The translations under genes and the position numbers were made by a program. The notes under the pieces were generated by a model. That model made no database searches. It was not told the origin of the DNA and saw nothing but the letters and a program-made list of their open reading frames with translations. From Patescibacteria group bacterium (lineage in GTDB: Bacteria > Patescibacteriota > Patescibacteriia > UBA9934): 64,000 nucleotides of DNA. How positions within the stretch are numbered: position 1 is the first letter of the stretch; every line of letters begins with the position of its first letter. Location: NCBI GenBank assembly GCA_041659765.1, contig JBAZXR010000001.1, positions 531,338 through 595,337 of the forward strand. The letters run 5' to 3'. Positions 1 to 64,000 of the stretch are shown in pieces.

Positions 1-226
1 GCCACGCATGGTAGCCACACGGTTATCAACCACATCGCACCAGTCCACGTTTGGCTTGCCGGTCACACCAATAGCGTTCAAGACAGCGTCAGGCTGGTAC
101 TTCTTAATCTCGGCCAAAGCATCCTCGCGACTTGAAATACGCTGATCAGAAAGAATCGCGTCATCTCCCCACGCACCCTTAGCGCGTGCGCCTAGGAAGC
201 CCTTACCCAAGATTAAAATCCTCATA
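1..226 (-). CDS. NAD-dependent epimerase/reductase, RmlD-like (dTDP-4-dehydrorhamnose reductase family). Partial: the C-terminus runs off the window. Start ATG at 224-226 overlaps the rfbB stop (ATGA).
   Basis: Reverse-strand translation MRILILGKGFLGARAKGAW...GKPNVDWCDVVDNRVAT. Rossmann GxxGxxG N-terminus; the PNVDWCE motif is typical of RmlD/NRS-ER reductases. Confidence 0.55.
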
Positions 227-1241
227 CTTTAATGTGTTCGTTGACGCCTTTTGATCGCTCTATTGCACGCGCAGCCCAATCCTGGTGCGCCAAGAACCAC
301 TCTACAGTCTCCTTCATACCCTGCTCAAATGTTTCGCGGCCATACTTAGGTTTCCAGCCGAGCTCGCGACGCAATTTTTCACTCGACAATGAATACCGGC
401 GGTCATGCGCAGGACGATCAGTCACATATGTCAGCAAATCTTCCGGCTTGCCGAGCATTTTCAAAATCATCTTGGCTAAATCAATATTCGCCCACTCGTT
501 GTCTGCGCCGATATTATAAACCCCGCCAAACTTTCCGCGCTCGAGAACGGCAAGAATGGCCGAACAATGGTCTTCAACATGCAGCCAATCGCGAACATAT
601 TTTCCGTCACCGTAGAGCGGAAGTTTTTCGTCGCGCAATGCACGCGTGATGAAAAACGGAATAATCTTTTCTGGAAAATGATACGGGCCGTAATTATTCG
701 CCGCGTGGGTGACAATCACCGGGAGGCCATAGGTTTGGTGATACGCGCGACACAGCAAATCCCCGCCAGCTTTACTGGCCGAGTACGGAGAATTCGGTTC
801 AAAGGTGTCAGTCTCCACTTTCGGAAAACCGGAATCAAGGTCTAACGCGCCATACACTTCGTCCGTCGAGATGTGTACGAACGCGGTGGTCTTATGTTTC
901 TTTACGGCTTCGAGCAAAACCTGAACGCCCTGCACGTTCGTTCGTACAAAGTCTGCAGCTCCCCCATGAATAGAACGATCAACATGCGTTTCTGCGGCGA
1001 AGTTGACGATGGCATCTGGCTTGAAATCTTCAAAAACTTTGTCGACAAATCCCGGAGCCGCAATATCGCCCTGTACAAACTTGTAGCGCGGATCCCCCTC
1101 GATGTCTTTCAAATTCTCCGGATTGCCCGCGTAGGTCAGAAGATCAAAGTTCAAAATCTGCACAAACCGGCGCTCGCGCAAAACATGGCGAACAAAGTTC
1201 GAGCCAATAAACCCCGCGCCTCCGGTAACGAGCAATTTCAT
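222..1241 (-). CDS. rfbB: dTDP-glucose 4,6-dehydratase
   Basis: 339-aa ORF starting MKLLVTGGAGFIGSNFVRH..., with extended SDR signatures (YxxxK region, dTDP-sugar dehydratase conserved blocks). Confidence 0.9.
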   Translation of the reverse strand: MKLLVTGGAGFIGSNFVRHVLRERRFVQILNFDLLTYAGNPENLKDIEGDPRYKFVQGDIAAPGFVDKVFEDFKPDAIVNFAAETHVDRSIHGGAADFVRTNVQGVQVLLEAVKKHKTTAFVHISTDEVYGALDLDSGFPKVETDTFEPNSPYSASKAGGDLLCRAYHQTYGLPVIVTHAANNYGPYHFPEKIIPFFITRALRDEKLPLYGDGKYVRDWLHVEDHCSAILAVLERGKFGGVYNIGADNEWANIDLAKMILKMLGKPEDLLTYVTDRPAHDRRYSLSSEKLRRELGWKPKYGRETFEQGMKETVEWFLAHQDWAARAIERSKGVNEHIKV

Positions 1242-1257
1242 ATCACCTGTTACGTTA

Positions 1258-1710
1258 CTAACCTTCTACTCGATCGTCAACTTCTGCGTAATGTTCGCCA
1301 TTTTTCATCCCCTCAAAAACAATCTTGAGCTTGGAAATGAGGTTGTCCGGCAAGGCGTCGTAACCGAACCAGCCGAGGTCATCGCACTTCTCCGGCTCAA
1401 TATTCTTCGGCTCCCCCTCCCACGCCTTGATTCTGAAGTACGCGTCGACTCTATCTCCGTCAGTCGCGAAAGGTCGGTGAAGTGTAAACACGAACTCCGC
1501 ATCTTCCGGCTTGATCGTAATGCCGAGTTCTTCGTGTGCCTCGCGTGCGACAGCTTCGCGAAGTGTCTGCCCGCCATCATGATGCCCGGCCGGCAAGCCG
1601 TACATACCATCCATGTATCCCGTATTAGCACGGCGCATCAAAAAAATCTGCCCGTCCCGCTCTAGAATCATGTACACGGCCACGATGCTTTTGAAGCGTT
1701 CTTTGGTCAT
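1258..1710 (-). CDS. NUDIX hydrolase
   Basis: Nudix box GGQTLREAVAREAHEELGI in the 160-aa ORF. Likely start is MTKERFKS (internal Met), which would avoid overlap with the HIT gene. Confidence 0.75.
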   Translation of the reverse strand: MTKERFKSIVAVYMILERDGQIFLMRRANTGYMDGMYGLPAGHHDGGQTLREAVAREAHEELGITIKPEDAEFVFTLHRPFATDGDRVDAYFRIKAWEGEPKNIEPEKCDDLGWFGYDALPDNLISKLKIVFEGMKNGEHYAEVDDRVEG

Positions 1711-1711
1711 A

Positions 1712-2287
1712 CTACAGCTTTGCCCGAATCTCATCAGCAACAGCTTGGAGCTCTTCCTTCACCGGGTGCGTCTTCACAAAACTGCGCACGTCGCCGTTAT
1801 AGCGGGGCATGATGTGGATGTGCGTGTGCAGCACTTCCTGGCCGGCGTCAAAGCCGTGATTCATGCCGAGGTTATAACCAGATGCGCCGACAGCTTTCAC
1901 AATCTTTGGCGCGAGGTCGTGGATTACTTTCATGAGCTCGAGGGAATCCTCGACGGAACCTGCGGCGAGATCGTTTGCATGGTTCTTCGGAATCACGAGC
2001 GTGTGGCCTTTTGCGACAGGGTTAATATCGAGGAAAGCGATAACCTTATCATTCTCGTAAATCTTAAGCGCGGGAATATTGCCAGCCACAATCTCACAGA
2101 AGATGCAGGACATAGTTTTTGGTTTAAAATTATTGGTTGAAAGAAAATAGAACAGCGCGGTCGCAAAGATGAGCCACGGAAACGGAAAGGCGTAACTCAC
2201 AAACCCCGGCGCACGCCATTCAATAAACAAGAAGACCGCGGTCGCGATGGCTGACACTTTAAAGGCAAAATCGTAAGTAGCTTTCAT
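1712..2287 (-). CDS. HIT-family (histidine triad) hydrolase, with a 58-aa hydrophobic N-terminal extension. An alternative start at MSCIFCEI would make the gene 1712..2113.
   Basis: HIT motif VLHTHIHIMPR and the CxxC-like N-terminus MSCIFCEIVAGNIPA, typical of HINT proteins. Confidence 0.8.
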   Translation of the reverse strand: MKATYDFAFKVSAIATAVFLFIEWRAPGFVSYAFPFPWLIFATALFYFLSTNNFKPKTMSCIFCEIVAGNIPALKIYENDKVIAFLDINPVAKGHTLVIPKNHANDLAAGSVEDSLELMKVIHDLAPKIVKAVGASGYNLGMNHGFDAGQEVLHTHIHIMPRYNGDVRSFVKTHPVKEELQAVADEIRAKL

Positions 2288-2288
2288 A

Positions 2289-3734
2289 TTACCAGATGAG
2301 GTCTTTCACGAATGCCTTGAGGGATGAGGCGAGCGAGCGGAACGTCAGGGGCGGTTTCTTGAAGGTGATGTCAATAGCGTGAATGTTCACTCCCCCGTCT
2401 TTTTCTTTCACGAGCGGCGCCGAAAGCACAAACTTGTAGGCTCCCCGTTCTTTGGCCAACGTTCTCAAATCGAATGTCGACGTCGCCACTCGCCAGTCAC
2501 CCTCTTTCATCTGCGGCGGGAAGTACGCGATCAATGCTTTAAAAGCCTCTGGCGCGGCGGTGAAGTTTGTAAACCCCGCGGGCTCTGGCGCGAAAAATAG
2601 CGCGTCAGCAAGCGCAAAGAACCCTTCACCCGTAACCTTCACGCTTCCTCCCGGAAGAATAATCGCCGAGATATCGCGCACTGCAGTGATGCCCGTCCGT
2701 TTGGCGCGCACGGTGTCTAGCGTGATAGGCGTAGCGCCAAAGATCGCGGAACCCAGCGCGTCCGCGGTAAGCGGTTCGACCGCAATCTTCTTAGCGTTTG
2801 TATTGAGAGCGACAGGACCAACATGCGCGGCGAGCGTGATGGAATTCTTAACGACCAGATAATTCTGTTTAGTAGTAAAAGTCGAAAACACCACGTCAGA
2901 CGTCCCCGAGAGCACGATGCGATATACACCTGCCGGCAAACCGTCAGGGGCGATCGTTACAGACTGGAGCGATCCCATTAAACCGTCAGCCGTGGCATTG
3001 CCGTCATCTGCAAATCCTTGTTCGGCAACCATCTCACCGTTCTTTGTGTAGACGCGAATTGCGCCTTCATCGGCACCGACGACTTGGTTCAGGTCAGACG
3101 CGTTAATGGTGATCTTCAGCGTCTCCCCATCTCCAATAGCCGTAAAAAGTTCATGCGGTCCCTGGAGCGAAAGAGAAAAAGTATGTTCTCTCTTTGAGCT
3201 CGTAGCTCCTCTGGGCGGGGCCCAGGGAAGTGCTGCCCGATAAACCCCAATTTCAGAATCCTTAATAGCTGAAGGGTCTGCACCCACAAATTCTTGGCGA
3301 ACAAAGGCATTGATATTTGCTCCGAGCTTGGCGACTGGTCTCCCCGTCCAGCCATTTGCCTCCAGATTTTCAACAACAGTATTAGCGAACGGGCGAAAAT
3401 CAAAAGCCTGAGCAAACAAATCCTTCAGCACGCCAAGCTCAAGGATGGCGTGACTGCCTGTGTTGAACGACAATTTCACGTCAGCCGTCTCCCAACCTCC
3501 TGGTGGAGCAAACACCGAAAAATAGACGGGCTCGTCGAGTAGCTTCACGGATCCATTTTCGACTTTGCCGACTCGCTCGCTCGGTAAAAGCGACTGAATA
3601 AAGGGCGAGGAATCGCCGACCACATAGCGGACCGTCTTCACGCCGGACAGTCCGAGATAATTATAAAGAAGACCGAGGAAGAGGATGATTGGAACGACAA
3701 CAACGCCTATTTTAACGAGCGGTGACTTTTTCAT
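2289..3734 (-). CDS. Hypothetical exported or membrane-anchored protein.
   Basis: Long ORF; signal-anchor MKKSPLVKIGVVVVPIILFLGLL; no recognisable catalytic motif. Lies downstream of the GT-C-like membrane protein. Confidence 0.6.
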   Translation of the reverse strand: MKKSPLVKIGVVVVPIILFLGLLYNYLGLSGVKTVRYVVGDSSPFIQSLLPSERVGKVENGSVKLLDEPVYFSVFAPPGGWETADVKLSFNTGSHAILELGVLKDLFAQAFDFRPFANTVVENLEANGWTGRPVAKLGANINAFVRQEFVGADPSAIKDSEIGVYRAALPWAPPRGATSSKREHTFSLSLQGPHELFTAIGDGETLKITINASDLNQVVGADEGAIRVYTKNGEMVAEQGFADDGNATADGLMGSLQSVTIAPDGLPAGVYRIVLSGTSDVVFSTFTTKQNYLVVKNSITLAAHVGPVALNTNAKKIAVEPLTADALGSAIFGATPITLDTVRAKRTGITAVRDISAIILPGGSVKVTGEGFFALADALFFAPEPAGFTNFTAAPEAFKALIAYFPPQMKEGDWRVATSTFDLRTLAKERGAYKFVLSAPLVKEKDGGVNIHAIDITFKKPPLTFRSLASSLKAFVKDLIW

Positions 3735-5400
3735 GTGAGAATTTATACAGGGACTCTTCATGCATGGTTTCCACAAGCTCGATCTTGAGGCCAAGGGCTT
3801 TCAGTTTATCGCCATTCAGGTAGTCGAGGTCTGCCTGTGGGAACGTAATGCCAAAGTAATACGTTGGCACGTCTTTCACAAGTTCCGGCAGTGCAGCGTA
3901 AGTTTTATCATCGCGCAACGGAACAATTACTCGACGATACGGGAACAAATATTTGTCCGAACGATCAACTACGATCACCGATTCCGGCTCGGTCAAAGTC
4001 ATGATCCGCGCGCGTTTGCCAATGAACGAATCCATCGCGCGACGCGAGGCCAAGATGCCGTCGTGGCCGAAGAAGACGAGGTTTACATTCGCGGTGAGAC
4101 CGGCCAAGACGGCGAGGATGAGGACGAGGCGCGCAAGTACTCGAAGCAACCGTCGCGCACCCTGACCACCCTGAGACTCCCCCGTAGCATCCTCTTTGAA
4201 AGAGGGGGAATTCCCCAATACCCGCCAGAGTGACAACACGAAGTACGCGGCGAAGGGAATGGAGAGCGCGAAAATCGGTAGCCAATAACGGACGTGAGAA
4301 TTACCAATTGTCACCAAGTCGGTGTTTGGATTATCGAAAAAGTTCCAACTGCCATAGAATGCAAACAAAGAGCCTGCGACAAGAATCGAAATCACCGTCA
4401 ATGTTTTCCACGCTTTGTTTTTGTCGAATCTCCGCAGGACAAGGAGCAAGAAACCAAACACCGACGCGATCGTCATCCATGGATACAGCACGATGCCGTA
4501 GTTCCAAACATTGTTCATCACCGCGCGGGGATGAAAACCGAAAGGCGTCGCGGTAGGGGTCGACCCTTGCGTCGACCCTCCTTCGACAGCGATCGCAGGT
4601 GTAGTCGGTGGAATGTTGTACCCCGTCACCAAAGGAGATCCGTAGACCCAAGAATTCGAGGCACCGATAGCCAACCCCATGAGGCCTAACCCAAAAAGAA
4701 AGGACGCGATATTCCGCCAACCAATAATGTTGCGATAGGCGATAAGGAGGCCGAGAGCGATTGGCAAAACCCAGGCGGCTTCGCTCAACCGGAAGAAAAG
4801 TGCGGTGCCGACCATGATTCCCGAAAGCACGAACTCGAGCCGGCGGAATTCTCGAGTAAAGAGTGACCTTGTCCCGAACGGTCGGGCGACGGCAAAGAAC
4901 ACCGCAAAAATCAAGAAGTCGACAAACGCCACGTTGTGCATCATGACGCGCCCAGAAAAATACAAATAGGCGGGATGCGCCATTAGAAACAACGCCGATA
5001 GATCAGCTAATCCGTCATCCTCAAACACTTTCTGCAGGACGGCTCGAAAAGCCAAGACACCTAACAGGGCGAGCACTGGAGTTAATAAGAGTCCGCCGGC
5101 ATCGCCAAAGCCCATCATTAAGACACCGGCTAAAAGTGGCAGACCAAGAAAACTGCCGGGTACTAAAAATTCGCCCATCACCGCTACACTCCGCGGATGA
5201 ATGAGACCGCCAAGTTTTTCATTAAAGGTTTCGTGAACGGCCAAAGAACCAATGTCGGCAAACTGTTTAGCAAAAAAGAAGGCCGCATTTTCATCCGGGG
5301 AAACGAACACTCGCTCGCCGTAGGCGCTCAAGCACAAAGTCGAAACAAAAAAAGAAACAATTATCAGGCCCTTCAAAAAATCCTTTAAAAATCGGCTCAT
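3712..5400 (-). CDS. Polytopic membrane protein, possibly a GT-C fold glycosyltransferase (ArnT/PMT-like).
   Basis: 562 aa with many predicted TM helices and large loops, located in a sugar-nucleotide/glycosyltransferase neighbourhood. Function is inferred, not supported by a motif. Confidence 0.45.
   Translation of the reverse strand: MSRFLKDFLKGLIIVSFFVSTLCLSAYGERVFVSPDENAAFFFAKQFADIGSLAVHETFNEKLGGLIHPRSVAVMGEFLVPGSFLGLPLLAGVLMMGFGDAGGLLLTPVLALLGVLAFRAVLQKVFEDDGLADLSALFLMAHPAYLYFSGRVMMHNVAFVDFLIFAVFFAVARPFGTRSLFTREFRRLEFVLSGIMVGTALFFRLSEAAWVLPIALGLLIAYRNIIGWRNIASFLFGLGLMGLAIGASNSWVYGSPLVTGYNIPPTTPAIAVEGGSTQGSTPTATPFGFHPRAVMNNVWNYGIVLYPWMTIASVFGFLLLVLRRFDKNKAWKTLTVISILVAGSLFAFYGSWNFFDNPNTDLVTIGNSHVRYWLPIFALSIPFAAYFVLSLWRVLGNSPSFKEDATGESQGGQGARRLLRVLARLVLILAVLAGLTANVNLVFFGHDGILASRRAMDSFIGKRARIMTLTEPESVIVVDRSDKYLFPYRRVIVPLRDDKTYAALPELVKDVPTYYFGITFPQADLDYLNGDKLKALGLKIELVETMHEESLYKFSHEKVTAR
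4178..4216. repeat. Palindromic micro-element, family P3 (CCCCGTAGCATCCTCTTTGAAAGAGGGGGAA), lying in-frame inside the CDS at 3712..5400.
   Basis: Near-identical 33-39 bp copy at 10311..10349. Encodes SPSFKEDATGES on the minus strand. Confidence 0.8.
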
Positions 5401-5412
5401 AACGGCCGTATC

Positions 5413-6000
5413 CTACAAGGAATAGGTCACAACTGCAATAAAGGCAAAGACGAGCGAAATCCCGAGCGTTACCTCGCCAAAACTGATCATCCCAGGGTTA
5501 TTCGTCATGATACCAATGAGCAGTACGGTCATGCTCAGCACCTGTAAAATCATCTTTGTTTTGCCCCACCAGTTAGCCATCATGACCACCATCCCGCGTT
5601 TAGTACTGGCCCAAAGAATGGACGGCATGACGTCGAGCACCAGGGCCAGAATGATAATAATCGGATGGTAGTAATTGATCGCGACCAGCAAAGCCGTTCC
5701 ACCGATCAACAGCTTGTCAGCCAGCGGGTCGAAAAATATACCCCACGGAGTAATCTGATTACGGACGCGGGCAAGCGAACCATCAAGTGCGTCAGTGAAG
5801 GCTGCGAAGATAAAAGCTGGAACGGCGAGGGTAAAATAACCCTTCATAAAAAGATAAAAAATGACCGGCGTAAACAACAGCCGGAACGCCGTGACGTAAT
5901 TCGGCTTCACAAAAGCCGGGACAAACGGCAGCACAAGCGCCTTCATCACTTTGTCATGCGGATAGAGCTTTGGGGCTGTAGTTTGCACTGTTTCTTCCAT
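5413..6000 (-). CDS. CDP-alcohol phosphatidyltransferase (PgsA-like).
   Basis: Signature DALDGSLAR(x)8GIFFDPLADK, i.e. D-G-x2-A-R...G-x3-D-x3-D; multi-TM, 195 aa. Confidence 0.8.
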   Translation of the reverse strand: MEETVQTTAPKLYPHDKVMKALVLPFVPAFVKPNYVTAFRLLFTPVIFYLFMKGYFTLAVPAFIFAAFTDALDGSLARVRNQITPWGIFFDPLADKLLIGGTALLVAINYYHPIIIILALVLDVMPSILWASTKRGMVVMMANWWGKTKMILQVLSMTVLLIGIMTNNPGMISFGEVTLGISLVFAFIAVVTYSL

Positions 6001-6019
6001 ACAAGTACCATCATTTTAC

Positions 6020-7990
6020 ATGTTTACCCGCTTTCTTCAAGCCATCATTTCCGCCGGTGCCGCCCTGGCTGTCTTTAGCATTCTAGCCACCGGAATGTAT
6101 TATGTCATGCCGGTAACAACCATCGGCCTGATTGTGTGTGCGGTGGCCGGCTCGGCGATCGTCGCCGTCATCCTGAGGAGCTCCGCGACGAAGGATCTGA
6201 TTGGCAGTGTCATCCCGATAACGGAGGGATCAGAACGGTTACCAATCAGATCCTTCGCTACGCTCAGGATGACTGCATTACTTTCAGTCTCCCTCCTCTC
6301 GCTCGGCCTCTGGTGGCACGCGGTGCTCACACATCCCATTCTCGAATCCGTACGGTCGCCGTGGCTGGTTATCAATTCGGCGAATTTGCTGTGGCTGTTT
6401 ATCCCGGCGGTTTGTGCGGCGGTTTTATTGATAGGAGGACGCGAGGACGGGGCGAGCCCCGTCCGTACAGCCGCGGGGTTCGGTGTAATCGTAATCACGT
6501 TATTTTCCGCGTTGTCATTTGCCGCTGCGGCATATCCCCTCGGTTTCGGTTTTGATCCGTTTCTGCATCGAGCGACCATCCAACATATCGCTGAGCATGG
6601 GACGATCACGCCGAAGCCGCTCTACTACATTGGCGAATATGTGATCGAATTGTTTGCGATGAAGGTGCTCCATTTGCCACTCATGTTGGTCGACGTATTC
6701 TTGGTGCCGCTCTTGGCGGCGACGTTGATTCCGGCGGCGGTGTTTTTGCGGGCGATACGCCAGGGCGGGGCAAGCCCCGCCCCTACCGCGGCGATTTTAT
6801 TATTTCTACCTATCGCCGCATTTGTCCAAACCACACCGCAGGCGTTGGCGTTCGTTTTTACAACGGTCGCGATATTGATCACGCAAAATACAAAAACCGA
6901 CAGCGGGGTTAAAAACCCCGCCTTCCCGATAATCCCATCGATCTTTGCCGTTGCGGCGCTGACCGCGCATCCGATTGCCGGACTCCTCGCCGTCTTCTTC
7001 GTCGTTTTGAATTTCTTGGCCGATAAGAAACGCGCGTGGTTCATCTGGACGTCCGTCTTGGCGACATTCGCCCTTCCCTTTGCATTTATTGCGCAGTCGT
7101 TCAAAGCACATCAGCCTTTTGGCATTCAAATCCCAGGGCTTCACGAAATTGCAGCCCTGCCCCTGTCCTCATTCTTTGGCACGCATTTCAACGCCTGGGG
7201 CGACACGGCGTATTTGGTGATCGGGAACATGTTCCTCGTCACGGTGACGATCGGGATTTTCGGTGCATGGCGAATGCACAAGGGGGCGCCGCAAGGGGCG
7301 TCCGTACGATGGATTCCCTTGATTTGCGCGGGGATTGCGTTTTCGAACTTCTTGATCTTGGGATTATTCTTTGAGTTCCCTTTCTTAATTTCGTACGAAC
7401 GGACGGATTTTGCGGCGCGGATGCTCACCCTGACGGTGTTGTTTTTGATGCCGTATATGCCGTACGCGATGACGCGTGCGAAGGGCGGGGCAAGCCCCGC
7501 CCTTACAGCGCGACGCGCGTTTGGTGTCGCCATTGTCGGCGTTGTATTTGTATCGTCGGTGTACGGCGCGTTCCCACGGTACGACGCATATGCATCTTCA
7601 GCGGGGTTCAATGTGACAAAGGCGGACTTTGACGCCGTTAAGGCCATCGAAGAATACGCCGCCGGACGGGATTACGTCGTTCTTGCGAACCAGGCCACAT
7701 CGTCCGCGGCCATCTCGACTCTCGGTTTCAAAAAATATTATCACGGCGACATCTACTTCTACCCTATCCCCACTGGCGGCCAGCTGTACCAACTCTATCT
7801 CGCCATGGCTGACAAACCGCGTGAAGCGATCATCGACAAAGCTCGTGCACTCACCGGCGCCCAACTGGTCTTCTTCGTCATGGACGATTATTGGTGGGAC
7901 TCCAAACGCGTCGTGGAACAAACAAAAACCATCACGGACATCACCTGGACCTTCGGCGACCACGAGGTGATGGTGATGGTGTTTGAGTAG
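6020..7990 (+). CDS. Large integral membrane protein of unknown function (about 14+ TM helices). Carries four in-frame palindromic micro-elements.
   Basis: 656-aa ORF, strongly hydrophobic, with a soluble C-terminal region. Function unknown; possibly envelope biogenesis or a GT-C-like protein. Confidence 0.7.
   Translation: MFTRFLQAIISAGAALAVFSILATGMYYVMPVTTIGLIVCAVAGSAIVAVILRSSATKDLIGSVIPITEGSERLPIRSFATLRMTALLSVSLLSLGLWWHAVLTHPILESVRSPWLVINSANLLWLFIPAVCAAVLLIGGREDGASPVRTAAGFGVIVITLFSALSFAAAAYPLGFGFDPFLHRATIQHIAEHGTITPKPLYYIGEYVIELFAMKVLHLPLMLVDVFLVPLLAATLIPAAVFLRAIRQGGASPAPTAAILLFLPIAAFVQTTPQALAFVFTTVAILITQNTKTDSGVKNPAFPIIPSIFAVAALTAHPIAGLLAVFFVVLNFLADKKRAWFIWTSVLATFALPFAFIAQSFKAHQPFGIQIPGLHEIAALPLSSFFGTHFNAWGDTAYLVIGNMFLVTVTIGIFGAWRMHKGAPQGASVRWIPLICAGIAFSNFLILGLFFEFPFLISYERTDFAARMLTLTVLFLMPYMPYAMTRAKGGASPALTARRAFGVAIVGVVFVSSVYGAFPRYDAYASSAGFNVTKADFDAVKAIEEYAAGRDYVVLANQATSSAAISTLGFKKYYHGDIYFYPIPTGGQLYQLYLAMADKPREAIIDKARALTGAQLVFFVMDDYWWDSKRVVEQTKTITDITWTFGDHEVMVMVFE
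6446..6470. repeat. Palindromic micro-element, family P1 (GGACGGGGCGAGCCCCGTCCGTACA), in-frame in the CDS at 6020..7990.
   Basis: Perfect palindrome GGACGGGGC-GAGCCCCGTCC. Same core plus the GTCCGTACA flank occurs at 23330..23354. Encodes DGASPVRT. Confidence 0.8.
6764..6783. repeat. Palindromic micro-element, family P1 (GGGCGGGGCAAGCCCCGCCC), in-frame in the CDS at 6020..7990.
   Basis: 20-bp perfect palindrome, identical to the copy at 7484..7503. Encodes GGASPAPT. Confidence 0.85.
6904..6922. repeat. Palindromic micro-element, P2 variant (GCGGGGTTAAAAACCCCGC), in-frame in the CDS at 6020..7990.
   Basis: Same stem as the P2 copies at 14921 and 36941 (GCGGGGTTAATAACCCCGC). Encodes SGVKNPA. 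Confidence 0.7.
7484..7503. repeat. Palindromic micro-element, family P1 (GGGCGGGGCAAGCCCCGCCC), in-frame in the CDS at 6020..7990.
   Basis: Identical to the copy at 6764..6783. Encodes GGASPALT. Confidence 0.85.
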
Positions 7991-8066
7991 GATGGATTGG
8001 TCCTGATCAGGATCCATCCTGAGCGCGAGCGAAGGATCAGACCCTCCCCTCCACCTCAGGAGAGCT
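7991..8066. repeat. Degenerate copy of an intergenic MITE/REP-like element (unit TCCATCCTGAGCGCGAGCGAAGGATC). Overlaps the 3' end of the GIY-YIG gene.
   Basis: Shares the unit with 8431..8455 and, in inverted orientation, with 57283..57311. Also contains the palindrome TCCTGATCAGGA. Confidence 0.7.
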
Positions 8067-8358
8067 CGACGAGCTTCTCAAACAGGTCTTCCCACTTCGG
8101 ATTCTTCGAGGTAACGAGCTCAGCCTTCCTCGCTCGGTTCCATCCCTTCAATTGTTTCTCTCGAAATAATGCCGTGTCTCGATCTGGAGTAGTTTCAAAA
8201 TAGACGAGCTTCACACAGTTATTCTTACTTGCAAATCCAGGCACGAGTTTATCTTTATGTTGCTGAATCCGTTCCGGCAATTGCGTGCTCATCCCAATAT
8301 ACAAAACATTGTTCGTTGGGCTCGCCATGATGTAGACGCCACATGAATCGTCATTCAT
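8056..8358 (-). CDS. Small GIY-YIG nuclease domain protein (URI/YhbQ-like).
   Basis: N-terminal GVYIMASPTNNVLYIGMS (GIY...YIG) and a conserved Glu region in a 100-aa ORF. Flanked on both sides by copies of the palindromic element. Confidence 0.8.
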   Translation of the reverse strand: MNDDSCGVYIMASPTNNVLYIGMSTQLPERIQQHKDKLVPGFASKNNCVKLVYFETTPDRDTALFREKQLKGWNRARKAELVTSKNPKWEDLFEKLVELS

Positions 8359-8377
8359 ACAATGCTTGGAGGTGAAA

Positions 8378-8533
8378 GTCTGACTCTTCGCTCTCGCTCA
8401 GAGTGGGGACCATGATAAATTCTCAAGCATTCCATCCTGAGCCATGCGAAGGATCAAACTTTCACCGGTGAGGGTCGGACTCTTCGCGCTCGCTCAGAGT
8501 GGAGACCGGAATAATTCGCAAGCGATCCATCCT
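8378..8533. repeat. Composite MITE/REP-like palindromic element. Contains a half arm (8382..8406), a full ~73-bp hairpin unit (8431..8503) and a truncated arm (8524..8533).
   Basis: Arms TCCATCCTGAGCCATGCGAAGGATC and GGACTCTTCGCGCTCGCTCAGAGTGGA are mutual inverted repeats. Homologous to 57239..57311 and 7991..8066. Confidence 0.8.
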
Positions 8534-9761
8534 ACCGCCCCACAATCATTCTCTCTTTCCGGTGCTTGATGGCTTCTGCACAAACACGCTCTAGTCGCTC
8601 TGCGTACTTCGGCAGCGAATAGTCGGCGACTGTTTTACTAGTCTCGTCGCGGCGCTGGGCGAATTCGTCCTTGCGTTGATCTAGGATTGTGAGCGCGCGC
8701 AAGAAGTCGCCTCGGTCGCCGGGGATAAACAGGAAGCCGTTTTTACCTTCCTCCACCAGTTCGCCCACGCCGCCAATTCTCGAAGCCAGAATCGGCAAAC
8801 CAGCCTGGAGGCCTTCGTAAATAACCGTTGGAGAATTCTCGTAACACAGGCTCGGCACGACGAGTGCGTCAACAACTCCAAACACGTTCACAATCTCCCC
8901 CGGCGGCATGTAACCCAAGTAAGTGATGCGTTCGTTTTCGCTGGCGTGCTTCTCTGTCCACTTTCTGAGCACCCCGTCACCCGCAATCATGAGGCGCGCA
9001 TCAATCGGCAAGGTCGAAATAGCGTCGACCAAAAAGGCTAGACCCTTATGCTGGGCGAGCTGGCCCACGAACAAAAGTTTCAGCGGTCCGCCAGAACGGC
9101 CTTTCTTTGGCGAAATATCATAGGTCGGTGCCGGGTTAGGCATCACCTCAATGTTAGTACCCGTGAAAAAGCCGGACCGGCGATACATGCGCTCAAGATA
9201 ATGCGACGGCGAAATAACGACGTCCGGATTCTTAAATTTAGCGCGACAAAAAAGCTGGTACACCTTATAGAACGGTTTAATGAACCACGGCGTCTGCTCT
9301 TTACCGAACATGACGAGGCCGGAGGGAACGATAAGCTGCAAATCGTGAATCACGTGCACATGCGGAATCTTCATCTGACGCATGACCTTCGGAATAGACA
9401 GGCCGAGTCCTTTTAGGTTATGCGTAATGACCACGTCCGGCTGTTCATTAACCATAACCTTGCGCACCACCTCCGCTCCATGTCCAGAGAAGCCGTCTAT
9501 TAGATGCCAAAATAATCTGATGAGCCACGGATATTTATAATCGTTCAACGTGAAGTACAAATTGCGCGGATAAAAACGATAAACACGCTCAACCGTTGAG
9601 CGATCCAAAATAATTCCCCTCCCTTCAGAGCGCGGCTGGCCGGTAATCACAAACACGTCATGTCCACGAGCCAGGAGTTCCTGGACCGTGCGAACAATGA
9701 CCGTTTCAGCTCCCCCGCGGGCGTGGGGCGGATAGAGATTTGTAATGATTCCTATCTTCAT
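8532..9761 (-). CDS. Glycosyltransferase family 4 (GT4).
   Basis: 409 aa. N-terminal MKIGIITNLYPPHARGGAETV and a C-terminal GT4 (GT-B) EX7E-like region. Confidence 0.8.
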   Translation of the reverse strand: MKIGIITNLYPPHARGGAETVIVRTVQELLARGHDVFVITGQPRSEGRGIILDRSTVERVYRFYPRNLYFTLNDYKYPWLIRLFWHLIDGFSGHGAEVVRKVMVNEQPDVVITHNLKGLGLSIPKVMRQMKIPHVHVIHDLQLIVPSGLVMFGKEQTPWFIKPFYKVYQLFCRAKFKNPDVVISPSHYLERMYRRSGFFTGTNIEVMPNPAPTYDISPKKGRSGGPLKLLFVGQLAQHKGLAFLVDAISTLPIDARLMIAGDGVLRKWTEKHASENERITYLGYMPPGEIVNVFGVVDALVVPSLCYENSPTVIYEGLQAGLPILASRIGGVGELVEEGKNGFLFIPGDRGDFLRALTILDQRKDEFAQRRDETSKTVADYSLPKYAERLERVCAEAIKHRKERMIVGR

Positions 9762-10834
9762 ACCTTGAGTACTCCGTTATACGCCTGGAGCAATTGGCGT
9801 GCAATAGCCCCGCTGTCATACCTTTCCATAACACGTACGCGAGCGGCTGAGCCCATGATTACTGCGTCTTCTGGGCGATCGGCGAACTTCTGAAGCTGGT
9901 ACGCCAAATCATCTACGTCACCAGGTTTGGCGAGGTAGCCCGTACGGCCTTTTTCGACGAGTGTCCTGACGCCAGGAAGGTCGCTGACAACCGAAGGCAG
10001 GCCTGAAGCAGCGGCCTCGAGGGTGACGAGACCGAAGGCTTCCCCGCCGTTAATGCTCGGCAGTACGTGCACATCTGCAGAGCGATAGACGTTCGGCAGT
10101 TCTGTGTCTGACACGCGACCGAGAAATTTCACGCGGTCGGCGATCATCAAGTCAGAGGCGAGGCGCTCGTAGAATGCCTTGAGGTCGCCATCGCCGGCAA
10201 TCACGAGTCGGGCACTCGGCGCAAGTTTAGCGAAGGCACGCAGAAGAATATCCACGCCTTTGAAGTCGTGCGCTTTGTCGAGGCCGCCGACGAAGAGGTA
10301 GACCACCGACTTCCCCGTAGCCCCCTCTTTGAAAGAGGGGGAACACGCCACACCCGGCGCGAAGCGCGTGCTGTCCACGCCGAAAGGCATTTCGGTCAGG
10401 CCGTCGTGAGAGAGACCGGAGGCTTCTGCGTACTCAAGCGAGCTCACGAAAATCTTTTTGGCGATGAGAAAAATAAATGGTTCGATGAACCAACGATGCA
10501 AGGTAAAAATAACGTTGCGCCAATCCTTTGTCACGGCCTTCATGTGATACGTGAGTACAAGAGGCGTTTTGTGAATTATCGACGCGAGCACAGCAAACAC
10601 GTCCATGCCGTAACACGGATAGTGAACGTGGATCACGTCGAAGCCTTTCAGCTTCATGACAAGTGACGGCATCAACGCTGCGTTGCCGTACGCAAAGAGT
10701 GACTTGGTCGTGCTCGGCTCAAAAACGACCACATCATGGCCAAGGGCTTTAAGAGCGTTGGTCTGGGCTTCGGCAACATGTCCAATACCCCCCTTATAAG
10801 GAGGGAAAACTGCGGAAACGACAGCAATTCGCAT
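9758..10834 (-). CDS. Glycosyltransferase family 4 (GT4). Start probably MRIAVVS; carries an in-frame P3 palindromic element.
   Basis: MRIAVVSAVFPPYKGGIGHV...; the C-terminal GT4 fold is retained. ATGA overlap with the upstream GT4 gene. Confidence 0.75.
   Translation of the reverse strand: MRIAVVSAVFPPYKGGIGHVAEAQTNALKALGHDVVVFEPSTTKSLFAYGNAALMPSLVMKLKGFDVIHVHYPCYGMDVFAVLASIIHKTPLVLTYHMKAVTKDWRNVIFTLHRWFIEPFIFLIAKKIFVSSLEYAEASGLSHDGLTEMPFGVDSTRFAPGVACSPSFKEGATGKSVVYLFVGGLDKAHDFKGVDILLRAFAKLAPSARLVIAGDGDLKAFYERLASDLMIADRVKFLGRVSDTELPNVYRSADVHVLPSINGGEAFGLVTLEAAASGLPSVVSDLPGVRTLVEKGRTGYLAKPGDVDDLAYQLQKFADRPEDAVIMGSAARVRVMERYDSGAIARQLLQAYNGVLKV
10311..10349. repeat. Palindromic micro-element, family P3 (CCCCGTAGCCCCCTCTTTGAAAGAGGGGGAA), in-frame inside the GT4 CDS.
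   Basis: Near-identical to 4178..4216. Encodes SPSFKEGATGKS. Confidence 0.8.
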
Positions 10835-10841
10835 AGATGCC

Positions 10842-11189
10842 CTATTCGTTGGGCTTTTTGACGTTCTCAATGGCTACCGCCCGCACAAGCGATGTCATCT
10901 CCGCGGACAGCTTCTGCTGGGCAATCATGAGCCGATACACGGTGAACGTAAGGACCACAATGGCAGAGTAGACAATGACGTCTGCGCCGCGGCCGATGCC
11001 AACAAAGTTAGCAACAATGTTCGCTAAGTTCGGCACGAGCGCGACCGCGATAACGACGATCCACAAAAGCGTGAAGGCGATGGCCCAATATTTGGAAGCT
11101 TCTTTTTTGGAATACTGCTTCCACGTTTTATAAATGGCGTACGCAGCGAATGAAACAAGGATGATTTGGAAAATCATATTAGCCAACAA
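10842..11189 (-). CDS. DUF2304-family small membrane protein (partner of a GT2 glycosyltransferase).
   Basis: About 3 TM helices; GIGRGADVIVY...YRLMIAQQKLSAEMTSLVRAVAIEN matches the DUF2304 pattern. Lies immediately downstream of, and overlaps, the GT2 gene. Confidence 0.65.
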   Translation of the reverse strand: MLANMIFQIILVSFAAYAIYKTWKQYSKKEASKYWAIAFTLLWIVVIAVALVPNLANIVANFVGIGRGADVIVYSAIVVLTFTVYRLMIAQQKLSAEMTSLVRAVAIENVKKPNE

Positions 11190-11856
11190 GTTTCTTTTTC
11201 AAAATATCGGTAGCCGTAGCCATTGCTTTTAGCGTTGATTGTCCCTTCTGCAACGTCTCCTCGCTGTAGCGAATGGTCACGGGACGCTCGACGTACTTTA
11301 AACGCTTGTTCACAATAATGTCGAGAATCTCTGAAGCATGCGCCATGCGGTCGAGTGAAATACGAACCGACAAACCGGCGTTCCTCGAGAAAGCTCGAAA
11401 GCCGTTATGAGTATCGGTCACTTTAATGCCAGAAAGTCCGCGCGTAAACAGAACTCCAAGCAGGATCATCGCTCGGCGAAGTCCTGGCATATTCTCCGCT
11501 TCGCGCCCAAGAAAACGAGAGCCGAGCACCACGTCAGCCTCGCCCTTCATGATTGGTTCGAGCATCAGCGGAATCTCACCTCCCCGCATCTGCCCATCAG
11601 CGTCAAAATGCACAATCGCCTCCGCGCCAAGAACGTTAAGCGCGTAGTCCATGCCAGTTTGGAGCGACGCCCCCTGGCCGCGGTTTAATATATGCGTCAG
11701 CACATGCGCACCGGCTTTACTAGCAACCTCGCCGGTCTTGTCTCGACTCCCGTCATCGACAACTACCGCGAATGGCACGTACGCCAAAGCATCGCGAACT
11801 GCGTCTGCAATCCGCGCTTCTTCGTTATAGCCAGCAATAACCGCCACCACGCGCAT
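11179..11856 (-). CDS. Glycosyltransferase family 2 (dolichyl/polyprenyl-phosphate hexosyltransferase-like).
   Basis: MRVVAVIAGYNEE...VVVDDGSRDKT...HFDADGQ. DxD and GT2 core motifs in 225 aa. Confidence 0.85.
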   Translation of the reverse strand: MRVVAVIAGYNEEARIADAVRDALAYVPFAVVVDDGSRDKTGEVASKAGAHVLTHILNRGQGASLQTGMDYALNVLGAEAIVHFDADGQMRGGEIPLMLEPIMKGEADVVLGSRFLGREAENMPGLRRAMILLGVLFTRGLSGIKVTDTHNGFRAFSRNAGLSVRISLDRMAHASEILDIIVNKRLKYVERPVTIRYSEETLQKGQSTLKAMATATDILKKKLVG

Positions 11857-11868
11857 AGATGGGGTTAT

Positions 11869-12888
11869 CTAACCTATATTTCCACCATTCGTCAAAAGAA
11901 CCTTATTAGCACGAACGTAATCTATTGCTTTCTTAAGTCCGTCCTCAGTCCTAACGAGCGGAATCCAACCAAGCTTTTCACGAGCTTTATTCAAGGATGG
12001 GAGACCAAGCGGCACCATGTGGGCTGCCTGAGCCTCATAACTAATCGCCACTTCCTCACTTTCCGTCAGCGTCATGATCTGTTTGGCGATATCTGAAATT
12101 TTCACCTCAACATCGCTGCCAAGATTTACGGGACCAATCCCCTTCTCCGCCCGCATCAGACGCGTCAAACCGTCTACCACATCTGTGACATAGGCCAGTG
12201 TTGTCGTTGAGTTCTCATCGCCCATGATTACAATTGGCTGTCCGTCAAGCACATTTAAAATAAAATCTGGAATCTGGTGGCCCTGGAACAACGGCATGCG
12301 CGGACCGAAGGTCCTAAAGATACGGGCAATCTTGCAATCCAATCCGTAAACATCCGCATAAGTGGTGAACATGGTTTCTGCGAAGCGTTTGCCTTCGTTA
12401 AAGCAGGCACGGGGGTTCAAATGATCTAGCACGCCGAGCTCTGACTCATCAATCCCTGCTTTTATGCTCGCATCACGGGCGCCATAAACTGTAGCCGAGG
12501 AAGTTAAAAGGGCACGCGACTTATATTTAACCGCCAAATCAAGAACATTTTTAGTACCCAATGAATTAGTGAGCAAAGCCGGCATCCGATACTTTTCAAA
12601 ACCTTTTACGGCTGTGGGCAGGGCCAAATGATAAATTTCCTGGACACCGAGAAATTTTACTTTAAATGGTTCGAGCTCCGGAAAGGTCTCAAGGTCGAAC
12701 GGAACGGAAATGTCGAGCTTCAAAAACTGGAAGTCGGGATTGCGCAAAAGCGATTCAATATTGCGAACATGCCCCGTAGAAAAGTCATCGACGCAGATGA
12801 CGTGATTCCCTTCTTTGAGAAGCACGTCGCACAAAAACGATCCAATAAATCCTGCGCCTCCCGTAACCAAGACATTTTTTTTATCCAT
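11869..12888 (-). CDS. NAD-dependent sugar epimerase/dehydratase (UDP-glucuronate decarboxylase / UXS-like).
   Basis: VLVTGGAGFIGSFLCDVLL...; extended SDR fold, 339 aa. Confidence 0.65.
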   Translation of the reverse strand: MDKKNVLVTGGAGFIGSFLCDVLLKEGNHVICVDDFSTGHVRNIESLLRNPDFQFLKLDISVPFDLETFPELEPFKVKFLGVQEIYHLALPTAVKGFEKYRMPALLTNSLGTKNVLDLAVKYKSRALLTSSATVYGARDASIKAGIDESELGVLDHLNPRACFNEGKRFAETMFTTYADVYGLDCKIARIFRTFGPRMPLFQGHQIPDFILNVLDGQPIVIMGDENSTTTLAYVTDVVDGLTRLMRAEKGIGPVNLGSDVEVKISDIAKQIMTLTESEEVAISYEAQAAHMVPLGLPSLNKAREKLGWIPLVRTEDGLKKAIDYVRANKVLLTNGGNIG

Positions 12889-12897
12889 ATTATTTAT

Positions 12898-14979
12898 TTA
12901 CCAAGCTCCAAGTGAAGTGCCCAAAGAGCCGATAAGTTTAGAGCCAAGTGTGCCCATTATATTCCCATGCGAAGTAAAAACCTGTACTTCACCGGCGCCA
13001 TGTTCTGGGGCCACCACAATATCCTCTTTACCGTCTACATCTATGTCTGAAACGGCTACCACCGCGCCGGTTTTAGAAGATTGATCACCCACCCAGAACT
13101 GTCCCCATACCGCACCAATCTTGTTAAAGATGCGGATATTGGAGGCCCCTGGCGCACGCGGGGCGGTCACAATCTCGTCTCGATCGTCGCCGTCAAAGTC
13201 GCCGGACGACAGTGAGATGCCATAAGTCATGGTTGGCGCATATGCCAAGAAATCCACCAAAGCTTTTCCATCATTATCATACACGGCTACACGGGGGATT
13301 CCAGACAAGGCGCCAAACACCATTTCTTGATCATAGTCCTCATCAATGTCAGCCACCGTGGCGGTGAGCGGAGTGTCGGCGGCGAACCCGACCACCGGAA
13401 ACCGGAATTTCTCTACACCATCTTGGCCGAACACCACAGCATCAGTGCTGACTCCGGCCCCAACCACGGCTACAATGTCATCCGAAAAATCCCCGTCCAC
13501 ATCACCCAGGGCCACAGAGACTCCTTGTCTTGTTTTCTCATCAAAAGCAAAGAACGAACGAATGAGTGCGCCAGTAGCGGTGAAAATTCGTATCTGTGGA
13601 CCGCCGCCTTTTCCAGCCGAAGCAATAACCTCAGGAACACCATCGCCCGTCAGATCAGCCAGGCCCACCCGAACACCGCCCAGAAAAGTTGGCGCAAAAA
13701 CATAGAACTCTGCATATGGCGTACCGTCAGCCTTATATACTCTGACGTTCGGCGGCTCGCCAGGCGCTGCGCCGAGGGCAATAAACGAATATGCCGAATC
13801 TCCAGTCAAACCGCCACTACTCGCCGCTGGCGGCTTAGTGGTTGAAGGAATTGGCGCAACTGGGAGTGGTCCGGCCGGGGCGGTGCCCGCCAATGATTGA
13901 GCCACGGATAGCGCGCGAGCGATATTCAATCGGCCGACGCCTAGCGAACCCGGACCAGATAAGGTCACTTTCACCGGGTCAACCGACAGCTTGATGGCAG
14001 TCCTGACTTGATCAACCGTCAGCGTTGGGAAAGCTGAAAGCATCAAGGCGGCGGCTCCGGCCACCATTGGGCTAGCGGCGGACGTGCCATCCCAAGAAAG
14101 CTGGGTACCAAATAATCCAGTGTCTCCGTCACTCAAAGTTAAACCCTGAATATTCGTGCCGGGCGCGCTTAAATCCGCACAGGCGTTTCCAAAATTAGTG
14201 AATTCAGTTTCAGAATCACTCTCGTCAGTAGCGGCCACGCCGATCACCCAATCCTCCGTTTCTGATCTGAAACAGGCCGGGTAGACCGGCGAGCTGTTCA
14301 CATCCCTTCCATCATTCCCGAGCGCGGCCGTAATGGTCACCCCGGCATGATAAGCATCAATCACCGCCTGCCGCAAAGCCGAACCAGACACGTCCCCCAC
14401 AAAACTGAGATTAATTACTTTCGCCCCATTTTTCACCGCGTAACGAATAGCGCTGGTCGCCTCCTCTTCTCCCCCGCCGCCTTGTTCATCTAAAATTCTG
14501 AGCGGCATGATACGAACGTGCCAATTAATTCCCGCGTAACCAATACTATTATTCGTGGCTGCTCCAATAATGCCGGAGATCAGAGTTCCGTGCGATGTAG
14601 CAAGCGCTGAAGAATTCGCGTCCGGAATAGTCCCCTTGGGAACCGGAGAATTGTCATGATCCACAAAATCCCAACCTTCGACATCATCAACATATCCGTT
14701 CCGATCATCATCCAGGCCATTGCCCGGAATCTCATTAGTGTTCTTCCAAAGATTGTGGACTAAATCTGGATGATCAAGATCCACCCCAGTATCAAGAACG
14801 GCCACGATCACCGAGCCATCACCGACCGACGTATCCCAAGCGGCCTCAACATTAATCAGGCGCAAGTACCACTGCTCAGCAAGATATGGATCGTTCGGGG
14901 TTTTTGCCAAGACGCACAAAGGCGGGGTTAATAACCCCGCCATCACAAAACAGATCGCGACGTTCCCAAGAAAGCGCAT
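12898..14979 (-). CDS. Secreted subtilisin-like (S8) serine protease with C-terminal FG-GAP/VCBS-like repeats.
   Basis: Catalytic triad blocks DTGVDLDHPDL, HGTLISGIIGA and GTSAASPMVAGAAAL. C-terminal repeats of the DxDGDGxxD type (LADLTGDGVPEVI etc.). Signal peptide present. Confidence 0.85.
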   Translation of the reverse strand: MRFLGNVAICFVMAGLLTPPLCVLAKTPNDPYLAEQWYLRLINVEAAWDTSVGDGSVIVAVLDTGVDLDHPDLVHNLWKNTNEIPGNGLDDDRNGYVDDVEGWDFVDHDNSPVPKGTIPDANSSALATSHGTLISGIIGAATNNSIGYAGINWHVRIMPLRILDEQGGGGEEEATSAIRYAVKNGAKVINLSFVGDVSGSALRQAVIDAYHAGVTITAALGNDGRDVNSSPVYPACFRSETEDWVIGVAATDESDSETEFTNFGNACADLSAPGTNIQGLTLSDGDTGLFGTQLSWDGTSAASPMVAGAAALMLSAFPTLTVDQVRTAIKLSVDPVKVTLSGPGSLGVGRLNIARALSVAQSLAGTAPAGPLPVAPIPSTTKPPAASSGGLTGDSAYSFIALGAAPGEPPNVRVYKADGTPYAEFYVFAPTFLGGVRVGLADLTGDGVPEVIASAGKGGGPQIRIFTATGALIRSFFAFDEKTRQGVSVALGDVDGDFSDDIVAVVGAGVSTDAVVFGQDGVEKFRFPVVGFAADTPLTATVADIDEDYDQEMVFGALSGIPRVAVYDNDGKALVDFLAYAPTMTYGISLSSGDFDGDDRDEIVTAPRAPGASNIRIFNKIGAVWGQFWVGDQSSKTGAVVAVSDIDVDGKEDIVVAPEHGAGEVQVFTSHGNIMGTLGSKLIGSLGTSLGAW
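14921..14946. repeat. Palindromic micro-element, family P2 (GGCGGGGTTAATAACCCCGCCATCAC), lying in-frame within the signal peptide of the S8 protease.
   Basis: Identical core plus ATCAC flank at 36941..36965. Encodes MAGLLTPP. Confidence 0.85.
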
Positions 14980-15000
14980 ATGCGCACAGTATACCCGAAC

Positions 15001-15753
15001 CTACTTCACAATACATGTCGTTTTCAGGGCCTGGAGTTCATCCGCAATACTTTGGTTCTTGGGCGAAAGAGTTTTGGCTACAGAAAAATGGTCAATAGCG
15101 CGTTGGCAATCTCCAGCGTTCTGATACCACCGACCAAGCTGCACCATGTTCCAGGAAGTCTGCCCGCGCTTGGCCACGTAAACTTCTAAAAGTTTTTTCA
15201 CCGAATCCTGGTCAGCCGGGAAATGCACCTCCAAGAGCTCGACTAAATTAATATAAAAACTTTCTGGTCCCTGGCCAGCACTGAGTTCTATAGCGTGCTC
15301 AAAGGCTTTTCTGGCACCAGAATAATCACCCATCTTGGCCAGTACGTTGCCGTAAGAATTGGTTGCCGCGTAGTTAAGCGGATTGCCTTTTAGTTCGGCT
15401 TCATATGCTTCACGAGAAGTGATCAGGTCGCCAAGAACCAAGGCATAGTTACCCACCGCATCATATCTATTCAAATTCACCTCTCCGCCATCAGCCTGAT
15501 CAGCCGCTAAAGCTGCCTGCGCGGTCCTCAATTGATTCTCAACATACGCCCGCGTAGCTGGATCCATATCAACCTGAACATAAGTGGTCAGTCCGCGATA
15601 TTTAGCCGACGGTCCAACCAAGAGGAAAACTCCATACCCTAAAGACAGGAGAAGAACGAGAGAAACGGCACCAATAATATAGTGTGTGCGAGTCAAAGCC
15701 ATATGGGCGAAAGTATAGAAAAACCTGGTAAAAAGAGCAACCCCGCGTTTCAT
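15001..15753 (-). CDS. TPR-repeat protein with an N-terminal membrane anchor.
   Basis: 250 aa. TM segment IIGAVSLVLLLSLGYGVFLLV followed by TPR-like helical repeats (AxxxxG...Y patterns). Confidence 0.65.
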   Translation of the reverse strand: MKRGVALFTRFFYTFAHMALTRTHYIIGAVSLVLLLSLGYGVFLLVGPSAKYRGLTTYVQVDMDPATRAYVENQLRTAQAALAADQADGGEVNLNRYDAVGNYALVLGDLITSREAYEAELKGNPLNYAATNSYGNVLAKMGDYSGARKAFEHAIELSAGQGPESFYINLVELLEVHFPADQDSVKKLLEVYVAKRGQTSWNMVQLGRWYQNAGDCQRAIDHFSVAKTLSPKNQSIADELQALKTTCIVK

Positions 15754-15803
15754 CCCTGTACCCTCAAGCGAGAGGGAGGATAAAACACGGGGTCACGATG
15801 GTC

Positions 15804-18764
15804 TCACTGTACGGTAGCTGCCCCGATCCACGCTTCGGTGAACCCGACCAGGTCAGTGGCCGTGACGCCACCGGCGCAGAGGACGAACCCTTCGGTCGTA
15901 TTCCCAGCGGTCAGCCAGGTCACCACCTGCCGATCCGTACCGGCAAGCACGGTCGACGTCGAGTAGAGCTCTGTAGCGGCCACATGATCAACCACGTAGT
16001 CAGACAACCGATACACTCGGAGGATCTGTCCGTTGGTCGACGACTGGTTAGCGTAGTCGAACGTCATGGCGTACTTGTTCCCTACGCCCGCGGTAAAGGT
16101 GTACGCACGACACTCGTCCGCAATACCGGCCGCACCACCAGTGTTGTCAAAGTACGCAGCGTTCCGCGTACTCCCGAGCGTGGTGGTGAAAGCGAGCGGT
16201 CCAGTAGGTCCCCAAGTGGAGGGTCGACCGAGCGTGTACGAGTACGTCGTCCAACTTGAGAGCGCCCCGCACCCCATCGTCACGTCACACGAGTTGCCAA
16301 TGAGGTTCGGTCCCGTGAACCGAGCGACGAGCGCGCTGCCGGAAACTGCAAAGGTGGTCACTCCGTCCGTGTGGGCAAAGGTACCGTCACAGTTGTCATC
16401 AGACGCCGTCTTGGACGACTCCGCCACGCCCGGGTGGACGAACGGCGCACGGTCGTCACAGTCACCGGCGGCCGAAGCGTAGCCAACGGGCGCACTGCAC
16501 GCTTGCTTGGTTGGCGCAGATGTTCCGTACCCATCAGCGTCAAGGTCCTGGAAGAATGTCGGCATAACGCCTTCGTCAATCCCGGACCCGCAGTTGTTGT
16601 CTACCCCGTCGCAGACCTCTACGGCCCCGGGGTTCACGAACTTGTCAGTGTCATTGCAGTCCGTCGAGACGCTGGCGAACCCGGCCGGAGCCGAGCAAGC
16701 AGCAATAGTCGACGTCGGAATTCCGTACGCGTCTCCGTCACCATCCTGGTAGTAGGTGTTCTTCACGCCTTCGTCAACTGCAGTATCGCAGTCATCGTCG
16801 GCCCCGTTGCACGCCTCAGCGGCCACGGGATTGATCAGGCTCTTCGTGTCGTCGCAGTCCGTGCTGTTGGCTGCGAAGCCGACGGGCAGGCTGCAGGCGA
16901 GCGTGGTGACGAGCACGTTGCCGTACTGATCACCGTCTGTATCCGCGAAGTAAGTGTTCTTCACGCCTTCGTCAATTCCGCCTTCGCAGTCGTCGTCCAC
17001 CCCGTTACAGACTTCCGTCTTCCCGGGATTTACGCCGCTCTTGGCGTCATCGCAGTCAGTCGCGTTGAGCACATAACCCGCGGGCGGGCTGCACTGACTG
17101 ACGGATTTGGAGCTGTCCCCATAACCGTCATTGTCACTGTCCCGATAGTACGTGGCACTGCCAGTGGCGCCGTTATCCACGGAGCCGTCGCAGTTGTCGT
17201 CCTTACCGTTGCAGACTTCCGTTCCGGCAGGGCTGACGAGCGCAGTTGCGTCATCGCAGTCCGTGGAGGCGGCTACATACCCGGCCGGAGCCGAGCACGC
17301 TTTGGTCGAGGTGACTCCCCCGTACCCATCTTTGTCGCCATCCAAGTACCACGTCTTTGCGTCAGCAGCGTTGTCGTCGATCTTGCCATCGCAGTTATCG
17401 TCGAGACTGTTGCACACCTCCGTGGCGCTCGGGTTCACAGACTTGCTCGCGTCGTTGCAGTCGCTCTCATTGGCCACGTACCCGGCGGGCGGCGTGCAGG
17501 CTTCCGTAGAAGTCCCGCCGCCAAACCCGTCACCGTCCGTGTCCTTGTAGAACGTCAGCAAGACGCCTTGATCGATGACGCCGTCACAGTCGTCATCACG
17601 GTCGTTGCAGACTTCGCTCTCGTCCGGGTTAACGGCCGGACGGGCGTCATCGCAATCACCGTTCACGAGCGTGTACCCGGCCGGAGCCGAGCACGCCTGT
17701 TTGAACACGTCAGAACCGTAGTTGTCCTTGTCCGTGTCCTGGTAGAACGCGATGAGCGTCCCTTCGTCGATCCCATCCGCGCAGTTGTTGTCCACCCCAT
17801 CGCACACCTCTGTGGCGGCAGGGTTGACCTCAAACGCAGAGTCGTCGCACTCGAGACAAGCAAAGAAGCCGTCTCCGTCACCGTCCTCTGCGCCGTAAAA
17901 GCCGTCGCAGTTGAGGTCCTCCGGGTCCGTGCAACTCTCGGCCGCACCCGGATAGACTGCGGCATTCCCGTCATCACAATCCTTACTCTGGGCTGCGTAC
18001 CCTTCCGGCATCTCACAGGCCAGAATCTGACCAGACTTGCTGTTCGTACCAACTCCGTCCTGGTCAGCGTCCTTGTAGAACTTGTCCTGACCGATCACGG
18101 AAGCGTCTTCGTCGTCCACGAGCAAGTCGCAGTCGTTATCAATGAGGTCGCAGACCTCCTGTGCGACCGGATTGACGGTGGGGTTGTTGTCATCGCAGTC
18201 AACAAAGCCATCGAACCCGTCTTCGTCATCGTCTTTGATCTCCACCTCCGTCGTCTTGCCGTCGCAGTTCCGGTCGACACCGTCGCCAGGAAAGTCAGGA
18301 ATACTCGGGTTGATGTCAGGATCCGTGTCATCGCAGTCATCGGCGTTGTACACGAGTCCCTCAACTCCGTAGACCTCACAGCCCCAGAGCTCGGCACTGC
18401 CGTCTCCAAAACCATCACTATCTTTGTCCGCGTAGCGCGGCAAACGCTGATCGCTGCCCGCGTCTCCCTCCTCGCAGTCATTATCAATCCCGTCACACGG
18501 AATTTCCTCGACTGCCGGGAGGTCATTCTCCTCATCGGTATCACCATCCCAAACGTTCGGGTGAACCAACGCGTCATTGTCGTCGCAGTCATCAATTTCC
18601 ACGAAGAATCCATCGCCGTCCGCATCAACTAGCGGAATGTGATCCGGCAGGATCAACGCGCAACCAGAGAACATGAACGAAGCCATAACCAAACAGTTGC
18701 TGTAACGCATTGAAGCACCCCTAAAAGCTGTGGCTTGATAGCCGTTTTCGTAACTCAAGGCCAA
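15804..18764 (-). CDS. Large secreted Cys-rich protein with about 13 tandem MopE-like putative metal-binding repeats (CxDxDxxVNPxAxEVCNGxDDDCDGxxDEG). Lipoprotein-like signal peptide; the likely start is at an internal Met near 18710.
   Basis: Strongly periodic repeats are visible in both DNA and protein. The antisense 753-aa ORF is an artefact of the GC-rich repeats. Confidence 0.8.
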   Translation of the reverse strand: MALSYENGYQATAFRGASMRYSNCLVMASFMFSGCALILPDHIPLVDADGDGFFVEIDDCDDNDALVHPNVWDGDTDEENDLPAVEEIPCDGIDNDCEEGDAGSDQRLPRYADKDSDGFGDGSAELWGCEVYGVEGLVYNADDCDDTDPDINPSIPDFPGDGVDRNCDGKTTEVEIKDDDEDGFDGFVDCDDNNPTVNPVAQEVCDLIDNDCDLLVDDEDASVIGQDKFYKDADQDGVGTNSKSGQILACEMPEGYAAQSKDCDDGNAAVYPGAAESCTDPEDLNCDGFYGAEDGDGDGFFACLECDDSAFEVNPAATEVCDGVDNNCADGIDEGTLIAFYQDTDKDNYGSDVFKQACSAPAGYTLVNGDCDDARPAVNPDESEVCNDRDDDCDGVIDQGVLLTFYKDTDGDGFGGGTSTEACTPPAGYVANESDCNDASKSVNPSATEVCNSLDDNCDGKIDDNAADAKTWYLDGDKDGYGGVTSTKACSAPAGYVAASTDCDDATALVSPAGTEVCNGKDDNCDGSVDNGATGSATYYRDSDNDGYGDSSKSVSQCSPPAGYVLNATDCDDAKSGVNPGKTEVCNGVDDDCEGGIDEGVKNTYFADTDGDQYGNVLVTTLACSLPVGFAANSTDCDDTKSLINPVAAEACNGADDDCDTAVDEGVKNTYYQDGDGDAYGIPTSTIAACSAPAGFASVSTDCNDTDKFVNPGAVEVCDGVDNNCGSGIDEGVMPTFFQDLDADGYGTSAPTKQACSAPVGYASAAGDCDDRAPFVHPGVAESSKTASDDNCDGTFAHTDGVTTFAVSGSALVARFTGPNLIGNSCDVTMGCGALSSWTTYSYTLGRPSTWGPTGPLAFTTTLGSTRNAAYFDNTGGAAGIADECRAYTFTAGVGNKYAMTFDYANQSSTNGQILRVYRLSDYVVDHVAATELYSTSTVLAGTDRQVVTWLTAGNTTEGFVLCAGGVTATDLVGFTEAWIGAATVQ

Positions 18765-18816
18765 ATAAAAATAGCAAAAAAATGCTGTTTTGTCAAGTAT
18801 TTTACCTAATGTTAGC

Positions 18817-18862
18817 GAAGAAAAACCAAAATCCCCCTCAGCTTTCGCTTTGGGGGATTTTG
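18817..18862 (-). terminator. Rho-independent terminator for the giant surface-protein gene.
   Basis: Hairpin AAATCCCCCTCAGCTTTCGCTTTGGGGGATTT followed on the minus strand by TTTGGTTTTTCTT. Confidence 0.6.
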
Positions 18863-18900
18863 CTGTCTTAAACCTTTTGGCTTAGGACGTCACACTAGTC

Positions 18901-21900
18901 TTAGAAGACCAATGTTCCGCCGGAGACCGTGAGGCTGTCGACCAAGTACGAACCCCAGTAATCACCGGTGTTCGTAGCCGAAGCTGCGGAGTTAGTTCCA
19001 TCATCCTGCCAGAGCAAGGTGCCCGGGAGGCGCTGGATGTCGTCCGTAAGATCGTATGCCGTACCAGTGAGCGTAGCATCAGATGTGTAGATTCTGGAAC
19101 CAAGGTATCCACGAACAACGTAGAGGTTGTGAGTTGCGATACCGGTCACCAACATCTTTTCATCTGTAGAAGCCACCGTCGTAGCATCAGCCGTGCTGTA
19201 GTTGATCACATCGCCTACCTTGAAGGCAGTGCCGTCATCAACTGCGAGCGTGTTAGCCGTTTCCAAGAGATCCGTCACGTTCGAAGCGTCAGCAACGTTC
19301 AAGTACGTTGAAACGATTGGATCGGTCGGAAGATCGAAACGGATAGAGTCGTCGTTGGCTGAGCTTGCACCAGTTGAGTCAAAGTACACAGCGAAGTTAT
19401 TCGAGGTGCCCTTAGCTACAACCTCAGCAACTGGGAGCGCGATGCCCACAAAGCTGAGATCCTGGGTGAAGTTCGTAGTGTCACAAGCTGCACCTGTTGA
19501 CTGGTAAAGTGTCCAGTCAGCATCTGCAGTGTCCAACGTCTGAGACGTGCCATCCATCGTCAAGTTGTATAGATCGAAGTCGGCAGTCGTCGTTGCGACA
19601 GCTGGGTTATCCGTGTCACATTCGTTCCAGTCAACACTGGTAGCGTCTGTGTTGGAAGTGTCGTTATCCGTCAAAGTCACCTTGAAGAGCAGCTTGTTCA
19701 ATACTACGTCTTCGTTAGAAGAAGCAGCAACTGAGAAGCGGAGCACTTCAGAGCGGCCTGGAACAGCGCTACCGGAAGGTGAAGAGGAGCTGAGTGTAAC
19801 CACCGGCTTAGTTTCCTTAACCACGAAGGTAGGAACACTGTCGGTTGCGAACACATCATCACCAAGATCAGCAATTCCTGAAGCTGCCTCGTCAAGCGTG
19901 AAGCCAGAACCGGCTCCAGTTGCCTTGAACGATTCGCTGCCGGAGTTGTCTCCATCAGAGAAGGCCATACGGATCTTTTCGTTGCTGGTAGCGGAACCAC
20001 CAGAATCACGATCCGTAGGAGGCAAGTTCACGTAGACCTTAACATCCTTAGGTGTACCAACCGGTACGTACATCAATAGACCAGAGAACGTCGCAGCGTT
20101 TCCAGACATAGAGGCCGTAGCCGTACCCGTGGTGCCGTCGGCCTTAGGGTAAGAGAGGGTCACGAGAGAGATGTTGTTAGCGTAGACACTGGAATCAGCT
20201 GTAGAAGCCGTTCCAAGCATATCGTCTTCAGCCTGTTCTTCCGTGAAAGACAGCGTCTGAACGTTGAAGGATTCAAGTGTCGCTGCGAAGCGATACTGAG
20301 CTACTTCTACGTTGTTGGTACCTGTCAGCGCGAAGTCTGCGCTTGGGGTGCTTGAACCAACAGTCACTGAAAGCGTACCGGAATCAGATACCGTGACAGT
20401 GCGAGTAGGTGCAGTTCCACCGTTCACCGCGTTGCCCGTAGCTGTAACCGAGTTGCTTGAAGAATCTTCAGCTGTAATGTTGGTACCAGCCAAAGCGATG
20501 TCGAATGCGAAGAACGCATCGCCAGTCGTTGAGGTGTTAGCAAAGTTACACTGAACAGTCATGTTCTTAACGGCACCGGCTGCAATAGTCCAGCTCATGG
20601 TGCTGAAACGAATAGTCTGACCGTTAGTTGCTGGAGCTTCTGGACCGGCTACGCGCGTAACACCGTCATAGAGCGAGCAGGAGTCAACGTAATCGTTAAC
20701 GTCTGCGCTCTCAGAGGTTGTGCTAACGCCACCACCGATATCGTAAGTACCGCTCACAGACGTGTCCTGACCGTAAGCAGAAAGCGTCAGGTCAGTGATC
20801 GTTACTGGAGAAGCCAAACCAGTAGTCATAGTGAAGCCGACCACAGATACGTTCTGTGTACCGTCAACAGTGGTGACGCTGGTTGGCGTGCTGGCCAAGG
20901 AAACTACCAAGGAAGCCTGTCTGGCAACCTGGGTGTAACCAGTGATGTCTGAACCAGGGATGATATCCGCGGTAGCAAGAGCATCGCCGTTCGTGTCTTC
21001 CGTAACAAGACCACTCATGTCAAAGATGGCAGCAAGGGATTCACCAGAGGTGAGGCCGTTGTCTACGTCAGCCGTGACCGCCAAGTTCAATGTCTCACCG
21101 GCGTTCAAGGAGAAGTCATCTGTGAAGTCAATGATCTGAAGAGCGTCTTCTGCAGTACCAGTCAAGCTGGTTTCTGAAGAAGCGTCATCCGTAGTCGTGT
21201 CAAGCTCCAAAGGACCCATGATTACAGCGCCGGTGTCAGCGTTGATGATCTTGATGTCCTTCAAGTTAGCTTCAGAACCGGAGTTAATCAAACCGTCATC
21301 ATCAGCGTCACCAGTTTCCTGACCTTCTGTAACGGTGCCATCGTCGTCATCATCAGCAGCTACCTGGATGTCCAGGTCCTTAATGGTGATGAACTGAGTA
21401 GCCGTGACCGAGAATTTCAAGAGGGTCTGGTCCTGAGAATCTACCTGGACGTCGCCAGCAGCTGGGCCATTGAAAGCAAACGTAAGTTTGCCGCCCTTAA
21501 CCGTGCTGAAGGAACAGTTACCAGATGAAGATGTGCAGGAAGCACCGTCATAAGTACCAACGGTTCCGGTATCAACCGTGAGGCCGAATCCGAAGTCACC
21601 GCCGATAGCTACGATGTCAACATTGTTGTCGATGAACACCTTAACGGTGTCAGCTGACTGTCCACCAATATCCGCGGATACTGAGAAGATGTTGTTGCCA
21701 CCTTCATTGATGTGGAAAGGATGTGCGGAGAGATCAAAGACCACCCAGTCACCGGAGGAGTTAACACCAGTGGTAAGAAGAACACTGCCATCCCACAGAC
21801 GGAAGTCTGAGTGATCAGAAGCGTTGTCTACCTTAACGGTGATAGCGGAGATGTCAGCTGCTTCGGAGCCGTTAGCGGCTGCCTTGAAGGAACCGATTTC

Positions 21901-23154
21901 TGCATCCTGAGCGCCAACCGTTGGGTCAGCGATCGTGCCGGACTTTGTGATCAAGAGAGTTCCAGCATCAGCACCAGTGAAGGTGAAGATGTTACCCGTG
22001 ATTGGGAAGGAACCGCTCACTGATCCTGCAGACACTACGTCAGCAGAGTTGGCAACCTTGAAGCCGAACGTATCAGCTGCTACCTGGGAGGTGGAAGTGG
22101 TCACGCGCACCGTGTAGGTGTGCATGCTGTTGGCAGCGATGGAGCGGTTCAAGTTGTTGAAAGATACCTGGCGAGTGGAGGAGTTCACAGTGCGTGATTC
22201 CGTCAAACGCGTGCTACCTTCGTACAAGTAAACGCTAGAAATGTTGTTGGTGGAACCAGCTCCAATCATGGAGAGGGTTACGCCGCTAAACGTTGCTGCT
22301 GCGCTACCTGCCTGTACGTTGAAAGAAAAGACCTGCACGGAGTTCGATCCACCTGGGAGCGAAGCGCCGGCTGGCATGGAAGAAGCTGCGGAGACCGTCA
22401 GGCCGCCCGTAGAAACTACCGTACCAGTTACCGTCTGTGCGTCATCGGACACCGAAGCTTCCTTCGTGGTCAAATCTGCACCAGCGGACAAGGCACTATC
22501 TACAACACCGGCGCCATCCATGACGTACATGGACTGGAGACCGTTAGCTGACATACCAGCTGAGGATACCAAGCGCTTTGCACCATCCCAGTTAAGGTAG
22601 GTGTTTCCAGCACTCGAGTACATCATGCCGTTGTAAGCTGTTGCACTCATAAGAGATGCACCAACCGTGTAGTCCGTGAAGAAGACATCTGGCACGTCCA
22701 TGATGCGCTGGTTCCAGTCGGATCCAGCGTAAGCGACGGCCACTGCTTCTGTTTCAATCCAGTAAATCTTACCGTTGCGGCCTACTGCGTAGGTCTTCGG
22801 GTCAGAGGTCACCTTGATCCATGAAGAACCTGGGCGGAACACGATGTTGCCACCAAGAGTAATGTCAGAGATCGTGCTGTCAGAGACAGTCATGACGCCG
22901 CTGAAATCAGCTACGCCAGAGCTGTTGGAGTGCCAGCTTGAGTATGTTTTGAGGTTAGGGTACGTGTAGCGCATACCGTCATAACCGTAGTAGTAAACCG
23001 TAGAGAGCGAAGCGCTCCGGATACGGTCACCAGCGGCTGCAGCGTGCGTCACGGCTGGGCTCATAAGAGCACCGGCGCCAATCGAGAAAGCGATCGTCGC
23101 TGCAGCTACTGCGGCAGAGAGAGCGCGCTTTCCTGTTTCTAGAACATGTTGCAT
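18901..23154 (-). CDS. Giant (~1417 aa) secreted surface protein, rich in T/S/G/D and probably beta-rich. Putative adhesin or S-layer-like. The true start is likely MQHVLETGKRA at 23154.
   Basis: Long ORF with signal peptide AFSIGAGALMSPAVTHA and low-complexity, Ig-like repetitive composition. The ORF-track N-terminal extension (to 23355) runs through intergenic palindromes. Confidence 0.75.
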   Translation of the reverse strand: MQHVLETGKRALSAAVAAATIAFSIGAGALMSPAVTHAAAAGDRIRSASLSTVYYYGYDGMRYTYPNLKTYSSWHSNSSGVADFSGVMTVSDSTISDITLGGNIVFRPGSSWIKVTSDPKTYAVGRNGKIYWIETEAVAVAYAGSDWNQRIMDVPDVFFTDYTVGASLMSATAYNGMMYSSAGNTYLNWDGAKRLVSSAGMSANGLQSMYVMDGAGVVDSALSAGADLTTKEASVSDDAQTVTGTVVSTGGLTVSAASSMPAGASLPGGSNSVQVFSFNVQAGSAAATFSGVTLSMIGAGSTNNISSVYLYEGSTRLTESRTVNSSTRQVSFNNLNRSIAANSMHTYTVRVTTSTSQVAADTFGFKVANSADVVSAGSVSGSFPITGNIFTFTGADAGTLLITKSGTIADPTVGAQDAEIGSFKAAANGSEAADISAITVKVDNASDHSDFRLWDGSVLLTTGVNSSGDWVVFDLSAHPFHINEGGNNIFSVSADIGGQSADTVKVFIDNNVDIVAIGGDFGFGLTVDTGTVGTYDGASCTSSSGNCSFSTVKGGKLTFAFNGPAAGDVQVDSQDQTLLKFSVTATQFITIKDLDIQVAADDDDDGTVTEGQETGDADDDGLINSGSEANLKDIKIINADTGAVIMGPLELDTTTDDASSETSLTGTAEDALQIIDFTDDFSLNAGETLNLAVTADVDNGLTSGESLAAIFDMSGLVTEDTNGDALATADIIPGSDITGYTQVARQASLVVSLASTPTSVTTVDGTQNVSVVGFTMTTGLASPVTITDLTLSAYGQDTSVSGTYDIGGGVSTTSESADVNDYVDSCSLYDGVTRVAGPEAPATNGQTIRFSTMSWTIAAGAVKNMTVQCNFANTSTTGDAFFAFDIALAGTNITAEDSSSNSVTATGNAVNGGTAPTRTVTVSDSGTLSVTVGSSTPSADFALTGTNNVEVAQYRFAATLESFNVQTLSFTEEQAEDDMLGTASTADSSVYANNISLVTLSYPKADGTTGTATASMSGNAATFSGLLMYVPVGTPKDVKVYVNLPPTDRDSGGSATSNEKIRMAFSDGDNSGSESFKATGAGSGFTLDEAASGIADLGDDVFATDSVPTFVVKETKPVVTLSSSSPSGSAVPGRSEVLRFSVAASSNEDVVLNKLLFKVTLTDNDTSNTDATSVDWNECDTDNPAVATTTADFDLYNLTMDGTSQTLDTADADWTLYQSTGAACDTTNFTQDLSFVGIALPVAEVVAKGTSNNFAVYFDSTGASSANDDSIRFDLPTDPIVSTYLNVADASNVTDLLETANTLAVDDGTAFKVGDVINYSTADATTVASTDEKMLVTGIATHNLYVVRGYLGSRIYTSDATLTGTAYDLTDDIQRLPGTLLWQDDGTNSAASATNTGDYWGSYLVDSLTVSGGTLVF

Positions 23155-23330
23155 AAAGTTACAGAAACCATTTTCCCCTTTTAAGGGGTAAAGAGATAGA
23201 GGTTTGCACGGGCCTGCGGCCCCGACCTTTGAAGCGTGCTTACCCGGGATGCGTTGAACGCAGTCCCTTTCGGGAGGGCATCGTGCGATGCCCTGCCTGA
23301 AGGAAATGCCTTGCTCTATTCTGAGACGGG
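23155..23330 (-). other. Structured leader / intergenic region containing five consecutive GC-rich stem-loops.
   Basis: Palindromes CCCCTTTTAAGGGG (23177..23190), GGGCCTGCGGCCC, GCGTTCAACGC, GGGCATCGTGCGATGCCC (23276..23293) and the P1 element (23330..23349). Confidence 0.5.
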
Positions 23331-24476
23331 GACGGGGCAAGCCCCGTCCGTACAACTCGCTTCGCTCGTTGCCGCTTCGGCTTTGGCGGCTTCTTCCGCG
23401 GCCTTAGCGTCGGCTTCGGCCTTAGCTTCGGCGTCAGCCCTGGTCTGCATAATGAGGATTTCTGTTTCCGCAATGTTCGCCTCAAGTTTGAGCAGTTCTG
23501 CGTCTATCCCCTGGAGCGTAGCGAAGGCGCTTCTGTAACCACCGGCGGCGAAACCGTTCATAGCCTCCGGAATCTGTAGCTTGGTTTGCTTAATCACGTA
23601 GCTCAGTCTCTTTAGGTCATCGCCGGAAGGAATCCCCTTCACTCCGTCAAACATCTTCACTCCGAGCACCGTCTTGCTAATAGTGTCTAACCGATGCTCA
23701 TCGAAGGTTTGTCTGGCCTCTATAGATCCGAGCTCCTTAGTGAACATGGCCTTCAGTTCAACGGTTGATTTCTCTGTAGCTCCTTGCTCATGGACATCTA
23801 CCGCAACGGTAGTTGCGACAGTCTGCGCCTCCTTCACGGCCTGCTTTGCGTCAACGGTTTCCGTGCCGGCTGCTGAAGTTGAGTTGGTCGATGCCGTTTC
23901 TTCGATCACTGCCTTCATCGAGTCGATCTTATTCTGCACGTCAGTCACGACGGCGAGTGCCGTGGACGAACCAACACTGTCTTTCAAGTTTTTCAAATCG
24001 GCTGAGGCCTGAGAAAGTTCCGAGGCGTATTCCACCATGGCTGTCTTAGCGAGTGCCTGATGGCCCTCGTCCGTAGATCCTGATGAGCGAAGTTCTGCCG
24101 CTTCTCGCAATCTGCGCTCGGCGAACTCGGTATGGAGCACAGCGCGACGATCGAGCGACGCCAACCGAAGCTGAGCCTGTTCCGTAATACGTTTTACTGA
24201 GTAGAGGGTTTCGCCCGGCAAGCTCGACGAAGCCGCGCTCACCGTAGAAAGACTACCGGCAAAAAGAGTAACTGAAGCCACACCGATAGTTACCGGCTTA
24301 GAAATAAAAGAACTGACATACCAAGAGACGTAAGACTTGGAAGTCTGGCGAACTGGCAAGTCAGCGCTCACACGTGAAAGGAGGCGGGACTTAGCCGCGC
24401 CGTGCTCAGAAAGAGAAAGGGCCCCTGCTCGGGGATTATTTTTCAAACTCTTAAGTTGTGATAGAAGGTTCGACAC
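23316..24476 (-). CDS. DUF5667-like membrane protein, a candidate anti-sigma factor. It has a cytoplasmic N-terminus, one TM helix and a long helical extracytoplasmic domain.
   Basis: Motif PGETLYSVKRITEQAQLRL follows the TM helix. 26-nt overlap with the upstream ECF sigma gene. Confidence 0.6.
   Translation of the reverse strand: MSNLLSQLKSLKNNPRAGALSLSEHGAAKSRLLSRVSADLPVRQTSKSYVSWYVSSFISKPVTIGVASVTLFAGSLSTVSAASSSLPGETLYSVKRITEQAQLRLASLDRRAVLHTEFAERRLREAAELRSSGSTDEGHQALAKTAMVEYASELSQASADLKNLKDSVGSSTALAVVTDVQNKIDSMKAVIEETASTNSTSAAGTETVDAKQAVKEAQTVATTVAVDVHEQGATEKSTVELKAMFTKELGSIEARQTFDEHRLDTISKTVLGVKMFDGVKGIPSGDDLKRLSYVIKQTKLQIPEAMNGFAAGGYRSAFATLQGIDAELLKLEANIAETEILIMQTRADAEAKAEADAKAAEEAAKAEAATSEASCTDGACPVPVSE
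23330..23354. repeat. Palindromic micro-element, family P1 (GGACGGGGCAAGCCCCGTCCGTACA), forming the last codons (TDGACPV) of the anti-sigma-like gene.
   Basis: Same core and GTCCGTACA flank as 6446..6470. Confidence 0.8.
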
Positions 24477-25002
24477 AAAGTTCTTGGAGTGCTTTTTTGG
24501 CCCGGTGAAGGGTTACTCTGACATTATTCGGTGTCTGTTCAAGCGTACTCGCGATCTCGCTAATACTTAGCTCGTTCAAATACCTGAGCACTAGCACCTC
24601 ACGGTATTCATCCTTGAGAAGTTTCATCTTCTCTATAAGGTCATCGCTCTCCCCTTTCTGCGTGACTTCTTCAACCAAGGAACCGCTCGCAGGAACCTGT
24701 TCTAGCACCGAGTCCTCGACCACCTCCACCGGCGTATTCTTCCTATAGAAGTCCGCGGTGATGTTTCGGGCGATCCGGAAGAGCAAAGCTCCTACGTTAT
24801 CTACCGCACTCGACGTCATGTATTCCCAACCGCGGAGAAACACCTCGCTCGTGATCTCCTCGGCGTCCTCTTTGCGAGGGACCTTAAAGACCAGGAACCG
24901 ACGAATGCGGTCAGCATGGATGTCATACAACTCTCCGTACGCGTCCGTGTCCTTGAACCGGTACACGCGGAAGGCGAGGAATTTTTGACGGTAAGCTGAC
25001 AT
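24451..25002 (-). CDS. RNA polymerase sigma-70 factor, ECF subfamily.
   Basis: Region 2 (ITSEVFLRGWEY...LFRIARNITADFYRK) and region 4 (LKDEYREVLVLRYLNELSISEIASTLEQTPNNVRVTLHRAKKAL). Likely start MSAYRQKF. Confidence 0.85.
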   Translation of the reverse strand: MSAYRQKFLAFRVYRFKDTDAYGELYDIHADRIRRFLVFKVPRKEDAEEITSEVFLRGWEYMTSSAVDNVGALLFRIARNITADFYRKNTPVEVVEDSVLEQVPASGSLVEEVTQKGESDDLIEKMKLLKDEYREVLVLRYLNELSISEIASTLEQTPNNVRVTLHRAKKALQELCVEPSITT

Positions 25003-25089
25003 GTATGAAGTCGTTGTTAATCGGAAAACATTACAGTCTAGAGAAAATGTTGGCAAGATTAGCCACATGCCTCCTCTTGACCAGCTTTC

Positions 25090-25148
25090 TGAGTTTGTCT
25101 ACACTAGTATGGACAAGTAAAAAAGTTTGTCCACGCTAGTGTAGCATT
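25090..25148. promoter_or_regulatory. Two direct copies of an imperfect palindrome (TTGTCYACRCTAGTRTRGACAA-like, centred on ACTAGT), lying in the divergent sigma/HTH promoter region. Candidate operator.
   Basis: GTTTGTCTACACTAGTATGGACAAG ... GTTTGTCCACGCTAGTGTAGCA, immediately upstream of, and overlapping, the ATG of the HTH gene. Confidence 0.4.
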
Positions 25149-25424
25149 ATGCAAACGCCCATTCGCCTCTCCGTTTCTGAAGCTTCGAAGCTATTCGGTG
25201 TCAGCCCGCGGACTGTTCGCCGTGCAGTCTCCGATGGAGCTGTAACCTATATAGTCGTTCAAGGGCGGTATAAAATTACATTCGAGTCCTTGCTCAAGTG
25301 GAGCCAAGAAACCACGACCGTCAAAAACAAGCTGAACAAGTCCGGTCTTGGCCAGTACGTTGGCCAGTGGAAGATCAAAAACAAACTCTACTCCCCCAAC
25401 CCAAAATCGCTTGAAAATGAGTAA
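25149..25424 (+). CDS. Small HTH DNA-binding protein (excisionase/MerR-like HTH_17). Its last 12 codons are identical to the end of the orphan RHS fragment.
   Basis: LSVSEASKLFGVSPRTVRRAVSDGAVTYI, a helix-turn-helix. The C-terminus is YSPNPKSLENE. Confidence 0.6.
   Translation: MQTPIRLSVSEASKLFGVSPRTVRRAVSDGAVTYIVVQGRYKITFESLLKWSQETTTVKNKLNKSGLGQYVGQWKIKNKLYSPNPKSLENE
25388..25424 (+). repeat. Left copy of a 37-bp perfect direct repeat (CTACTCCCCCAACCCAAAATCGCTTGAAAATGAGTAA).
   Basis: Identical sequence at 32185..32221. Both copies encode the ORF end ...YSPNPKSLENE* and are followed by a terminator hairpin. Confidence 0.9.
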
Positions 25425-25426
25425 TT

Positions 25427-25468
25427 AAAACCCGCCTGTCCGGCACAACTGGAAGGCGGATTTTTGTT
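25427..25468 (+). terminator. Rho-independent terminator after the HTH gene.
   Basis: AAAACCCGCC-loop-GGCGGATTTTTGTT. Confidence 0.5.
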
Positions 25469-25537
25469 ATCCACATCAACCAACCTTTAGAGGCCGCTTT
25501 CGTGTTAGAACGAGCATAAGAATTAAATGAACGCTCT

Positions 25538-28500
25538 ATGAGAAAGCTGCTTCGTTCGGGATTCATAGCAACACTCTGTGTGCTCGCAACTACCCTGCCG
25601 GTGCGTGCGATAGAACAAGACAGTTCGCCGTTTATCGCATCCACACCAGTTCGTGTTGCTCCAGAAGACTCTTCGGGGTCTTTTTCATATTCCTATCCCA
25701 TCTCCGTTCCACCCGGACGCAATGCCATGCAGCCAAACATTTCGCTATCTTATAACAGCGGCGTCGCGGATGACGCTAGTATTACGGGCTACGGCTGGAG
25801 CCCCTCAATCCCAAAGATTGAGCGGGTCAACAAACGCGGGGTCGACAAGCTTTACAACAGACACGACTTCACTTCTTCGCTTGGCGGAGAGCTGGTCGAC
25901 GTATTGTTGTCCGATGGTTCGCACGGAACCTATGCGGTCAAAGTCGAAAATGGAAATTTCCTTACCTACGTTTACAACACGAACGAAACCTGGACGGTGA
26001 CGGACATGCTTGGCACGCAATACACCTTCGGCGGGAGCAGCAACTCGCGGGTCATTGACCCTGCCAACAGTTCTCACGTCTTCTCTTGGTACCTCACAGA
26101 AACTCGTGACACGAATGACAACGTCGTCACCTACTCATATTCCAGTACCAATAACCAGGTTTATCCGAGCAACATTAACTATACTGGACACGCCAACACT
26201 GCCGGTATTTTTGACATCGCCTTTACTCTGGAAGCAAGCTCGACCACAAACGAATCATTCGCCACGGGATTCTCTGTAAAAACCGGCCAGCGAATTTCCG
26301 CGATTACCGTAAAAGTGAATAATACAAATGTTCGTATCTACGACATTAACTATACGGTCGGAGACAACACCACCCGACCGCTTCTTTCAAGTATCACAGA
26401 GACCGGGATAGACGAGGCTAGCAACAGCATCACTAAACCCGCTACCACGTTTACATATTCCGCAAGCCACCGGACCTGGACGGAAGATACGACTGCCTCT
26501 ATTCCTATTGCCATAGCGGCAGGAGGCGCGTCTAGCATCGGCACGTTTGTCTTTGATGTAAATGGAGATTCGCTGCCAGACATCGTAAAATCATTAATAA
26601 TTGACAACGGCGGCACGCCCATCATTGAACGTGGAGTATATCTGAACGATGGAAATAACAACTGGGTAGAAGATGCAGGCTACACCATTCCAGTCTATTT
26701 CGCTGGTAATGGCTATGACCAAGGCGTGCGCATCGCCGATTTTAACGGTGACGGCTATCAGGACATTTTGAAAGCGCGGAGAGATCAGAACACCGGTGTT
26801 TTATACAGCGAAGTCTATATCAACGATGGCGATGGAACTGGGTGGACCCAAGATACTACAGTTGTCATTCCTACAGCCTTTGATAACTCAACAAGGATTT
26901 TTGATGTGAACGGAGATGGTCTTCCTGATATTGTCTATGGACGAATGAATCAATGGACAGCTGCGATCGAGAGCGAGTTCTACATCAACAATGGCGACGG
27001 AACTGGCTGGACCCTGGATGGAAATTATGTACTGCCGATAAACATTTCCACTGAAAAGGGAAAAGATGCGGCGTTCCGAACGGCCGACGTCAACGGCGAT
27101 GGGTTAACAGACCTCCTGCAAGCCGTATCAACAACCAACGAGGTCTATATCAATAAGGGGAACGGAACTGGGTGGATCAAAAACACCAGCTACGTCATTC
27201 CCGCAACCTTCCTCGCGACAGGAAAAGATACCGGCACGCGGCTTCTTGATATTAACGGAGATGGTCTCACGGACGTCTTCCACTCTCGTCTTGACTCAAC
27301 AGGAAACCCTGAAAGCAACCTCTACATCAACCGGGGAGGAGAGGAGGGATGGGTTGAAGATACAAACTTTCAAGGAGCGCCGGTCGCCATGACTACCAGC
27401 GCTGGCGCTGACCGTGGCGTCCGAGAAGATAATTTCTCTGGATCGATGTTGACGGACTTCATGCACTCCGTTAGAACCGGAACGCCCGAGGTTCTCTATA
27501 CCTACCTGTTCGTCCAAGACGGAGGCAGGGGCGATCTTCTAACTAGCGTCTCATCAACAAGCGGAGCGACGACAGATGTAGCCTACACCTCTTCCACCGT
27601 TCCCAACCCCTCACTTCCTTTCTCTCTTCAAGTTGTCGATACCATCACGACGGATGACGGATTCGGGAATGTTTCAACGCAATCTTATACATACGAAAAT
27701 GGTTCATTTTACTACAACAATGAATACGACAGAAAGTTCGCTGGGTTCGGAAAAGTAACGACAACGGACGGGCTTGGAAATGTGACGATTAGCTATTACC
27801 ATCAGGGAAATACTTCGGACTCCGCTCATGGCGAAGCAACGGATGACGTCAGCAAGCTCCTACATCGCTATCGCGAAGAACAATACGACAGTAATGGAAA
27901 CCTCTATCGCACGACAATTGACACGTGGGTTAATACTGACATCGGAAATGGCAGAGACTTTGTCTACAAAACGCAGACACTGGTCATGGACTACGATGGT
28001 GATGCCGATCACCGGGATACTGCCGTTCGGTATACATACAATACGAACAACGGAAACCTCGTTGAGAAAATCGAGTATGGTCTTGGCACTGGAAACGATA
28101 ACGGATCCTTTACGGATTCTGGCACGGATGATCGGACGACTGCCTACGCCTACGCGCAGTGGACGAGCGGTGAATCCGGCTACCTGGCCTCCGAAACGCT
28201 CACGGATCATGTCATTGACACCATTCGCCGAACTACCAGGTTCTATGACGGGAACACGACTAACGCCGTAAGCATTGGCAACGTTACGCGAGAGGTGAAA
28301 AAGATTTCGGCTACTGAAAATGCGGAAACAAACTTCGCCTATGACGCGTATGGTTTCCGTACGGCAGTGATTGATGCAAATGGCAATACTACAACCATTA
28401 CTCCCGACGCAGTGGAACTCTATCCGGCGAGCGTCACAAACGATCTCAGTCAAGTCACTGAGTACGTCTATGATTACTCGTCAGGCAAGGTTATAGAGAC

Positions 28501-31210
28501 CACGGATGCGAACGGCTTCATCAGCCAGACGGTGCTGGACGGATTCGATCGTCCTATCACAGAAAAGAAACCAAATCCGTCATCGCCGGCGTCACTCTTG
28601 AACGTTCGCACGTTCTCATATGACGACGTAAGTTTCCCTTCTTCGATCCATGAATCAGACCTGTTCGACGGTTTAATACAGAAAGAAACCTACACGTATT
28701 TTGACGGTTTCAGCCGGCCAGTGCAGACCCGCGAAGAAGCGGCCAGCAGCTACAGCGTGATCGACACCGCGTATGACGAACGTGGAGATGTGAAGAAGGC
28801 CTCCCTTCCCTATTCTTCTGCCGGCTCAGGCCACACGAGCCCAACCACTACCGTCGCGCTCTACGAGACTTACGCCCGTGACGCACTACATCGTCTCACC
28901 AGCAAAACAAATGCTGCAGGAAGCACCGTCACGAGTTACGACGAAGGTATTTCAACAGAAACAGACGCGGAAAATAACACCAAGAAATATCACTGGGATG
29001 GTTTCGGTCGGCTCGAGAGTGTCATTGAAGTCATCGATGCGACCGAGCTCGAAACGTCTTACGAGTACGATGCTGCCGGAAATCTTACCGGACTAACAGA
29101 CGCGGAAAATAACATTCGCACGTTTGCATACAACGGCCTTGGCAACCGGACTGCGATGACTGATCTCCACGCAAGCGGCGATATTTATTTTGGCGAATGG
29201 AGCTACGGTTTCGATCCCCTGGGCAACATGATTCAAGCCGTGAGCCCGAACGGTGTCACCACTACCTACGCGTACGACGAGCTCAATCGCCTTAAAACAG
29301 AAAACGCCTCCGGCACTAGCGGCACAGACCTCACGTACACCTATGATTCCTGCACGAACGGTGTTGGCAAGCGTTGCTCCGCTGCGGTTCTGGGAGGCGC
29401 AACCACCGCCTACACGTATGACGCGTTGGGACGCACGGCGACTGAAGTAAAAACCATCAGCGGCATTGGCTACACCACCGCCTACGCGTACGATCGCCAG
29501 AACAACGTGTCGACCGTCACCTACCCAGACACCAGCACGGCAACCTACGCGCTCAATAGCGCCGGGCAGATTACTTCTGCAGCGTTCGATGACGTTCACG
29601 GAGCTCCCGTCACCGAAGTCAGCAGCATTACCTACGGTCCGCACGGCAAAGTGACGGCAGCTACTTACGGCAACGGAGTTACTTCCACCTGGAGCTATGA
29701 TGCAGCAGAGCTCTATCGCCTCCAGAACAAGACCACCACGTCAGGCACGAATGGCATCGAAAACTTCATCTACGGTTATGATAACGTAGGCAATCTTGCA
29801 ACACTCGCAGACGCTTCATCGCTCTACGGCAGCCTGGCCATCACCTACGGCTACGATGACCTCTACCGCCTCACGGGTGCCGACTCCGTCAGCGCAGACA
29901 GTGCGCTCGACTACACAAAAACCTGGTCCTACACGGACATTGGCAACATTGTCTCTTCCTCAGACAAGGGTTCTTATACGTACGGCGGCACAGCCTCCGG
30001 CAACTACGCCAACCCTCACGCCCCTACTCACATTGGCAGCAGCACCACGCTGACGTACGACTACAATGGCAACATGACCGGTGACGGGACGTGGACAAAT
30101 ACTTGGGATCATCGGAATCAGCTTCTCACTTCAGTAGACGGAACAACGACGGTCACTTATCAGTACGACGACGCTGGTAACCGTGTGGTCCAGGATGGCT
30201 CGGGTGCGACCAGAATCTATCCGAATTCGTATTACTCCGTAGACGGATCCAACGTCGATCGCAACATTCTCGTCGGCGCCCTCGGCTCCGTAGCCACCTC
30301 AAACTGGAATGGTACAGTCGACAGCATCACCTACCATCACACTGACCACCTCGGTGGAACCCATATTGAAACCAACGAAAACGGGGCTACGGTTGAGTAC
30401 ATCATCTATTCTCCATTCGGTGGAACGCTCGTTGACGTAAAAACCGGAGCGTATGAGAACAAAAACAAATACACAGGAAAAGAAAAGGATATAGATACAG
30501 GTTGGTATTATTACGGTGCACGTTATTACAATGCGGAGAATGGAGTATTCTTGAGTGAGGACCCGGTGTTCTTGAACATGGGAACTTCGAATCATGAGTC
30601 CGAACAGAAACGTGTACTTACAGATCCTCAGCTTGGCAACAGTTACGCATACGCACGTGAGAATCCAATCACATATGTGGACCCCAACGGAGAGTTCATC
30701 CCTGTACTGGTGGCCGGACTTCTAGCAATGGCTCCTGAGATCGCTACAACGAGTGCGATCATAGCGAGTGGCGTTGGAGTTGCGGTCTTGGGCAACGCCC
30801 TAGACGTCGCCAGAAATCCGAATTCAAGCATGGTCGAGAGGCTGATGGCTGGAGCAGACGTAGCGGGCATAATTACCCCGTTTGGTGCGACCGAAAGACT
30901 CGGCACCCAAGGCTTCAGATCATTCACCGCATTCAAACGATTTGCCGGAGCGGCGGGCGAAGGACGGCAATGGCACCATATCGTCGAACAAAGTGCATCT
31001 AATATTGAACGATTTGGAGGGCAGGCAATCCACAGTACAGACAACCTCATCAGTCTTCCAAAAGAAATCCATCAACAAGTCAGTGGATATTATTCTTCAA
31101 AAATTCCTGAACTAACCGGAAATCAAACGGTTCGAGAGTGGCTCAGGCCACAATCCTTCGAAAAACAGGTAGAATTCGGCAAACGGATGCTCGATAAATT
31201 CACCAAGTAA
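25538..31210 (+). CDS. RHS/YD-repeat polymorphic toxin, 1890 aa. Architecture: signal peptide, SpvB-like N-domain, FG-GAP/integrin-like repeats, YD repeats, an RHS core ending YAYARENPITYVDPNGE, then a C-terminal WHH-type HNH nuclease toxin tip.
   Basis: SFSYSYPISVPPGRNAMQPNISLSYNS...GYGWS (SpvB); repeated FDVNGDGLPDIV; many YDxxGN YD repeats; tip contains GRQWHHIVEQ...N...H. Confidence 0.85.
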   Translation: MRKLLRSGFIATLCVLATTLPVRAIEQDSSPFIASTPVRVAPEDSSGSFSYSYPISVPPGRNAMQPNISLSYNSGVADDASITGYGWSPSIPKIERVNKRGVDKLYNRHDFTSSLGGELVDVLLSDGSHGTYAVKVENGNFLTYVYNTNETWTVTDMLGTQYTFGGSSNSRVIDPANSSHVFSWYLTETRDTNDNVVTYSYSSTNNQVYPSNINYTGHANTAGIFDIAFTLEASSTTNESFATGFSVKTGQRISAITVKVNNTNVRIYDINYTVGDNTTRPLLSSITETGIDEASNSITKPATTFTYSASHRTWTEDTTASIPIAIAAGGASSIGTFVFDVNGDSLPDIVKSLIIDNGGTPIIERGVYLNDGNNNWVEDAGYTIPVYFAGNGYDQGVRIADFNGDGYQDILKARRDQNTGVLYSEVYINDGDGTGWTQDTTVVIPTAFDNSTRIFDVNGDGLPDIVYGRMNQWTAAIESEFYINNGDGTGWTLDGNYVLPINISTEKGKDAAFRTADVNGDGLTDLLQAVSTTNEVYINKGNGTGWIKNTSYVIPATFLATGKDTGTRLLDINGDGLTDVFHSRLDSTGNPESNLYINRGGEEGWVEDTNFQGAPVAMTTSAGADRGVREDNFSGSMLTDFMHSVRTGTPEVLYTYLFVQDGGRGDLLTSVSSTSGATTDVAYTSSTVPNPSLPFSLQVVDTITTDDGFGNVSTQSYTYENGSFYYNNEYDRKFAGFGKVTTTDGLGNVTISYYHQGNTSDSAHGEATDDVSKLLHRYREEQYDSNGNLYRTTIDTWVNTDIGNGRDFVYKTQTLVMDYDGDADHRDTAVRYTYNTNNGNLVEKIEYGLGTGNDNGSFTDSGTDDRTTAYAYAQWTSGESGYLASETLTDHVIDTIRRTTRFYDGNTTNAVSIGNVTREVKKISATENAETNFAYDAYGFRTAVIDANGNTTTITPDAVELYPASVTNDLSQVTEYVYDYSSGKVIETTDANGFISQTVLDGFDRPITEKKPNPSSPASLLNVRTFSYDDVSFPSSIHESDLFDGLIQKETYTYFDGFSRPVQTREEAASSYSVIDTAYDERGDVKKASLPYSSAGSGHTSPTTTVALYETYARDALHRLTSKTNAAGSTVTSYDEGISTETDAENNTKKYHWDGFGRLESVIEVIDATELETSYEYDAAGNLTGLTDAENNIRTFAYNGLGNRTAMTDLHASGDIYFGEWSYGFDPLGNMIQAVSPNGVTTTYAYDELNRLKTENASGTSGTDLTYTYDSCTNGVGKRCSAAVLGGATTAYTYDALGRTATEVKTISGIGYTTAYAYDRQNNVSTVTYPDTSTATYALNSAGQITSAAFDDVHGAPVTEVSSITYGPHGKVTAATYGNGVTSTWSYDAAELYRLQNKTTTSGTNGIENFIYGYDNVGNLATLADASSLYGSLAITYGYDDLYRLTGADSVSADSALDYTKTWSYTDIGNIVSSSDKGSYTYGGTASGNYANPHAPTHIGSSTTLTYDYNGNMTGDGTWTNTWDHRNQLLTSVDGTTTVTYQYDDAGNRVVQDGSGATRIYPNSYYSVDGSNVDRNILVGALGSVATSNWNGTVDSITYHHTDHLGGTHIETNENGATVEYIIYSPFGGTLVDVKTGAYENKNKYTGKEKDIDTGWYYYGARYYNAENGVFLSEDPVFLNMGTSNHESEQKRVLTDPQLGNSYAYARENPITYVDPNGEFIPVLVAGLLAMAPEIATTSAIIASGVGVAVLGNALDVARNPNSSMVERLMAGADVAGIITPFGATERLGTQGFRSFTAFKRFAGAAGEGRQWHHIVEQSASNIERFGGQAIHSTDNLISLPKEIHQQVSGYYSSKIPELTGNQTVREWLRPQSFEKQVEFGKRMLDKFTK

Positions 31211-31213
31211 TAC

Positions 31214-31609
31214 ATGAATATGAGTAATCAACTATCTCCATCAAACAAAAAAACGCTTCTCTTGAGCCTCAATACACTCATTCGAAAGAACGGTGCGGAA
31301 TCACTAAATAGGATCGCTAATAATGAATACGAGAAGCTATTCTTTTATCCTCCAAATGAAAAGCTAACGGGAACAGAATCAGAAATGTTAATAGCCCTCC
31401 AGAAGAATCCGGCCATCTATCCTGTACTTCAAAAAATTATCACAAACGAATCTGCACGGGTAATTTTTGAACTACTCAATTGGGTGGATGGAACCGGCGA
31501 TCCAGATGGACCATGGAGCGGAGTAGCTCTCGTCGATAGAACGAGTGATGAAGACACGGAGATGCTGCATGATGCATTCTTGGAGGCTTACTGGGAGACA
31601 CAATCCTGA
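31214..31609 (+). CDS. Candidate cognate immunity protein for the RHS C-terminal nuclease.
   Basis: 131-aa ORF starting 4 nt after the RHS stop, co-directional, acidic and small. Position and size are typical of polymorphic-toxin immunity genes; no family recognised. Confidence 0.5.
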   Translation: MNMSNQLSPSNKKTLLLSLNTLIRKNGAESLNRIANNEYEKLFFYPPNEKLTGTESEMLIALQKNPAIYPVLQKIITNESARVIFELLNWVDGTGDPDGPWSGVALVDRTSDEDTEMLHDAFLEAYWETQS

Positions 31610-31639
31610 TCCACCAAACACAAAACCACCCTCATGATC

Positions 31640-32220
31640 TCTACCTCCTCACAAATGCCGACTCCGTCAGCGCAGACAGTGCGCTCGACTACACAAAAAC
31701 CTGGTCCTACACGGGCATTGGCAACATTGCCTCTTCCTCAGATAAGGGTTCTTATACGTACGGCGGCACAGCCTCCGGCAACTACGCCAACCCTCACGCC
31801 CCTACTCACATTGGCAGCAGCACCACGCTGACGTACGACTACAATGGCAACATGACCGGTGACGGGACGTGGACAAATACTTGGGATCATCGGAATCAGC
31901 TTCTCACTTCAGTAGACGGAACAACGACGGTCACTTATCAGTACGACGATGCCGGTAGTCGTGTTCTTCGGGACGGCTCGGGTGCAGCGAGAATCTATCC
32001 GAACTCTTATTACTCGGTAGACGGCACGAATGTTGATCGCAACATCCTCGTCGGCGCTCTCGGATCCGTCGCAACATCGACTTGGAACGCTTCTACTGCC
32101 ACGACCATCTACCATCACACGGACCACTTTGGTGGAACACACGTCGAAACGGATGAGAACGGTGATGCAATCGAATACAACATCTACTCCCCCAACCCAA
32201 AATCGCTTGAAAATGAGTAA
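31640..32220 (+). pseudogene. Orphan RHS core fragment. It duplicates main-gene region 29860..30420, has no start codon at the homology boundary and carries only a 9-aa tip.
   Basis: About 330 bp are near-identical to the main RHS, then diverge. Ends EYNIYSPNPKSLENE*. The in-frame ORF 31852..32220 begins at an internal Met. Confidence 0.75.
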
Positions 32221-32221
32221 A
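32185..32221 (+). repeat. Right copy of the 37-bp perfect direct repeat.
   Basis: Identical to 25388..25424. Confidence 0.9.
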
Positions 32222-32224
32222 CAG

Positions 32225-32256
32225 AAAACCGTCGAGCTGAGCTCGACGGTTTTCGT
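32225..32256. terminator. Bidirectional hairpin terminator between the orphan fragment and the convergent GT4 gene.
   Basis: AAAACCGTCGAGCTGAGCTCGACGGTTTTCG. Confidence 0.6.
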
Positions 32257-33425
32257 TATCGGGTTGCGAGAACGGGCTTTGCTTGGCTCGCGTGCTCTTC
32301 GTAGACATGAAGCGTCTTCTTCGAAATCGCGTCCCAGTTGAACGTGTCCTCTACATAATGACGAGCCACGTGTCCCATGGAGGCGGCCTTCATAGGGTCC
32401 TCTGTTAGCTCGATAATCTTCTCGGCGAGTTCGTTAATATTTCCCGGCTTGAATGGAATACCGTGGTCACCAATTGCCTCCATGTTCTCCGGAATACTCG
32501 CGGCAATCACAGCCTTGCCGTAGCTCATCGCTTCAAGAATGGCGATCGAGAGGCCTTCGCTGATGGAAGGGTGCACGATGAACCGGGAGCCCATGAAGAT
32601 GGACTCAAGCGTTTCTCCGCGCTGGTAACCGGTGAAGATAATTGAATCATCGCCCTTTGCCATCTCCTTCAGTTCTCGAACATACGCGTCCGTAAAAGCT
32701 GAGTCTCCCACGATTGCGAGCTTCAAATCTTTGAAAAGCTCTGGTCGGAGTTCGCGGGCCTTCTTCCAGCCAGAAATAAGCGTGTGCTGGCCCTTGTGGC
32801 GGACAAGTCGCGACACCATGGCGATGTACCCAAATGGCTCAAGCTTAAATGGCTTGAGTAAAATTGGGTCAGCGGAGGCTCGACGTGGCGAAATACCGTT
32901 AGGGATATACGTGGCAGTGACGCCGTATTCTTTCTTCACGTAGTCGCGAAGAACTTTCGATACTGTGATCGTTTCGTGCGGAAAAGTAATGGCGCAGTAT
33001 TCACCCAAATGCAACATCAAACGCGCCAACGGATTCCATTTATCATGGAAGCGGTCAATGGCGTGGAATGTAACCACCACGCGGGCGCGAGGGGCTAGGA
33101 CGCGAGGAATCCACGAGAGCAGGGACTGCCCGACTCCGTGAAAATGGTAGACGTCCGGACGTACAAAGAAACAGGCGTGCATGGTTGAAAGAAAAGTATG
33201 CGAAATTGCGTCCAGCATCTTCGTCTTAATGCTCGGCAAGCGAACAACCCGGATACCGTTAAACATTTTTGTACCGCGCGGCGTATACCAAAAACGCGCG
33301 TAAGCAATTACGGTGTTGTCGAGTCTCACCAAGCGGGTAGCCAACTCCGTGACATGCGTTTCCACGCCGCCGAAAATATTTGGCACTCCCTTTTGTCCAA
33401 TCATGGCAATTTTCATAACCGCCAA
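32256..33425 (-). CDS. Glycosyltransferase family 4 (GT4).
   Basis: MKIAMIGQKGVPNIFGGVETHV... N-terminus and a C-terminal GT-B GT4 region; 389 aa. Confidence 0.8.
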   Translation of the reverse strand: MAVMKIAMIGQKGVPNIFGGVETHVTELATRLVRLDNTVIAYARFWYTPRGTKMFNGIRVVRLPSIKTKMLDAISHTFLSTMHACFFVRPDVYHFHGVGQSLLSWIPRVLAPRARVVVTFHAIDRFHDKWNPLARLMLHLGEYCAITFPHETITVSKVLRDYVKKEYGVTATYIPNGISPRRASADPILLKPFKLEPFGYIAMVSRLVRHKGQHTLISGWKKARELRPELFKDLKLAIVGDSAFTDAYVRELKEMAKGDDSIIFTGYQRGETLESIFMGSRFIVHPSISEGLSIAILEAMSYGKAVIAASIPENMEAIGDHGIPFKPGNINELAEKIIELTEDPMKAASMGHVARHYVEDTFNWDAISKKTLHVYEEHASQAKPVLATR

Positions 33426-33507
33426 TCTTAGCAGAAAAATGGCTTTCTGTCAACCCAAAACTCGCCTTTTTTCGCTAGGTTCAGCGGTAAGTATAGCCTA
33501 CTTTTGG

Positions 33508-33536
33508 TTGACTTTTCGCTCAAAAAATGGTACTGT
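33508..33536 (+). promoter_or_regulatory. Sigma70-like promoter: TTGACT, 17-nt spacer, TACTGT.
   Basis: GGTTGACTTTTCGCTCAAAAAATGGTACTGT upstream of 33580. The -35 context GTTGACTTTT is shared with the promoter at 39420. Confidence 0.5.
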
Positions 33537-33579
33537 GTGTAGTCGACCTCGCGTTGAGGTTGCACATTAAGGAGACGTC

Positions 33580-34026
33580 ATGAAAGTGCTCACCTGTGAC
33601 AAAGTTCTTGGTTGGCCGACGCGAGCAAACAACCTGTACCTCGCGCTCCAGTACACAATCGAGATCCTACAGCTCTCGATCACCGCGTCGAAACGCGCAA
33701 AAAAGGCGAACATCGAGTTCGTCTGGCAGCTGATCGAGAAGTCCGAGGTCGAGTACCTGAATGAAGAGATTTTTACCAAGAAAGACCTGTCGGAAATAAA
33801 AGAGAGTCTGGGCAAGGATGGGCCGAAACTGGGCGTGCAGCTCTCCTGGGAGCTCAAGATCGCGCTCGGGATCCCAACCAATGGCACGGAACCACGCGAA
33901 CGCGCAATTCCGAGCGAAGCCCTGCCCACGGTCAAAGAGCTGAACGAACGGATCAACCGTCTCATCTGGCTCCGCGACAACTACGACGCCGTGAAAGCGG
34001 GGCTGAAGGCCTTCGACAGTCCGTGA
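33580..34026 (+). CDS. Hypothetical small protein (148 aa).
   Basis: SD AAGGAGA lies 6 nt upstream of the ATG, and the gene is followed by the conserved nested-hairpin terminator. No recognisable domain. Confidence 0.6.
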   Translation: MKVLTCDKVLGWPTRANNLYLALQYTIEILQLSITASKRAKKANIEFVWQLIEKSEVEYLNEEIFTKKDLSEIKESLGKDGPKLGVQLSWELKIALGIPTNGTEPRERAIPSEALPTVKELNERINRLIWLRDNYDAVKAGLKAFDSP

Positions 34027-34049
34027 CGCTCAAGCATACGACAACAAAA

Positions 34050-34108
34050 CACCCCACCCTCTCACCGGCACGAGCCGGAACGTTGAGAGAACGGGGTGTT
34101 GTTTTTTT
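34050..34108. terminator. Nested-hairpin rho-independent terminator, family T copy 1. Bidirectional; overlaps the C39 gene stop.
   Basis: ACACCCCaccCTCTCAccggcacgagccggAAcgtTGAGAGaacGGGGTGTtgttttttt. Confidence 0.7.
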
Positions 34109-34931
34109 ATTTTGGCTCAATGACGACTACTCGAGTAGCACCGTTGGCTGGGTCGCCGTTGTTCCAGTCACCGATGGCGGACATGAAGATGCCTTCGTTA
34201 TAGGAGTAGTTTTCGCCGTGGCGGGTGCCGGGATCGTTCGTGATAAATTTTCCGTCTTTGGTGTAGCCGCGGATAACTAGCATGTGATAGAGCGGGCCCT
34301 CGCCTGTAAAGAACGGATTGCCGAGCTCTCGACCGGCGGCGGGAACAATGATGGGATAGCCTTTGCGCAAAAGTTCCTTGAGTTCTTCCGCGGTCGGATC
34401 CTCAACTACACGCGCCGAAAAATCAGAATATTTTTGAATAGTGTCGACCGTCTGTTCGGCCGTCATACTTAGACCGTAACTCAAAGATTCTTCGAGCGTG
34501 GTCATCTTCAAATATTGGTCATCAGCAAATTGTGGGTCAACTGTTTTGGCTCCGCGGTAAAACTCGAGTGTCATCAAGATTGAAGCCTCCTCACAGGTTT
34601 CTTCATGATACGGATCCCAAATCATAAAGGGCGCCTGGGAGGCGAACGGGACCGCGAGATTGAATTCGATGGGAGACGCGGGAACATCGGCAGGCGGGGT
34701 TTCTAACCCCGCATCTGGTGTTCCCGTCGGGAGCGGCGCCGAAGGTGCGACAGGCTCCACAACTGGCGTCTCAACAATTTGGTCATGCGCCACGGAAGGA
34801 ACGGTGGCCGTGGGGACATCGGGCTGAGATAGATAGGATTTTACTTTTAATCCTCCAGCGATCACGACGATGATCAAAATCGGCCAAAAAGATTTCCACG
34901 TCAGTGATCGCTTTGCTTTGTATGGTTGCAT
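34107..34931 (-). CDS. Membrane-anchored C39-like (papain-fold) peptidase domain protein.
   Basis: IEFNLAVPFASQAPF...WDPYHEETCEEASILM (catalytic Cys context), an N-terminal TM helix and a proline-rich linker. Contains an in-frame P2-variant palindrome. Confidence 0.6.
   Translation of the reverse strand: MQPYKAKRSLTWKSFWPILIIVVIAGGLKVKSYLSQPDVPTATVPSVAHDQIVETPVVEPVAPSAPLPTGTPDAGLETPPADVPASPIEFNLAVPFASQAPFMIWDPYHEETCEEASILMTLEFYRGAKTVDPQFADDQYLKMTTLEESLSYGLSMTAEQTVDTIQKYSDFSARVVEDPTAEELKELLRKGYPIIVPAAGRELGNPFFTGEGPLYHMLVIRGYTKDGKFITNDPGTRHGENYSYNEGIFMSAIGDWNNGDPANGATRVVVIEPK
34694..34712. repeat. Palindromic micro-element, P2 variant (GCGGGGTTTCTAACCCCGC), in-frame within the C39-like gene linker.
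   Basis: Same stem as the other P2 copies. Encodes AGLETPPA. Confidence 0.7.
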
Positions 34932-34932
34932 A

Positions 34933-36321
34933 CTATTTCAAGTTCTTCTCGGCCCATTCTTTCAAGAGGAGCGTAGCACGAACGTCATCTTCGTTGTACT
35001 CGATGATATCTTTAAGCGCAGCTTCATCACCCTTGGTCAGCCATTCGTTAAACCAGAGCACCGAGTTCAAGCCGGACGCGTCCTGGTGCCGCCACTTAAA
35101 GCCGAGGAACTGTGCAATGTCTTTTAGCGAATAGAACGAGAGCGGAAAGACGACCGCTTCGCGCAAACGAATCAGAAGATCAACGCCCTGTTCTTCGAGC
35201 ATCTGCAGCGTGTCGATGGGTGTTCCGTATTTCTCGCCGAGATCCTTGAATGTTGCCTGCTCGCTCCAACCGTAATGATAAATCGGCACGCCAGGATAAT
35301 TTTTCATGAACGCCACAAAATCTTCCCACGCCCTGCGCTCGTCCTTTGGATCTTTGGCTAGGAACGAATGGTACACGTCGATGCCATCGCCCTTCTCAAG
35401 CACGCCGAAGAGATAATGCACGTCGCGGAGTGGATCAGACTCGACGTCAACAATCAACGCGAGATCGCTCTTGGGAAGATCCACGGAACCGACCTTGAGA
35501 AATCTATTTTCGAGCAGTGCCCGAGCCTGCAGATGCAAAAAAGTTAGACGTTCGCGCGTGATGCCTGTCACCCTTCCCGCAATGAGATCCAGATGAAGAC
35601 GTGCGAAGTCTGTAACGGTCTTAAATCCCGCAGCTTCCAGCTCTTTCACCTCGCTCCGCCAGATTCTATTCAGACGCGACAAGGAATCACACTCGATAGC
35701 TTCTACTTTGCACGCGGAAAACCACGGCGACTGTTTGCAGTCGCTCGTCAAAAAATGCGGCTCCTCCTCCCCGTCCATAATTCTCTCAATCGAGTCGAGC
35801 GTCAGACGGTATTTCACCGCGGTCTCTTCGAGCAAGTAGCTCTCGACCTCTTTGTTGGGATGCATGATGTAACCCTGTAGTGGCCGAGTGCTCTGAATTA
35901 GGTTCAATAACTCTGCGTAGAAACACCCTTGAAGTCTATATTCATCTTTTAGTCGGCTAGACCGTTTAATGTCACAGGCTACGTAGTAATAGTCGCCAAG
36001 TTTTGACCGTCCCTCAACTCGCTCGAGAAGATCTGGTTCGGCAACAAATCGACCATGAACCAAGACTCCTCCGTAAATAGTCGGCGTGCCCTTCCTCATC
36101 TCTTCGAGAGTTTTTTCGAAGGCCTCCCCAACCTCCCCAACCCTCTCGACCTCCACCACCTTCTTCCCTTTTAGCATCTCCTTTTCATGCGATGGCAAAA
36201 GACCGTCCTGTTGGAGGCGGTCTTTTAGCTGATTCTCTGCCCTCGCCTCTTTAGCGTCATGAGAAATCCACGAGGGGCATTTGAGATACTGATAGAAATG
36301 TTTTTGAGTTATTCGTTTCAT
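34933..36321 (-). CDS. TM0106-family putative RecB-like nuclease with a C-terminal RNase H-like (YprB-type) 3'-5' exonuclease domain.
   Basis: 462 aa. N-terminal Cys cluster and a PD-(D/E)xK-like segment (YYYVACDIKRS); C-terminal VDVESDP...YHYGWSEQ...EYNEDDV. Confidence 0.5.
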   Translation of the reverse strand: MKRITQKHFYQYLKCPSWISHDAKEARAENQLKDRLQQDGLLPSHEKEMLKGKKVVEVERVGEVGEAFEKTLEEMRKGTPTIYGGVLVHGRFVAEPDLLERVEGRSKLGDYYYVACDIKRSSRLKDEYRLQGCFYAELLNLIQSTRPLQGYIMHPNKEVESYLLEETAVKYRLTLDSIERIMDGEEEPHFLTSDCKQSPWFSACKVEAIECDSLSRLNRIWRSEVKELEAAGFKTVTDFARLHLDLIAGRVTGITRERLTFLHLQARALLENRFLKVGSVDLPKSDLALIVDVESDPLRDVHYLFGVLEKGDGIDVYHSFLAKDPKDERRAWEDFVAFMKNYPGVPIYHYGWSEQATFKDLGEKYGTPIDTLQMLEEQGVDLLIRLREAVVFPLSFYSLKDIAQFLGFKWRHQDASGLNSVLWFNEWLTKGDEAALKDIIEYNEDDVRATLLLKEWAEKNLK

Positions 36322-36989
36322 TTTACGTCTTCGACCGTCACTTTTACTATCTTCTGCTCAGCGAGCGGACGGTCGCCGCCATCAACCGTTGTTCCTGCAA
36401 TCGCATCAACGAACTCCAAGCCGGAAGTCACTTTGCCAAAAATGGAATAAAGATGAGGGAGCGGAACGTCCTGGTGCATGATAAAGAACTGGCTGCCGTT
36501 TGTATTCGGACCAGAGTTAGCCATGGCCACCGTGCCGCGCTCGTATGTATGGGTATCATTAAGTTCGTCTTCAAACTTATATCCCGGGCCGCCCATACCG
36601 GTACCGGTAGGATCTCCGCCCTGGATCATGAAGCCCTTAATAACACGGTGAAAAATTAGTCCGTCATAGTAACCCTTGCTCGCCAGCGAGACAAAGTTGG
36701 AAACTGTCAGCGGAGCAGTGTCTGGATAGAGCTGGATGACAATATCGCCCTTCGCAGTCGTTAAACGAATCTGCTTGTTTTCGATCTCGCTAGGGGTTAG
36801 TTTGCCTGGAAACGTGTTGGCCATAGGAGCAGTTGTTTTTGAAGATGAAAAATCCGACGATGGTTTTACCACAGCGTCGGAAGATTCGGAAGGGGTCGGT
36901 AACGTAACCGAACCCTGCACACAACCCGCGCCGAGAAAAAGCGGGGTTAATAACCCCGCCATCACGAAAGCAACAGGAGCAATGCGCAT
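36318..36989 (-). CDS. Cyclophilin-type peptidyl-prolyl cis-trans isomerase, exported (lipoprotein-like).
   Basis: GYYDGLIFHRVIKGFMIQGGDPTGTGMGGPGYKFEDE...GTVAMANSGPNTNGSQFFI. Signal peptide with Cys; in-frame P2 element. Confidence 0.9.
   Translation of the reverse strand: MRIAPVAFVMAGLLTPLFLGAGCVQGSVTLPTPSESSDAVVKPSSDFSSSKTTAPMANTFPGKLTPSEIENKQIRLTTAKGDIVIQLYPDTAPLTVSNFVSLASKGYYDGLIFHRVIKGFMIQGGDPTGTGMGGPGYKFEDELNDTHTYERGTVAMANSGPNTNGSQFFIMHQDVPLPHLYSIFGKVTSGLEFVDAIAGTTVDGGDRPLAEQKIVKVTVEDVK
36941..36965. repeat. Palindromic micro-element, family P2 (GCGGGGTTAATAACCCCGCCATCAC), in-frame in the signal peptide of the cyclophilin.
   Basis: Identical to 14921..14946. Encodes VMAGLLTPL. Confidence 0.85.
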
Positions 36990-36994
36990 AGAAT

Positions 36995-37306
36995 TTACTG
37001 TTGGTAAGTGAGTTGGGTCTTCAGCTGAGCTACCTCTGCGTGGGAGAGGTTCAGCGCGTAAACCGTAGTGAACAACACGGCTGACAACGAGAACACTAAC
37101 ACCAGCATGAGCGCCGTCAAATCCATACTGCCAACCGGCAAAAGGTGGCAGCTACGGCACACAGTTCCTGAGTGCGGCATGTTTGATGCCGTAGACATTA
37201 CTTTCGTCTTCATAGATTTTGCACGTGGCTTTTTTGCAGTTTGAATTGGCGTGGACATATCCTCCGACATAGAAGTATTCTTATGACTACCGCCCAAGTA
37301 TAACAT
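36995..37306 (-). CDS. Hypothetical small membrane protein (one C-terminal TM helix).
   Basis: 103-aa ORF co-directional with ppi; the start is uncertain. Confidence 0.3.
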   Translation of the reverse strand: MLYLGGSHKNTSMSEDMSTPIQTAKKPRAKSMKTKVMSTASNMPHSGTVCRSCHLLPVGSMDLTALMLVLVFSLSAVLFTTVYALNLSHAEVAQLKTQLTYQQ

Positions 37307-37696
37307 ATGCGCCCACGCGACATCAGATTAAAATCCCCACACACCCGCGCGCTTGTTCCCTGGCTATTTTTCTCGTTCGCCTCGGCTTTATTAATTGGAA
37401 ACTACTTTCATTTTTCGTGGTTGCTTGCACTTTTTATCGGTCTCAACATCGGCGCCTTCCTGTTGTACGGTCTCGACAAAATGATTGCCGGCACCGGAAG
37501 CCAACGCATCCCCGAGCGTATTCTTTGGCTCTCAGCATTTCTTGGCGGATCGATCGGCGCCGTTACTGGCATGTATTTATTTCGCCATAAAACAAAGAAG
37601 ACGAGTTTTCAGCTCGTCCTCGCCATCCTTGTCCTTGTCCAAATTGCGCTAGTAGTTCTGTATCTCAAATATCACACGTCCATTCTTACCCAGTAA
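37307..37696 (+). CDS. DUF1294-family membrane protein.
   Basis: LYGLDKMIAGTGSQRIPERILWLSAFLGGSIGAVTGMYLFRHKTKKTSF matches the DUF1294 conserved core. Confidence 0.7.
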   Translation: MRPRDIRLKSPHTRALVPWLFFSFASALLIGNYFHFSWLLALFIGLNIGAFLLYGLDKMIAGTGSQRIPERILWLSAFLGGSIGAVTGMYLFRHKTKKTSFQLVLAILVLVQIALVVLYLKYHTSILTQ

Positions 37697-38733
37697 CTAT
37701 TCCTCCCATGGCACCCCCTCTCGGCCGAACATGCCGTATGTGGCACATGACGTATAAAAAGGGCGGCGCAAGTTAAAGCGTTCGACAATTGCTTCTGGAC
37801 GAAAGTCGAAGCGGTCTTTGACGACCTGGGAAAGGTCTGTTCCGTCACCCGCACGAGCCGACAATAAAACTGGGTCAGCGAGACCCACGGCGTAAACGGC
37901 GTGAACGAGGACGTTGCTCGCTAAACCTTCTTTGACTAGCTCGCGCGCGGCGTAACGGGACATGTAGGTGCCGGCGCGGGCGGGCTTGAGCGGATCTTTG
38001 CCGGCGAGCGCAACTCCCCCGTGCGGAAGAAGTCCACCATATGCGTCAGCGAGAATTTTTCTGCCAGATACGCCGGCGTTCAATGCAAAACCACCGTTCG
38101 TAAACGGACCGCTCGGGTTAATAAATAATTTTACTCCTTCGACGTTTCCAAGAACCGGAGCGACAGCATGCTCGAGCAACAGCGACTGCACCTGCGACAC
38201 ATCCATGTTCGCGTCGTGCTCGGCGATCACGGTTACATGCTCGACGCTCTTGCCGTCCATGACTAACTGAATCTTCCCGTCGGGCTTGAGCCAAGAAAAT
38301 CGAGGATCGGTTTGTCTGAGGTCGTCGATGCGTCGCGCGAGTGCGTGAACAAGAACAACAGGCAACGGCAAAAGTTCGCGCGTTTCTTTTGTTGCGTATC
38401 CGTAAATGATCGCCGTCCCCTGTGCTCCCCCGCCACGCTGACGTGGGACATCGCCGACGCCGTTCACCGACGGCTTTTCAATGTTCACAAAAAATTCGAG
38501 CGAGTCTGTATAGCCAATCCCGCCGTACGCTTTGCGCGCAACTTCCGCCACATCGAAATCGGCTTTCGAATCTGCCACGCCGCCCATCATCACCATACCG
38601 TTACTGCCGAGCGCCTGAATGTCGAGCTTGCTCAAGGGATCACGACGCAAATACTCGTCCACAATAGACTCAACCAAAATATCGCAGATTTTATCCGGAT
38701 GTCCGGACAGTGGCGCTTCGACTGCTTTGAACA
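37697..38733 (-). CDS. metK: S-adenosylmethionine synthetase (divergent MetK). The start is near MFKAVEAPL and may be off by a base or so.
   Basis: GHPDKICDILVESIVDEYL N-terminal motif; the C-terminal MetK blocks are retained loosely. Confidence 0.6.
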
Positions 38734-38849
38734 TAAGTGACCTGAGTTTAAAGAGTAAAGCGTAAAGAGTAAAGAACGGAAGTGAACATTGACTTCCTAC
38801 CCGTCTTCTGACATGATTATTCGTTACTCGTTCCCTCAAAACTCGCCCT

Positions 38850-39341
38850 TTGGAGACGCTCGTGGACACCGCAGTCACCATCAAAATTTACGACAAAACC
38901 ATCGATCTCCCAGATATCAAGCTATCCGACATACCACTCGAGAAACTTGTCGCGCTCCTCGAGCAGACATCGCACGTGACGTTCACCGTGCGTTCGACAC
39001 CGAAAGCCGTGAAGATCGTACAAGAGCTCGCCCACCTGAACGGAATGTCTAACCTGTCTCACAAGCAGCTCCTAACTCTCGCATCGCCGATCGAGCAACT
39101 ATCGCTCGACACTCGTTGCAAGACCAGCCTCATCATCGACGCGGAACCGCCCCATCTGCTCCAGCTAGAGTTCATCTGGGAACTGTGCGAAAAGACGGAA
39201 TCGGAAGTCAGGCGGATCAAACGTATCGGCGCGAAATCCCTCACCCGCATCGTGGAATCCCTGGCAAAACAGAATCTTACGCTGGGCATGAAAGATGAGA
39301 TCGGCAAGATCAGGCATCTCCTCCCGAAGCGCGAACCGTGA
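38850..39341 (+). CDS. Standalone RNA polymerase alpha-subunit C-terminal-domain-like (HhH) protein.
   Basis: IEQLSLDTRCKTSL...EVRRIKRIGAKSLTRIVESLAKQNLTLGMK aligns with the RpoA alphaCTD (LSVRSANCL...[21 protein letters not shown]). Confidence 0.55.
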   Translation: METLVDTAVTIKIYDKTIDLPDIKLSDIPLEKLVALLEQTSHVTFTVRSTPKAVKIVQELAHLNGMSNLSHKQLLTLASPIEQLSLDTRCKTSLIIDAEPPHLLQLEFIWELCEKTESEVRRIKRIGAKSLTRIVESLAKQNLTLGMKDEIGKIRHLLPKREP

Positions 39342-39355
39342 TTTAACCACCGCAA

Positions 39356-39419
39356 CCCGCCCCGCACCTCTCGCCAGCTCGAAGCTGGAACGATTGAGAG
39401 CGCGGGGTGTTTATTTTTG
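39356..39419 (+). terminator. Nested-hairpin terminator, family T copy 2.
   Basis: CCCCGCaccTCTCgccagctcgaagctggaAcgatTGAGAGcGCGGGGtgtttattttt. Confidence 0.7.
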
Positions 39420-39448
39420 TTGACTTTTTAGCTGACATTTGCTACAAT
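39420..39448 (+). promoter_or_regulatory. Sigma70-like promoter: TTGACT, 17-nt spacer, TACAAT.
   Basis: TTGACTTTTTAGCTGACATTTGCTACAAT. A leader motif CGTTACTCGTTC follows, which is also present upstream of the gene at 38850. Confidence 0.6.
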
Positions 39449-39492
39449 TATCCGTTACTCGTTCTGTTATAACCCTTTGTTTTGGAGGATAC

Positions 39493-40338
39493 ATGCCTGA
39501 AATTACGAAAGAACAGCTGGACCTCATCCGCACACGCTGTAGCTGGCTCCTGACCGCGGTTCGTCAAGGGCAAGTGTCGCCTGAGCTGGCACTCAAGGGA
39601 CTGGAAGAGCTCATTGGCGCGGAGGCCCTCAAGGCCCGCCAAACGCTCCCGAAAAATCCCTACAGAATCTCCGTGAAGGCGGCCATCACGCAGCTACGCA
39701 GAATGAACAAGACGCTCAACCTCGGCTTCTCTGAAGATGAGGTCATTGAGCTCGAAGACACCGCGCCGGCCTGGCCCGATGGAAAGTACATGTTTCGCGT
39801 GATGCGCCCGCGTCTGGACACTGGCGACAACAAAGTCCTCGACACGTTCAACATGCACCTCGCGTGCATCGACAACGTGCGCGGACTGTCCGGAGTGTGG
39901 AAGAAAAAAGACCTCCGTCGGACGGACTTCAAGCTCTCCTTGGCCGGCGGGGACGCTACGCATACGCGCGGGCTCAGCTGGGCCATCATCAATGCGCATG
40001 GACGGCTGCGACTCACTGCGGAAAACAAGATTCCGCCGGAAGCTGCGGCCGACGAAGCCTTGGCGCTCGCCTGGCAATTCCCGAAATACATGACCGAAAA
40101 CGCCGGACTCCGGCACTGGCTCATGGGCTACCAGATGAGTCAGAGACCCTTCGAAGAAAGCGATCTGGCCGCTAGGGAGCCTGGCAACGAAGAACAACAG
40201 CACTTCCTCGCCGTGAGCGTCGGAAAAGTAGGACAGCAAATCCGTCTCAACAACGAATGGACCTACCCTGGCAAACGCGAACAGTACAAGGCACTGAGGT
40301 CAGAGGCCGGCCAATGCTTCCCCGTCATTGCCGGTTAG
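39493..40338 (+). CDS. Hypothetical protein (281 aa).
   Basis: GGAGGA SD before ATGCCTGAA, followed by the conserved terminator. No recognised domain. Confidence 0.65.
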   Translation: MPEITKEQLDLIRTRCSWLLTAVRQGQVSPELALKGLEELIGAEALKARQTLPKNPYRISVKAAITQLRRMNKTLNLGFSEDEVIELEDTAPAWPDGKYMFRVMRPRLDTGDNKVLDTFNMHLACIDNVRGLSGVWKKKDLRRTDFKLSLAGGDATHTRGLSWAIINAHGRLRLTAENKIPPEAAADEALALAWQFPKYMTENAGLRHWLMGYQMSQRPFEESDLAAREPGNEEQQHFLAVSVGKVGQQIRLNNEWTYPGKREQYKALRSEAGQCFPVIAG

Positions 40339-40349
40339 ATCACCCAACA

Positions 40350-40409
40350 CGCCCCGCCTTTCTCACCAGCCACTGCTGGAACCATGAGAGTGCGGGGTGT
40401 TTATTTTTG
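40350..40409 (+). terminator. Nested-hairpin terminator, family T copy 3.
   Basis: CCCCGCctttCTCAccagccactgctggAAccaTGAGAGtGCGGGGtgtttattttt. Confidence 0.7.
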
Positions 40410-40418
40410 GGCTAAAGT

Positions 40419-40447
40419 TTGACTATTTACTGGGTATAGTGTATACT
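40419..40447 (+). promoter_or_regulatory. Sigma70-like promoter: TTGACT, 17-nt spacer, TATACT. It precedes an approximately 100-nt leader of the DEAD-box helicase gene.
   Basis: TTGACTATTTACTGGGTATAGTGTATACT. Confidence 0.55.
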
Positions 40448-40548
40448 TCCGCCTTAGATATTTGTGCCATTTCAGGCACCTCGAACTCCGGTTTTTTGCA
40501 GATTTTGCAGCGAAATCATAGGGGTCCGGGTATCAATCTAATACCCTT

Positions 40549-42096
40549 ATGGTTAATGCCACCGAGGCGCAAAGCGTAAGCTTTGACGATCTCCCTTTGG
40601 CTCCGCAGATGAAAGAAATCTTGCGTAGCTACAAGTTTGTAACGCCTACTCCTATTCAAATCAAAGCCATCCCAGTCGCCATGACTGGTGGTGATGTTAT
40701 TGGCATTGCGCAAACTGGTACCGGTAAGACTCTGGCTTTCGGCTTACCGATGATTGAACGACTCGCCCGCCACAAGGGCCGTGGTCTAGTTATTTTGCCG
40801 ACCCGTGAACTCGCCCTCCAAGTTGAGGAAGAGTTAAACAAACTTGGCAGCAAGCTTGGCATGAAAACTGTGGTCCTGATTGGCGGCGCCAACATGGGCA
40901 AACAAATTCGTGATCTTAAAGCTAAGCCCCACGTTATTGTTTGCACTCCAGGTCGTCTAATTGACCACATGGAGCAAAAGACACTCAGTCTAGCTGACGT
41001 GAAAATTTTAGTACTCGACGAAGCTGACCGCATGCTTGATATGGGTTTTGCTCCGCAGTTGGCGCGCATCATGACGGCCGTTCCTAAGGATCGCCAAACG
41101 CTTTTGTTCTCCGCCACCATGCCGCAAGACATTGTGACTATTGCGAACAAGCATATGAAGACACCGGTGCGCATTGAAGTTGCCCAACAGGGCACAGCTT
41201 CTGAGCGCGTGTCTCAGGAGCTCATCATTGTTCACAAAGCTGAAAAGTTGTCGCTCTTAAAAACTATCTTGAGCGAATACAAGGGAACCATCTTGGTCTT
41301 CTCTCGTACTAAGCACGGCGCCAAGAAAATTTGTGCTGCTGTGAAAGTTATGGGCCACACGTCGGCTGAACTGCACGCGAATAAATCCTTGAGCCAACGC
41401 CGCGAAGCACTTGAAGGCTTCAAGATTGGCCGCTATCGCGTCTTGATCGCTACGGATATTGCTGCTCGTGGAATTGACGTTAAGGGCATTGAGCTCGTCA
41501 TTAACTATGACTTGCCAGATGCTTCTGAAGACTACGTCCACCGCATTGGCCGCACCGGCCGTGCTGGTAAAGAAGGCAAGGCAATTTCTTTTGCTACACC
41601 TGATCAAACTACGGATGTTCGCTCTATTGAACGCTTGATCCGCATGAAGTTGCCAGTCAGCAAGCGCACAGGCCTGACGCGCATTGAATTCCCAGCGGGA
41701 TCTGATGACCGTTACCCATCCCACGGTGCGCGCCCATTCTCTGGACCACGCGCCGGCTCTGGCTCTTCAGCCATCAAGCCTTACAGCAAGTACCGCGCTC
41801 AGGGTTCTTCTTCCTCACGCCCAGCTGCTCGCACACCATACGTAGGCAAGTCTTACCCGGTGCCAGCGCCAAGTGCGTTTGGTGCCCCTAAAGTAGCGAG
41901 CACGAGCGAATACTCGACACCAGCTCCTCGCCCCGCAACAAGCTCTCGCCCTCCCTTCAAAAAGGACGGCTTCAAGGGTCGCAGCGGTGCTAAGGGCAAG
42001 GCTCGCGGTTTCCGCAAGTACGAACCAGCCGAACGTTTTGACAAAGACGATTCCGCACCCGCGACCGGTCAGTACTCGTTCAAAACAACGATCTAA
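40549..42096 (+). CDS. DEAD-box ATP-dependent RNA helicase with an R/S/G-rich C-terminal tail.
   Basis: Q-motif FDDLPL...TPTPIQ, Walker A AQTGTGKT, DEAD motif (VLDEADRML), SAT, HRIGRTGRAG. Confidence 0.9.
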   Translation: MVNATEAQSVSFDDLPLAPQMKEILRSYKFVTPTPIQIKAIPVAMTGGDVIGIAQTGTGKTLAFGLPMIERLARHKGRGLVILPTRELALQVEEELNKLGSKLGMKTVVLIGGANMGKQIRDLKAKPHVIVCTPGRLIDHMEQKTLSLADVKILVLDEADRMLDMGFAPQLARIMTAVPKDRQTLLFSATMPQDIVTIANKHMKTPVRIEVAQQGTASERVSQELIIVHKAEKLSLLKTILSEYKGTILVFSRTKHGAKKICAAVKVMGHTSAELHANKSLSQRREALEGFKIGRYRVLIATDIAARGIDVKGIELVINYDLPDASEDYVHRIGRTGRAGKEGKAISFATPDQTTDVRSIERLIRMKLPVSKRTGLTRIEFPAGSDDRYPSHGARPFSGPRAGSGSSAIKPYSKYRAQGSSSSRPAARTPYVGKSYPVPAPSAFGAPKVASTSEYSTPAPRPATSSRPPFKKDGFKGRSGAKGKARGFRKYEPAERFDKDDSAPATGQYSFKTTI

Positions 42097-42101
42097 TGAA
42101 A

Positions 42102-42130
42102 AGCGCCTCGCAAGAGGCGCTTTTCTATTT
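42102..42130 (+). terminator. Rho-independent terminator after the helicase gene.
   Basis: AAGCGCCTCGCAAGAGGCGCTTTTCTATTT. Confidence 0.7.
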
Positions 42131-42132
42131 CA

Positions 42133-42161
42133 TTGACATTTTGCTCTCTTTCCGCTAGAAT
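42133..42161 (+). promoter_or_regulatory. Sigma70-like promoter: TTGACA, 17-nt spacer, TAGAAT.
   Basis: TTGACATTTTGCTCTCTTTCCGCTAGAAT. A GGAGGA SD and a TTG start follow at 42200. Confidence 0.55.
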
Positions 42162-42199
42162 AATCAGTCGACCTTCATCCCGTCGGCACAGGAGGACGT

Positions 42200-42601
42200 T
42201 TGAAAAACTGGATTGAACTTTATATTGCGTGGTACGGCCGCGACCCACATGACGATCATGATCGTTGTCGCGGTCAGGAGACGCTGAACTTCTACGCGGA
42301 GCCGCTTCCGTTTCACGAGCGTACGCTCGACCGCATCCGTCATCTGGCGATGATCGACTTCGACTTCGGTGAAAACCCCCTCCACGCTGACGAACCCCCG
42401 GACGAGGAGCGCGTCATTATCCAGGAAATTGCCTTCCGCGTCGTCGGCAGCGAACTGCCCACACCGAACGGAGACACCAGCATCCCGGAGGCCTACGTCG
42501 AGGCGCTTCTATATCTGCGGAATACCTGCCACGAAAAACTGCAGATGATGATCGATGATACGATCTGGTGGCTCTTACACACCTATCGGATCGGCAACTG
42601 A
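42200..42601 (+). CDS. Hypothetical acidic protein (133 aa, TTG start).
   Basis: SD GGAGGA 6 nt upstream; terminator downstream. Confidence 0.55.
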   Translation: MKNWIELYIAWYGRDPHDDHDRCRGQETLNFYAEPLPFHERTLDRIRHLAMIDFDFGENPLHADEPPDEERVIIQEIAFRVVGSELPTPNGDTSIPEAYVEALLYLRNTCHEKLQMMIDDTIWWLLHTYRIGN

Positions 42602-42602
42602 T

Positions 42603-42642
42603 CCCGCCCCGCGACCATGTCGTGCGGGCGGATTCTTTTTTA
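42603..42642 (+). terminator. Rho-independent terminator.
   Basis: CCCGCCCCGCgaccatgtcGTGCGGGCGGattctttttt. Confidence 0.65.
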
Positions 42643-42808
42643 TCCACACCTCGATTACGTGTGGCTCGGAAACGTGGTGCAATAGAAGGGTAAGAAATCA
42701 AACTCCCCATTAACTTGGCGGGGTTTATTTTTTTGAAAAATCTTAATAAACGGAGGGCCTATGTGAACAAATAACGGTGCGGTATACTTTATTCAATAAC
42801 TGTTTTCT

Positions 42809-43069
42809 ATGAACGAACAGAAATTCAGGGAATCGCTCACGCAGGACTTCAAGGGAATCCTCATACAGGCACTTACCGACCAATCTCGCGATATGCGCGA
42901 TTACACAGATGAACGGGTCGCGGTGTCCGAAGCTCGTCTCGAAAAAAGAATCGACGAATCGGAAAATAGAATTCTTGACGCAATCGCCGAAACACAAGAT
43001 ATGTTCATCAAGCCCAAACTTGAGGATCATGAACGACGCCTCCTGAAACTAGAAGCAAAAATTGCCTAA
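42809..43069 (+). CDS. Small coiled-coil protein (86 aa), hypothetical.
   Basis: Heptad-rich sequence ending LLKLEAKIA, followed by a strong terminator. Confidence 0.5.
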   Translation: MNEQKFRESLTQDFKGILIQALTDQSRDMRDYTDERVAVSEARLEKRIDESENRILDAIAETQDMFIKPKLEDHERRLLKLEAKIA

Positions 43070-43074
43070 CAGAA

Positions 43075-43112
43075 AACCCGCCGTCCCCAAGGGACAGGCG
43101 GGTTTTTCTATT
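43075..43112. terminator. Bidirectional terminator between convergent genes.
   Basis: AAAACCCGCCGTCCCCAAGGGACAGGCGGGTTTTTCTATTT. Confidence 0.7.
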
Positions 43113-43623
43113 TAATCTTGAACGAGTCAAAGATCGACGAGATATCTTTCATCGGCTCTGCATAAACGTCCTGTCGGCCATCATACAAATACGACCATTC
43201 CTGACTATTCCTGGTGACTACTCCGCCGTAAAAAGCGCTTAAGGAGTTCTGACCGAGGAACGTATCCTCTGCGGGAATTGATTTGTGACCTTTATACTTA
43301 AGATCAACTTTTATCACGGCAAAAAGTGGCACCATGTCTGCCCCAAAACCAAAAGTTCTAACTTTTCCCGGCACATCAAAATCTGGTGGTCCGCTCTCGC
43401 CTACGTATCCACCAAAATCCTCGACGCTCTCCACACCAAACCAGCTATTGGGAAAGGTTAACGAATAACTCAGATCTCCCGTATATTCAAACGTGACCGG
43501 GCCTAACTCTGACTCGTCTGCCGGCATGGAGGTTTCTGTACTTGGCGACGGAGCGGTCGGTGAATTAGTGCAGCCCGCACCGAGAAGCGAGAGTACGAAG
43601 AGAGAAAAATAAATCTTTTTCAT
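43108..43623 (-). CDS. Hypothetical lipoprotein.
   Basis: Lipobox MKKIYFSLFVLSLLGAGCTNS. About 170 aa; function unknown. Confidence 0.6.
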   Translation of the reverse strand: MKKIYFSLFVLSLLGAGCTNSPTAPSPSTETSMPADESELGPVTFEYTGDLSYSLTFPNSWFGVESVEDFGGYVGESGPPDFDVPGKVRTFGFGADMVPLFAVIKVDLKYKGHKSIPAEDTFLGQNSLSAFYGGVVTRNSQEWSYLYDGRQDVYAEPMKDISSIFDSFKIK

Positions 43624-43675
43624 ATGCAAAGATGGTAGCACGACCAAGAGACGACAACTTATCCCCACGAACTTC

Positions 43676-43692
43676 TTGCGTTCGGTTCCTGT
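43676..43692. promoter_or_regulatory. Candidate LexA operator (CGAAC-N7-GTTCG inverted repeat) upstream of lexA.
   Basis: CGAACTTCTTGCGTTCG. The spacer differs from the canonical Cheo box (N4), so this is speculative. Confidence 0.25.
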
Positions 43693-43737
43693 TCGGCTAT
43701 GATCAAGACAAGACCGAACGTAATACAGACATAAACT

Positions 43738-44358
43738 ATGACCTCACTTCCCCCGCTGACCAAGAAGCAACGCGAAGTACTAGATTGCATTGAAGCTTTC
43801 GTACGGAAAAACAGCTACACGCCGTCGTACCGAGAGATCGCCGAGGAATTAGGTCTATCGTCCCCCGCCACGGTACATCAGCACATTCGCGCGCTGTGCG
43901 ATAAAGGCGTGATCAACACAGGAGAACATGGCATTGCGAGATCAATTGAAGTAGTCGAGACCGAACCATTGTCCCCAATGGCGATCATGCTGCCGCTCGC
44001 CGGACTCATCACCGCTGGCGAGCCGATCGAAGCCATAGAGACTCGAGAGACTATCTGCGTGCCGACAGACTTTGTACTGGATTCAATGAACTCGTATGTG
44101 CTCAAGGTCAAAGGCAGATCGATGATCGAGGATGGCATCTTTGACGGAGACTTTGTGGTCATTGAACGGAATCCTTCGCCAAAAAATGGAGACATCGTTG
44201 TAGCCTTGCTCGATAACGCTTTTGCCACACTCAAAAGATTCTACCGAGAAAAAGACCACATCCGCCTGCAGCCAGCCAACAGCACCATGAAGCCATTCAT
44301 CATCAAAGGTGACCTTAACATTCAGGGAGTCGTCCGCGCAGTACTGAGAAAGTTCTAA
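43738..44358 (+). CDS. lexA: LexA repressor (S24 peptidase).
   Basis: N-terminal wHTH (LTKKQREVLDCIEAFVRKNSYTPSYREIAEELGLSSPATVHQHIRAL), Ala-Gly cleavage site, Ser (KGRSMIEDGI) and Lys (ATLKRF) catalytic dyad. Confidence 0.9.
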   Translation: MTSLPPLTKKQREVLDCIEAFVRKNSYTPSYREIAEELGLSSPATVHQHIRALCDKGVINTGEHGIARSIEVVETEPLSPMAIMLPLAGLITAGEPIEAIETRETICVPTDFVLDSMNSYVLKVKGRSMIEDGIFDGDFVVIERNPSPKNGDIVVALLDNAFATLKRFYREKDHIRLQPANSTMKPFIIKGDLNIQGVVRAVLRKF

Positions 44359-44609
44359 TTCTACAACTTTATAACTTTACAACTCTAGAACTCCTCACTA
44401 TGTCCATATTAGCTCTTCGCCACATTCAAGTGGCGCCTGATTATCGCGTCTCAGTGGTGACTGTTCGTGACCGAAACAAACGCATTTCAAAACTCCGCAT
44501 TCATCGCCGTAAGATCAAACAACATTTCAGAACAATCCTAGCTCAGCTTTCTCTACCGAGAACGATCCATCTTCGTTACAAGCTTCGATAATTCCTAAAG
44601 GAGGACCAT

Positions 44610-44855
44610 ATGCACGAATATCTCAATGACCCAGTTGACGTAGACGTAGCGTTTGCGGGACGGAAAGTGCGACCAAGCAAAGTCACTTGGGGCAAGCGAG
44701 AGTATGCAGTTAATAAAGTAAATTTAGTTCACGGCGCTCGTGAGGGAGCAAAGCGGATATTCTATTTCTCCGTTTCGGACGCCGTTAACTTCATGAAGCT
44801 GAGACTTGATACAGAAACTTTAGAGTGGAGGCTGGTTGAGATGTATTCGTCGTAA
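44610..44855 (+). CDS. Small hypothetical protein (81 aa) between lexA and dinB; possibly a YolD-like accessory protein.
   Basis: SD AAAGGAGGA upstream; ends 2 nt before the dinB ATG. Confidence 0.5.
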   Translation: MHEYLNDPVDVDVAFAGRKVRPSKVTWGKREYAVNKVNLVHGAREGAKRIFYFSVSDAVNFMKLRLDTETLEWRLVEMYSS

Positions 44856-44857
44856 GT

Positions 44858-46132
44858 ATGCGTATCATCCTGCACGTCGACTTCAATTCATTCTTTGCGT
44901 CAGTCGAGCAGCAGGCCAACCCCTTTCTTCGAGGGAAACCGATTGCGGTTGCGGGAAAGGGACGGGAATCGATTGATGTGTCAGCGACTCATGCGGGACG
45001 GGCGAGGGTCGACATCGGGCAACTGAGATACACGAGAAGCGTGGTCACTACTGCCTCGCGCGAGGCGAAGAAACGGGGAGTTAAGACAGCCATGGCTACT
45101 TGGGAAGCCAGAAAGCTGTGCCCCGAACTTATCATCATTCCAGGCGATCCGCACAAATACAGTGTGATCACCGCACGACTGATGAAACTTCTTCGCTTAA
45201 CCGCCGACGCGGTAGAACAGTTCAGTACGGACGAGGCCTTTGCTGACATTACCGCAGCGAGCGGCGGGGACTACTTTGGCGCAACATTACTCGCCGAGCA
45301 GCTGCGATCCGATATTCGTCGAGATTGCGGCGAGTACTGCACGGCTTCAATTGGCATCGCACCAAATCGCCTAATAGCCAAACTAGCTTCTGAATCCCAT
45401 AAGCCGGATGGCCTCACGGTTGTCCGGCCAGAAGCCGTTCTTGATTTTATTGACTCACGTCCGCTTGGGGACTTTTGTGGCATTGGTTTTAAAATCGAAA
45501 AACATCTAAACATGCTCGGCGCGACTACCACAAAAACAATGCGCGAGCTTTCTTACGCCCAACTCCGTACCGAATTCAAAAGTTACGGTGATTTTTTGTA
45601 CGCCGCCGCTCGAGGCCTGGGCGATGATTCAGTTTTCAACGACACCGACGATCCTAAGTCCGTCGGTCACTCTTACACCTTCCCCACCAGCCTAGACAAT
45701 GACCGGGACGTCCGCCGGCATCTCCTCGCCCTCGCTGACCGGGTTTCCTGGCGCATGCGCAAACAAGGACTAGCTGGCACGCATGTCACCACCTACGCGA
45801 GATATGATGACATGGGCGGCGTGGGCTTTGGCAAACAATTTAAGGAACCAATGTTCGATGGGCTCGCTATTGCTAATACAGCGCTATCAATTCTGCTCCC
45901 AAACCTTTCAATCCCCCGAGGCATCAGGCTCCTCGGCGTCAGCGTAAGCGGACTCGTCAAGCTGGCCGGAGCCAACCCCCTCCTTCCAAGGGACATCAAA
46001 AACCGAAACGCGCTCATCTCGCTCGATAAAATATCGACTAAATATGGAGGTGGCACCTGGCAACGACTCTCAACCCTCGGCACTGTCTTCAAAGAACGCG
46101 TTAGCGGATGGCACTATGACCATGAAGTCTAA
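44858..46132 (+). CDS. dinB: Y-family DNA polymerase IV (DinB) with a roughly 25-aa insertion in the N-terminal region.
   Basis: MRIILHVDFNSFFASVEQQANPFLRGKPIAV..., catalytic D/E motifs (STDEAF), and little-finger domain conserved blocks. Confidence 0.85.
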   Translation: MRIILHVDFNSFFASVEQQANPFLRGKPIAVAGKGRESIDVSATHAGRARVDIGQLRYTRSVVTTASREAKKRGVKTAMATWEARKLCPELIIIPGDPHKYSVITARLMKLLRLTADAVEQFSTDEAFADITAASGGDYFGATLLAEQLRSDIRRDCGEYCTASIGIAPNRLIAKLASESHKPDGLTVVRPEAVLDFIDSRPLGDFCGIGFKIEKHLNMLGATTTKTMRELSYAQLRTEFKSYGDFLYAAARGLGDDSVFNDTDDPKSVGHSYTFPTSLDNDRDVRRHLLALADRVSWRMRKQGLAGTHVTTYARYDDMGGVGFGKQFKEPMFDGLAIANTALSILLPNLSIPRGIRLLGVSVSGLVKLAGANPLLPRDIKNRNALISLDKISTKYGGGTWQRLSTLGTVFKERVSGWHYDHEV

Positions 46133-47394
46133 CTGTCCACCTCTTCTTCAATCTCAAGTAGCCGATTGTATTTCGCGAGACGCTCCGAACGTGATGGCGC
46201 GCCAGTCTTAATGTATTCAGCGTTCACGGCAACGGCCAGATCGGCAATGGTCGTATCGGTCGTCTCCCCGGAACGGTGTGAGATAACCATTTTGTATTTT
46301 TGTTTCTGACCGTATTCGATGGTGTCGATCGTTTCCGAGAGCGTGCCGATCTGGTTAGGTTTGATAAGCACTGCGTTTGCGCAGTGTTCGGCCACCCCGC
46401 GTTTAACGCGTTCTATGTTAGTTACGAACAAGTCGTCACCGATCAAAAGAAGTTTATCGCCTAGTCGTTTGGTCAGCTTCTGCCAGCCGCTCCAAGCATC
46501 CTCCGCCAAACCGTCTTCAACAGACAACATGGGATACTTTTCCAGCCACTCTTCATACAAACCGATCATCTCATCTTCCGCCATCTTTCGCCGATCAGTA
46601 TTTAATATGTATCTGCCGGTTCGCTCGTCGAAAAACTCACTCGCGGCCACGTCAATTCCAAAGTGTATCTGTTTGCCTAGTTTGTAACCCGCAGCTTTAG
46701 TTGCTTTTACTAGGTACTCGAGCGCCGCTTCGGTCTTGCCAACGTCTGGAGCATATCCGCCCTCGTTCCCTACGTCTGTATCGAGTCCGTCTTTACGAAG
46801 AACATCGCCGAGAGCATGAAAGATCTCACTGCCAGCCTGAAGTTGCTTCGAGTATTTTTTAATGCCATCAGGCACAATAATAAACTCCTGCATGTCTAAG
46901 TTCGTATCCGCATGCCGTCCCCCGTTAAACACGTTCATGAGCGGAGTTGGAAGATTCCAAGTCTTGTGGTTAATACCAAATATTGCCCGCAGATGAACAT
47001 ATAACGGAGTGCCAGCTCGACGAGCTCCGGCGTGCACACAAGCCATCGATACACCAAGAATCGCGTTAGCACCCAGCTTGGCCTTGTTATCAGTCCCGTC
47101 AAGAACTCTCATTACATCGTCAATCTTCCGCACATCAAAAACGTCCATTCCACGAATAGCTTTTGCAATGGGACCGTTCACGTTATTCACGGCCTTCATG
47201 ACGCCAAGGCCTCGATACCGCTTCTTGTCGCCATCGCGGAGTTCAAGCGCCTCATGTACCCCCGTTGACGCACCCGAAGGAACCGAAGCCGATCCCCTCG
47301 TGCCATTTCTGAGCGTAACCGTAACGTTGACCGTCGGATTTCCACGGGAGTCCAGAATCTCATGAGCGTGAACCTCGGAAATCCTGTCTAACAT
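46129..47394 (-). CDS. eno: Enolase.
   Basis: ILDSRGNPTVNVTV...SVPSGASTGVHEALELRDGD. Confidence 0.95.
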   Translation of the reverse strand: MLDRISEVHAHEILDSRGNPTVNVTVTLRNGTRGSASVPSGASTGVHEALELRDGDKKRYRGLGVMKAVNNVNGPIAKAIRGMDVFDVRKIDDVMRVLDGTDNKAKLGANAILGVSMACVHAGARRAGTPLYVHLRAIFGINHKTWNLPTPLMNVFNGGRHADTNLDMQEFIIVPDGIKKYSKQLQAGSEIFHALGDVLRKDGLDTDVGNEGGYAPDVGKTEAALEYLVKATKAAGYKLGKQIHFGIDVAASEFFDERTGRYILNTDRRKMAEDEMIGLYEEWLEKYPMLSVEDGLAEDAWSGWQKLTKRLGDKLLLIGDDLFVTNIERVKRGVAEHCANAVLIKPNQIGTLSETIDTIEYGQKQKYKMVISHRSGETTDTTIADLAVAVNAEYIKTGAPSRSERLAKYNRLLEIEEEVDS

Positions 47395-47396
47395 AT

Positions 47397-48182
47397 TTAT
47401 TCGATGGCAAACTCGATCTGCACGGTCTTAGAAACCTCGGTCTGACCGGGCTGCAAACTAGGAGCCTCGCCAGCACCGCCCATGGCTTTCATACTATCAA
47501 AAGCGTAAGGATAGGGAGACGGTGAATTGTCATATTCTGAATAAGAAATTACGCCGCCAAGTCTAGCGTGCATAGCAGTTGCGATAGCCGCTGCCTGTTC
47601 ATAGGCTTTAGCGATGGCATTCTTACGAGCTTCCGCCTCTACCGCGGCCGGTTCCTCAACCGTATATCGTAAACCGCTGATGTTAGTCGCGCCGAGCGAC
47701 AAAACTTTAGCTAAAACGCTGCCGGCAATATCAGTATTACGAATTTTAACCGTCAGGGTCTCATTCGCGTCATAACCAACAACTCTGGCAGGAGAAACGT
47801 CATAGTCATAGGACGGATTAACGCTGTAATTGGAAGTTTGGATATCCTTAGCATCTACGCCGAGCGCTTTCACCGCTGCAATAATCGCGTTAGCCTTACT
47901 GGCGTTATCAAATCCCGCTTTATCCGGAGTGCTCGCCGTATTGCTCACACCCAGGTCTACCGTAGCCACGTCGGGAGCAACACTGGCTGTATCAGTCGCT
48001 GACACAGAAATAGATGGCGGCTGACGATCAGCAACTCCAATTCTATTTGTCTCAGCCAAGGACTTCCTAATCAGCACGCCCGTATACACAATTCCGTAGA
48101 CAAGAAAAATAGCGAGCAGAAGCGCAAACAATTTATTCTCACTCCACTGCGGCCAAAATCCGCCCGAAGATTCTTTAGGCAT
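47397..48182 (-). CDS. SIMPL/DUF541-family periplasmic protein with an N-terminal TM anchor.
   Basis: KANAIIAAVKALGVDAKDIQTSNYSVNPSYDYD pattern and the C-terminal SIMPL region. Confidence 0.55.
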   Translation of the reverse strand: MPKESSGGFWPQWSENKLFALLLAIFLVYGIVYTGVLIRKSLAETNRIGVADRQPPSISVSATDTASVAPDVATVDLGVSNTASTPDKAGFDNASKANAIIAAVKALGVDAKDIQTSNYSVNPSYDYDVSPARVVGYDANETLTVKIRNTDIAGSVLAKVLSLGATNISGLRYTVEEPAAVEAEARKNAIAKAYEQAAAIATAMHARLGGVISYSEYDNSPSPYPYAFDSMKAMGGAGEAPSLQPGQTEVSKTVQIEFAIE

Positions 48183-48235
48183 AAAACGTAAAGAAAAAAG
48201 TATTAAAGCGTAAAGTACTAAGTGAATAATACCAT

Positions 48236-49363
48236 CTATGCCTGGAGAGCTTCGAGTCCGGGGAGTTTTTCTCCAGACAGAAGGGCGAGCATAGCACCGC
48301 CACCCGTCGACACATGCGTGAAGCCCTTGAGGAGATCCAATGACTCAAGAAACTCGACGGTGTCTCCCCCGCCAACGATTGCAGTTTTTGGCAGAGCGTC
48401 ACCAATAGCTTTGGCAACAGCCTTAGTTCCCGCTCGAGCCCCAGGTTCTTCGATTATGCCCATCGGGCCATTCCAGAGGACGCTCATCGCGCCGGCAATT
48501 TTTAATGCATACAACTCAGTCGTCTTAGGGCCGATGTCGATCACGCGTGAAGCACCCTCTATGTGCAGGTCCTCGGGCAGAATAATTTTCTCCATGTATC
48601 TTCGTAACAGACTCTCCGCCGCCTTCACGTCTTCTACTTTCATGTCTTTCTTCACTTTCTCGGGAAGTGGTCTATCAAGCGCATGCAAGAGCGGCAAACA
48701 GAGCGCTCCGCCCACGAGAACGACATCCGCCGGCTCGGCCAGGTGTTCGACTAGCGGCAACTTCGTCGCAAGCTTGGCCCCGCCGAGCACAACGACGTAT
48801 GGATGACTGTGCTGCTTCTCGAGCGTCCTTACTTCACGAACAACGAGTTCGCCCGCAAAGCTCGGAAGCTCGCGGGTAATGGCGTCGACCGACGCATGCG
48901 CCCGATGACACACGCCAAAGGCGTTATTCACGTACACATCCGCCAAGCGCGCGAGGGATTTTGCGAAAGCAACGCTATTTTCTTCTTCGCCAGGATCAAA
49001 ACGTAGATTTTCGAGCATGAGAATCTCGCCTGCGTCAGCACCAAGCACCTCGCGCTCGACAGCCTGCCCGACGATACCAGATAACACGCGCACAGGCTTG
49101 CCAAGCTTCTCCGCGAGCAGTCTAGCAATGGGCACAACCGACAATTGATCGTCGACTTTTCCGCCGGGGTCGCCGAGATGCGTCGCCAAGATGATTCGGG
49201 CTCCATGCGCCCTAAGCTTCACAATCTCCGGAATCGTTTGTTGCAACCGCCCATACGCGCCATCCTTTGCCTGGCCTCGAACCACCGGGACATTACCGTC
49301 GATACGCAAAAAGACCCGCGTGCCTAATGTAATATCGGAAGATGTCCAAGTTCGGAGATGCAT
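48236..49363 (-). CDS. pgk: Phosphoglycerate kinase.
   Basis: FLRIDGNVPV..., ILATHLG and GGGDT motifs; 375 aa. Confidence 0.85.
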   Translation of the reverse strand: MHLRTWTSSDITLGTRVFLRIDGNVPVVRGQAKDGAYGRLQQTIPEIVKLRAHGARIILATHLGDPGGKVDDQLSVVPIARLLAEKLGKPVRVLSGIVGQAVEREVLGADAGEILMLENLRFDPGEEENSVAFAKSLARLADVYVNNAFGVCHRAHASVDAITRELPSFAGELVVREVRTLEKQHSHPYVVVLGGAKLATKLPLVEHLAEPADVVLVGGALCLPLLHALDRPLPEKVKKDMKVEDVKAAESLLRRYMEKIILPEDLHIEGASRVIDIGPKTTELYALKIAGAMSVLWNGPMGIIEEPGARAGTKAVAKAIGDALPKTAIVGGGDTVEFLESLDLLKGFTHVSTGGGAMLALLSGEKLPGLEALQA

Positions 49364-49365
49364 AA

Positions 49366-50628
49366 CTAATCATTCTTATTATACAAAACAATTCCTTTTA
49401 GCCATTTCCGCAGGGCGTATGGCCAAGGGAGGATAGAAAAGAAATAGCGGCCATCAACTAGCCGACGAAGATAAAAGGCTAGCGGGCCTTTAATAGAAAG
49501 GCCAAAGACGTAACCAACGCCGTATGTACCGCCAACGGCAATCAAAGAATCCCAACGCGCTCTAAAGGGATACGCCGTCATCGAACGACCGGTGAGTTGC
49601 GCAATAAGATTCTTAGCGATCCATTTCGCTTGAGCAACTCCGCTCTGCGCAGTCATTGGCTCGACTGAATTAGAAAGCGGATTCATAAGCGAAGCACAGT
49701 CCCCGGCGCAATAGACATTCTTCTTACCCTTCACGGCAAACATCGGATCAACCAGAATTCTGCCTTTTGGATCCAGTGGCAGACCCAGGCTCTTGATAAC
49801 AGAAACCGGCGCGACTCCCCCGCTCCAAATCGCCAAATCACAGGGATGAACCATGGCGTCACCCGCGGCATTCTTGAGCTCAATTACTTTCTGGTTAACA
49901 GACATAACCGCCAGATTGCACAGCACATTAACACCTAGTTTTTCTAAACGCTTCGTAGCTGCGCGCGTTAGCGAATCCGGAAAGGCCCCGAGCGGACATT
50001 TTCTATCGATCAATGACACTTTTACTGCGCCAGTTGCAAGCTCGCCACGTTCTATTTGTTTTCGAATAGACATCATGAACTCACCGGCAAATTCAACTCC
50101 GGTTGGTCCGGCGCCGATAATAGAAATGTTCTTTTGGTTAGCTGATGAAGCATCAACCAGCAAATCCCTAACCTGTCTCTCAATATCTACCGCATCAGAT
50201 GCAGATTTCAGCGGCGAACAATGTTCCGGCAAGCCGGGAATACCGAAATAATTAGACTCAGTTCCGAGCGCAATAATCAAAATGCTATAACGAACTGTTA
50301 AACCGTCAGCCAGAAATACTGAACGCGATCGAAAATCAACACCGGTAATCGCTTCCTGGCGAAAACGGACATCCTTGTATCCCGGGATCCCCACAAATGG
50401 CACGCTCGCCGAAGTGTAGAGCTGGCAACGGCCCTTCCGACCATCATTCCTCGACAAATAGCCTGAGCTCACCTCATACAGCCAGGGTGTATAGGTGTGC
50501 GACGAAGATTTATCGATCACAGTCACTTCACAAGACTTCCCAACCACCCCCGCTTTAACAAGTCTCCGCGCCAAAGTAAGGCCGACAAAGCCCCCGCCTA
50601 AAATAACAATATTCTCCTTCTGGCTCAT
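49366..50628 (-). CDS. Type II NADH dehydrogenase / FAD-dependent pyridine nucleotide-disulfide oxidoreductase.
   Basis: IVILGGGFVGLTLARRL (FAD GxGxxG), a second dinucleotide site ISIIGAGPTGVEFAGE and a hydrophobic C-terminus. Confidence 0.65.
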   Translation of the reverse strand: MSQKENIVILGGGFVGLTLARRLVKAGVVGKSCEVTVIDKSSSHTYTPWLYEVSSGYLSRNDGRKGRCQLYTSASVPFVGIPGYKDVRFRQEAITGVDFRSRSVFLADGLTVRYSILIIALGTESNYFGIPGLPEHCSPLKSASDAVDIERQVRDLLVDASSANQKNISIIGAGPTGVEFAGEFMMSIRKQIERGELATGAVKVSLIDRKCPLGAFPDSLTRAATKRLEKLGVNVLCNLAVMSVNQKVIELKNAAGDAMVHPCDLAIWSGGVAPVSVIKSLGLPLDPKGRILVDPMFAVKGKKNVYCAGDCASLMNPLSNSVEPMTAQSGVAQAKWIAKNLIAQLTGRSMTAYPFRARWDSLIAVGGTYGVGYVFGLSIKGPLAFYLRRLVDGRYFFSILPWPYALRKWLKGIVLYNKND

Positions 50629-50631
50629 ATG

Positions 50632-51039
50632 TTAGGAAAAGAGGAACTTAACGACCGCACTGGGGTTTTTAATGTTACGAAGAATCAAACCGTTGAGTCC
50701 GAAGGCGTTACCCAGACCGCCAGCAAGTCCCATAAGGGCCACACTCACTACTATAAGCTGTGGCCAGATGAGCATCTTCAGCATGGGGAGCGGCATAAGC
50801 ATAATATCGAGCACGATCAAGGCCAGGAGCACGACTAGGCTAGCGGGTCTCACAAGAAGTCCGGCGATGAATAGAACACCGATCACGAGCGCGAATGGTT
50901 CAAGCCAAAATAGAAACGTGGTGTGATAAGACATGACGAGTATAGCGCCGAAAGCTATGCGCAGAAGCACGAGCGCCGGCCCAAAAAGCTGTTCATTCGT
51001 TCCTGCTATGATTCGACCAAGCATTGTTTGCACTCTCAT
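50632..51039 (-). CDS. DoxX-family small membrane protein.
   Basis: Four predicted TM helices, 135 aa; DoxX-like. Confidence 0.45.
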   Translation of the reverse strand: MRVQTMLGRIIAGTNEQLFGPALVLLRIAFGAILVMSYHTTFLFWLEPFALVIGVLFIAGLLVRPASLVVLLALIVLDIMLMPLPMLKMLIWPQLIVVSVALMGLAGGLGNAFGLNGLILRNIKNPSAVVKFLFS

Positions 51040-51041
51040 AC

Positions 51042-52052
51042 TTAGAGTTTATGTGCGGCAGCCATGAGAACAACTTCAACCAGTCTGTTTGAATAGCCCC
51101 ACTCGTTGTCATACCAAGCGACGACTTTTACGAGGTTGCCAGCGACGACATTTGTGAGTTCGGCGTCGACGATTGCCGATCGAGAGTCGCCAACATAATC
51201 ACTCGAAACGAGCGGCTCAAAACTGACACCGAGAATGCCTTTGAATCTTGGCGTCTCGCTCGCCTTTACGAGCGCGTCATTCACTTCTTCAATAGTCACA
51301 TCGCGTTTGAGGACGAAGGTCATATCGGAAAGCGAGACCGTCGCGAGCGGGACACGAATAGATAGGCCGTCAAACTTTTCTTTAAGTACTGGAATAGTTT
51401 CGGTGACCGCAATAGCGGCACCGGTTGAAGTTGGCACCAGGTTCTCAGCCGCGGCTCGACCCTCCCGAAGATCCTTTCTCGGCGAATCAACAAGAGCCTG
51501 CGAGGCGGTGTAACCATGAACCGTGGTCATGATCGCTTTTTCTATGCCAAAGGCTTCCTCAATAACCGCTGTAACCGGAGCGACGCAATTAGTAGTGCAC
51601 GACGCATTATTGATCACGGCATGGCGATCAGTGGCTATGCCGTCACAATTCACGCCTCGAACATAAGTAGGCACATCTCCCCCCTTGGCTGGGGCCGACA
51701 AAACTACGCTCTTAGCGCCGGCCTTAATATGAGCCTCAGCTTTTTCCTGAGTAGTGAAAAAACCGGTTGATTCAATAACCACATCAATACCCAGTTTCTT
51801 CCAGGGCAACATGGCCGGATCTTTCTCGGCTAGTAACTCGACTTTCTTCCCGCCAATCACGAGCGAGTTGCCCTCAGCTACAACCTCCACGTCCCACAAA
51901 CCATAATTAGTATCGTGCTTCAGCAAGTAAGCCAAGGTCTTAGCGTCAGTTAAATCATTAATCGCCACAACATCGAATCCATTCTTACCCCAACCCACCT
52001 TCAGCGCGCTTCGACCGATTCGCCCAAAACCATTGATTGCAATTTTTGCCAT
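51042..52052 (-). CDS. gap: Glyceraldehyde-3-phosphate dehydrogenase.
   Basis: MAKIAINGFGRIGR...ASCTTNCVAPV. Start at the internal Met (cat at 52050..52052). Confidence 0.9.
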   Translation of the reverse strand: MAKIAINGFGRIGRSALKVGWGKNGFDVVAINDLTDAKTLAYLLKHDTNYGLWDVEVVAEGNSLVIGGKKVELLAEKDPAMLPWKKLGIDVVIESTGFFTTQEKAEAHIKAGAKSVVLSAPAKGGDVPTYVRGVNCDGIATDRHAVINNASCTTNCVAPVTAVIEEAFGIEKAIMTTVHGYTASQALVDSPRKDLREGRAAAENLVPTSTGAAIAVTETIPVLKEKFDGLSIRVPLATVSLSDMTFVLKRDVTIEEVNDALVKASETPRFKGILGVSFEPLVSSDYVGDSRSAIVDAELTNVVAGNLVKVVAWYDNEWGYSNRLVEVVLMAAAHKL

Positions 52053-52109
52053 AAAAAAGAAAAGCCTTCGGAGGTATTTTACCACGAAGGCTCTCTTTTT
52101 ATTCGTCAC

Positions 52110-52703
52110 TTATGCGCCCAACTGCATTCTCACGAAGCGGCCAATCTTCAGACTCTCGCCAATGGAGAGCACTTTGCTTTCCATGAGCTGCTGAACCGTC
52201 ATTGAATCGTCTTTCACGAAGGGCTGATCCATGAGACAGATTTCTGCGAAGTACTTGGCCAGTTTACCCTCAATGATCTTCTCGGCTACCTCAGCCGGCT
52301 TGCCTTCAGCGGCCAGCTGCTCCATGTAAATCGCCTTTTCGCGATCAACCGTTTCCTGCGGGACGTCCTCGCGTGAGCGATAGATTGGACCGGCAGCGGC
52401 GATATGCATAGCTAAGTCCTGACAAAGGGACTGGAACTGTTCAGTACGCGCCACGAAGTCCGTTTCGCACATAACTTCTACGAGTACTGAGAGCTTACCG
52501 TTGCCGTGCGTGTACGCATGGACGCGGCCTTCGCCCGTCACGCGATCAGATTTCTTGGCGGCCTTCATGGCTCCACTCTTGCGAAGTCCGTCAATGGCCT
52601 TTTCCATGTCACCGTCAGCCTCCGTGAGCGCTTTCTTGGCATCCATCATGCCTGCGCCCGTCATGTCGCGAAGTTTTGCGACGTCACCTGCGGTAAATGC
52701 CAT
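52110..52703 (-). CDS. tsf: Elongation factor Ts.
   Basis: VAKLRDMTGAGMMDAKKALTEADGDMEKAIDGLR...TDFVARTEQF. Confidence 0.9.
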   Translation of the reverse strand: MAFTAGDVAKLRDMTGAGMMDAKKALTEADGDMEKAIDGLRKSGAMKAAKKSDRVTGEGRVHAYTHGNGKLSVLVEVMCETDFVARTEQFQSLCQDLAMHIAAAGPIYRSREDVPQETVDREKAIYMEQLAAEGKPAEVAEKIIEGKLAKYFAEICLMDQPFVKDDSMTVQQLMESKVLSIGESLKIGRFVRMQLGA

Positions 52704-52714
52704 ATCTGTAGGGA

Positions 52715-53560
52715 TTATTTCTTTACTTCAGCTACTTTCTTAGCAGCCAGTTCTTCTTTCACCTTTTCGTCAATGTCCTGGACAGCGTCATGAGACTTTT
52801 CGGAAACCTTCACATCATCTGCTTCGGCATCAAACTTTTTGATTGGCGCCAGAGCCGCTGCACGTAGTGTAGCATTCTTGGTCTTACCTTCCTTCACTGC
52901 TTCAGAAATCATCTTGGTGATGAGGTCAATGCTGGCGGAAGCGTCGTCGTTGCCAGGGATAACGTACTGGATACCTGTGGAGTTTACGTTGCTGTCTACC
53001 AAAGCGACGATTGGTACTTTAACCGTTGTAGCTTCGCGGACAACCGTCTTTTCAATGCGCGCGTCCAAAATGAACACAGCTTCTGGCAAGCGAGTCATGG
53101 TGGAGATACCACCGATCTTCTCATCAAGTTCAGCAATTTCACGATCAAACTGGAGCTGTTCCAGCTTGGTGTACTTGCGGAGTTCACCCTTCTCGCGCTT
53201 ATCCTTCAAATCCAAGTAGTGGCGGATGAGGCGCTGGATCTGTGGGAAGTTTGTGAGCGTACCGCCCAACCAGCGAACGTTCACGTACGGCATACCGCAC
53301 TCCTTACCGTACTTAGCAATAATATCCTGAGCCTGGCTCTTAGTGCCGACGAGCAAAATGCTGCCGCCCTTAGCCACCACGTCAGTGACGAAAGTCATAG
53401 CCTTCTCAAGCTGAGCCTGAGTCTTCTCTACGTCAATTACGTGCACGCCCTGGCGAATTCCGAAAATAAACGGTCTCATCTTTGGGTGCCACTTAGCGGA
53501 CTGGTGTCCAAAGTGCACGCCCGACTTCAACATCTCTTCAATGCTTGGCATTTTAGCCAT
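52715..53560 (-). CDS. rpsB: 30S ribosomal protein S2 with a K/E-rich C-terminal extension.
   Basis: LKSGVHFGHQSAKWHPKMRPFIFG...RWLGGTLTNF. Confidence 0.95.
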   Translation of the reverse strand: MAKMPSIEEMLKSGVHFGHQSAKWHPKMRPFIFGIRQGVHVIDVEKTQAQLEKAMTFVTDVVAKGGSILLVGTKSQAQDIIAKYGKECGMPYVNVRWLGGTLTNFPQIQRLIRHYLDLKDKREKGELRKYTKLEQLQFDREIAELDEKIGGISTMTRLPEAVFILDARIEKTVVREATTVKVPIVALVDSNVNSTGIQYVIPGNDDASASIDLITKMISEAVKEGKTKNATLRAAALAPIKKFDAEADDVKVSEKSHDAVQDIDEKVKEELAAKKVAEVKK

Positions 53561-53749
53561 AATGTTTCCTTTTTAACCTCGATTCCCTGCTACCGGGCCC
53601 CGTCGATTACTCGACAAGGGAAGGTTCGATAGCGTTTGTAGTGGGAATCTGTGAATTAATAGTTTCTAAATCCCTAACGGGACGGCGGTAGAGTACTTGA
53701 TCAAAAAGCTCCGGTCAAGTAGGATCCGGGGGTCTTTTAGGGGGATAAG

Positions 53750-54055
53750 ATGTCTGAGGTTAGCGCAAAAAAGAAACCAAGCCGCCCCGGCGCACAGTTT
53801 GTGGTTCGCTGCGAACCAGAGCTCGCCACAAAGGTTAAGGAAAGGGCGAAAGCTCACGGACGGAAAACAGAGCCGTATATCCGAGAGCTTCTCATGGAGG
53901 ACGTGACAAAACCCGCTCCCGTAGCTCCCCCGGTTCCCTTACACCCGCTCGAGGCGCGGATCGAGCTCATGCTCAAAGCGATGCGCCTCCAAGAAATGTT
54001 TCGCGGGATCGAGATTCCGCTCACACTCCCGGGCGATGCAGTGTCAGTGAGATGA
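53750..54055 (+). CDS. Ribbon-helix-helix (CopG/Arc-like) small DNA-binding protein.
   Basis: FVVRCEPELATKVKERAKAHGRKTEPYIRELL, the RHH beta-alpha-alpha pattern. Confidence 0.5.
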   Translation: MSEVSAKKKPSRPGAQFVVRCEPELATKVKERAKAHGRKTEPYIRELLMEDVTKPAPVAPPVPLHPLEARIELMLKAMRLQEMFRGIEIPLTLPGDAVSVR

Positions 54056-54063
54056 CTCCAATT

Positions 54064-54110
54064 CGCGAACCCCGTACTGGCCACATGCCGGTGCGGGGTC
54101 TTTTTTTTTA
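54064..54110. terminator. Bidirectional terminator between the RHH gene and rdgB.
   Basis: AACCCCGtactggccacatgccggtgCGGGGTcttttttttt. Confidence 0.65.
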
Positions 54111-54662
54111 GAGGGTGATGCCGGCTTCCTGGAGTTTTTCTTTCATGGCGAGGAAGGCTTTTGTGCGGTGGGAGATTTGGATCTTTCGTTCGGGTCCCAT
54201 TTGGGCGAAGGTTTCGGTCTGGCCGTCGGGAATGAAGTAGAAATCAAATCCCCAACCTTTGCCGTCTGTTTTTGCTACATGACGGCCGTAGAGCGTTTCG
54301 AGCACAATGATCTCATGTTCTGCATCTTTGTAGGCTACAGCGCACAACACTTTTGCTTTGCTATTACCCGTCTTTTCAATATTCGCCATGACGCCGTCAT
54401 GCAGGCCGGCTTTTTCCCAAAATTTTACAAAAGGCCCTGGAAAGCCATTAACGGCCTCGACCTCATAGGAGACATCTTCGACGAGCACAGGTGCGCCGAC
54501 CCACTTAAAGGCGGCCTGAAGTTTCTCGGTCACGATCTCCTTGAGATCCATCGATTGTTTTTCGGGGAGATCAATCTTTGTACTCATGAGTCCGGGCATG
54601 TCCAAAATGGCAGCCACTTCTCGGCGTTTGTTTTCGTTACCGGTGACGAAGGTGATATTCAT
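54108..54662 (-). CDS. rdgB: Non-canonical purine NTP pyrophosphatase (RdgB/Ham1, ITPase).
   Basis: MNITFVTGNENKRREV..., FDFYFIPDGQTETFAQM and SHRTKAF. Confidence 0.85.
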   Translation of the reverse strand: MNITFVTGNENKRREVAAILDMPGLMSTKIDLPEKQSMDLKEIVTEKLQAAFKWVGAPVLVEDVSYEVEAVNGFPGPFVKFWEKAGLHDGVMANIEKTGNSKAKVLCAVAYKDAEHEIIVLETLYGRHVAKTDGKGWGFDFYFIPDGQTETFAQMGPERKIQISHRTKAFLAMKEKLQEAGITL

Positions 54663-54689
54663 ACAAGGTGTTAGGTGATAGGTGGTAGG

Positions 54690-55697
54690 TTACCTGATGA
54701 ACATCGCGTCGCCGAAGGAGAAGAAACGATAGTCGTTTGTCTTGGCAGCTTCGTATGCAGCGAGCATACGCTCTCGGCTGGAAAATGACGAGACGAGGAC
54801 AAGCAACGTTGATTTTGGGAGGTGGAAGTTGGTAATCAAACCATCAATCACTTTAAACTCGAACCCTGGCGTAATGAAGATATTGATCTCGCCTTCGTAG
54901 CCCACGAGCGAACCCCGCGTCGACGCAATGCCCTCGAGCACTCTTGTCGTCGTTGTCCCGACCGCGATCACGCGACGTCCCTCGGATTTGGCGGCATTGA
55001 TCCGTTCGGCGGTCTCTTTCGAAAGACTCACCCACTCGCTGTGCATTTCGTGCTCTTCAAGGGTTTCTGTTTTTACCGGACGAAAAGTGCCAATGCCGAC
55101 ATGAAGCACGACTTCCTCGATTTGTACGCCTTTTGCTTTTATCTTTTCGAGGAGTTCTGGCGTAAAGTGAAAGCCTGCGGTTGGAGCGGCGACGGAGCCA
55201 ACTTGCTTAGCGTAAATGGTTTGATACTTCGACTCGTCCTTGAGAGAACCTTCGACGTACGGCGGTGTTGGGATATCCCCATATTTGTCACAGAAGACGA
55301 GCATCTCCGCGGCGGTCATCCCTGTTCTCAAAATAACGACCCCGTCGGTACTTTTTTCTTGCACGATGAATTCGTGCGCTGCGACGTTAATAACGTCGCC
55401 TTCTCGAAATTTGCGACCGGGTTTTAATAACACCTCGGCCTCGCCCTCTTTTATTCGAAGAACGAAAATCTCCAATCCCTCCTTTAAAAGACGGGCCTTA
55501 AATACCTTCGAGGTATTAAAAACCAGCACGTCACCGGCTTTTAGCTCCTCGATAATATTGAAAAACTGCTTATGTTGGACCTCTCCTGTTGCCCGGTCGA
55601 CAACCATCAATTTGGAGTGATCCCGGGGTTCAACTGAAGATTGGGCGATAAATCGCTCGGGGAGATCGTAGTCGAATAAGCTGATGGGGGTATTCAT
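54690..55697 (-). CDS. queA: S-adenosylmethionine:tRNA ribosyltransferase-isomerase.
   Basis: LFDYDLPERFIAQ...LVFNTSKVFKARL...HFT conserved blocks. Confidence 0.85.
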   Translation of the reverse strand: MNTPISLFDYDLPERFIAQSSVEPRDHSKLMVVDRATGEVQHKQFFNIIEELKAGDVLVFNTSKVFKARLLKEGLEIFVLRIKEGEAEVLLKPGRKFREGDVINVAAHEFIVQEKSTDGVVILRTGMTAAEMLVFCDKYGDIPTPPYVEGSLKDESKYQTIYAKQVGSVAAPTAGFHFTPELLEKIKAKGVQIEEVVLHVGIGTFRPVKTETLEEHEMHSEWVSLSKETAERINAAKSEGRRVIAVGTTTTRVLEGIASTRGSLVGYEGEINIFITPGFEFKVIDGLITNFHLPKSTLLVLVSSFSSRERMLAAYEAAKTNDYRFFSFGDAMFIR

Positions 55698-55743
55698 TTG
55701 ACAAAGACTAGCCCATTTTGTACTATTTGGCCAATCTTTTCTT

Positions 55744-56055
55744 ATGAAAGCCGATATCCACCCAACGTATTTTGAGAACGCCGTAATCGCTTGCGCTTGC
55801 GGAGCTAACTATAAGACCGGTTCTACCCAGGAACGGATCGATATTGAATTGTGCGCCGCTTGTCACCCATTCTTCACCGGTAAGCAGAAGATTGTAGATG
55901 CTGCTCGCCGTGTGGAAAAGTTTGCTACTCGTTCTACTGAGAAGGCTGCTTCCGTAAAAACCTCAGCTGACAAGACCGCTGAAAAGGCCGCTCGCTCCAA
56001 AGCCAAGGCCACTAAGAAAGCTGCCCGCGATACTTCCATTAAAACAGCACGTTAG
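55744..56055 (+). CDS. rpmE: 50S ribosomal protein L31 (zinc-binding type) with a roughly 30-aa Lys/Ala-rich C-terminal extension.
   Basis: MKADIHPTY...CACG...[13 protein letters not shown]. Confidence 0.85.
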
Positions 56056-56061
56056 GAAAAC

Positions 56062-56095
56062 ACAACGCCTGGTCGCCAACGCGACGGGCGTTTTT
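56062..56095 (+). terminator. Rho-independent terminator after rpmE.
   Basis: CGCCTGGTCGCcaacGCGACGGGCGTTTTTGTTT. Confidence 0.55.
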
Positions 56096-56127
56096 GTTTA
56101 TCTGTAATGTTCAATGTTGAATGTGTA

Positions 56128-57228
56128 ATGTACGATACCTCTACTATGGATTTCGCTTCGGCAATTGCCGTGAAAAGACAAGAATTTCAGAAGCTTGAAC
56201 AGGCCCTCATGGACCCGGCTGTTTTGGCTGACCGTAAAAAGTTGAAGGAAACCAACCAGGCTTACCAGGGCATGCGCAAAACCATGGAAGCTGCGGCGGC
56301 CTACGAGAAAGTCGCAAATGACCTCGATGGCGCAAAGAAGACCCTCCATGATACGGATCCAGACATGCGAGCAATGGCAGAGGCCGAAGTCGCAGAACTA
56401 GAACCTAAGTTGCCCGCACTTGAACGTACCCTCGAACTTGAACTCGTGCCAAAAGACCCAATTGACGAGAACGACGCTATTGTGGAAATCCGTGCTGGCG
56501 CAGGAGGAGATGAAGCTGCACTTTTTGCATCTGAACTTTTCCGCATGTATGTGCGCTATGCAGAACGCCACGGCTGGAAGGCGAGCGTTATCTCTCAGAG
56601 CCAGAGCGACTTGGGCGGTTTCAAAGAGGTAATCTTCGAGATCGGGGGTCCAGGTGCATACGGTACAATGAAACTTGAAAGTGGAGTTCATCGCGTACAG
56701 CGCGTGCCGGATACGGAGAAAGCTGGTCGAGTTCACACCTCAACAATTACCGTCGCCGTTCTTCCTAAACTTGAGGAGGAAGACTTCGAGCTCAATCCGA
56801 AGGACCTCACCATCGAAGCGACCACGTCGCAGGGAGCTGGCGGACAGAGCGTGAACACCACATATTCCGCATGTCGCATTGTCCACGTGCCAACGGGTCT
56901 CACGGTGCACTGTCAGGACGAACGTTCGTTCTCCCAGAACCGCGAACGTGCCTTATCGGTTCTCCGCGCCCGTGTGTATGCCGCCGAGCAGGAAAAGAAG
57001 CGTGCCGCCCTGGAAGCCGAACGCCGAGGACAGATTGGAACGGGTGATCGATCGGAGAAAATCCGCACATATAACTTTCCTCAGGACCGCATTACCGACC
57101 ACCGTCTGAAGCAGTCATGGCACGGCCTTCCAGGAATCATGGACGGAGATATTGAGGATATTATCGAAGCCCTCCGTCTGGCCAGCCGAGATGAGAAGTT
57201 TGGAGCGATTATCGAGGATGAAGAGTAA
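56128..57228 (+). CDS. prfA: Peptide chain release factor 1. The start is uncertain (56107, 56128 or 56146).
   Basis: [11 protein letters not shown]...[20 protein letters not shown] (GGQ motif); PxT-type RF1 decoding region. Confidence 0.9.
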
Positions 57229-57238
57229 TCAGGACGTC

Positions 57239-57311
57239 TCCACTCTGAGCCATGCGAAGAGTCCGACCCTCAGAGGGGAAAGTCGGATCCTTCGCTCTCG
57301 CTCAGGATGGA
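57239..57311. repeat. Solo MITE/REP-like palindromic element (~28-bp imperfect inverted arms, 14-nt loop) lying between prfA and prmC.
   Basis: TCCACTCTGAGCCATGCGAAGAGTCCGAC-cctcagaggggaaa-GTCGGATCCTTCGCTCTCGCTCAGGATGGA. Homologous to the units at 8431..8503 and 8013..8038. Confidence 0.85.
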
Positions 57312-58230
57312 GACACTCGATCACATGACCATCTTCGAAGCACTAACGGTTGGTGCTGACAGACTCAAATCGACTCAGCACGAAAAACTACAGGCGCCGG
57401 GGAGCCCCAAGCTCGACGCGCAAGTTTTGCTTTCGTTTGTGCTCGGCAAACCATCGAGCTATCTGTTTGCACATGGAGACGATGCTGTCGATGCGCCCGC
57501 ACTCGACCGGTACCTCGCATTCATCGAACGGCGCATAACGCATGAACCGATTGCGTACATCACGGGCGAAAAAGAATTCTTCAAGCGTCCATTCATCGTG
57601 ACACCGGCAACATTAATCCCTCGACCCGACACGGAGGTTCTCGTCGAAGAAGCATTGAAGGCCGCTAAGCCAGACTCGGTCTTTCTCGACATCGGCACGG
57701 GCAGCGGTGCGATCGCAATTACGCTCGCAGCAGAATCTTCGAGCGGGGTCTTCGCGACGGACATTTCAGCCGAGGCACTCGACGTTGCAGTGCGTAATGC
57801 AAACAAACTCGGCGTTGCTGACCGTGTCATATTCCTGCATGGCGACCTGCTTAAACCATTCATCGAGAAGCTCAGAGAATGGAAAGATAAGGCTAGTATT
57901 CCTTCCCTCATTATCACGGCAAATCTTCCCTACATCGCCCGCCGACAATACGAAGGGCTAGACCCAGACGTGCTCAACTTTGAACCAAAAAGCGCGCTCC
58001 TCGCAGGAATTGACGGGCTTGATCTCTACGATCAATTGCTCGACGAACTCTACGAATCACGCGCTCTTTTCCCAGCCGACCTTCAATTACTTATCGAGAT
58101 CGATCCCTCGCAAGCATTTTCTGCCGAACGCTTGATCAAACACTACTTCCCGAAAGCGTCGATCTCACTTATTGCTGATTTGTCACGTCAACCGCGGGTG
58201 CTTTTGGCTGTGATTCCGACACGTTCTTAA
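57307..58230 (+). CDS. prmC: Release factor glutamine methyltransferase (PrmC/HemK). The annotated ATG lies inside the repeat arm; the true start may be MTIFEAL at 57325.
   Basis: IAYITGEKEFFKRPFIVTPATLIPRPDTE, DIGTGSGAIAI and NLPY (an NPPY variant). Confidence 0.8.
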   Translation: METLDHMTIFEALTVGADRLKSTQHEKLQAPGSPKLDAQVLLSFVLGKPSSYLFAHGDDAVDAPALDRYLAFIERRITHEPIAYITGEKEFFKRPFIVTPATLIPRPDTEVLVEEALKAAKPDSVFLDIGTGSGAIAITLAAESSSGVFATDISAEALDVAVRNANKLGVADRVIFLHGDLLKPFIEKLREWKDKASIPSLIITANLPYIARRQYEGLDPDVLNFEPKSALLAGIDGLDLYDQLLDELYESRALFPADLQLLIEIDPSQAFSAERLIKHYFPKASISLIADLSRQPRVLLAVIPTRS

Positions 58231-59329
58231 GGTCAGGAACAACTTCCATCCAGGTCTTTCCGGCGTTCATAGCAATTTCTGAACCTCCAAGGTCAATAAA
58301 GCGTAGGCGGTCAGTCCGCTCGTGTTTTACCCATCTTGCCTCAAGACCCTGCTCACCGTTCTGATACACAAGCGCCAGCGACTCACCCTCCCCCGTTGTG
58401 CGAATATGGCGTCGACCAGTGGAGTCCACAACAGAAATATCACTTGCAAAAACGATGACGTTATTTGCCGTGATGTTTGCGCCCGAGCTGGTCTTCATCA
58501 TCTGTTTGCCCTGGTAGCGAATATACAAATTCGTAGCTTTGTCATACTCCCACGTCACGTCATACGTTGAGCCGCTCTCCCAGTCGATCACCGGTGAGAT
58601 CTCCTTGCCAGAGGCCTCTCCGTCAACAAACAACCACGACGTGTAGGCCTTCGTACTCCTACCAATCTCGTCTAACGAACTCATGAGCAGATCCATCGAC
58701 GTGTAGACGTTATGCGGAGCAAAGCGCCCCACATTATCGCGCCAGAAATATTCGCTCTGGAAAAACTGGTCAAAATCACGCGTCGTTCCATTCTTATGAA
58801 TGAGGTCGAGTGCCTCTGGGCTGCCGCCAACGTGTGCGTAAATAGATTCAAACTCATCTGCCCAGTCCAAGTAATACGGACGAGCCGAACGTACTGGACC
58901 GATCTTCTTTGAAACCGCTCCTTCCTCAAAGAAGGTGATGAACCGCGGAATATTTCCTTCCACTGGTGCTTCAATCACAAAGAACGCCTGGTCAAGTCCA
59001 GACAACGGCCACGCTTCATACGAGTTCTCGATCATGACAGCAAATACTTGTGGAAGCGTGGTGAGAGGTGCGGGAATAACAAGGCCGGTCAAGGGATCCC
59101 GAGGGAACGCATCAGCCGATTCAGCGATGACCGGTACCGGAGCGATCTTGGCGGTAAATGACCGTCTGATCACGAGCGCAGAAACGCCAACGGTCATGAT
59201 GGCCACGATCGCTAACACCGGAAGAACGCGTGACCAGCTGGCTTTCCTAGCGACGCCAACAAAAGCGCCCCGCAATTCCGGGATAGTCTGTTTAAAACGT
59301 CCTTTAATATATTTGAGTCGGGATTGCAT
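58169..59329 (-). CDS. DUF3048-family exported protein (YerB-like).
   Basis: VFAVMIENSYEAWPLSGLDQAFFVIEAPVEGNIPRFITFF...IGPVRSARPYY with an N-terminal TM anchor. Its 3' end overlaps the prmC 3' end by 62 nt (convergent). Confidence 0.6.
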   Translation of the reverse strand: MQSRLKYIKGRFKQTIPELRGAFVGVARKASWSRVLPVLAIVAIMTVGVSALVIRRSFTAKIAPVPVIAESADAFPRDPLTGLVIPAPLTTLPQVFAVMIENSYEAWPLSGLDQAFFVIEAPVEGNIPRFITFFEEGAVSKKIGPVRSARPYYLDWADEFESIYAHVGGSPEALDLIHKNGTTRDFDQFFQSEYFWRDNVGRFAPHNVYTSMDLLMSSLDEIGRSTKAYTSWLFVDGEASGKEISPVIDWESGSTYDVTWEYDKATNLYIRYQGKQMMKTSSGANITANNVIVFASDISVVDSTGRRHIRTTGEGESLALVYQNGEQGLEARWVKHERTDRLRFIDLGGSEIAMNAGKTWMEVVPDLKNVSESQPKAPAVDVTNQQ

Positions 59330-59349
59330 AGGTCTTATTTAGTATACCA

Positions 59350-59390
59350 ATTGAAAATCCCCCTTCGCCAAGCTTCCGGGGGACTTTCTT
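59350..59390 (-). terminator. Terminator for rplY.
   Basis: AAATCCCCCTTCGCCAAGCTTCCGGGGGACTTT hairpin with a T-run on the minus strand. Confidence 0.5.
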
Positions 59391-59393
59391 TGC

Positions 59394-60101
59394 TTACTTT
59401 TTGTCTGACTTTTCTTTCTTCTCTGGCTTTGCGTCAGCCGGAGCAGCACCTTCAGCACCAGGTTCTTCTTTCTTCTCTGTAAGAACCTCTACCTTGGACA
59501 CGTCAGTGTCAACGGCTGCATCAAGAGCGGCCATTTCAGCTTCAGAACGAGGCGGCTGAACCGTAGCTACAGTTTGCTCGGCCCAGGTCTTGACTTCAAT
59601 ACCTTCTGGCAACTTCACATTCTTCACGCGGATCATATCATCAAAGGTCACAAGAGCGGAGATATCTACCTCGATCTCATGCACGAGCGCATCTGGAAGA
59701 GAGAGCACTTCCACTTCCTCCAAGGACTGAACGAGGGTACCACCGAGAGTTTTCACGGCTGGCGCTTCGCCCACGAGCTTGAGTGGAATCTTGGCTTCAA
59801 TCTTGCGCTTCAAGTCCACGCGGCGGAAGTCCACATGCGTGAAAAAGTCCGTGAGAACGTTGCGCTGAATGTCAGCAATAAGCACTGGGTGCGTCTTGCC
59901 ATCAATCTCCAGGTCAACGACCATGGATTCGCCGGCCTTAGCGTAAATTTTATTAAAGGCGTTGCGGTCAACGGTCACAGAGACCGGAGCCGTTACTTCG
60001 AAACCGTACATAACTCCTGGAACTTTTCCTTCAGCGCGAAGGATATTCGTCTTTCGGCCCTTCTCCTGTCGGAGCCCGGCGGTAATTTGAGCGTGTTGCA
60101 T
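59394..60101 (-). CDS. rplY: 50S ribosomal protein L25/Ctc with an acidic/Lys-rich C-terminal tail.
   Basis: RQEKGRKTNILRAEGKVPGVMYG...HPVLIADIQRNVLTDFFTHVDF. Confidence 0.85.
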   Translation of the reverse strand: MQHAQITAGLRQEKGRKTNILRAEGKVPGVMYGFEVTAPVSVTVDRNAFNKIYAKAGESMVVDLEIDGKTHPVLIADIQRNVLTDFFTHVDFRRVDLKRKIEAKIPLKLVGEAPAVKTLGGTLVQSLEEVEVLSLPDALVHEIEVDISALVTFDDMIRVKNVKLPEGIEVKTWAEQTVATVQPPRSEAEMAALDAAVDTDVSKVEVLTEKKEEPGAEGAAPADAKPEKKEKSDKK

Positions 60102-60141
60102 AGTGGCGGTATTTTACTGATTTCTGCGGAGAAGTCAAGCC

Positions 60142-61215
60142 TTATCCCCTAGTTTTAGACGCCACGCTCTCAACCATACCCAAGAGAGCCAAAGAAAGCA
60201 TAAGCGAGGTGCCGCCGTAGCTAACCAAAGGAAGCGGGATGCCCGTAGCGGGCATGAGGGCTAGGTTCGCCCCCACATGAATGACGATTTGCATGAAAAA
60301 GAGAGCTAGCACTCCTATAACAAGGTAAGAGCCGAAGAAATCCCGGCCCCTGTAAGCTAATAGGAGCATGCGAGAAAGAAGGAGGAGAAACCCGCCAAAA
60401 AGCAGCATGATGCCCACAAACCCTAACTCCTCTCCAATAACCGCAAAGATAAAGTCTGACTGACTCTCAGGAAGGAATCGAAGCTGGCTCTGGCTCCCCC
60501 CGCCAAGACCTCGACCAATGATGCCACCGGAACCGATGGCCACCAGCGCCTGCGTCACGTTGTAGCCGGAACCCTGAGGATCAGAAGCGGGATTCATAAA
60601 AGTCAGAATGCGTTCGCGCTGGTAGCTAGCAAACAAGGCAAACCAGCCGATCAAAAATCCGCCGAGTAGAATTCCGGAAACTGTAGCGACGTGCTGGGCA
60701 CGCAAGCCGGCAAAAAAAGCCATCACAAACCAGATACCACACAACAAAAGCGCACTGCCAAAGTCTGGTTGTAGTAGGACGAGAAATACAGGAAGGCCGA
60801 GGCGAATACCACTCCCAAAAAATTCTCGCCAAGCGAATGGTCTCTCGGCGTCGTCAGCGAAATACCGGGCGAGCTCCAGAATAAGGCCAAGCTTCATAAT
60901 CTCCACCGGCTGAAAAGCGAATCCGCCAACAATGTACCAACCTGTCGTACCGTTCAACGTCGAGCCGAGCACAAAGAGACCAAGGAGCGAGAGAACTCCC
61001 ACGCCATACATAATGCGGGCGTACGAACGAAAAATTTGATAATTCGCCCGAGCGGCGAGCACGGCAACGACTAAGCCGAGAACAAGTGCGATCAGCTGCT
61101 TCTCGACGAACGCCGAATGTCCGCCACGAGACAACTCGACGGAAGCAATAGCCGCAATGCCAATAGAAAAAAGCAAAAAACCCGCAAGCACTAATAGCCA
61201 ATCAAAGCGGCGCAT
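60142..61215 (-). CDS. SEDS-family cell-wall polymerase (FtsW/RodA).
   Basis: About 10 TM helices in 357 aa; conserved SEDS blocks (GxxxNGAxxWxxxG..., PLPxxSYGGSS-like C-terminus). Confidence 0.8.
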   Translation of the reverse strand: MRRFDWLLVLAGFLLFSIGIAAIASVELSRGGHSAFVEKQLIALVLGLVVAVLAARANYQIFRSYARIMYGVGVLSLLGLFVLGSTLNGTTGWYIVGGFAFQPVEIMKLGLILELARYFADDAERPFAWREFFGSGIRLGLPVFLVLLQPDFGSALLLCGIWFVMAFFAGLRAQHVATVSGILLGGFLIGWFALFASYQRERILTFMNPASDPQGSGYNVTQALVAIGSGGIIGRGLGGGSQSQLRFLPESQSDFIFAVIGEELGFVGIMLLFGGFLLLLSRMLLLAYRGRDFFGSYLVIGVLALFFMQIVIHVGANLALMPATGIPLPLVSYGGTSLMLSLALLGMVESVASKTRG

Positions 61216-61227
61216 ACTCTGCCTCTT

Positions 61228-62136
61228 TTACTCTCCTAGCGGATTCATGTAAACGCCGTCATCAAAAAAGTTTATGGCCGGGGTAATTTTTACGCCGGCT
61301 CCGGCTGGAACGGGCTGAAACCACCTGACGCTTACAGGCCTAGACTCGCCGGCCATGAAAGATGAAACCGTAACCTCCTGAATGGCAACCGGATTACCAC
61401 CGCGAACTAATTGAATAATAAATTTTGGTTCCCAATAGCTATAGGCGGTACGATTTTCCACCGTAAAATCCGTCCGAGCTACTGCGCTCTTCCCAATCAC
61501 AATATCAGCGGCCGAAACAATATTAGAGACAGGAAACTCATTGTGGTTGGTCAGAAAGGCAGCCGTATCCGCAATCAGATGACGATTAACTCTGTGCCAA
61601 ACGATATCTCTGAGGACAATCTGTGGATTCTTAGCTAGGCTGTCTGTTTTTACATGAAGCACAGTCAGCGGCCGGGATTCGCCGGGATTCAAAAAACTGA
61701 TCACTGGCTCTGTTTCACCGCCATCATAAGAAAAGGCGTAAGAAAAAGTTACATACCACTCGCTATTTGGGTTAGTCGCGTCAGCCAGGAAGTCTGTGGT
61801 TCCAGTGTCTCCGGCCAAGGCCTTAGCATTACCCACCTCCAGCGACTCGGCGGCCTGAGCCAAAACGAGCGCATGGGTGTTGCCACTGTTCGCTAACATC
61901 CCCGCCGCCTGTCTGGAATCGGCAAAACTGCCAGAAATTATGTAGACCGGTACGGTGGCCACGAAAATGATCAGCAAAATCACATCTGCCATGCCCCACA
62001 GAATAATCCCCCACTGTTTTATTTTGGGCGCAGCCTCAAGAATGGTCACGTCCCGGCGGTACGCGCCCTCAATAGCCCTATACTCGCCCGCCAACGGATT
62101 TGGGGGAACGGTTTTTTCGTTCGCCTGCTCAGCCAT
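61228..62136 (-). CDS. Hypothetical membrane-anchored protein.
   Basis: 302-aa ORF with an N-terminal TM helix; no motif recognised. Confidence 0.5.
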   Translation of the reverse strand: MAEQANEKTVPPNPLAGEYRAIEGAYRRDVTILEAAPKIKQWGIILWGMADVILLIIFVATVPVYIISGSFADSRQAAGMLANSGNTHALVLAQAAESLEVGNAKALAGDTGTTDFLADATNPNSEWYVTFSYAFSYDGGETEPVISFLNPGESRPLTVLHVKTDSLAKNPQIVLRDIVWHRVNRHLIADTAAFLTNHNEFPVSNIVSAADIVIGKSAVARTDFTVENRTAYSYWEPKFIIQLVRGGNPVAIQEVTVSSFMAGESRPVSVRWFQPVPAGAGVKITPAINFFDDGVYMNPLGE

Positions 62137-62243
62137 ATTTCATCAAACATTTTACCACATCCCGGGGTTGTTCGGCATCCGTTAACGTGATACGATGGAC
62201 GCCGAACGAGGGTCGACACCTGGGTCGACCCCTACCTCAAAAT

Positions 62244-64000
62244 ATGGCCTCAAAACCCGACGCAAAATCATCCGACTACAGCGCGAAAAATATTACAGTC
62301 CTGGAGGGACTTGATCCGGTGCGCAAGCGCCCGGGCATGTACATTGGCTCAACCGGCCCCGAAGGTCTCCACCATCTTATTTGGGAGGTGGTAGACAACT
62401 GTTTTGATGAAGCCATGGCCGGCCACGCCTCCATGATCACTGTCCATGTCCAACCGGACAACTGGATTAGTGTTGAAGATGACGGCCGCGGTATCCCTGT
62501 AGACATTCACCCCGAGCAAAAGATTTCGGCTCTCGAACTTGTCCTGACCAAGCTGCACGCCGGAGGTAAATTTGGTGGCGAAGCTTCTGGATATAAGGTG
62601 TCTGGTGGTTTGCACGGTGTTGGCGTATCTGTCGTGAACGCACTTTCCGATCATCTGAAGGCCGAGGTTCATCGCGACGGCGAAATTTGGGTGCAGGAAT
62701 ATAAGAAAGGCATCCCAGTAGCAAAAGTGAAGGCTATTGGCAAAACCAAAAAGCGCGGAACCATCATCAGTTTTCACGCTGACAAAACAATTTTTGAGTC
62801 TATCGAGTTCAAGCTCGACACTATCATTGACCACTTGCGCCAGCAGGCATATCTAACCGCCGGGATTCACCTTGAAATTATCGACGAAACCGGCGCCACA
62901 CCAAAGCCCTACGGCTTCTTCTTTGAAGGAGGCGTAGCCTCATACGTTCGCCATCTTAACGAACGCAAAGAGGCCAAGCACCCGAGCGTGTTCTACGTGC
63001 ACAAGGCCGTAGAAAACTGTGATGTCGAAGTCGCCTTGCAATACACGACGGAGTACCACGAGAGCGTGTATTGTTACGCAAACAACATCGTGAACCCTGA
63101 AGGCGGTACCCACATGAACGGCTTTAAAACCGCGCTCACTCGCGTCTTGAATAGCTACGCACGCGTGAAGGGTTATCTCAAAGAGAAAGACCCAAGCCTG
63201 ACTGGCGATGATGCTCGAGAAGGCCTGACGGCAGTGATCAGCGTCAAGATTCCTGAACCGCAGTTTGAAGGTCAAACCAAGGGCAAACTTGGCAACCAGG
63301 AAGTAAAAACCGCGGTTGACGCCGTCTTTGGCGAAGCGCTCCAAATTTTCCTAGAGGAACACCCGCGTGATGCCGAAGAAATAATCGGTAAATGTTTATT
63401 GTCCGCTCGTGCCCGCGCGGCTGCCCGCGCCGCCCGCGATACCGTACTCCGTAAGGGTGTGCTCGACGGCCTGACTCTTCCCGGTAAGTTATCCGACTGC
63501 TCAAGCAAAGACTCCACGAGCACCGAGCTATTCATCGTTGAGGGAGACTCCGCAGGCGGCTCAGCTAAACAAGCTCGCAACCGCGAGTTCCAAGCCATTC
63601 TTCCTCTGCGCGGTAAAATCCTGAACGTTGAACGCGCTCGGCTCGATAAACTCCTGGCCAACAATGAAGTAAAGAACCTGGTCATTGCGCTCGGTACAAA
63701 CATCGGCGAAGCTTTTGACATTACGGCCATGAGATATGGCCGAGTAGTCATCATGACCGACGCTGACGTGGACGGCGCGCACATTCGCACACTTCTGTTG
63801 ACGCTCTTCTATCGTCACTTCCCACAACTAGTTAGCAACGGCAACATCTACATTGCCATGCCTCCACTCTTCCGAATCCAAGTTGGCAAGGAAGTTCGCT
63901 ATGCCTTCGCCGAAGAGGAAAAAATTCAGTTCGTCAAAGAAATGACCGGCGGCAAGGGCGAAGAAGCGCTAAAAAATCATGGCGAGACCACACCGCTTGA
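62244..64000 (+). CDS. gyrB: DNA gyrase subunit B. Partial: continues past the window end.
   Basis: Translation MASKPDAKSSDYSAKNITVLEGLDPVRKRPGMYIGSTGPEGLHHLIWEVVDNCFDEAMAGHA... (GHKL ATPase), with the TOPRIM region later. Not in the ORF track because there is no stop codon within the window. Confidence 0.9.
   Translation, partial: MASKPDAKSSDYSAKNITVLEGLDPVRKRPGMYIGSTGPEGLHHLIWEVVDNCFDEAMAGHASMITVHVQPDNWISVEDDGRGIPVDIHPEQKISALELVLTKLHAGGKFGGEASGYKVSGGLHGVGVSVVNALSDHLKAEVHRDGEIWVQEYKKGIPVAKVKAIGKTKKRGTIISFHADKTIFESIEFKLDTIIDHLRQQAYLTAGIHLEIIDETGATPKPYGFFFEGGVASYVRHLNERKEAKHPSVFYVHKAVENCDVEVALQYTTEYHESVYCYANNIVNPEGGTHMNGFKTALTRVLNSYARVKGYLKEKDPSLTGDDAREGLTAVISVKIPEPQFEGQTKGKLGNQEVKTAVDAVFGEALQIFLEEHPRDAEEIIGKCLLSARARAAARAARDTVLRKGVLDGLTLPGKLSDCSSKDSTSTELFIVEGDSAGGSAKQARNREFQAILPLRGKILNVERARLDKLLANNEVKNLVIALGTNIGEAFDITAMRYGRVVIMTDADVDGAHIRTLLLTLFYRHFPQLVSNGNIYIAMPPLFRIQVGKEVRYAFAEEEKIQFVKEMTGGKGEEALKNHGETTPL

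What the first reader, a model, noticed from the sequence alone, without database searches (positions are those of the whole stretch)
6020..7990. One membrane-protein gene is a hotspot carrying four palindromic micro-elements
The 656-aa polytopic protein contains three P1 copies and one P2 variant. Each appears to fall in a short hydrophilic stretch between hydrophobic segments (…GGREDGASPVRTAAGFG…, …RQGGASPAPTAAILL…, …KTDSGVKNPAFPIIP…, …RAKGGASPALTARRAF…). Such clustering suggests either selection for tolerated positions (loops) or local hopping or gene-conversion of the elements. The protein itself is uncharacterised, and it sits beside phospholipid and glycan genes.
Basis: partly seen in the sequence, partly recalled or inferred. 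Interest (0 to 1): 0.55.

Follow-up and report, generated by a model that had tools for sequence, protein, structure and literature searches.

The report
Hairpin repeats inserted in membrane-protein loops
A membrane sugar-transferase gene of an ultra-small (Patescibacteria) bacterium carries six small palindromic "selfish DNA" hairpins, all read in frame as extra residues in short unconserved loops, most of them probably cytoplasmic. This is a clear new example of a phenomenon already known from Rickettsia and other bacteria.

Summary
Gene 6020..7990 (+) carries three 24-nt GC hairpins ending in CTAC/TTAC/GTAC (P1) at 6445, 6763 and 7483, and one untagged hairpin (P2) at 6903.

An AlphaFold model (pLDDT 90) shows a GT-C-type glycosyltransferase fold. 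Every element lies in a short inter-helix loop that is poorly conserved, and all but the 248-252 loop show a clear local confidence dip. Five of these six loops are clearly K/R-rich, so probably cytoplasmic.

Syntenic orthologues (69-76% identity) have the same loops empty, or filled by a different hairpin family. In the close clade this gene holds 2.0 hairpins/kb against 0.23/kb in its flanks.

P1 has the anatomy of a GTAG-tagged REP. Its exact 24-mer recurs across phyla and sits just upstream of Y1 (RAYT-type) transposase genes in two of them. The composite palindrome resembles the hairpin repeats linked to Ssn-type GIY-YIG nucleases, and a GIY-YIG gene flanked by the same unit lies next door.

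Best reading: non-autonomous hairpin elements that survive only where 8-12 extra residues are harmless, and that are shuffled between alleles by recombination.

The parts
6020..7990 (+). Host gene: 656-aa polytopic membrane protein with a GT-C-type glycosyltransferase-like fold and a C-terminal soluble domain. No Pfam or NCBIfam family.
   Evidence: ORF. No family hit. AF2 model. Foldseek best hits are AftA 8if8 (E 5e-4, TM 0.44), ArnT and PglB. There are 206 homologues, and the named ones among the 120 listed are Patescibacteria or unclassified 'bacterium' MAGs.
6167..6273 (+). 107-nt composite palindrome read in frame (aa 50-86). It is an inverted pair of GTCAT-CCTGAG..CGAAGG-ATC units (6170-6197 + and 6249-6270 -), resembling Ssn-related (SRM/NTS-like) hairpin repeats.
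   Evidence: RNA fold -54.5 kcal/mol, z -6.8. Lies in loop 54-77 with a pLDDT dip to 61-74. For comparison see PMC11893778.
6445..6468 (+). P1a: 24-nt hairpin GGACGGGGCgaGCCCCGTCC with a GTAC tail, encoding (E)DGASPVRT in loop 139-146.
   Evidence: -18.6 kcal/mol. Identical in orthologue L002 and decayed in L004. Absent in L001 and L003.
6763..6786 (+). P1b: 24-nt hairpin GGGCGGGGCaaGCCCCGCCC with a CTAC tail, encoding (Q)GGASPAPT in loop 248-252. This is the exact cross-phylum 24-mer.
   Evidence: -21.6 kcal/mol. The same site holds P3 in L004, P2 in L003, and is empty in L001.
6903..6921 (+). P2: untagged hairpin GCGGGGTTaaaAACCCCGC followed by CTTC, encoding SGVKNPAF in loop 288-303. It looks like a terminator on the antisense strand.
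   Evidence: -14.7 kcal/mol, z -3.7. Terminator-like scan hit on the minus strand, 6922..6902. The same site holds P3 in L002, L004 and L125, and is empty in L001 and L003.
7284..7307 (+). Fifth micro-element, not in the finding: 24-nt hairpin GGGCGCC-gcaagg-GGCGTCC with a GTAC tail and one G.U (G-T) pair, encoding G(A)PQGASV in loop 423-431.
   Evidence: Fold (-15.3 kcal/mol). Orthologues carry other GTAC-tagged hairpins at the same site: L004 GGGCCGAT.., L125 GGGCGATG.., L126 GGACGAGGC...
7483..7506 (+). P1b: 24-nt hairpin GGGCGGGGCaaGCCCCGCCC with a TTAC tail (the stem extends to 11 bp, 7481-7504), encoding (K)GGASPALT in loop 485-492.
   Evidence: -27 kcal/mol, z -5.1. The same site holds P3 in another reading frame in L004, P4 in L003, and other hairpins in L001, L125, L126 and L127.
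4553..4578 (-). P3 copy (GGGTCGAC-N6-GTCGACCC + CTAC on the coding strand) in frame in the neighbouring 562-aa membrane protein (..GGSTQGSTPT..).
10317..10341 (-). P4 copy (CCCCCTCTTTcAAAGAGGGGG + CTAC on the coding strand) inside the GT4 glycosyltransferase gene 9758..10870. P4-type hairpins also lie in the orthologous GT4 gene in L003 and L004; whether at the same position was not checked.
23330..23353 (+). Fourth P1 copy of the window (P1a type). It lies antisense in the last ~10 codons of the DUF5667 gene 23316..24476 (-).
62210..62235 (+). P3 copy (GGGTCGACacctggGTCGACCC+CTAC), ending 8 nt upstream of the start codon of a gyrB-like gene (about 62244).
14921..14941 (-). P2 copy inside the N-terminal signal-peptide-like segment of the subtilase gene (..FVMAGLLTP..).
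36941..36959 (-). P2 copy inside the lipoprotein-type signal-peptide-like segment of the cyclophilin gene (..FVMAGLLTPLFLGAGC..).
34694..34712 (-). P2 variant inside the C39-like peptidase gene 34107..34931.
8016..8455 (-). Small GIY-YIG nuclease gene (8056..8358, 100 aa) bracketed by two copies of the ATCCTGAG..CGAAGGATC unit (8016-8038 and 8434-8455). This is an Ssn/SRM-like module and the probable partner of the composite palindrome in the host gene.
   Evidence: Homologues L186, L187 and L188 have the same gene-plus-flanking-hairpin layout; L184 has degenerate units upstream only. Literature: PMC11893778.
57286..57308 (-). Solo copy of the ATCCTGAG..CGAAGGATC unit.

Best explanation
The gene is riddled with small non-autonomous hairpin repeats of at least three kinds.

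(a) P1, the 7284 element and the related P3/P4 copies are 24-26-nt GC-rich palindromes with an unpaired GTAG, GTAA or GTAC tag on the non-coding strand. This is the anatomy of GTAG-tagged REP elements, which are thought to be moved as single-stranded hairpins by RAYT-type Y1 (HUH) transposases acting in trans.

(b) P2 is an untagged, terminator-like hairpin with no known mobiliser.

(c) The 107-nt palindrome is an inverted pair of Ssn-type hairpin repeats. A candidate cognate GIY-YIG ssDNA nuclease is encoded next door.

This genome appears densely coding, so most insertions would land in genes. Only those survive that keep the frame, contain no stop codon, and fall where 8-12 extra small residues (Gly, Ala, Ser, Pro, Thr) are harmless.

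In this GT-C-type enzyme the harmless places are the short, unconserved connector loops, most of them K/R-rich and probably cytoplasmic. Most conserved loops lie on the opposite, K/R-poor face. The gene therefore accumulates elements. The same loops are hit or re-filled by different families in different lineages.

Element-bearing loop segments are then exchanged between related alleles by short-tract homologous recombination.

Shown here: hairpins, tags, copy families, loop location, presence/absence and family turnover at orthologous sites, enrichment, mosaicism, the cross-phylum spread of P1, and its adjacency to Y1 transposase genes elsewhere.

Inferred: that a RAYT (or any enzyme) moves them in this genome, that they are neutral for the protein, and the cytoplasmic assignment of the loops.
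For: Anatomy. The 24-nt units have 7-11-bp perfect stems, 2-6-nt loops and CTAC/TTAC/GTAC tails. This matches the definition of GTAG REPs (stems 6-13 bp, short loops, degenerate tags, several families per genome, intragenic copies known) in PMC3733652.

P1 distribution. The exact 24-mer GGGCGGGGCAAGCCCCGCCCCTAC occurs in at least 120 loci of Acidobacteriota, Planctomycetota, Chloroflexota, Oscillospiraceae, Armatimonadota and others.

Link to Y1 transposases:
- P1 lies 27 nt upstream of a Y1_Tnp gene in L051 (Terriglobia) and 41 nt upstream of a homologous one in L024 (Chloroflexota). The L051 and L078 genes are Pfam-confirmed; L024 matches by tblastn and HMM.
- RAYT-like Y1_Tnp genes flanked on both sides by their own hairpin exist in Patescibacteria (L147, L192, L195). 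Some members of this family are labelled RayT by JGI.

Loop location: AF2 and hydropathy. The element loops are poorly conserved (0.09-0.26), and most are K/R-rich.

Insertions and turnover. The codon alignment of five syntenic orthologues shows empty sites and P1, P2, P3 or P4 at identical loops. A wider census maps tagged hairpins to aa ~78, 146-150, 250, 298, 337, 378, 425 and 490.

Enrichment. There are 32 hairpins in 15.7 kb of this gene against 25 in 109.5 kb of flanks in the close clade (Poisson P = 8e-12, not corrected for shared ancestry).

Frame fits environment. P2 reads SGVKNPAF in a loop but MAGLLTP inside two signal peptides.

Mosaicism. The pattern of WIN resembling L002 or L001 gives 149 runs against 236 expected (0 of 20,000 permutations). 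Every L002-like block in the membrane part (up to aa ~500) contains an element site.
Against: - No Y1 transposase was found in the 64-kb window or in about 590 kb of related Patescibacteria loci, except L147, whose hairpin is different. None of the 120 best RAYT-like hits lies on the 897-kb source contig. The mobiliser of P1 in this genome is therefore unproven.
- P2 has no tag and no known partner.
- Shared P1 copies are better conserved between WIN and L002 than their flanks. Identical codons: 25/28 in the elements, 83/131 in the flanks of the same recombination blocks (P = 0.007). Pure neutrality does not predict this.
- Nearly all intragenic tagged copies have the CTAC tail on the coding strand (22 vs 4 by an automated census that includes some non-family hairpins; about 11 vs 2 independent sites). 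Stop-codon avoidance alone does not explain this (expected about 60:40; my estimate P ~0.06).
- One tagged element (aa ~378 in L002 and L004) sits in a K/R-poor loop.
Confidence: 0.65

Rival explanations
1. Reusable landing pads. The loops are specific re-insertion or replacement sites. A resident hairpin, or its target sequence, attracts hairpin-specific ssDNA enzymes (RAYT or Ssn type). One family then replaces another in situ like a cassette, and the resulting breaks stimulate local gene conversion. On this view the clustering reflects targeting, not only tolerance.
For: - P1 (WIN) and P3 (L004) at site 2 share the same right junction..CCCCTAC-N-GCGGCGATTTTA.
- Sites 2, 3, 4 and 425 each carry three to five different families across eight orthologues. 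P3-like elements are also present in the outgroup L125/L126, so replacement is more parsimonious than repeated de novo hits.
- Recombination blocks are centred on the element sites.
- REPs are known targets for other mobile elements, and Ssn cleaves ssDNA next to its repeats and alters recombination (PMC3733652, PMC11893778).
Against: - The loops are only 2-12 residues long in element-free homologues, so 'same site' is expected from tolerance alone.
- Empty alleles (L001, L003) carry no conserved target motif or CTAC tag.
- At 70-78% identity the junctions cannot be defined to the nucleotide.
- No enzyme has been identified in this genome for the GTAG type.
Confidence: 0.15
2. Functional nucleic-acid structures. 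The hairpins are kept because a stable stem-loop at these points is useful. They could act as translational pause sites between transmembrane helices that aid co-translational membrane insertion, as mRNA stabilisers, or as terminators of antisense transcription.
For: - Different sequences with the same structure occur at the same positions in orthologues.
- There is excess synonymous conservation of shared copies.
- The 7284 element has a G.U pair that pairs only on the sense strand.
- There is a coding-strand orientation bias.
- P2 is terminator-like on the antisense strand.
Against: - Most of the more distant orthologues examined at DNA level have no GC hairpin in this gene (about 37 of 48 loci have zero; a few, such as L136, have several). 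The close orthologues L001 and L003 lack hairpins at sites 1 and 3.
- The same sequences occur in unrelated genes, in a 5'UTR and across phyla with variable flanks.
- No Rfam family matches.
- No expression or ribosome data are available.
Confidence: 0.1
3. Not mobile DNA at all. The segments would be ordinary fast-evolving loop sequence or a protein-level motif (GGASPxxT) that happens to be palindromic, or else assembly artefacts.
For: The peptides are loop-friendly, and three of them share one reading frame.
Against: - The identity is at the nucleotide level and is palindromic.
- The same 24-mer occurs in other genes, in other frames and orientations, and in over 100 loci of other phyla.
- Shuffles expect about 0 matches.
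- Independent assemblies from NCBI, Logan, ENA and JGI carry the same or related elements at the same sites.
Confidence: 0.03

Closest known systems
GTAG-tagged REP elements and their RAYT (Y1/HUH) transposases (Di Nocera et al. 2013, PMC3733652; REPIN/RAYT work of Bertels & Rainey, PMC3116915)
   Same: - 20-40-nt GC-rich palindrome with a 6-13-bp stem, a short loop and an unpaired GTAG-like tag at one end.
- Several families coexist in one genome.
- Copies are sometimes inside genes.
- The exact P1 24-mer lies just upstream of Y1_Tnp genes in two other phyla.
   Different: - Here most copies are intragenic and in frame rather than extragenic.
- Copies are singletons rather than REPIN doublets.
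- Tags are often degenerate (GTAA, GTAC).
- No RAYT has been located in this genome.
- The host is a ~0.9-Mb Patescibacteria genome, a group for which my literature searches found no report of REPs.
Rickettsia palindromic elements (RPE) inserted in frame in protein genes (Ogata et al. 2000, cited from my own knowledge and via PMC3733652)
   Same: Selfish palindromic repeats read through as extra peptide segments in functional proteins, at structurally permissive surface positions, with presence/absence among orthologues.
   Different: RPEs are ~100-150 bp and lineage-specific. The micro-elements here are 19-26 nt (8-9 codons) and belong to several unrelated families. Only the 107-nt composite is of RPE size. 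Sequence similarity to RPEs was not tested.
Ssn GIY-YIG ssDNA nucleases and their SRM/NTS hairpin repeats (Chenal et al. 2025, PMC11893778)
   Same: A ~100-aa single-domain GIY-YIG gene flanked by copies of an oriented hairpin repeat with a GTCAT-like 5' flank and an ATC 3' flank. The repeat is dispersed elsewhere in the genome. The same layout is seen in three homologous loci (L186-L188); a fourth, L184, has degenerate units upstream only.
   Different: The published degenerate SRM search pattern does not match the units here. cd10448 membership could not be tested. Here an inverted pair of the repeat is translated inside a gene.
Intrinsic-terminator-like dispersed hairpins
   Same: P2 is a GC stem with an A/T-rich loop. 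It is followed by a T-rich run on the coding strand in some copies, and in the host gene on the antisense strand.
   Different: All four P2 copies in the window lie inside coding sequence and are translated. No termination has been shown.

Membership tests
GTAG-tagged REP | Short (20-40 nt) palindrome, stem 6-13 bp, short loop | tested here: met
   P1 stems are 9-11 bp with a 2-nt loop. The 7284 element has a 7-bp stem and a 6-nt loop. P3 has an 8-bp stem and a 6-nt loop.
GTAG-tagged REP | Unpaired GTAG (or degenerate GYAG/GTRG/GTMG) tag at one end | tested here: inconclusive
   A canonical GTAG tag is present at 6763, 4557, 10321 and 62210. The tag is GTAA at 7483, and GTAC at 6445, 7284 and 23330 (GTAC is not among the listed degeneracies). 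P2 has no tag.
GTAG-tagged REP | Multi-copy and dispersed in the genome | tested here: inconclusive
   The 64-kb window holds 4 P1, 2 P3, 1 P4 and the 7284 element. The rest of the 897-kb contig could not be read.
GTAG-tagged REP | Cognate RAYT gene flanked by the repeat (REPtron) in the same genome | not testable with these tools
   None was found in the window. P1 lies next to Y1_Tnp genes in L051 and L024, which are other phyla. Patescibacteria REPtron-like loci (L147, L192, L195) use other hairpins.
GTAG-tagged REP | Predominantly extragenic location | tested here: not met
   Of the tagged copies in the window, all but one (62210, in a 5'UTR) are inside ORFs. Intragenic REPs are nevertheless documented exceptions.
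Rickettsia-type palindromic elements (RPE) | In-frame insertion in genes for functional proteins, absent from orthologues | tested here: met
Rickettsia-type palindromic elements (RPE) | Length ~100-150 bp and sequence membership in RPE-1..8 | tested here: not met
   The micro-elements are 19-26 nt. Length was tested, but sequence similarity to RPEs was not.
Ssn/SRM module (for the 6167-6273 palindrome and the gene 8056..8358) | Single-domain ~100-aa GIY-YIG protein with hairpin repeats flanking its gene | tested here: met
   PF01541 hit on a 100-aa protein. Units lie at 8016-8038 and 8434-8455. The layout recurs in L186, L187 and L188, and in degenerate upstream-only form in L184.
Ssn/SRM module (for the 6167-6273 palindrome and the gene 8056..8358) | Repeat matches the published degenerate SRM pattern HGTCWYN(0-2)YYVSBRHN(0-5)WNVSBRGN(0-2)RNCYNB | tested here: not met
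   No match anywhere in the window on either strand. The units share only the GTCAT/CCAT 5' flank, the stem-loop and the ATC 3' flank.
Ssn/SRM module (for the 6167-6273 palindrome and the gene 8056..8358) | Protein belongs to CDD cd10448; site-specific ssDNA cleavage next to the repeat | not testable with these tools
   No CDD library and no biochemistry are available here.
GT-C glycosyltransferase (host protein) | Polytopic GT-C fold with conserved acidic residue(s) in an outer loop and a C-terminal soluble domain | tested here: inconclusive
   Foldseek top hits are AftA, ArnT and PglB, but TM is only 0.36-0.46. There is an invariant GFDPFLHR motif (D179) in the conserved K/R-poor loop 172-220. 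No Pfam or NCBIfam match.

The most novel reading that the evidence does not exclude
The connector loops of this gene act as reusable 'landing pads', where hairpin elements of different families replace one another. Hairpin-specific ssDNA nucleases (RAYT-type for the GTAG hairpins, Ssn-type GIY-YIG for the larger palindrome) cut at these sites and drive short-tract gene conversion. The elements would then actively make this envelope-glycan enzyme a recombination mosaic, rather than merely being tolerated in it.
Probability: 0.15. Interest if true: 0.7.

Novelty: new member of a known kind. Interest (0 to 1): 0.45.

Why it matters
It gives a clean, structurally resolved example of how selfish hairpin DNA is filtered by protein architecture in a densely coding genome. 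The elements end up in the dispensable connector loops of a membrane enzyme. The same loops are re-used across lineages.

It extends GTAG-type REP-like and Ssn-type hairpin repeats to Patescibacteria, where I found no description of them.

It shows that one 24-nt hairpin is shared verbatim across distant phyla.

For annotation and protein modelling, recognising these 8-12-residue inserts avoids mistaking them for lineage-specific motifs.

The link between element sites and recombination blocks offers a testable handle on whether such repeats shape gene mosaicism.

Tried and rejected
- **Rfam:** scans of the whole window (gathering threshold) and of 5900-8600 (E <= 1) gave nothing meaningful.
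- **Protein families:** Pfam and NCBIfam have no family for the host protein.
- **RAYT search in held DNA:** There was no hit in the window. The only Patescibacteria hit was L147.
- **RAYT on the source contig:** I looked for a hit whose 'longest contig' is 897,219 bp. None of the 120 listed hits qualified.
- **Published SRM pattern:** no match to the ATCCTGAG..CGAAGGATC units.
- **Literature:** full-text searches for the P1 sequence and its peptides, and for REP/RAYT together with Patescibacteria, found nothing. The P1 sequence is not in the held supplements of PMC3733652.
- **Population variants:** the 90% identity cluster of the protein has a single member, so no near-identical alleles were available.
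- **P1 orientation in other phyla:** 34 sense against 41 antisense among copies inside long open frames. The ORF calls are unreliable in those GC-rich genomes, so this is only a weak control.
- **Synonymous conservation as evidence of selection:** I first read the excess conservation of shared P1 copies as selection on the hairpin. Part of it is explained by the recombination-block ancestry. A smaller excess remains.
- **14921 and 36941 as intergenic terminators:** rejected. Both are read through as part of predicted signal peptides.
Full report
**1. Observation**

The ORF 6020..7990 (+) encodes 656 aa and contains the four quoted peptides. Pattern searches and a census of perfect GC-rich hairpins place the elements as follows:
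- P1 at 6445-6468 (GGACGGGGCgaGCCCCGTCC+GTAC)
- P1 at 6763-6786 (GGGCGGGGCaaGCCCCGCCC+CTAC)
- P1 at 7483-7506 (same core +TTAC)
- P2 at 6903-6921 (GCGGGGTTaaaAACCCCGC)

Each P1 is exactly 24 nt, or 8 codons.

Chance expectation is about 0.04 and 0.01 matches per window. The gene has 4 such hairpins against 0.55 in dinucleotide shuffles. It holds 4 of the window's 21 hairpins in 3% of its length (P = 0.0035-0.0007, post hoc).

Two further elements in the gene were not in the finding:
- A 24-nt GTAC-tagged hairpin with one G.U pair at 7284-7307.
- A 107-nt palindrome at 6167-6273, made of two inverted ATCCTGAG..CGAAGGATC units.

**2. The host protein and where the elements sit**

The protein has no Pfam or NCBIfam family. 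It has 206 homologues, and the named ones among those listed are Patescibacteria or unclassified MAGs. The query itself is a hypothetical protein of a Patescibacteria MAG on an 897-kb contig.

An AlphaFold2 model built on 116 sequences is confident (pLDDT 90.1, pTM 0.93). Its best structural matches are the GT-C enzymes AftA, ArnT and PglB (TM 0.36-0.46). The neighbouring genes are a CDP-alcohol phosphatidyltransferase and GT4 glycosyltransferases.

All six elements fall in coil between helices: 54-77, 139-146, 248-252, 288-303, 423-431 and 485-492. Five of these coincide with clear local pLDDT dips; the 248-252 loop shows only a slight one (80-85).

I then compared loops across the 109 homologues outside the close clade:
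- Five of the six element-bearing loops are clearly K/R-rich (0.14-0.52 K+R per residue; 288-303 is 0.19, the big-element loop 54-77 only 0.14), and all are poorly conserved (majority fraction 0.09-0.26).
- Most alternating loops are K/R-poor (0.00-0.07) and conserved (0.45-0.81). They include the loop with the invariant GFDPFLHR motif.

By the positive-inside rule (established knowledge) the K/R-rich element loops are probably cytoplasmic connectors on the face opposite most conserved loops.

**3. Orthologues**

Four syntenic orthologues (69-76% aa identity, from independent assemblies) were codon-aligned.

| Site | WIN | L002 | L004 | L003 | L001 |
|---|---|---|---|---|---|
| 1 | P1 | P1 | P1 | empty | empty |
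| 2 | P1 | P1 | P3 | P2 | empty (27-nt gap) |
| 3 | P2 | P3 | P3 | empty | empty |
| 4 | P1 | P1 | P3, other frame | P4 | other hairpins |

P3 at site 2 of L004 is GGGTCGACgccaagGTCGACCC+CTAC. L002 and L004 also carry elements at a further loop (aa ~337) that is empty in the window. L001 and L003 carry GGGTCGGTCacaGACCGACCC+CTAC where the window has the large palindrome.

With 52 more orthologous loci from metagenomes, tagged hairpins map to WIN aa ~78, 146-150, 250, 298, 337, 378, 425 and 490. Seven of these eight sites are the K/R-rich loops. The exception (~378, in L002 and L004) lies in the variable part of a K/R-poor loop.

In the close clade (eight loci) the gene holds 32 GC hairpins in 15.7 kb (2.0/kb). 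Its flanks hold 25 in 109.5 kb (0.23/kb). The Poisson P is 8e-12, not corrected for shared ancestry. Most of the more distant orthologues have none.

**4. What the elements are**

On the non-coding strand P1, P3, P4 and the 7284 element read GTAG/GTAA/GTAC followed by a GC palindrome. This is the anatomy of the GTAG-tagged REP superfamily. That superfamily is described with stems of 6-13 bp, short loops, degenerate tags, several families per genome and documented intragenic copies (PMC3733652).

The hosts are Acidobacteriota, Planctomycetota, Chloroflexota, Oscillospiraceae, Armatimonadota and others.

Among these loci:
- P1 lies 27 nt upstream of a Y1_Tnp gene in L051 (Terriglobia). That gene also carries a P1 in frame.
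- P1 lies 41 nt upstream of a homologous gene in L024 (Chloroflexota).
- A third Y1_Tnp gene lies ~580 nt from P1 in L078.

No such gene is in the window. RAYT-like Y1_Tnp genes are nevertheless common in Patescibacteria (Wolfebacteria, Uhrbacteria, Falkowbacteria and Paceibacterota; some are labelled RayT). Three such genes I fetched are bracketed on both sides by their own hairpin: L147, L192 and L195. L147's gene sits in the very slot next to the orthologue of this gene.

P2 has no tag. It is read as SGVKNPAF in the loop here but as MAGLLTP inside two signal peptides. This fits a filter in which frame and environment must be compatible.

The large palindrome is a different system. Its unit brackets the adjacent 100-aa GIY-YIG gene (8016-8038 and 8434-8455). 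Homologous GIY-YIG genes elsewhere are bracketed by the same or a compensated unit (L186-L188), or carry degenerate units upstream only (L184). This is the layout described for Ssn ssDNA nucleases and their SRM/NTS repeats (PMC11893778). The published degenerate SRM pattern does not match the units here.

**5. Dynamics**

The gene is a recombination mosaic. At 470 informative sites the window sequence alternates between L002-like and L001-like blocks, giving 149 runs against 236 expected (0 of 20,000 permutations). Every L002-like block in the membrane part (up to aa ~500) contains an element site: aa 3-62, 136-168, 231-305, 422-439 and 476-496.

Shared P1 copies are better conserved than the rest of the gene:
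- 25/28 identical codons among identical residues in the elements
- 83/131 in the flanks of the same blocks (P = 0.007)
- 158/323 elsewhere

So part, but not all, of their conservation reflects recent common ancestry of the blocks.

Nearly all intragenic tagged copies have the CTAC tail on the coding strand, whichever DNA strand the gene is on. The clear exceptions are an antisense P1 in the last ten codons of gene 23316..24476 and one copy in L127. Counting independent sites (about 11 vs 2), the bias is suggestive only.

**6. Interpretation**

The best-supported account is that these are non-autonomous hairpin repeats: REP-like, Ssn-type and one untagged family. They persist only where an in-frame insert of 8-12 small residues is harmless. 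In this GT-C-type enzyme that means the connector loops, most of them probably cytoplasmic. Element-bearing loop segments are then exchanged between alleles by recombination.

Mobilisation of the GTAG type by a RAYT is inferred by analogy and from adjacency in other phyla. It is not shown for this genome.

Two less likely readings are not excluded:
- Targeted re-use of occupied sites ('landing pads').
- A structural role of the hairpins in the mRNA.

Chance, a protein motif and assembly artefact are excluded.

**7. Novelty**

In-frame palindromic repeats in proteins (Rickettsia RPEs), intragenic GTAG REPs and Ssn/SRM modules are all known. What is new here:
- The host group (I found no report for Patescibacteria).
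- The resolution of the pattern: most element sites lie in one class of loop, with turnover of families at identical loops.
- The cross-phylum identity of the P1 24-mer.
- The coincidence of element sites with recombination blocks.

I class it as a new member of a known kind, of moderate interest.

Noticed in passing
window 8016-8510 (gene 8056..8358 -); L184, L186, L187, L188: A 100-aa GIY-YIG gene is bracketed by ATCCTGAG..CGAAGGATC hairpin units. Two copies of a stem-compensated variant, GACTCTTCGC[GT]CTCGCTCAGAGTG (~8383-8406 and ~8478-8501), lie upstream. Homologues in other genomes, including a gammaproteobacterium, mostly show the same gene-plus-flanking-hairpin layout. It fits the Ssn/SRM system published in 2025, although the published SRM pattern does not match. 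Many homologues sit on contigs of 0.5-2 kb, as expected for repeats.
   Followed up: partly
L147 3429-4251; window 7990-8532; L002 3828-4736; L003 3278-4189: The slot between the GT-C-like gene and the GT4 gene is variable. It holds a GIY-YIG module in the window. In L147 it holds a Y1_Tnp (RAYT-like) gene flanked by two copies of a 44-nt palindrome. In L002 and L003 it holds an unannotated ~302-aa ORF. In L004 it holds nothing.
   Followed up: partly
window 6020-7990 compared with L001 and L002: The gene is a fine-scale recombination mosaic with blocks of ~20-110 codons. The middle third (aa 313-420) is ~86-92% identical in DNA to L001, but the element-bearing loops are L002-like.
   Followed up: yes
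window 14915-14950 and 36935-36970 (minus strand): Two unrelated secreted proteins, a subtilase and a lipoprotein cyclophilin, share a ~26-nt identical stretch GTGATGGCGGGGTTATTAACCCCGC inside their signal peptides (FVMAGLLTP). This is a P2 hairpin translated as the hydrophobic core.
   Followed up: partly
L051 1771-2486 (Terriglobia): A RAYT-like Y1_Tnp gene carries a P1 hairpin in frame (..VGAGLAPP..), just after its HUH motif. A second GC-rich segment (..GEASLAPT) follows. Another P1 lies 27 nt upstream of its start. The homologue in L024 has a frameshift or insertion at the same point.
   Followed up: partly
window 62210-62260: A P3 hairpin ends 8 nt upstream of the start codon of a gyrB-like gene (..[24 protein letters not shown]..). 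It would overlap any ribosome-binding site. This gene runs off the end of the window.
   Followed up: no
window 16001-18000: A 2-kb stretch has 61% G+C against ~52% elsewhere. It lies inside a 986-aa ORF (15804..18764 -) with a long overlapping ORF on the opposite strand (16371..18632 +).
   Followed up: no
window 23275-23294: A further perfect hairpin, AGGGCATCGtgCGATGCCCT, begins 22 nt after the stop of gene 23316..24476 (-). It follows the antisense P1 copy and may be a terminator.
   Followed up: no
L189 (Falkowbacteria) about 1040-1190: An inverted pair of SRM-like units (GTCATTCTGAGG..CGAAGAATC / ..GTTCAGAATGAC) lies upstream of a RAYT-like Y1_Tnp gene. The two repeat systems therefore co-occur at one locus.
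   Followed up: no

Follow-up and report, generated by a model that had tools for sequence, protein, structure and literature searches.

In the window, the 64-kb stretch of Patescibacteria DNA that we analyzed, we found a single GIY-YIG gene, which is located on the minus strand at 8056..8358 and has cell-envelope glycosylation genes as its neighbors. This ssn-like gene (hereafter ssn) is predicted to encode a 100-aa single-domain nuclease that matches the Pfam GIY-YIG family (PF01541) with E=1.2e-15 over residues 6-78; no Pfam family beyond GIY-YIG matched the protein. Its homologs are 92-113 aa long, and all residues that are invariant in a 29-sequence alignment of the family are kept, including Y9, Y20, G22, R30, H34, E67 and N86. 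The putative catalytic residues are conserved: Y9, Y20 and E67 are spaced 11 and 47 residues apart, identical to the spacing of Y6, Y17 and E64 in SsnA of Neisseria meningitidis, where these residues were mutated and found to be essential (PMC11893778). A 94-aa Gallionella homolog is 51% identical to the 100-aa protein (E=6e-33), has Y6, Y17 and E64, and carries in its flanks CGTCATTCCCGCGAAAGCGGGAATCCAG, which is exactly the NTS consensus. Searching PDB sequences with the 100-aa protein returned no solved relative at E <= 0.01; in the NCBIfam search nothing exceeded the threshold, and the matches below it (UvrC, intron endonucleases and DEDD-fusion proteins) were confined to the ~30-residue GIY motif; the PADLOC search gave weak motif-level matches at most. 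We found no sigma-70-like promoter in the surroundings of ssn, which makes read-through transcription likely.

A first-pass annotation of this DNA had placed the 100-aa GIY-YIG gene between inverted repeat copies. We found that this is correct, and that every feature it quoted lies at the coordinates it gave. On the 3' side of ssn, a repeat unit occupies 8010..8053 (plus strand), with a core hairpin at 8013-8038 (TCCATCCTGAGCGCGAGCGAAGGATC) followed by a ~15-nt tail; the core reads TCC-ATCCT-GAGCGCGAGCGA-AGGAT-C. This unit had been described as a degenerate copy of a 75-bp element, but it is one intact unit. Next to it, 7991..8012 contains GGATGGA (the reverse complement of a unit head) and a small palindrome, TCCTGATCAGGA, and is probably what is left of one more inverted unit; this stretch abuts the stop codon of the ORF at 6020..7990 and differs in sequence in the syntenic ortholog described below (L084). 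On the 5' side of ssn, a second unit occupies 8367..8407 on the minus strand (core 8382-8407, tail 8367-8381; GACTCTTCGCTCTCGCTCAGAGTGG at 8382-8406). Its core reads CCC-ACTCT-GAGCGAGAGCGA-AGAGT-C, with GGTC directly 5' of CCC. The heads of both units are directed away from the gene, and together the units form a 40-nt inverted repeat, 80% complementary, that encloses ssn (8014-8053 / 8367-8406). Beyond the 5' unit, a spacer (8408..8430) is followed by a gene-less tail-to-tail dimer at 8431..8503, which consists of a plus-strand unit with an ATCCT/AGGAT stem at 8431-8455 (TCCATCCTGAGCCATGCGAAGGATC) and a minus-strand unit with an ACTCT/AGAGT stem at 8478-8503 (GACTCTTCGCGCTCGCTCAGAGTGG at 8478-8502). 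The last part of the array, 8504..8533 (plus strand), consists of a second spacer (8504-8523), which resembles the first, and a truncated unit start, ATCCATCCT (8524-8533), which shares bases with the stop codon of 8532..9761, a glycosyltransferase gene; the two spacers form a ~96-nt tandem period (direct repeats, spacing 95-96 nt). When the window was shuffled, the expected number of matches per arm pattern was 0.00 with 3 mismatches allowed.

The copies listed by the first-pass annotation are all present, but further ones had been missed. A second gene-less tail-to-tail dimer lies at 57239..57311 between prfA (56107..57228) and prmC (57307..58230), and consists of a plus-strand unit at 57239-57263 with an ACTCT stem preceded by CGTC and a minus-strand unit at 57286-57311 with an ATCCT stem preceded by TGTC. 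At one metagenome locus (L094), a dimer that is 95% identical to this one is found in an unrelated gene context. In addition, three canonical GTC-headed units lie in frame within the membrane-protein ORF 6020..7990, at 6167-6197 (+), 6209-6231 (+) and 6249-6273 (–); together (6167..6273) they encode VILRSSATKDLIGSVIPITEGSERLPIRSFATLRMT. Two orthologs of this ORF (P0123 and P0125) are without the insert, and two others (P0122 and P0124) carry a different insert.

The first-pass annotation had treated the repeat as a ~75-bp long hairpin. We found that this long hairpin is the tail-to-tail joining of two self-complementary units of ~25 nt, so that it is a dimer of two short hairpins. The window has two unit types, set apart by paired changes in the stem (ATCCT/AGGAT in one, ACTCT/AGAGT in the other), and both gene-less dimers join one unit of each type; the arm mismatch of the long hairpin, GGATC versus GAGTC, is thus a compensatory change within each small unit. 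These compensatory stem changes support the small hairpin as the unit. Because the paired changes occur within each small unit, the functional unit is, as judged from these comparative data, the ~25-nt hairpin and not the ~75-nt one. We also considered the conserved C.A/U.G "mismatches" of the long hairpin as a recognition feature and rejected this, as they are the same compensatory changes.

In the six units next to ssn and prfA, the stem has nine positions, two of which are a G.A/A.G tandem; it begins with AT in three units and with AC in three, and a C directly follows it in all of them. All six carry YCC rather than GTC in the three positions just 5' of the stem. In 4/6 units [C/T/G]GTC is found 3 nt further out, and it is absent from the other 2. 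In close Patescibacteria relatives the heads are ACC, CAG and AAG. As single-stranded DNA, the small units fold with –2.7 to –4.4 kcal/mol (z about 0) and are thermodynamically unexceptional, and the dimer at 57239..57311 has an MFE of –22.4 kcal/mol (z –4.6). The first-pass annotation had proposed an RNA structure prediction for the ~73-nt unit; as RNA, the dimers fold very stably, 57233-57317 reaching –48 kcal/mol (z –6.4) and the dimer next to ssn –33 kcal/mol (z –2.4). No Rfam family matched anywhere in the window at gathering thresholds, and no T-tract was found downstream of the dimers.

To survey units around homologs of ssn, we used a structural definition (GTC head, 5-nt stem, loop, complementary stem and C), with the opposite orientation and distant flanks as controls, because the published SRM pattern, HGTCWYN(0-2)YYVSBRHN(0-5)WNVSBRGN(0-2)RNCYNB, matches nothing in the window (0 matches; the canonical NTS control was found). 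That pattern is a search tool and not a strict definition, and its authors report that it covers 71% of loci (PMC11893778); among our homolog loci it matches 13/80. With the structural definition, a unit adjoins the gene in 65 of the 80 homologous loci, which come from many phyla. Outward-facing units are present upstream at 51/78 loci, downstream at 47/79 and on both sides at 34/77; in the background, units occur at about 0.56 per kb. The units at homolog loci use 18 different stems, and most homologs are flanked by single units, not dimers. The upstream-versus-downstream inverted-repeat score is above the 95th percentile of the cross-locus control in 40/78 homolog loci. The association between gene and repeat is therefore real, as the first-pass annotation had suspected, and general; however, it is not new, since the same gene-repeat architecture was reported in 2025 for 42-71% of homolog loci (Chenal et al., 2025, PMC11893778). 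When we scanned metagenomes for units of the window type, we found that copies are mostly solo, with an Ssn-like gene in 3/80 unit-bearing loci and 2/82 copies within 100 nt of such a gene. Mostly solo copies fit a repeat family with one gene per genome and add little power. The first-pass annotation had held that copies elsewhere that are never beside GIY-YIG genes would point to coincidence; this is uninformative, because most copies are expected to be solo, as in REP/RAYT systems.

In the syntenic ortholog L084, the repeat-gene-repeat arrangement lies between the same two neighbor genes. Between ssn and its L084 ortholog, dN/dS is 0.026 with dS of about 1.5, at which synonymous sites are saturated, and third codon positions are 60% identical. 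In contrast to the saturated synonymous sites, the repeat cores are nearly unchanged: the 5'-side core, CCACTCTGAGCGAGAGCGAAGAGTC, is identical at 25/25 positions and the 3'-side core at 25/26. The comparison shows that gene and repeat cores alike are held by purifying selection, which is strong in the case of the gene, and for this reason we regard the locus as probably resident rather than recently mobile. The window has about 90-96 extra nt relative to L084, which is one dimer's worth of units plus spacer. We looked for a target-site duplication in the alignment of the window with L084 and at the intragenic insert; none was definable, as the sequences are too diverged or rearranged. A homolog that is 81% identical to the 100-aa protein lies in a different gene context.

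Taken together, these data make it likely that the locus is a member of the Ssn/SRM system, that is, an Ssn-family nuclease with its cognate Ssn-related motifs of the CGTC-tagged REP class; the family assignment was made indirectly, through the 94-aa Gallionella homolog. This system (Ssn nuclease with SRM, or NTS, repeats; CDD cd10448) was described by Chenal et al. in Nat Commun in 2025, with SsnA (NMV_0044/NMB0047) of N. meningitidis as an enzyme of the family (PMC11893778). Ssn enzymes bind the hairpin only as single-stranded DNA and cut a few nucleotides 5' of it, with no activity on double-stranded DNA, RNA or the reverse strand, as is known for four homologs only; in SsnA, the three bases 5' of the stem govern cleavage (PMC11893778). 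The SRM repeats are the "CGTC-tagged REPs" for which Di Nocera et al. (2013) found no transposase (PMC3733652). Our literature search on GIY-YIG with MITE, REP, RAYT or REPIN returned nothing besides these two papers.

By analogy with the published enzymology of those four homologs, we infer as follows whether and where the nuclease would cut, on which strand, and what role this would have in the Patescibacteria genome. When the DNA is single-stranded (incoming transforming DNA, the lagging-strand template or repair intermediates), each unit would fold into a small hairpin. The nuclease would bind this hairpin where the strand carries it in the order head-stem-loop-stem-C and cut a few nucleotides 5' of the head; it would not be expected to act on duplex DNA, RNA or the opposite strand. 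In the gene-less dimers, as on the two sides of the gene, the units face outward; any cut would therefore be made immediately beyond the dimer or cassette, and the strand cut at one end would be opposite to that cut at the other. A likely consequence, as shown in Neisseria, would be that repeat-bearing single-stranded DNA is fragmented and that recombination or transformation is modulated.

The layout also invites a different reading, in which the locus is an active IS-like element with the GIY-YIG protein as its transposase and the gene-less dimers as MITE/REPIN-like non-autonomous derivatives that are still spreading. The first-pass annotation had proposed a mobile mini-cassette along these lines, and the resemblance holds, as the gene has outward-facing terminal inverted units, and the dimers look like miniature derivatives, with the same tail-to-tail arrangement and with tails that resemble those beside the gene; the authors of the Ssn paper also remarked on the IS-like layout (PMC11893778). 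The 81%-identical homolog in a different gene context, the 95%-identical dimer in an unrelated context in another genome, the presence/absence polymorphisms (~96 nt relative to L084 and the in-frame insert of ORF 6020..7990 relative to P0123/P0125) and the lack of another known transposase for CGTC-type REPs all favor it. However, the evidence does not extend to movement: the cassette is syntenic in a relative with saturated synonymous divergence and its gene is under strong purifying selection, as would be expected of a gene that is resident or domesticated; the 64 kb hold a single copy of the gene, and the polymorphic sites reveal no target-site duplication or defined insertion target. The two ends would be cleavable on opposite strands, and therefore a single strand offers one cut, unlike in IS200/IS605. 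Neither strand transfer nor a covalent intermediate is known for any GIY-YIG enzyme, Ssn included. We consider an active IS-like element rather unlikely. A related idea, which we hold just as tentatively, is that the Ssn nuclease is the missing mobilizing enzyme of CGTC-type REPs, a GIY-YIG counterpart of RAYT that would seed or copy units and dimers genome-wide, also in frame into membrane-protein loops, and whose specificity may have drifted to a new head here, with GTC displaced by 3 nt or replaced. The presence/absence polymorphisms, the near-identical dimers in unrelated contexts and the different loci of close homologs are compatible with this idea.

We weighed two further readings. If the repeats acted mainly as RNA, as classical REP-like stabilizing or attenuating hairpins between co-directional genes, ssn would be a mere neighbor; the very stable RNA folds of the dimers, the position of both dimers between co-directional genes (prfA-prmC, and the glycosyltransferase gene then ssn) and likely read-through transcription at ssn agree with this. 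RNA roles do not explain, however, why the repeats are linked to one gene family across many phyla, and most homologs have single units, not dimers. Together with dimers that have no T-tract, an Rfam search without a match and the finding that SsnA does not bind RNA (PMC11893778), this makes a mainly RNA-based role improbable, although an RNA effect could exist alongside a role in DNA. It has also to be asked whether ssn is a free-standing GIY-YIG homing endonuclease or an anti-phage defence component that lies in a repeat hotspot by chance, as GIY-YIG domains are found in homing endonucleases and defence proteins, and a group I intron endonuclease model as well as PADLOC UzuA / PDC-S14 match the 100-aa protein weakly and in part. 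These matches span the ~30-residue GIY motif only and are far under the cut-offs (TIGR01453, 17.9 versus 56 bits), the protein is 100 aa with one domain and no DNA-binding extension, and its neighbors are cell-envelope glycosylation genes. Chance juxtaposition is ruled out because the flanking-repeat pattern recurs at 65/80 homolog loci, and the homing or defence reading is thereby effectively refuted and retains only a very small probability.

Membership in the Ssn/SRM system thus remains our preferred interpretation. Because the link between gene and repeat was described and explained biochemically in 2025, the main value of the present analysis is the correct classification of the locus, with three modest additions. 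First, a Patescibacteria (CPR) genome appears to have an Ssn system, and one that purifying selection maintains. Second, the SRM pattern as published misses the repeat type of the window and most repeats of this protein sub-clade; with 13/80 loci matched, surveys based on that pattern will undercount. Third, since the head that controls cleavage in SsnA is displaced or replaced here, the lineage is a natural test case for co-evolution of Ssn specificity and repeat. The in-frame copies in the membrane-protein gene and the 96-nt polymorphism bear on whether Ssn enzymes spread repeats.

We compared the locus to four known systems. GIY-YIG homing endonucleases (I-TevI and Seg proteins) share the catalytic domain and a selfish-element flavor; however, they are >200 aa, have separate C-terminal DNA-binding modules, cut duplex DNA and lack hairpin-repeat flanks. 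REP/REPIN repeats with RAYT transposases (IS200/IS605-derived, HUH-Y1) are similar in that a single-copy, vertically inherited nuclease gene is flanked by hairpin repeats that are scattered in the genome, the repeats are often inverted dimers, and the enzyme recognizes a hairpin in single-stranded DNA. In contrast, the fold here is GIY-YIG rather than HUH and the head tag of the class is CGTC rather than GTAG, with heads of YCC or GTC in the window.

CGTC-tagged REPs, which include Neisseria dRS3 and Rickettsia RPE-4/RPE-6, are short palindromes with an 8-9 bp stem that starts with A-T and then T-A, a short loop, a tail beginning with C and a YGTC head, and no associated enzyme was known to the 2013 paper (PMC3733652). 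Dimers, heterodimers and intragenic copies have been described for them (Di Nocera et al., BMC Genomics 2013, PMC3733652), and the repeats here are likewise mostly inverted dimers, often heterodimers of two stem variants, with some copies in frame within coding sequence. This class fully accommodates the three units at 6167-6273, including their GTC head directly 5' of the stem; in contrast, YCC holds that position in the six units next to ssn and prfA, half of which are AC-first (ACTCT). Relative to the Ssn enzymes with NTS/SRM repeats, the host is different, being a Patescibacteria (CPR) genome. The core here belongs to the CTGAGC...GCGAAG type, with a 5-bp stem, tandem G.A and 2 bp, and not to ATTCCCGCG...GCGGGAAT. 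The GTC tag either is missing or stands 3 nt further out, beyond a YCC insert, and the published SRM pattern is unmatched. What is alike is a GIY-YIG protein of about 94-100 aa that has one domain and identical Tyr/Tyr/Glu spacing, short hairpin repeats that bracket the gene in inverted orientation and have an asymmetric head and a stem followed by C, and many more solo or dimeric copies elsewhere in the genome.

The window contains a single GIY-YIG gene, ssn (8056–8358, minus strand), whose 100-aa product has the GIY-YIG catalytic domain as its sole Pfam match (E = 1.2e-15, residues 6–78). This single domain and the size of the product fit the Ssn family. In the homolog alignment the family-invariant residues are all present, and Y9, Y20, and E67 are spaced exactly like Y6, Y17, and E64, the residues mutated in SsnA, the Neisseria meningitidis nuclease of Chenal et al., 2025. 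The ssn product shares 51% identity (E = 6e-33) with a Gallionella homolog of 94 aa, which has Y6, Y17, and E64 and whose flanks, CGTCATTCCCGCGAAAGCGGGAATCCAG, are the exact consensus of NTS, the Neisseria name for the associated repeats (SRM in general; PMC11893778). This homolog links the ssn product to SsnA by sequence, though indirectly.

We found that the first-pass annotation had correctly located both the GIY-YIG gene and the repeat strings that it quoted, namely the hairpin unit TCCATCCTGAGCGCGAGCGAAGGATC at 8013–8038, the arms GACTCTTCGC.CTCGCTCAGAGTGG at 8382–8406 and 8478–8502, and TCCATCCTGAGCCATGCGAAGGATC at 8431–8455. Dinucleotide-preserving shuffles of the window gave 0.00 expected matches, even with three mismatches permitted. 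A 40-nt inverted repeat (8014–8053 and 8367–8406) that is 80% complementary surrounds ssn. The annotated list of copies was incomplete, however, and missed both a clean dimer (two units tail to tail) at 57239–57311 between prfA and prmC and a cluster of three units with canonical GTC heads at 6167–6273, inside a membrane-protein ORF (6020–7990, plus strand). The first ATG (57307) of the prmC-like ORF sits in the reverse-complement head of the dimer (GGATGGAGA; site 57307–57327), and the true prmC start may be the ATG at 57325 (MTIFEAL...).

What had been described as a 75-bp long hairpin is really two short units arranged tail to tail. By folding, the small unit runs in order through a 3-nt head, a 5-bp stem, a tandem G.A/A.G, 2 bp, and a 3–4-nt loop; on its 3' part, a C directly after the stem is followed by a tail of ~14 nt. 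There are two unit types in the window, with stems ATCCT/AGGAT and ACTCT/AGAGT, and so the "GGATC versus GAGTC" mismatch of the long arms is a compensatory double change within small units. Each dimer joins one unit of each type. In the reading direction of ssn, the layout is head-hairpin-tail, ssn, tail-hairpin-head, with both heads outward, and gene-less dimers have the identical layout minus the gene. As ssDNA, the dimer at 8426–8509 folds at –12.7 kcal/mol (z –0.4). We infer that joining unlike units in a heterodimer makes the long hairpin weaker; the small hairpins may thereby stay accessible, and a long perfect palindrome is avoided.

To compare the locus with its relatives, we used 80 homolog loci (43–57% identical proteins) from Firmicutes, Proteobacteria, Acidobacteriota, Chloroflexota, Cyanobacteria, Actinobacteria, Planctomycetota, Patescibacteria, and others. 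When each upstream flank was aligned with the reverse complement of its own downstream flank, 40 of 78 loci scored higher than a cross-locus control at its 95th percentile (31); this control is conservative because repeat families are common to different loci. With the unit defined structurally (GTC, a 5-nt stem, a 3–35-nt loop, the complementary stem, and C), 51/78 loci have an outward-facing unit no more than 150 nt upstream of the gene and 47/79 have one equally close downstream; both flanks carry one in 34/77, and one flank or more in 65/80. The proposed link of a small GIY-YIG gene to a palindromic repeat is general. At distances above 500 nt, unit density is 0.56 per kb with both strands counted. 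The 111 gene-adjacent units have 18 different 5-nt stems (ATTCC, ATCCT, ATTCT, ATCCC, ATTGC, and ATGCT among them), each with its complement, an extensive covariation in favor of the small hairpin. Heads of gene-adjacent units are kept as T/C-GTC. The Patescibacteria homologs P0004, P0005, P0008, and P0014 have ATCCTGA[G/A]...GAAGGATC units on both sides, with heads ACC, CAG, or AAG. Several returned gene models contain repeat-derived peptides; those of the Ssn homologs P0079, P0100, P0106, and P0120 extend into flanking repeats and so gain artefactual peptides at the N or C terminus (MCHPRLDRGS..., ...DPSAAKGAASG, MSLRASAHTGVAIRIP..., ...DLSTTLEMTDSDSI).

The locus had also been proposed to be a mobile mini-cassette. 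On a metagenome contig (L084), an ssn ortholog whose protein is 93–94% identical lies between the same neighbors, a glycosyltransferase gene and a membrane-protein gene, and ssn there has a single unit on either flank; the window is ~96 nt longer, by an extra unit pair and a duplicated spacer. Between the two, ssn has a dN/dS of 0.026 (pS 0.65, dS ~1.5, third positions 60% identical), and the repeat cores are identical at 25/25 and 25/26 positions. Because dN/dS is low and the cores are nearly the same despite saturated synonymous divergence, both gene and repeats are constrained or homogenised, and the cassette has been resident at its present position for a long time. For P0002, a homolog with 81% identity, the neighbors are a GT2 gene and a RIO1 kinase gene, and units and a solo dimer occur upstream only; at this locus (L081, 10309–10312) the ssn 3' end overlaps the end of the convergent RIO1 kinase gene and no downstream unit is left. 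Scanning the metagenome for window-type units yielded 80 loci (505 kb) with 82 matches in all; only 3 of these loci have an Ssn-like gene, in 2 of them at most 100 nt from the unit, and solo copies dominate. One dimer (L094, 465–540, contig Ga0172379_10000458) is 95% identical to 57236–57311, and megablast of the rest of this 3.5-kb locus against the window found no other match. The dimer itself has unrelated genes on its flanks, with a PilB/GspE-like ATPase ORF ~1 kb downstream. These comparisons show turnover of repeats, without showing transposition of the cassette.

The three GTC-headed SRM units at 6167–6273 are in frame within the coding sequence of a multi-pass membrane protein of 656 aa and encode VILRSSATKDLIGSVIPITEGSERLPIRSFATLRMT. 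Orthologs P0122 and P0124 have a different, shorter repeat-derived insert, and P0123 and P0125 have no insert; as an in-frame presence/absence polymorphism, this case resembles the Rickettsia palindromic elements. A second palindromic repeat, GGGCGGGGCAAGCCCCGCCC then YTAC, is found at 6446–6470, 6764–6788, 7484–7508, and ~23334. Its first three copies are all in frame inside the same ORF, each read as G(G)ASPxxTA, and the first is missing from P0123 and P0125. It resembles a GTAG-tagged REP because its reverse complement is GTAG/GTAA/GTAC plus a hairpin. Elsewhere, identical 21-mers (GTCAGCGCAGACAGTGCGCTC) occur 1.8 kb apart, one inside (29888–29908) and one just past (31666–31686) a 1890-aa RHS/SpvB/TcdB-like toxin ORF (25538–31210), a possible sign of a duplicated toxin tip or of an orphan module.

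Our data show that gene and repeat are paired, that the unit is the small hairpin and faces outward, and that both parts are under selection. SsnA binds its hairpin only as ssDNA, cleaves a few nucleotides to the 5' side of the head, and is inactive on dsDNA, RNA, and the reverse strand; binding depends most on the C after the stem and cutting on the three bases that precede the stem (PMC11893778). If the ssn product behaves likewise, it would cleave the strand that bears the head, on the 5' side of that head. Each cut would then lie immediately beyond the cassette or dimer, and the two ends would be cut on opposite strands, so that any one single strand offers one cut per cassette. IS200/IS605 differs, with both ends on the same strand. 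By analogy, the system could restrict incoming single-stranded DNA, as in N. meningitidis, where SsnA lowers transformation by NTS-containing DNA (PMC11893778), or it could propagate the repeats. Dimers could also act at the RNA level: the folding energies of their RNAs are –48 and –33 kcal/mol, the genes on their two sides are co-directional, and we found no promoter-like site ahead of ssn. RNA effects, however, cannot account for a phylum-wide link to a single gene family.

The locus is real and biologically meaningful, and it is already explained as a member of the Ssn/SRM system, here in a Patescibacteria genome. The link, thought new by the first-pass annotation, was published in 2025, when CGTC-type repeats were described flanking ssnA, a 94-aa single-domain GIY-YIG gene (CDD cd10448), with at least one SRM at 71% of homolog loci and SRMs on both sides at 42%; each of three further homologs cuts its own repeats, and the authors likened NTS-ssnA-NTS to an insertion sequence and suggested domestication (PMC11893778). 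Our literature searches found no further papers in which REP-like repeats are tied to GIY-YIG genes. The degenerate SRM pattern published for searching, which is tuned to a CCCGCG-type stem and is not a strict definition, matched 13/80 homolog loci and nothing in the window, and the window repeat is therefore a variant outside the published motif. Di Nocera et al., 2013 (PMC3733652) defined "CGTC-tagged REPs", which include Neisseria dRS3 and Rickettsia RPE-4/6, by a CGTC/TGTC head, an 8–9-bp stem starting AT, and a C-containing tail; they are chiefly inverted dimers, often heterodimers, some are intragenic, and they "apparently lack a dedicated transposase". The intragenic units at 6167–6273 likewise have canonical GTC heads, whereas the six units beside ssn and prfA differ in having YCC directly 5' of the stem, with [C/T/G]GTC three bases further out in 4/6.

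Follow-up and report, generated by a model that had tools for sequence, protein, structure and literature searches.

We favour, with moderate confidence and on the strength of sequence comparison, the view that the gene block described here is a core cell-envelope locus of Candidatus Uhrbacteria that would be transcribed as at least three units and not as one. [quoted passage not shown] Unit 1 would consist of a stress-type ECF sigma gene, a gene for a DUF5667 membrane protein, a structured leader RNA, the gene for a giant surface protein and a terminator. Unit 2, in the present genome, would be a MopE-motif lipoprotein gene on its own sigma70 promoter, and unit 3 would comprise the TPR, S8 protease and glycan genes, which the ECF promoter would not drive. 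This arrangement corrects the idea, put forward in a first-pass annotation, of the whole gene block as one regulon.

The six open reading frames of that annotation were all found where it had placed them on the minus strand, and its domain calls (ECF sigma, DUF5667, MopE, TPR, and S8 with FG-GAP) were borne out by profile searches. However, the block does not end at 12898 as claimed: same-strand genes (an epimerase, a GT2, DUF2304 and two GT4) run on to 8532. The gaps between genes are short in most cases, as had been described, but not between the DUF5667 and giant genes (161 nt) or between the giant and MopE genes (~136-190 nt), each of which contains signals. In ~75 related loci from different species, a divergent HTH regulator stands beside the sigma, DUF5667 and giant genes, and these are followed by TPR, S8, epimerase, GT2, DUF2304 and glycosyltransferase genes.

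The sigma gene (24451..25002, minus strand) encodes a 183-aa protein with Pfam Sigma70_r2 and r4_2 domains. The presence of regions 2 and 4 without region 3 is the ECF (group 4) architecture, and the protein scores above the cut-off of TIGR02937, the NCBIfam model for the ECF superfamily (74.1 bits, cut-off 42.9), which confirms the original call. It falls into no named equivalog or subfamily (SigW, SigM, BldN and others), as the NCBIfam models for these all scored far below their cut-offs, the top score being 94 bits for BldN (cut-off 206), with 87 for SigM (cut-off 148). Among solved proteins it is closest to SigW (E 3.7e-18), followed by sigma-BldN (E 2.6e-13).

Directly before this gene we located an ECF-type promoter (25007..25037, minus strand) with a TGTAAT -35 element (25035..25030), a 16-nt spacer and a CGAC -10 element (25013..25010) that stands 7 nt from the sigma ATG at 25002. 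Of 70 distinct loci, 52 have a match to a loose pattern of the motif ahead of the sigma gene, 42 of them with the 16-nt spacer, and the distance from -10 to start codon was exactly 7 nt in 35 loci; the 18 loci without a match to the simple pattern belong for the most part to the remotest clades, in which the motif is apparently degenerate. The promoter of this sigma factor is thereby defined from ~50 species. Its AAC-like -35 and CGT/CGA-like -10 are as found for self-activated ECF sigma genes, and use by its own sigma factor is predicted. Because TGTAAT-N16-CGAC lies only 7 nt from the ATG, the sigma factor probably activates transcription of its own gene, into a leaderless mRNA. With a PWM score of 33.8, the site has nothing comparable elsewhere in the window. 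The only other PWM match (score 21.5) is a candidate second ECF-type promoter with a 17-nt spacer (25251..25282, minus strand), which lies antisense within the HTH ORF and faces the sigma gene. This site is kept in 9 relatives, and other clades place their second copy in the intergenic region; its function here is uncertain because it falls in conserved coding sequence. No ECF motif was found by PWM upstream of the giant, MopE, TPR or S8 genes, either in the 64-kb window or in 24-kb neighbourhoods of related loci, contrary to the shared ECF promoter expected of a common regulon.

Additional control of unit 1 may come from two nearby elements. In 38 of 70 loci a sigma70-like promoter precedes the sigma gene at -40 to -60, and the divergent gene on the other side encodes a 91-aa HTH_17 DNA-binding protein (25149..25424, plus strand; Pfam HTH_17, 34.3 bits). 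This gene occupies the same divergent position in nearly all loci with 53-97% identity, and its product is better conserved than the sigma factor. The HTH-gene promoter (TTGACC-17-TACACT, 25077..25105, plus strand) overlaps palindromic copies (arms 25099-25116 and 25127-25144; consensus TTGkCTAC-N6-GTAGmCAA) of a sequence that is kept in ~60 loci and that we infer to be an operator. The sigma70-like promoter and the HTH-controlled operator would provide basal and extra control of the sigma operon.

The gap between the DUF5667 and giant genes (23155..23315, minus strand) forms a structured leader of 161 nt without promoter or terminator. It contains a conserved RNA motif (23189..23251, minus strand) composed of a P1 helix of ~11 bp, an 11-nt 5' bulge (UNAAAGGUCGR) and a P2 hairpin of 4-5 bp. 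Covariation was computed on an ungapped alignment, with slid pairing and 500 shuffles as controls: 65% of cells were paired, compared with 34-48% after sliding, and the score of 0.41 (controls at most 0.26) was reached by 0 of 500 shuffles. P2 was 90% paired and showed 20 GC-to-AU double changes. As the covariation includes many G-U pairs, it is strand-specific and therefore reflects RNA. A search of 78 sources (1.44 Mb) with a model of the motif (R1) gave matches in 72, exactly one to each locus and without exception ahead of the giant gene; in independent metagenome contigs, 13 of 19 matches had the same gene context, and the motif recurs weakly in a 31%-identical lineage. Like the cis-regulatory leader RNAs of Rfam, it is a compact, covarying element made of stem, bulge and hairpin that lies within a 5' leader and accompanies a single gene family. 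Unlike them, it matches no family, with nothing at gathering score in the window and, at E<=10 in 23050..23400, hits no better than chance. Neither the bulge nor the anti-sigma/surface-protein gene context is described in the searchable literature. The leader is a previously undescribed, covariation-supported RNA motif, and adds to the RNA motifs absent from Rfam.

Since no promoter or terminator separates the DUF5667 and giant genes, the giant gene is most likely read through from the promoters of the sigma operon, and we propose that the more active the sigma factor is, the more surface protein would be made. The leader RNA would allow the giant protein to be made in amounts independent of those of the regulators, perhaps by serving as a 5' end for processing or stabilisation, or as a binding site for a protein or ligand. 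A serious, if unlikely, alternative is that the giant gene forms an independent, strongly expressed unit, and that the sigma and DUF5667 genes are neighbours controlling genes elsewhere in the genome. Its promoter would have to be of a type that our scans miss or lie within the 3' end of the DUF5667 gene, and the leader would regulate on its own, either as a riboswitch or by stabilising the 5' end as happens in S-layer mRNAs. The intergenic gap is indeed always long (150-270 nt across loci), a sequence-conserved bulge is typical of a binding site, and the sigma/DUF5667 pair precedes different genes in another lineage. However, no conserved sigma70-like or ECF-like promoter was detected within 325 nt upstream of the leader motif, where sigma70-like promoters appeared in only 5 of 68 loci and at scattered positions. 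There is likewise no terminator after the DUF5667 gene, terminator-like hairpins being present before the leader in 3 of 68 loci and after it in 1 of 68. The covarying P1 helix, moreover, needs transcription from upstream, and the sigma-DUF5667-giant adjacency is essentially invariant across species. These observations argue for read-through from the sigma operon.

The giant gene itself (18901..23154, minus strand) encodes a secreted surface protein of 1417 aa that belongs to no Pfam or NCBIfam family. It is predicted to consist of a signal/anchor helix (hydrophobic residues 9-30), an N-terminal alpha/beta module (~40-245) and then ~9-10 Ig-like beta-sandwich domains (AlphaFold2 pLDDT 84 and 88). 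Its composition is acidic (pI 4.05) and rich in T, S, A and G, with 24% T+S and 0.4% Cys. More than 120 full-length homologues with 42-78% identity were found, all in Patescibacteria/Uhrbacteria, and the N-terminal module was present in 3754 cluster representatives. Foldseek returned only generic Ig-chain matches with TM<=0.25, and no PDB sequence matched. Judging by these features, the giant protein most likely serves either as the principal surface-coat (S-layer-like) protein or in attachment. They nominate a conserved 1400-residue protein, whose N-terminal module is widespread and unannotated, as the principal Uhrbacteria surface component.

S-layer genes of Gram-positive bacteria have an adjacent S-layer glycosylation (slg) cluster and long structured 5' untranslated regions. 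The present locus resembles them in its product, which is large, acidic, Ser/Thr-rich, Cys-poor and secreted, in its long folded leader and strong terminator, and in the glycosyltransferase, epimerase and GT-C-like genes that adjoin it. In contrast to S-layer genes, the giant gene has no detectable promoter of its own, its product lacks SLH, CWB2 and any other known S-layer anchor, with no solved S-layer relative or fold match (Pfam, NCBIfam, PDB, Foldseek), and a lattice is putative.

The DUF5667 gene (23316..24476, minus strand) starts with GTG, overlaps the sigma gene by 26 nt up to its stop and encodes a membrane protein of 386 aa. Its residues 85-183 match Pfam DUF5667 (PF18915) at 34.3 bits, above the gathering score of 27, so the original family assignment stands; homologues likewise bear a precomputed PF18915 annotation. 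The protein has a conserved cytoplasmic N-terminus of ~45 aa, one hydrophobic span (~57-82) and an outside part of ~300 aa that is helical. Its pairing with the sigma factor, already noted in the first-pass annotation, is shared by ~75 loci of Uhrbacteria and by two distant lineages: the DUF5667 gene always follows an ECF sigma gene with a gap of a few nt (~70 loci and the 2 distant lineages). A gene coupled directly downstream of an ECF sigma gene, whose product has a short cytoplasmic N-terminus and one span, has the layout of an anti-sigma factor, and the DUF5667 protein is a probable candidate for the anti-sigma factor of the adjoining sigma. The locus thus offers a testable function for DUF5667. 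We suggest that the sigma factor would be kept inactive by this single-pass protein, whose conserved N-terminus would bind sigma and whose large helical domain on the outside would respond to the condition of the envelope or surface layer; freed sigma would transcribe its own operon from TGTAAT-N16-CGAC, in an mRNA beginning at the ATG.

The SigW-RsiW, SigX-RsiX and SigM systems of Bacillus subtilis are alike in their two-domain sigma factor (SigW being the best solved relative of the one described here), in a translationally coupled downstream anti-sigma gene with one membrane span, and in a self-activated sigma promoter with AAC-type -35 and CGxC -10; the SigX-type promoter, TGTAAC-N17-CGAC, is close to TGTAAT-N16-CGAC. 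They differ in that the candidate anti-sigma factor here has DUF5667 on the outside of the membrane and none of the known anti-sigma domains, zinc-binding or other, in that the mRNA here is apparently leaderless, and in that the operon includes a 4.2-kb surface-protein gene behind a structured RNA.

Alternatively, the DUF5667 protein could be a membrane-anchored coiled-coil scaffold or anchor that is co-expressed with the surface protein, with sigma controlled otherwise, a possibility that we consider improbable. In keeping with such a role, searches for known anti-sigma domains (zf-HC2/ZAS, RskA) returned nothing but DUF5667 in Pfam at E<=10; the DUF5667 profile has no relative among PDB sequences, which by implication includes RsiW and RsbN; the long helical outside region contains motifs conserved in the alignment; and the gene always adjoins the giant gene in Uhrbacteria. 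However, in the distant lineages the DUF5667 gene lies 2-7 nt after an ECF sigma gene with other genes, and no giant gene, downstream, and a single span behind a short, conserved cytoplasmic N-terminus is how anti-sigma factors are usually built. New classes that resemble none of the known anti-sigma factors in sequence are also on record, such as RsbN (PMC6101532). In Streptomyces, sigma-BldN/RsbN controls the chaplin and rodlin surface-coat proteins (PMC6101532), and so resembles the anti-sigma arrangement proposed here in pairing an ECF sigma, itself the second-best solved relative, with an unconventional membrane anti-sigma factor dedicated to cell-surface coat proteins. The target here, however, is in the same operon, whereas those of Streptomyces are at dispersed promoters; the organism is ultra-small and non-differentiating; and the DUF5667 profile has no detected relation to any PDB chain, by implication RsbN included.

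Taking leader and membrane protein together, a more speculative and, in our estimate, rather doubtful extension would make the leader a new class of trans-factor- or ligand-binding regulatory RNA that sets the output of the main coat (S-layer) protein of Uhrbacteria, and DUF5667 an anti-sigma factor of a structurally new class, with an outside domain that keeps watch on the integrity of this coat, the two forming a self-contained feedback circuit. If true, such a circuit for surface-layer homeostasis would operate in ultra-small, host-dependent bacteria.

Downstream of the giant gene, an intrinsic terminator (18816..18862, minus strand; CAAAATCCCCC...GGGGGATTTTGG followed by a T-run; dG -24.1 kcal/mol) would close unit 1, and a comparable terminator was found at this position in 29 of 41 distinct loci, as against the 3 of 68 before the leader. 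It is followed by a near-consensus sigma70-type MopE promoter (TTGACA-17-TGnTATTTT, 18768..18796, minus strand), which agrees with 10 of 12 consensus positions, includes an extended -10 TG and was the best match in an 18-kb scan. The TPR gene (15001..15702, minus strand) encodes a membrane-anchored protein with Pfam TPR_2 and TPR_12 and one TM segment; its ORF extends to 15753, but a start at 15702 is more probable. Read from the sequence, a sigma70-like promoter (TTGCTC-17-TATACT, 15712..15740, minus strand) lies 9 nt from the ATG at 15702, and equivalent promoters directly precede the TPR start in 7 other loci. Signs of leaderless transcription in Uhrbacteria come from both ECF and housekeeping promoters.

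The TPR gene is kept downstream of the giant gene in most loci and is followed by a secreted S8 subtilase with a C-terminal FG-GAP propeller (12898..14979, minus strand; Pfam Peptidase_S8 and FG-GAP), which is mycosin-like at 157 bits, below the NCBIfam cut-off. The S8 gene is kept in synteny, with FG-GAP missing from some relatives. The glycan genes (8532..12888, minus strand; NAD-epimerase, GT2, DUF2304, GT4 and GT4 by Pfam) follow with gaps of 0-12 nt, in an order kept in most loci. Unit 3 plausibly serves maturation or glycosylation of the giant protein.

What we found between the genes was an independent terminator, independent promoters and no shared ECF motif, so that of the block said to be driven by the sigma operon, the giant gene most likely does depend on the sigma promoters, but MopE, TPR and S8 have signals of their own. 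A single ECF-driven operon or regulon from sigma through S8, uniting adhesin, metal-binding and protease functions, is accordingly very improbable: all genes are co-directional, the TPR, S8 and glycan genes adjoin the giant gene in most loci and terminators may leak, yet in no locus does an ECF promoter precede MopE, TPR or S8, a strong terminator and a sigma70 promoter lie downstream of the giant gene, the TPR gene has its own promoter, and most relatives have no MopE gene at this position.

The MopE-motif protein (15804..18710, ORF to 18764, minus strand; ~968 aa) carries a probable lipobox (FSGC), Cys-rich repeats and a C-terminal beta domain. The repeat array was confirmed by Pfam (Cu-binding_MopE, PF11617; 309 bits, E 2.6e-94; metal binding putative), but with 11 detectable stretches in place of the ~13 claimed. 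Only the closest relatives (L006/7, L023 and L052) have the gene at this position, and its GC3 is 0.72, compared with 0.47-0.67 in its neighbours; it is a recent clade-specific insertion outside the conserved unit. Arrays of this length, described earlier as unusual, turned out to be common: at E<=1e-10 the family has more than 7183 homologues, many with a length of 1000-1700 aa, in Myxococcota, Bacteroidota, Thermodesulfobacteriota and Patescibacteria.

Open reading frame listing and profile searches confirmed the gene content that the first-pass annotation had described on the minus strand. The block is headed by an ECF sigma factor gene (24451..25002; Sigma70_r2 and r4_2; TIGR02937 at 74 bits against a cut-off of 43), followed by genes for a 386-aa DUF5667 protein (23316..24476; Pfam score 34.3 against a gathering score of 27), a giant 1417-aa surface protein that matched no family (18901..23154), a MopE protein with 11 Cu-binding_MopE motifs (15804..18710/18764), a membrane TPR protein located between the MopE and S8 genes (likely start 15702), and an S8 subtilase fused to FG-GAP repeats (12898..14979). 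It extends past 12898 to 8532, with gaps of 0-12 nt, through sugar genes encoding an NAD-epimerase, a GT2, a DUF2304 protein, and two GT4 proteins, all on the same strand. Upstream and divergent, on the plus strand, lie genes for a 91-aa HTH_17 protein (25149..25424) and a polymorphic-toxin-like RHS/SpvB/TcdB protein of 1890 aa with FG-GAP repeats (25538..31210). Only the close relatives L031 and L052 have the latter gene on this side; in L021 and L066 it lies 3' of the giant gene. Scans of the window for tRNAs and Rfam families gave no matches.

Related loci were compared through context look-ups for four homologues and a scan at one genome per species (80 loci), analysed by tblastn. A divergent HTH gene followed by the sigma, DUF5667, and giant genes was present, in this order, at essentially every locus with a contig long enough, and the TPR, S8, epimerase, GT2, DUF2304, and GT genes lay downstream in most loci. 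No protein of the locus is more conserved than HTH_17 (53-97% identity). One relative carries an IS200-like Y1 transposase between the TPR and S8 genes (L001, 15326..16009), and one genome holds two diverged giant paralogues (L036 and L079). Many species-representative records with the locus (L010-L021 and others) are titled 'uncultured Gammaproteobacteria bacterium', one is titled 'Kapaibacterium', and one 'Peribacteria'; these are evidently placeholder or wrong organism names.

Alignment of the HTH-sigma intergenic regions of 70 distinct loci revealed three conserved elements: a palindrome, a sigma70-like promoter, and an ECF-type promoter. The palindrome (TTGkCTAC-N6-GTAGmCAA, 22 bp) overlaps the -10 element of the promoter that serves the HTH gene itself, and it occurs twice in the window, in copies 32 nt apart within 25077..25144. 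The HTH_17 protein is probably an autorepressor and may also gate the sigma operon. The sigma70-like promoter lies 40-60 nt 5' of the sigma start in 38 of the 70 loci. The ECF-type promoter, cTGTAAT-N16-CGACT, has a -10 that ends exactly 7 nt from the ATG or GTG in 35 loci; in the window it is formed, on the minus strand, by TGTAAT at 25035..25030 and CGAC at 25013..25010, with the ATG at 25002. This spacing fixes the sigma start at 25002, as first annotated. From it we infer that transcription begins at the start codon and that the sigma mRNA is leaderless and self-activated. A weight matrix built from 29 such sites scored 33.8 at the sigma promoter and, with the 16-nt spacer, found no other site in the 64-kb window above the shuffled-sequence level. 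Allowing spacers of 15-17 nt added a single match in the window, at 25251..25282 (minus strand, score 21.5), which is antisense within the HTH open reading frame and directed at the sigma gene. Second copies in other loci occupy the same coding position or, in some clades, are intergenic, beside the HTH start. One possibility is that sigma-dependent transcription from this site opposes HTH expression by antisense interference. With the same spacers, no site turned up ahead of the giant, MopE, TPR, or S8 gene in the window or in the about 85 loci scanned; in about 75 loci of ~24 kb each, the glycan genes likewise lacked one.

Without exception, a long gap separates the DUF5667 and giant genes (about 150-270 nt; 161 nt in the window), and the unexpected item of the analysis is a leader RNA within it. 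Nearly every locus carries AAAGGTCGA and then a hairpin, within a variable outer helix. In the window this motif covers 63 nt (23189..23251, minus strand) and comprises a helix P1 of about 11 bp, an 11-nt 5' bulge (UNAAAGGUCGR), and, stacked directly on P1, a helix P2 of 4-5 bp capped by a four-base loop. The AAAGG of the bulge is the same core as that of the Shine-Dalgarno-like AAAGGA downstream. We rejected a reading of AAAGGTCGA as a promoter -10, given that it comes without a conserved -35 and that the flanking P1 covaries with G-U pairs.

The structure was derived by hand and tested by pair counts and a covariance model, replacing RNAalifold, which recovered only 3 pairs from an ungapped MAFFT alignment because that alignment is not structural. 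Pairing statistics were taken from the ungapped alignment, made without reference to the structure: paired cells amounted to 65%, against 34-48% when the partner was slid by 1-3 columns, and the covariation score was 0.41, against at most 0.26. Double changes were seen in 15/15 pairs, and none of 500 shuffles matched the observed values. The many G-U pairs restrict the structure to the sense strand and thus argue for an RNA. A covariance model (R1) trained on 46 sequences and run over both strands of 78 sources (1.44 Mb) gave exactly one match in 72 of them, including loci outside the training set, always at 60-230 nt 5' of the start of the giant gene, with none elsewhere; in its alignment, pairing in P2 reaches 90% and includes 20 double changes from GC to AU. 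Rfam held no match to the motif at the gathering score or at E<=10, and we found nothing relevant in the literature on Uhrbacteria RNA motifs. An exact 22-nt pattern retrieved 19 loci from metagenome contigs, 13 of them in the DUF5667-to-giant context. The other six, which have the core only, without P1 or gene context, were set aside as noise; chance alone should give about that many, by a rough estimate, as the base count of the collection is not given. One locus of another lineage has a giant homologue (31% identical) after sigma and DUF5667 genes, and a weak motif match (20 bits).

P1 must be transcribed and has no promoter preceding it. The simplest account is therefore read-through from the sigma operon into the giant gene, which most likely belongs to that operon. 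Terminator-like hairpins are scarce in the gap (3/68 loci before the motif, 1/68 after). A promoter of the giant gene's own that escaped recognition would account for its expression separately; sigma70-like sequences do occur in the gap, in 5 of 68 loci and at scattered positions, while neither a conserved promoter of this type nor an ECF promoter was found there, and we regard this explanation as unlikely. The course that we favour, with moderate confidence in it as a whole, has three steps: an envelope signal would free sigma from the DUF5667 protein, sigma would activate its own gene to give a leaderless mRNA, and the leader RNA would modulate read-through into the giant gene.

The sigma/DUF5667 pair proposed at the outset is genuine and conserved, and has a well-defined, apparently self-activated promoter. 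The DUF5667 GTG start at 24476 gives a 26-nt overlap with the sigma stop. Since the N-terminus encoded from there (QLKxLKxxPxAG...) is conserved among homologues, the database call (351 aa) is truncated and begins 35 residues late. The protein has ~55 cytoplasmic residues, one hydrophobic span, and ~300 helical residues outside, where the motifs LPGxxLYxxK, RRAVLHTEF, and AAGGYR are invariant. Distant DUF5667 genes also lie 3' of ECF sigma genes, separated from them by 2-7 nt; in one case PspA and further envelope genes come next. Pfam and PDB profile searches detected neither a known anti-sigma domain nor a solved relative, as would also suit a structural partner instead of an anti-sigma factor, a reading that we consider improbable; conserved context and topology make the protein a candidate anti-sigma factor. 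Literature searches on DUF5667 or on ECF sigma factors in CPR/Parcubacteria returned nothing relevant. Among solved proteins, the sigma factor is closest to SigW of B. subtilis and sigma-BldN of Streptomyces; sigma-BldN controls surface-coat genes, and its anti-sigma resembles no other (PMC6101532).

The sigma operon would end after the giant gene. A 37-nt hairpin with a T-run (18816..18862, minus strand; dG -24 kcal/mol) follows the giant stop codon, and of 41 distinct loci, 29 have a comparable terminator in this position. In the window, the hairpin is directly followed by the region's best match to a sigma70-type promoter, TTGACA-17-TGnTATTTT (18796..18768, minus strand), before the MopE gene. 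Between the MopE and TPR genes, TTGCTC-17-TATACT lies 9 nt 5' of ATG 15702, likely the true, nearly leaderless TPR start, and a sigma70-like promoter occupies the corresponding site in seven other loci. The S8 gene (ATG 14979) has TATACT 8 nt upstream. The -10/start codon gaps without a Shine-Dalgarno, 7 nt for sigma (ECF) and 9 nt for TPR (sigma70-like), here and in many loci, suggest leaderless mRNAs in Uhrbacteria. Having their own terminators and promoters and no shared ECF motif, MopE and the TPR, S8, and glycan genes are separate units, which leaves a single regulon for the whole block, as first read from its co-directional genes, highly improbable; of that interpretation the sigma/DUF5667 pair stands, most likely with the giant gene in its operon.

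Only the closest relatives of the window (L006/7, L023, L052) share the position of MopE, with the giant gene on one side and TPR on the other; the MopE-like genes of other relatives lie at other places. The GC3 of MopE, 0.72, is the highest in the block; the gene is therefore a recent, clade-specific insertion. Its protein type is very common: more than 7183 homologues at E<=1e-10, many of 1000-1700 aa and from several phyla, contradict the suggestion that so long an array is unusual. A tandem-repeat search of the gene found no repeats at the DNA level.

Beyond the sugar genes, the conserved cluster ends with genes for an 11-helix membrane protein without a profile match or Pfam family (6020..7990, plus strand), which we read as a GT-C-type glycosyltransferase, and, on the minus strand, a CDP-alcohol phosphatidyltransferase (5413..6000) and an LA_3751-like putative glycosyltransferase (3712..5400). 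Together with GT2 and DUF2304, these three resemble a lipid-linked sugar pathway that would serve to glycosylate the envelope or proteins.

The giant protein has more than 120 full-length homologues (42-78% identity), all from Patescibacteria/Uhrbacteria, and gave no match in Pfam, NCBIfam, or PDB sequence searches. It is acidic (pI 4.05), rich in T (12.5%), S (11.9%), and A (11.4%), and contains 0.4% Cys. AlphaFold2 models of its two halves (pLDDT 84 and 88; pTM 0.80 for the C-terminal half) predict a helix at the N-terminus, followed by an alpha/beta module (~40-245) and a series of about 9-10 beta-sandwich domains. Foldseek searches of the PDB with both halves returned generic Ig-domain chains only (TM<=0.25), such as integrin legs, AgI/II, PrgB, and mastigoneme, which do not separate an S-layer protein from an adhesin. 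These properties, the glycan genes, and the GT-C-like protein fit a major, possibly glycosylated surface-coat protein; an attachment protein fits equally well. A published prediction assigns S-layers to Patescibacteria (bioRxiv 10.1101/2024.05.28.596244), and the giant protein is a candidate for membership among S-layer proteins. Its N-terminal alpha/beta module (residues 39-261; 22372..23040, minus strand), which belongs to no Pfam family, matched 3754 cluster representatives when searched alone and is an unannotated, widespread surface module. It is mostly N-terminal in proteins of 1200-1550 aa, also occurs in smaller ones, and, in a sample of ten, is combined with Big_1, Big_5, PG_binding_1, or DUF3048.
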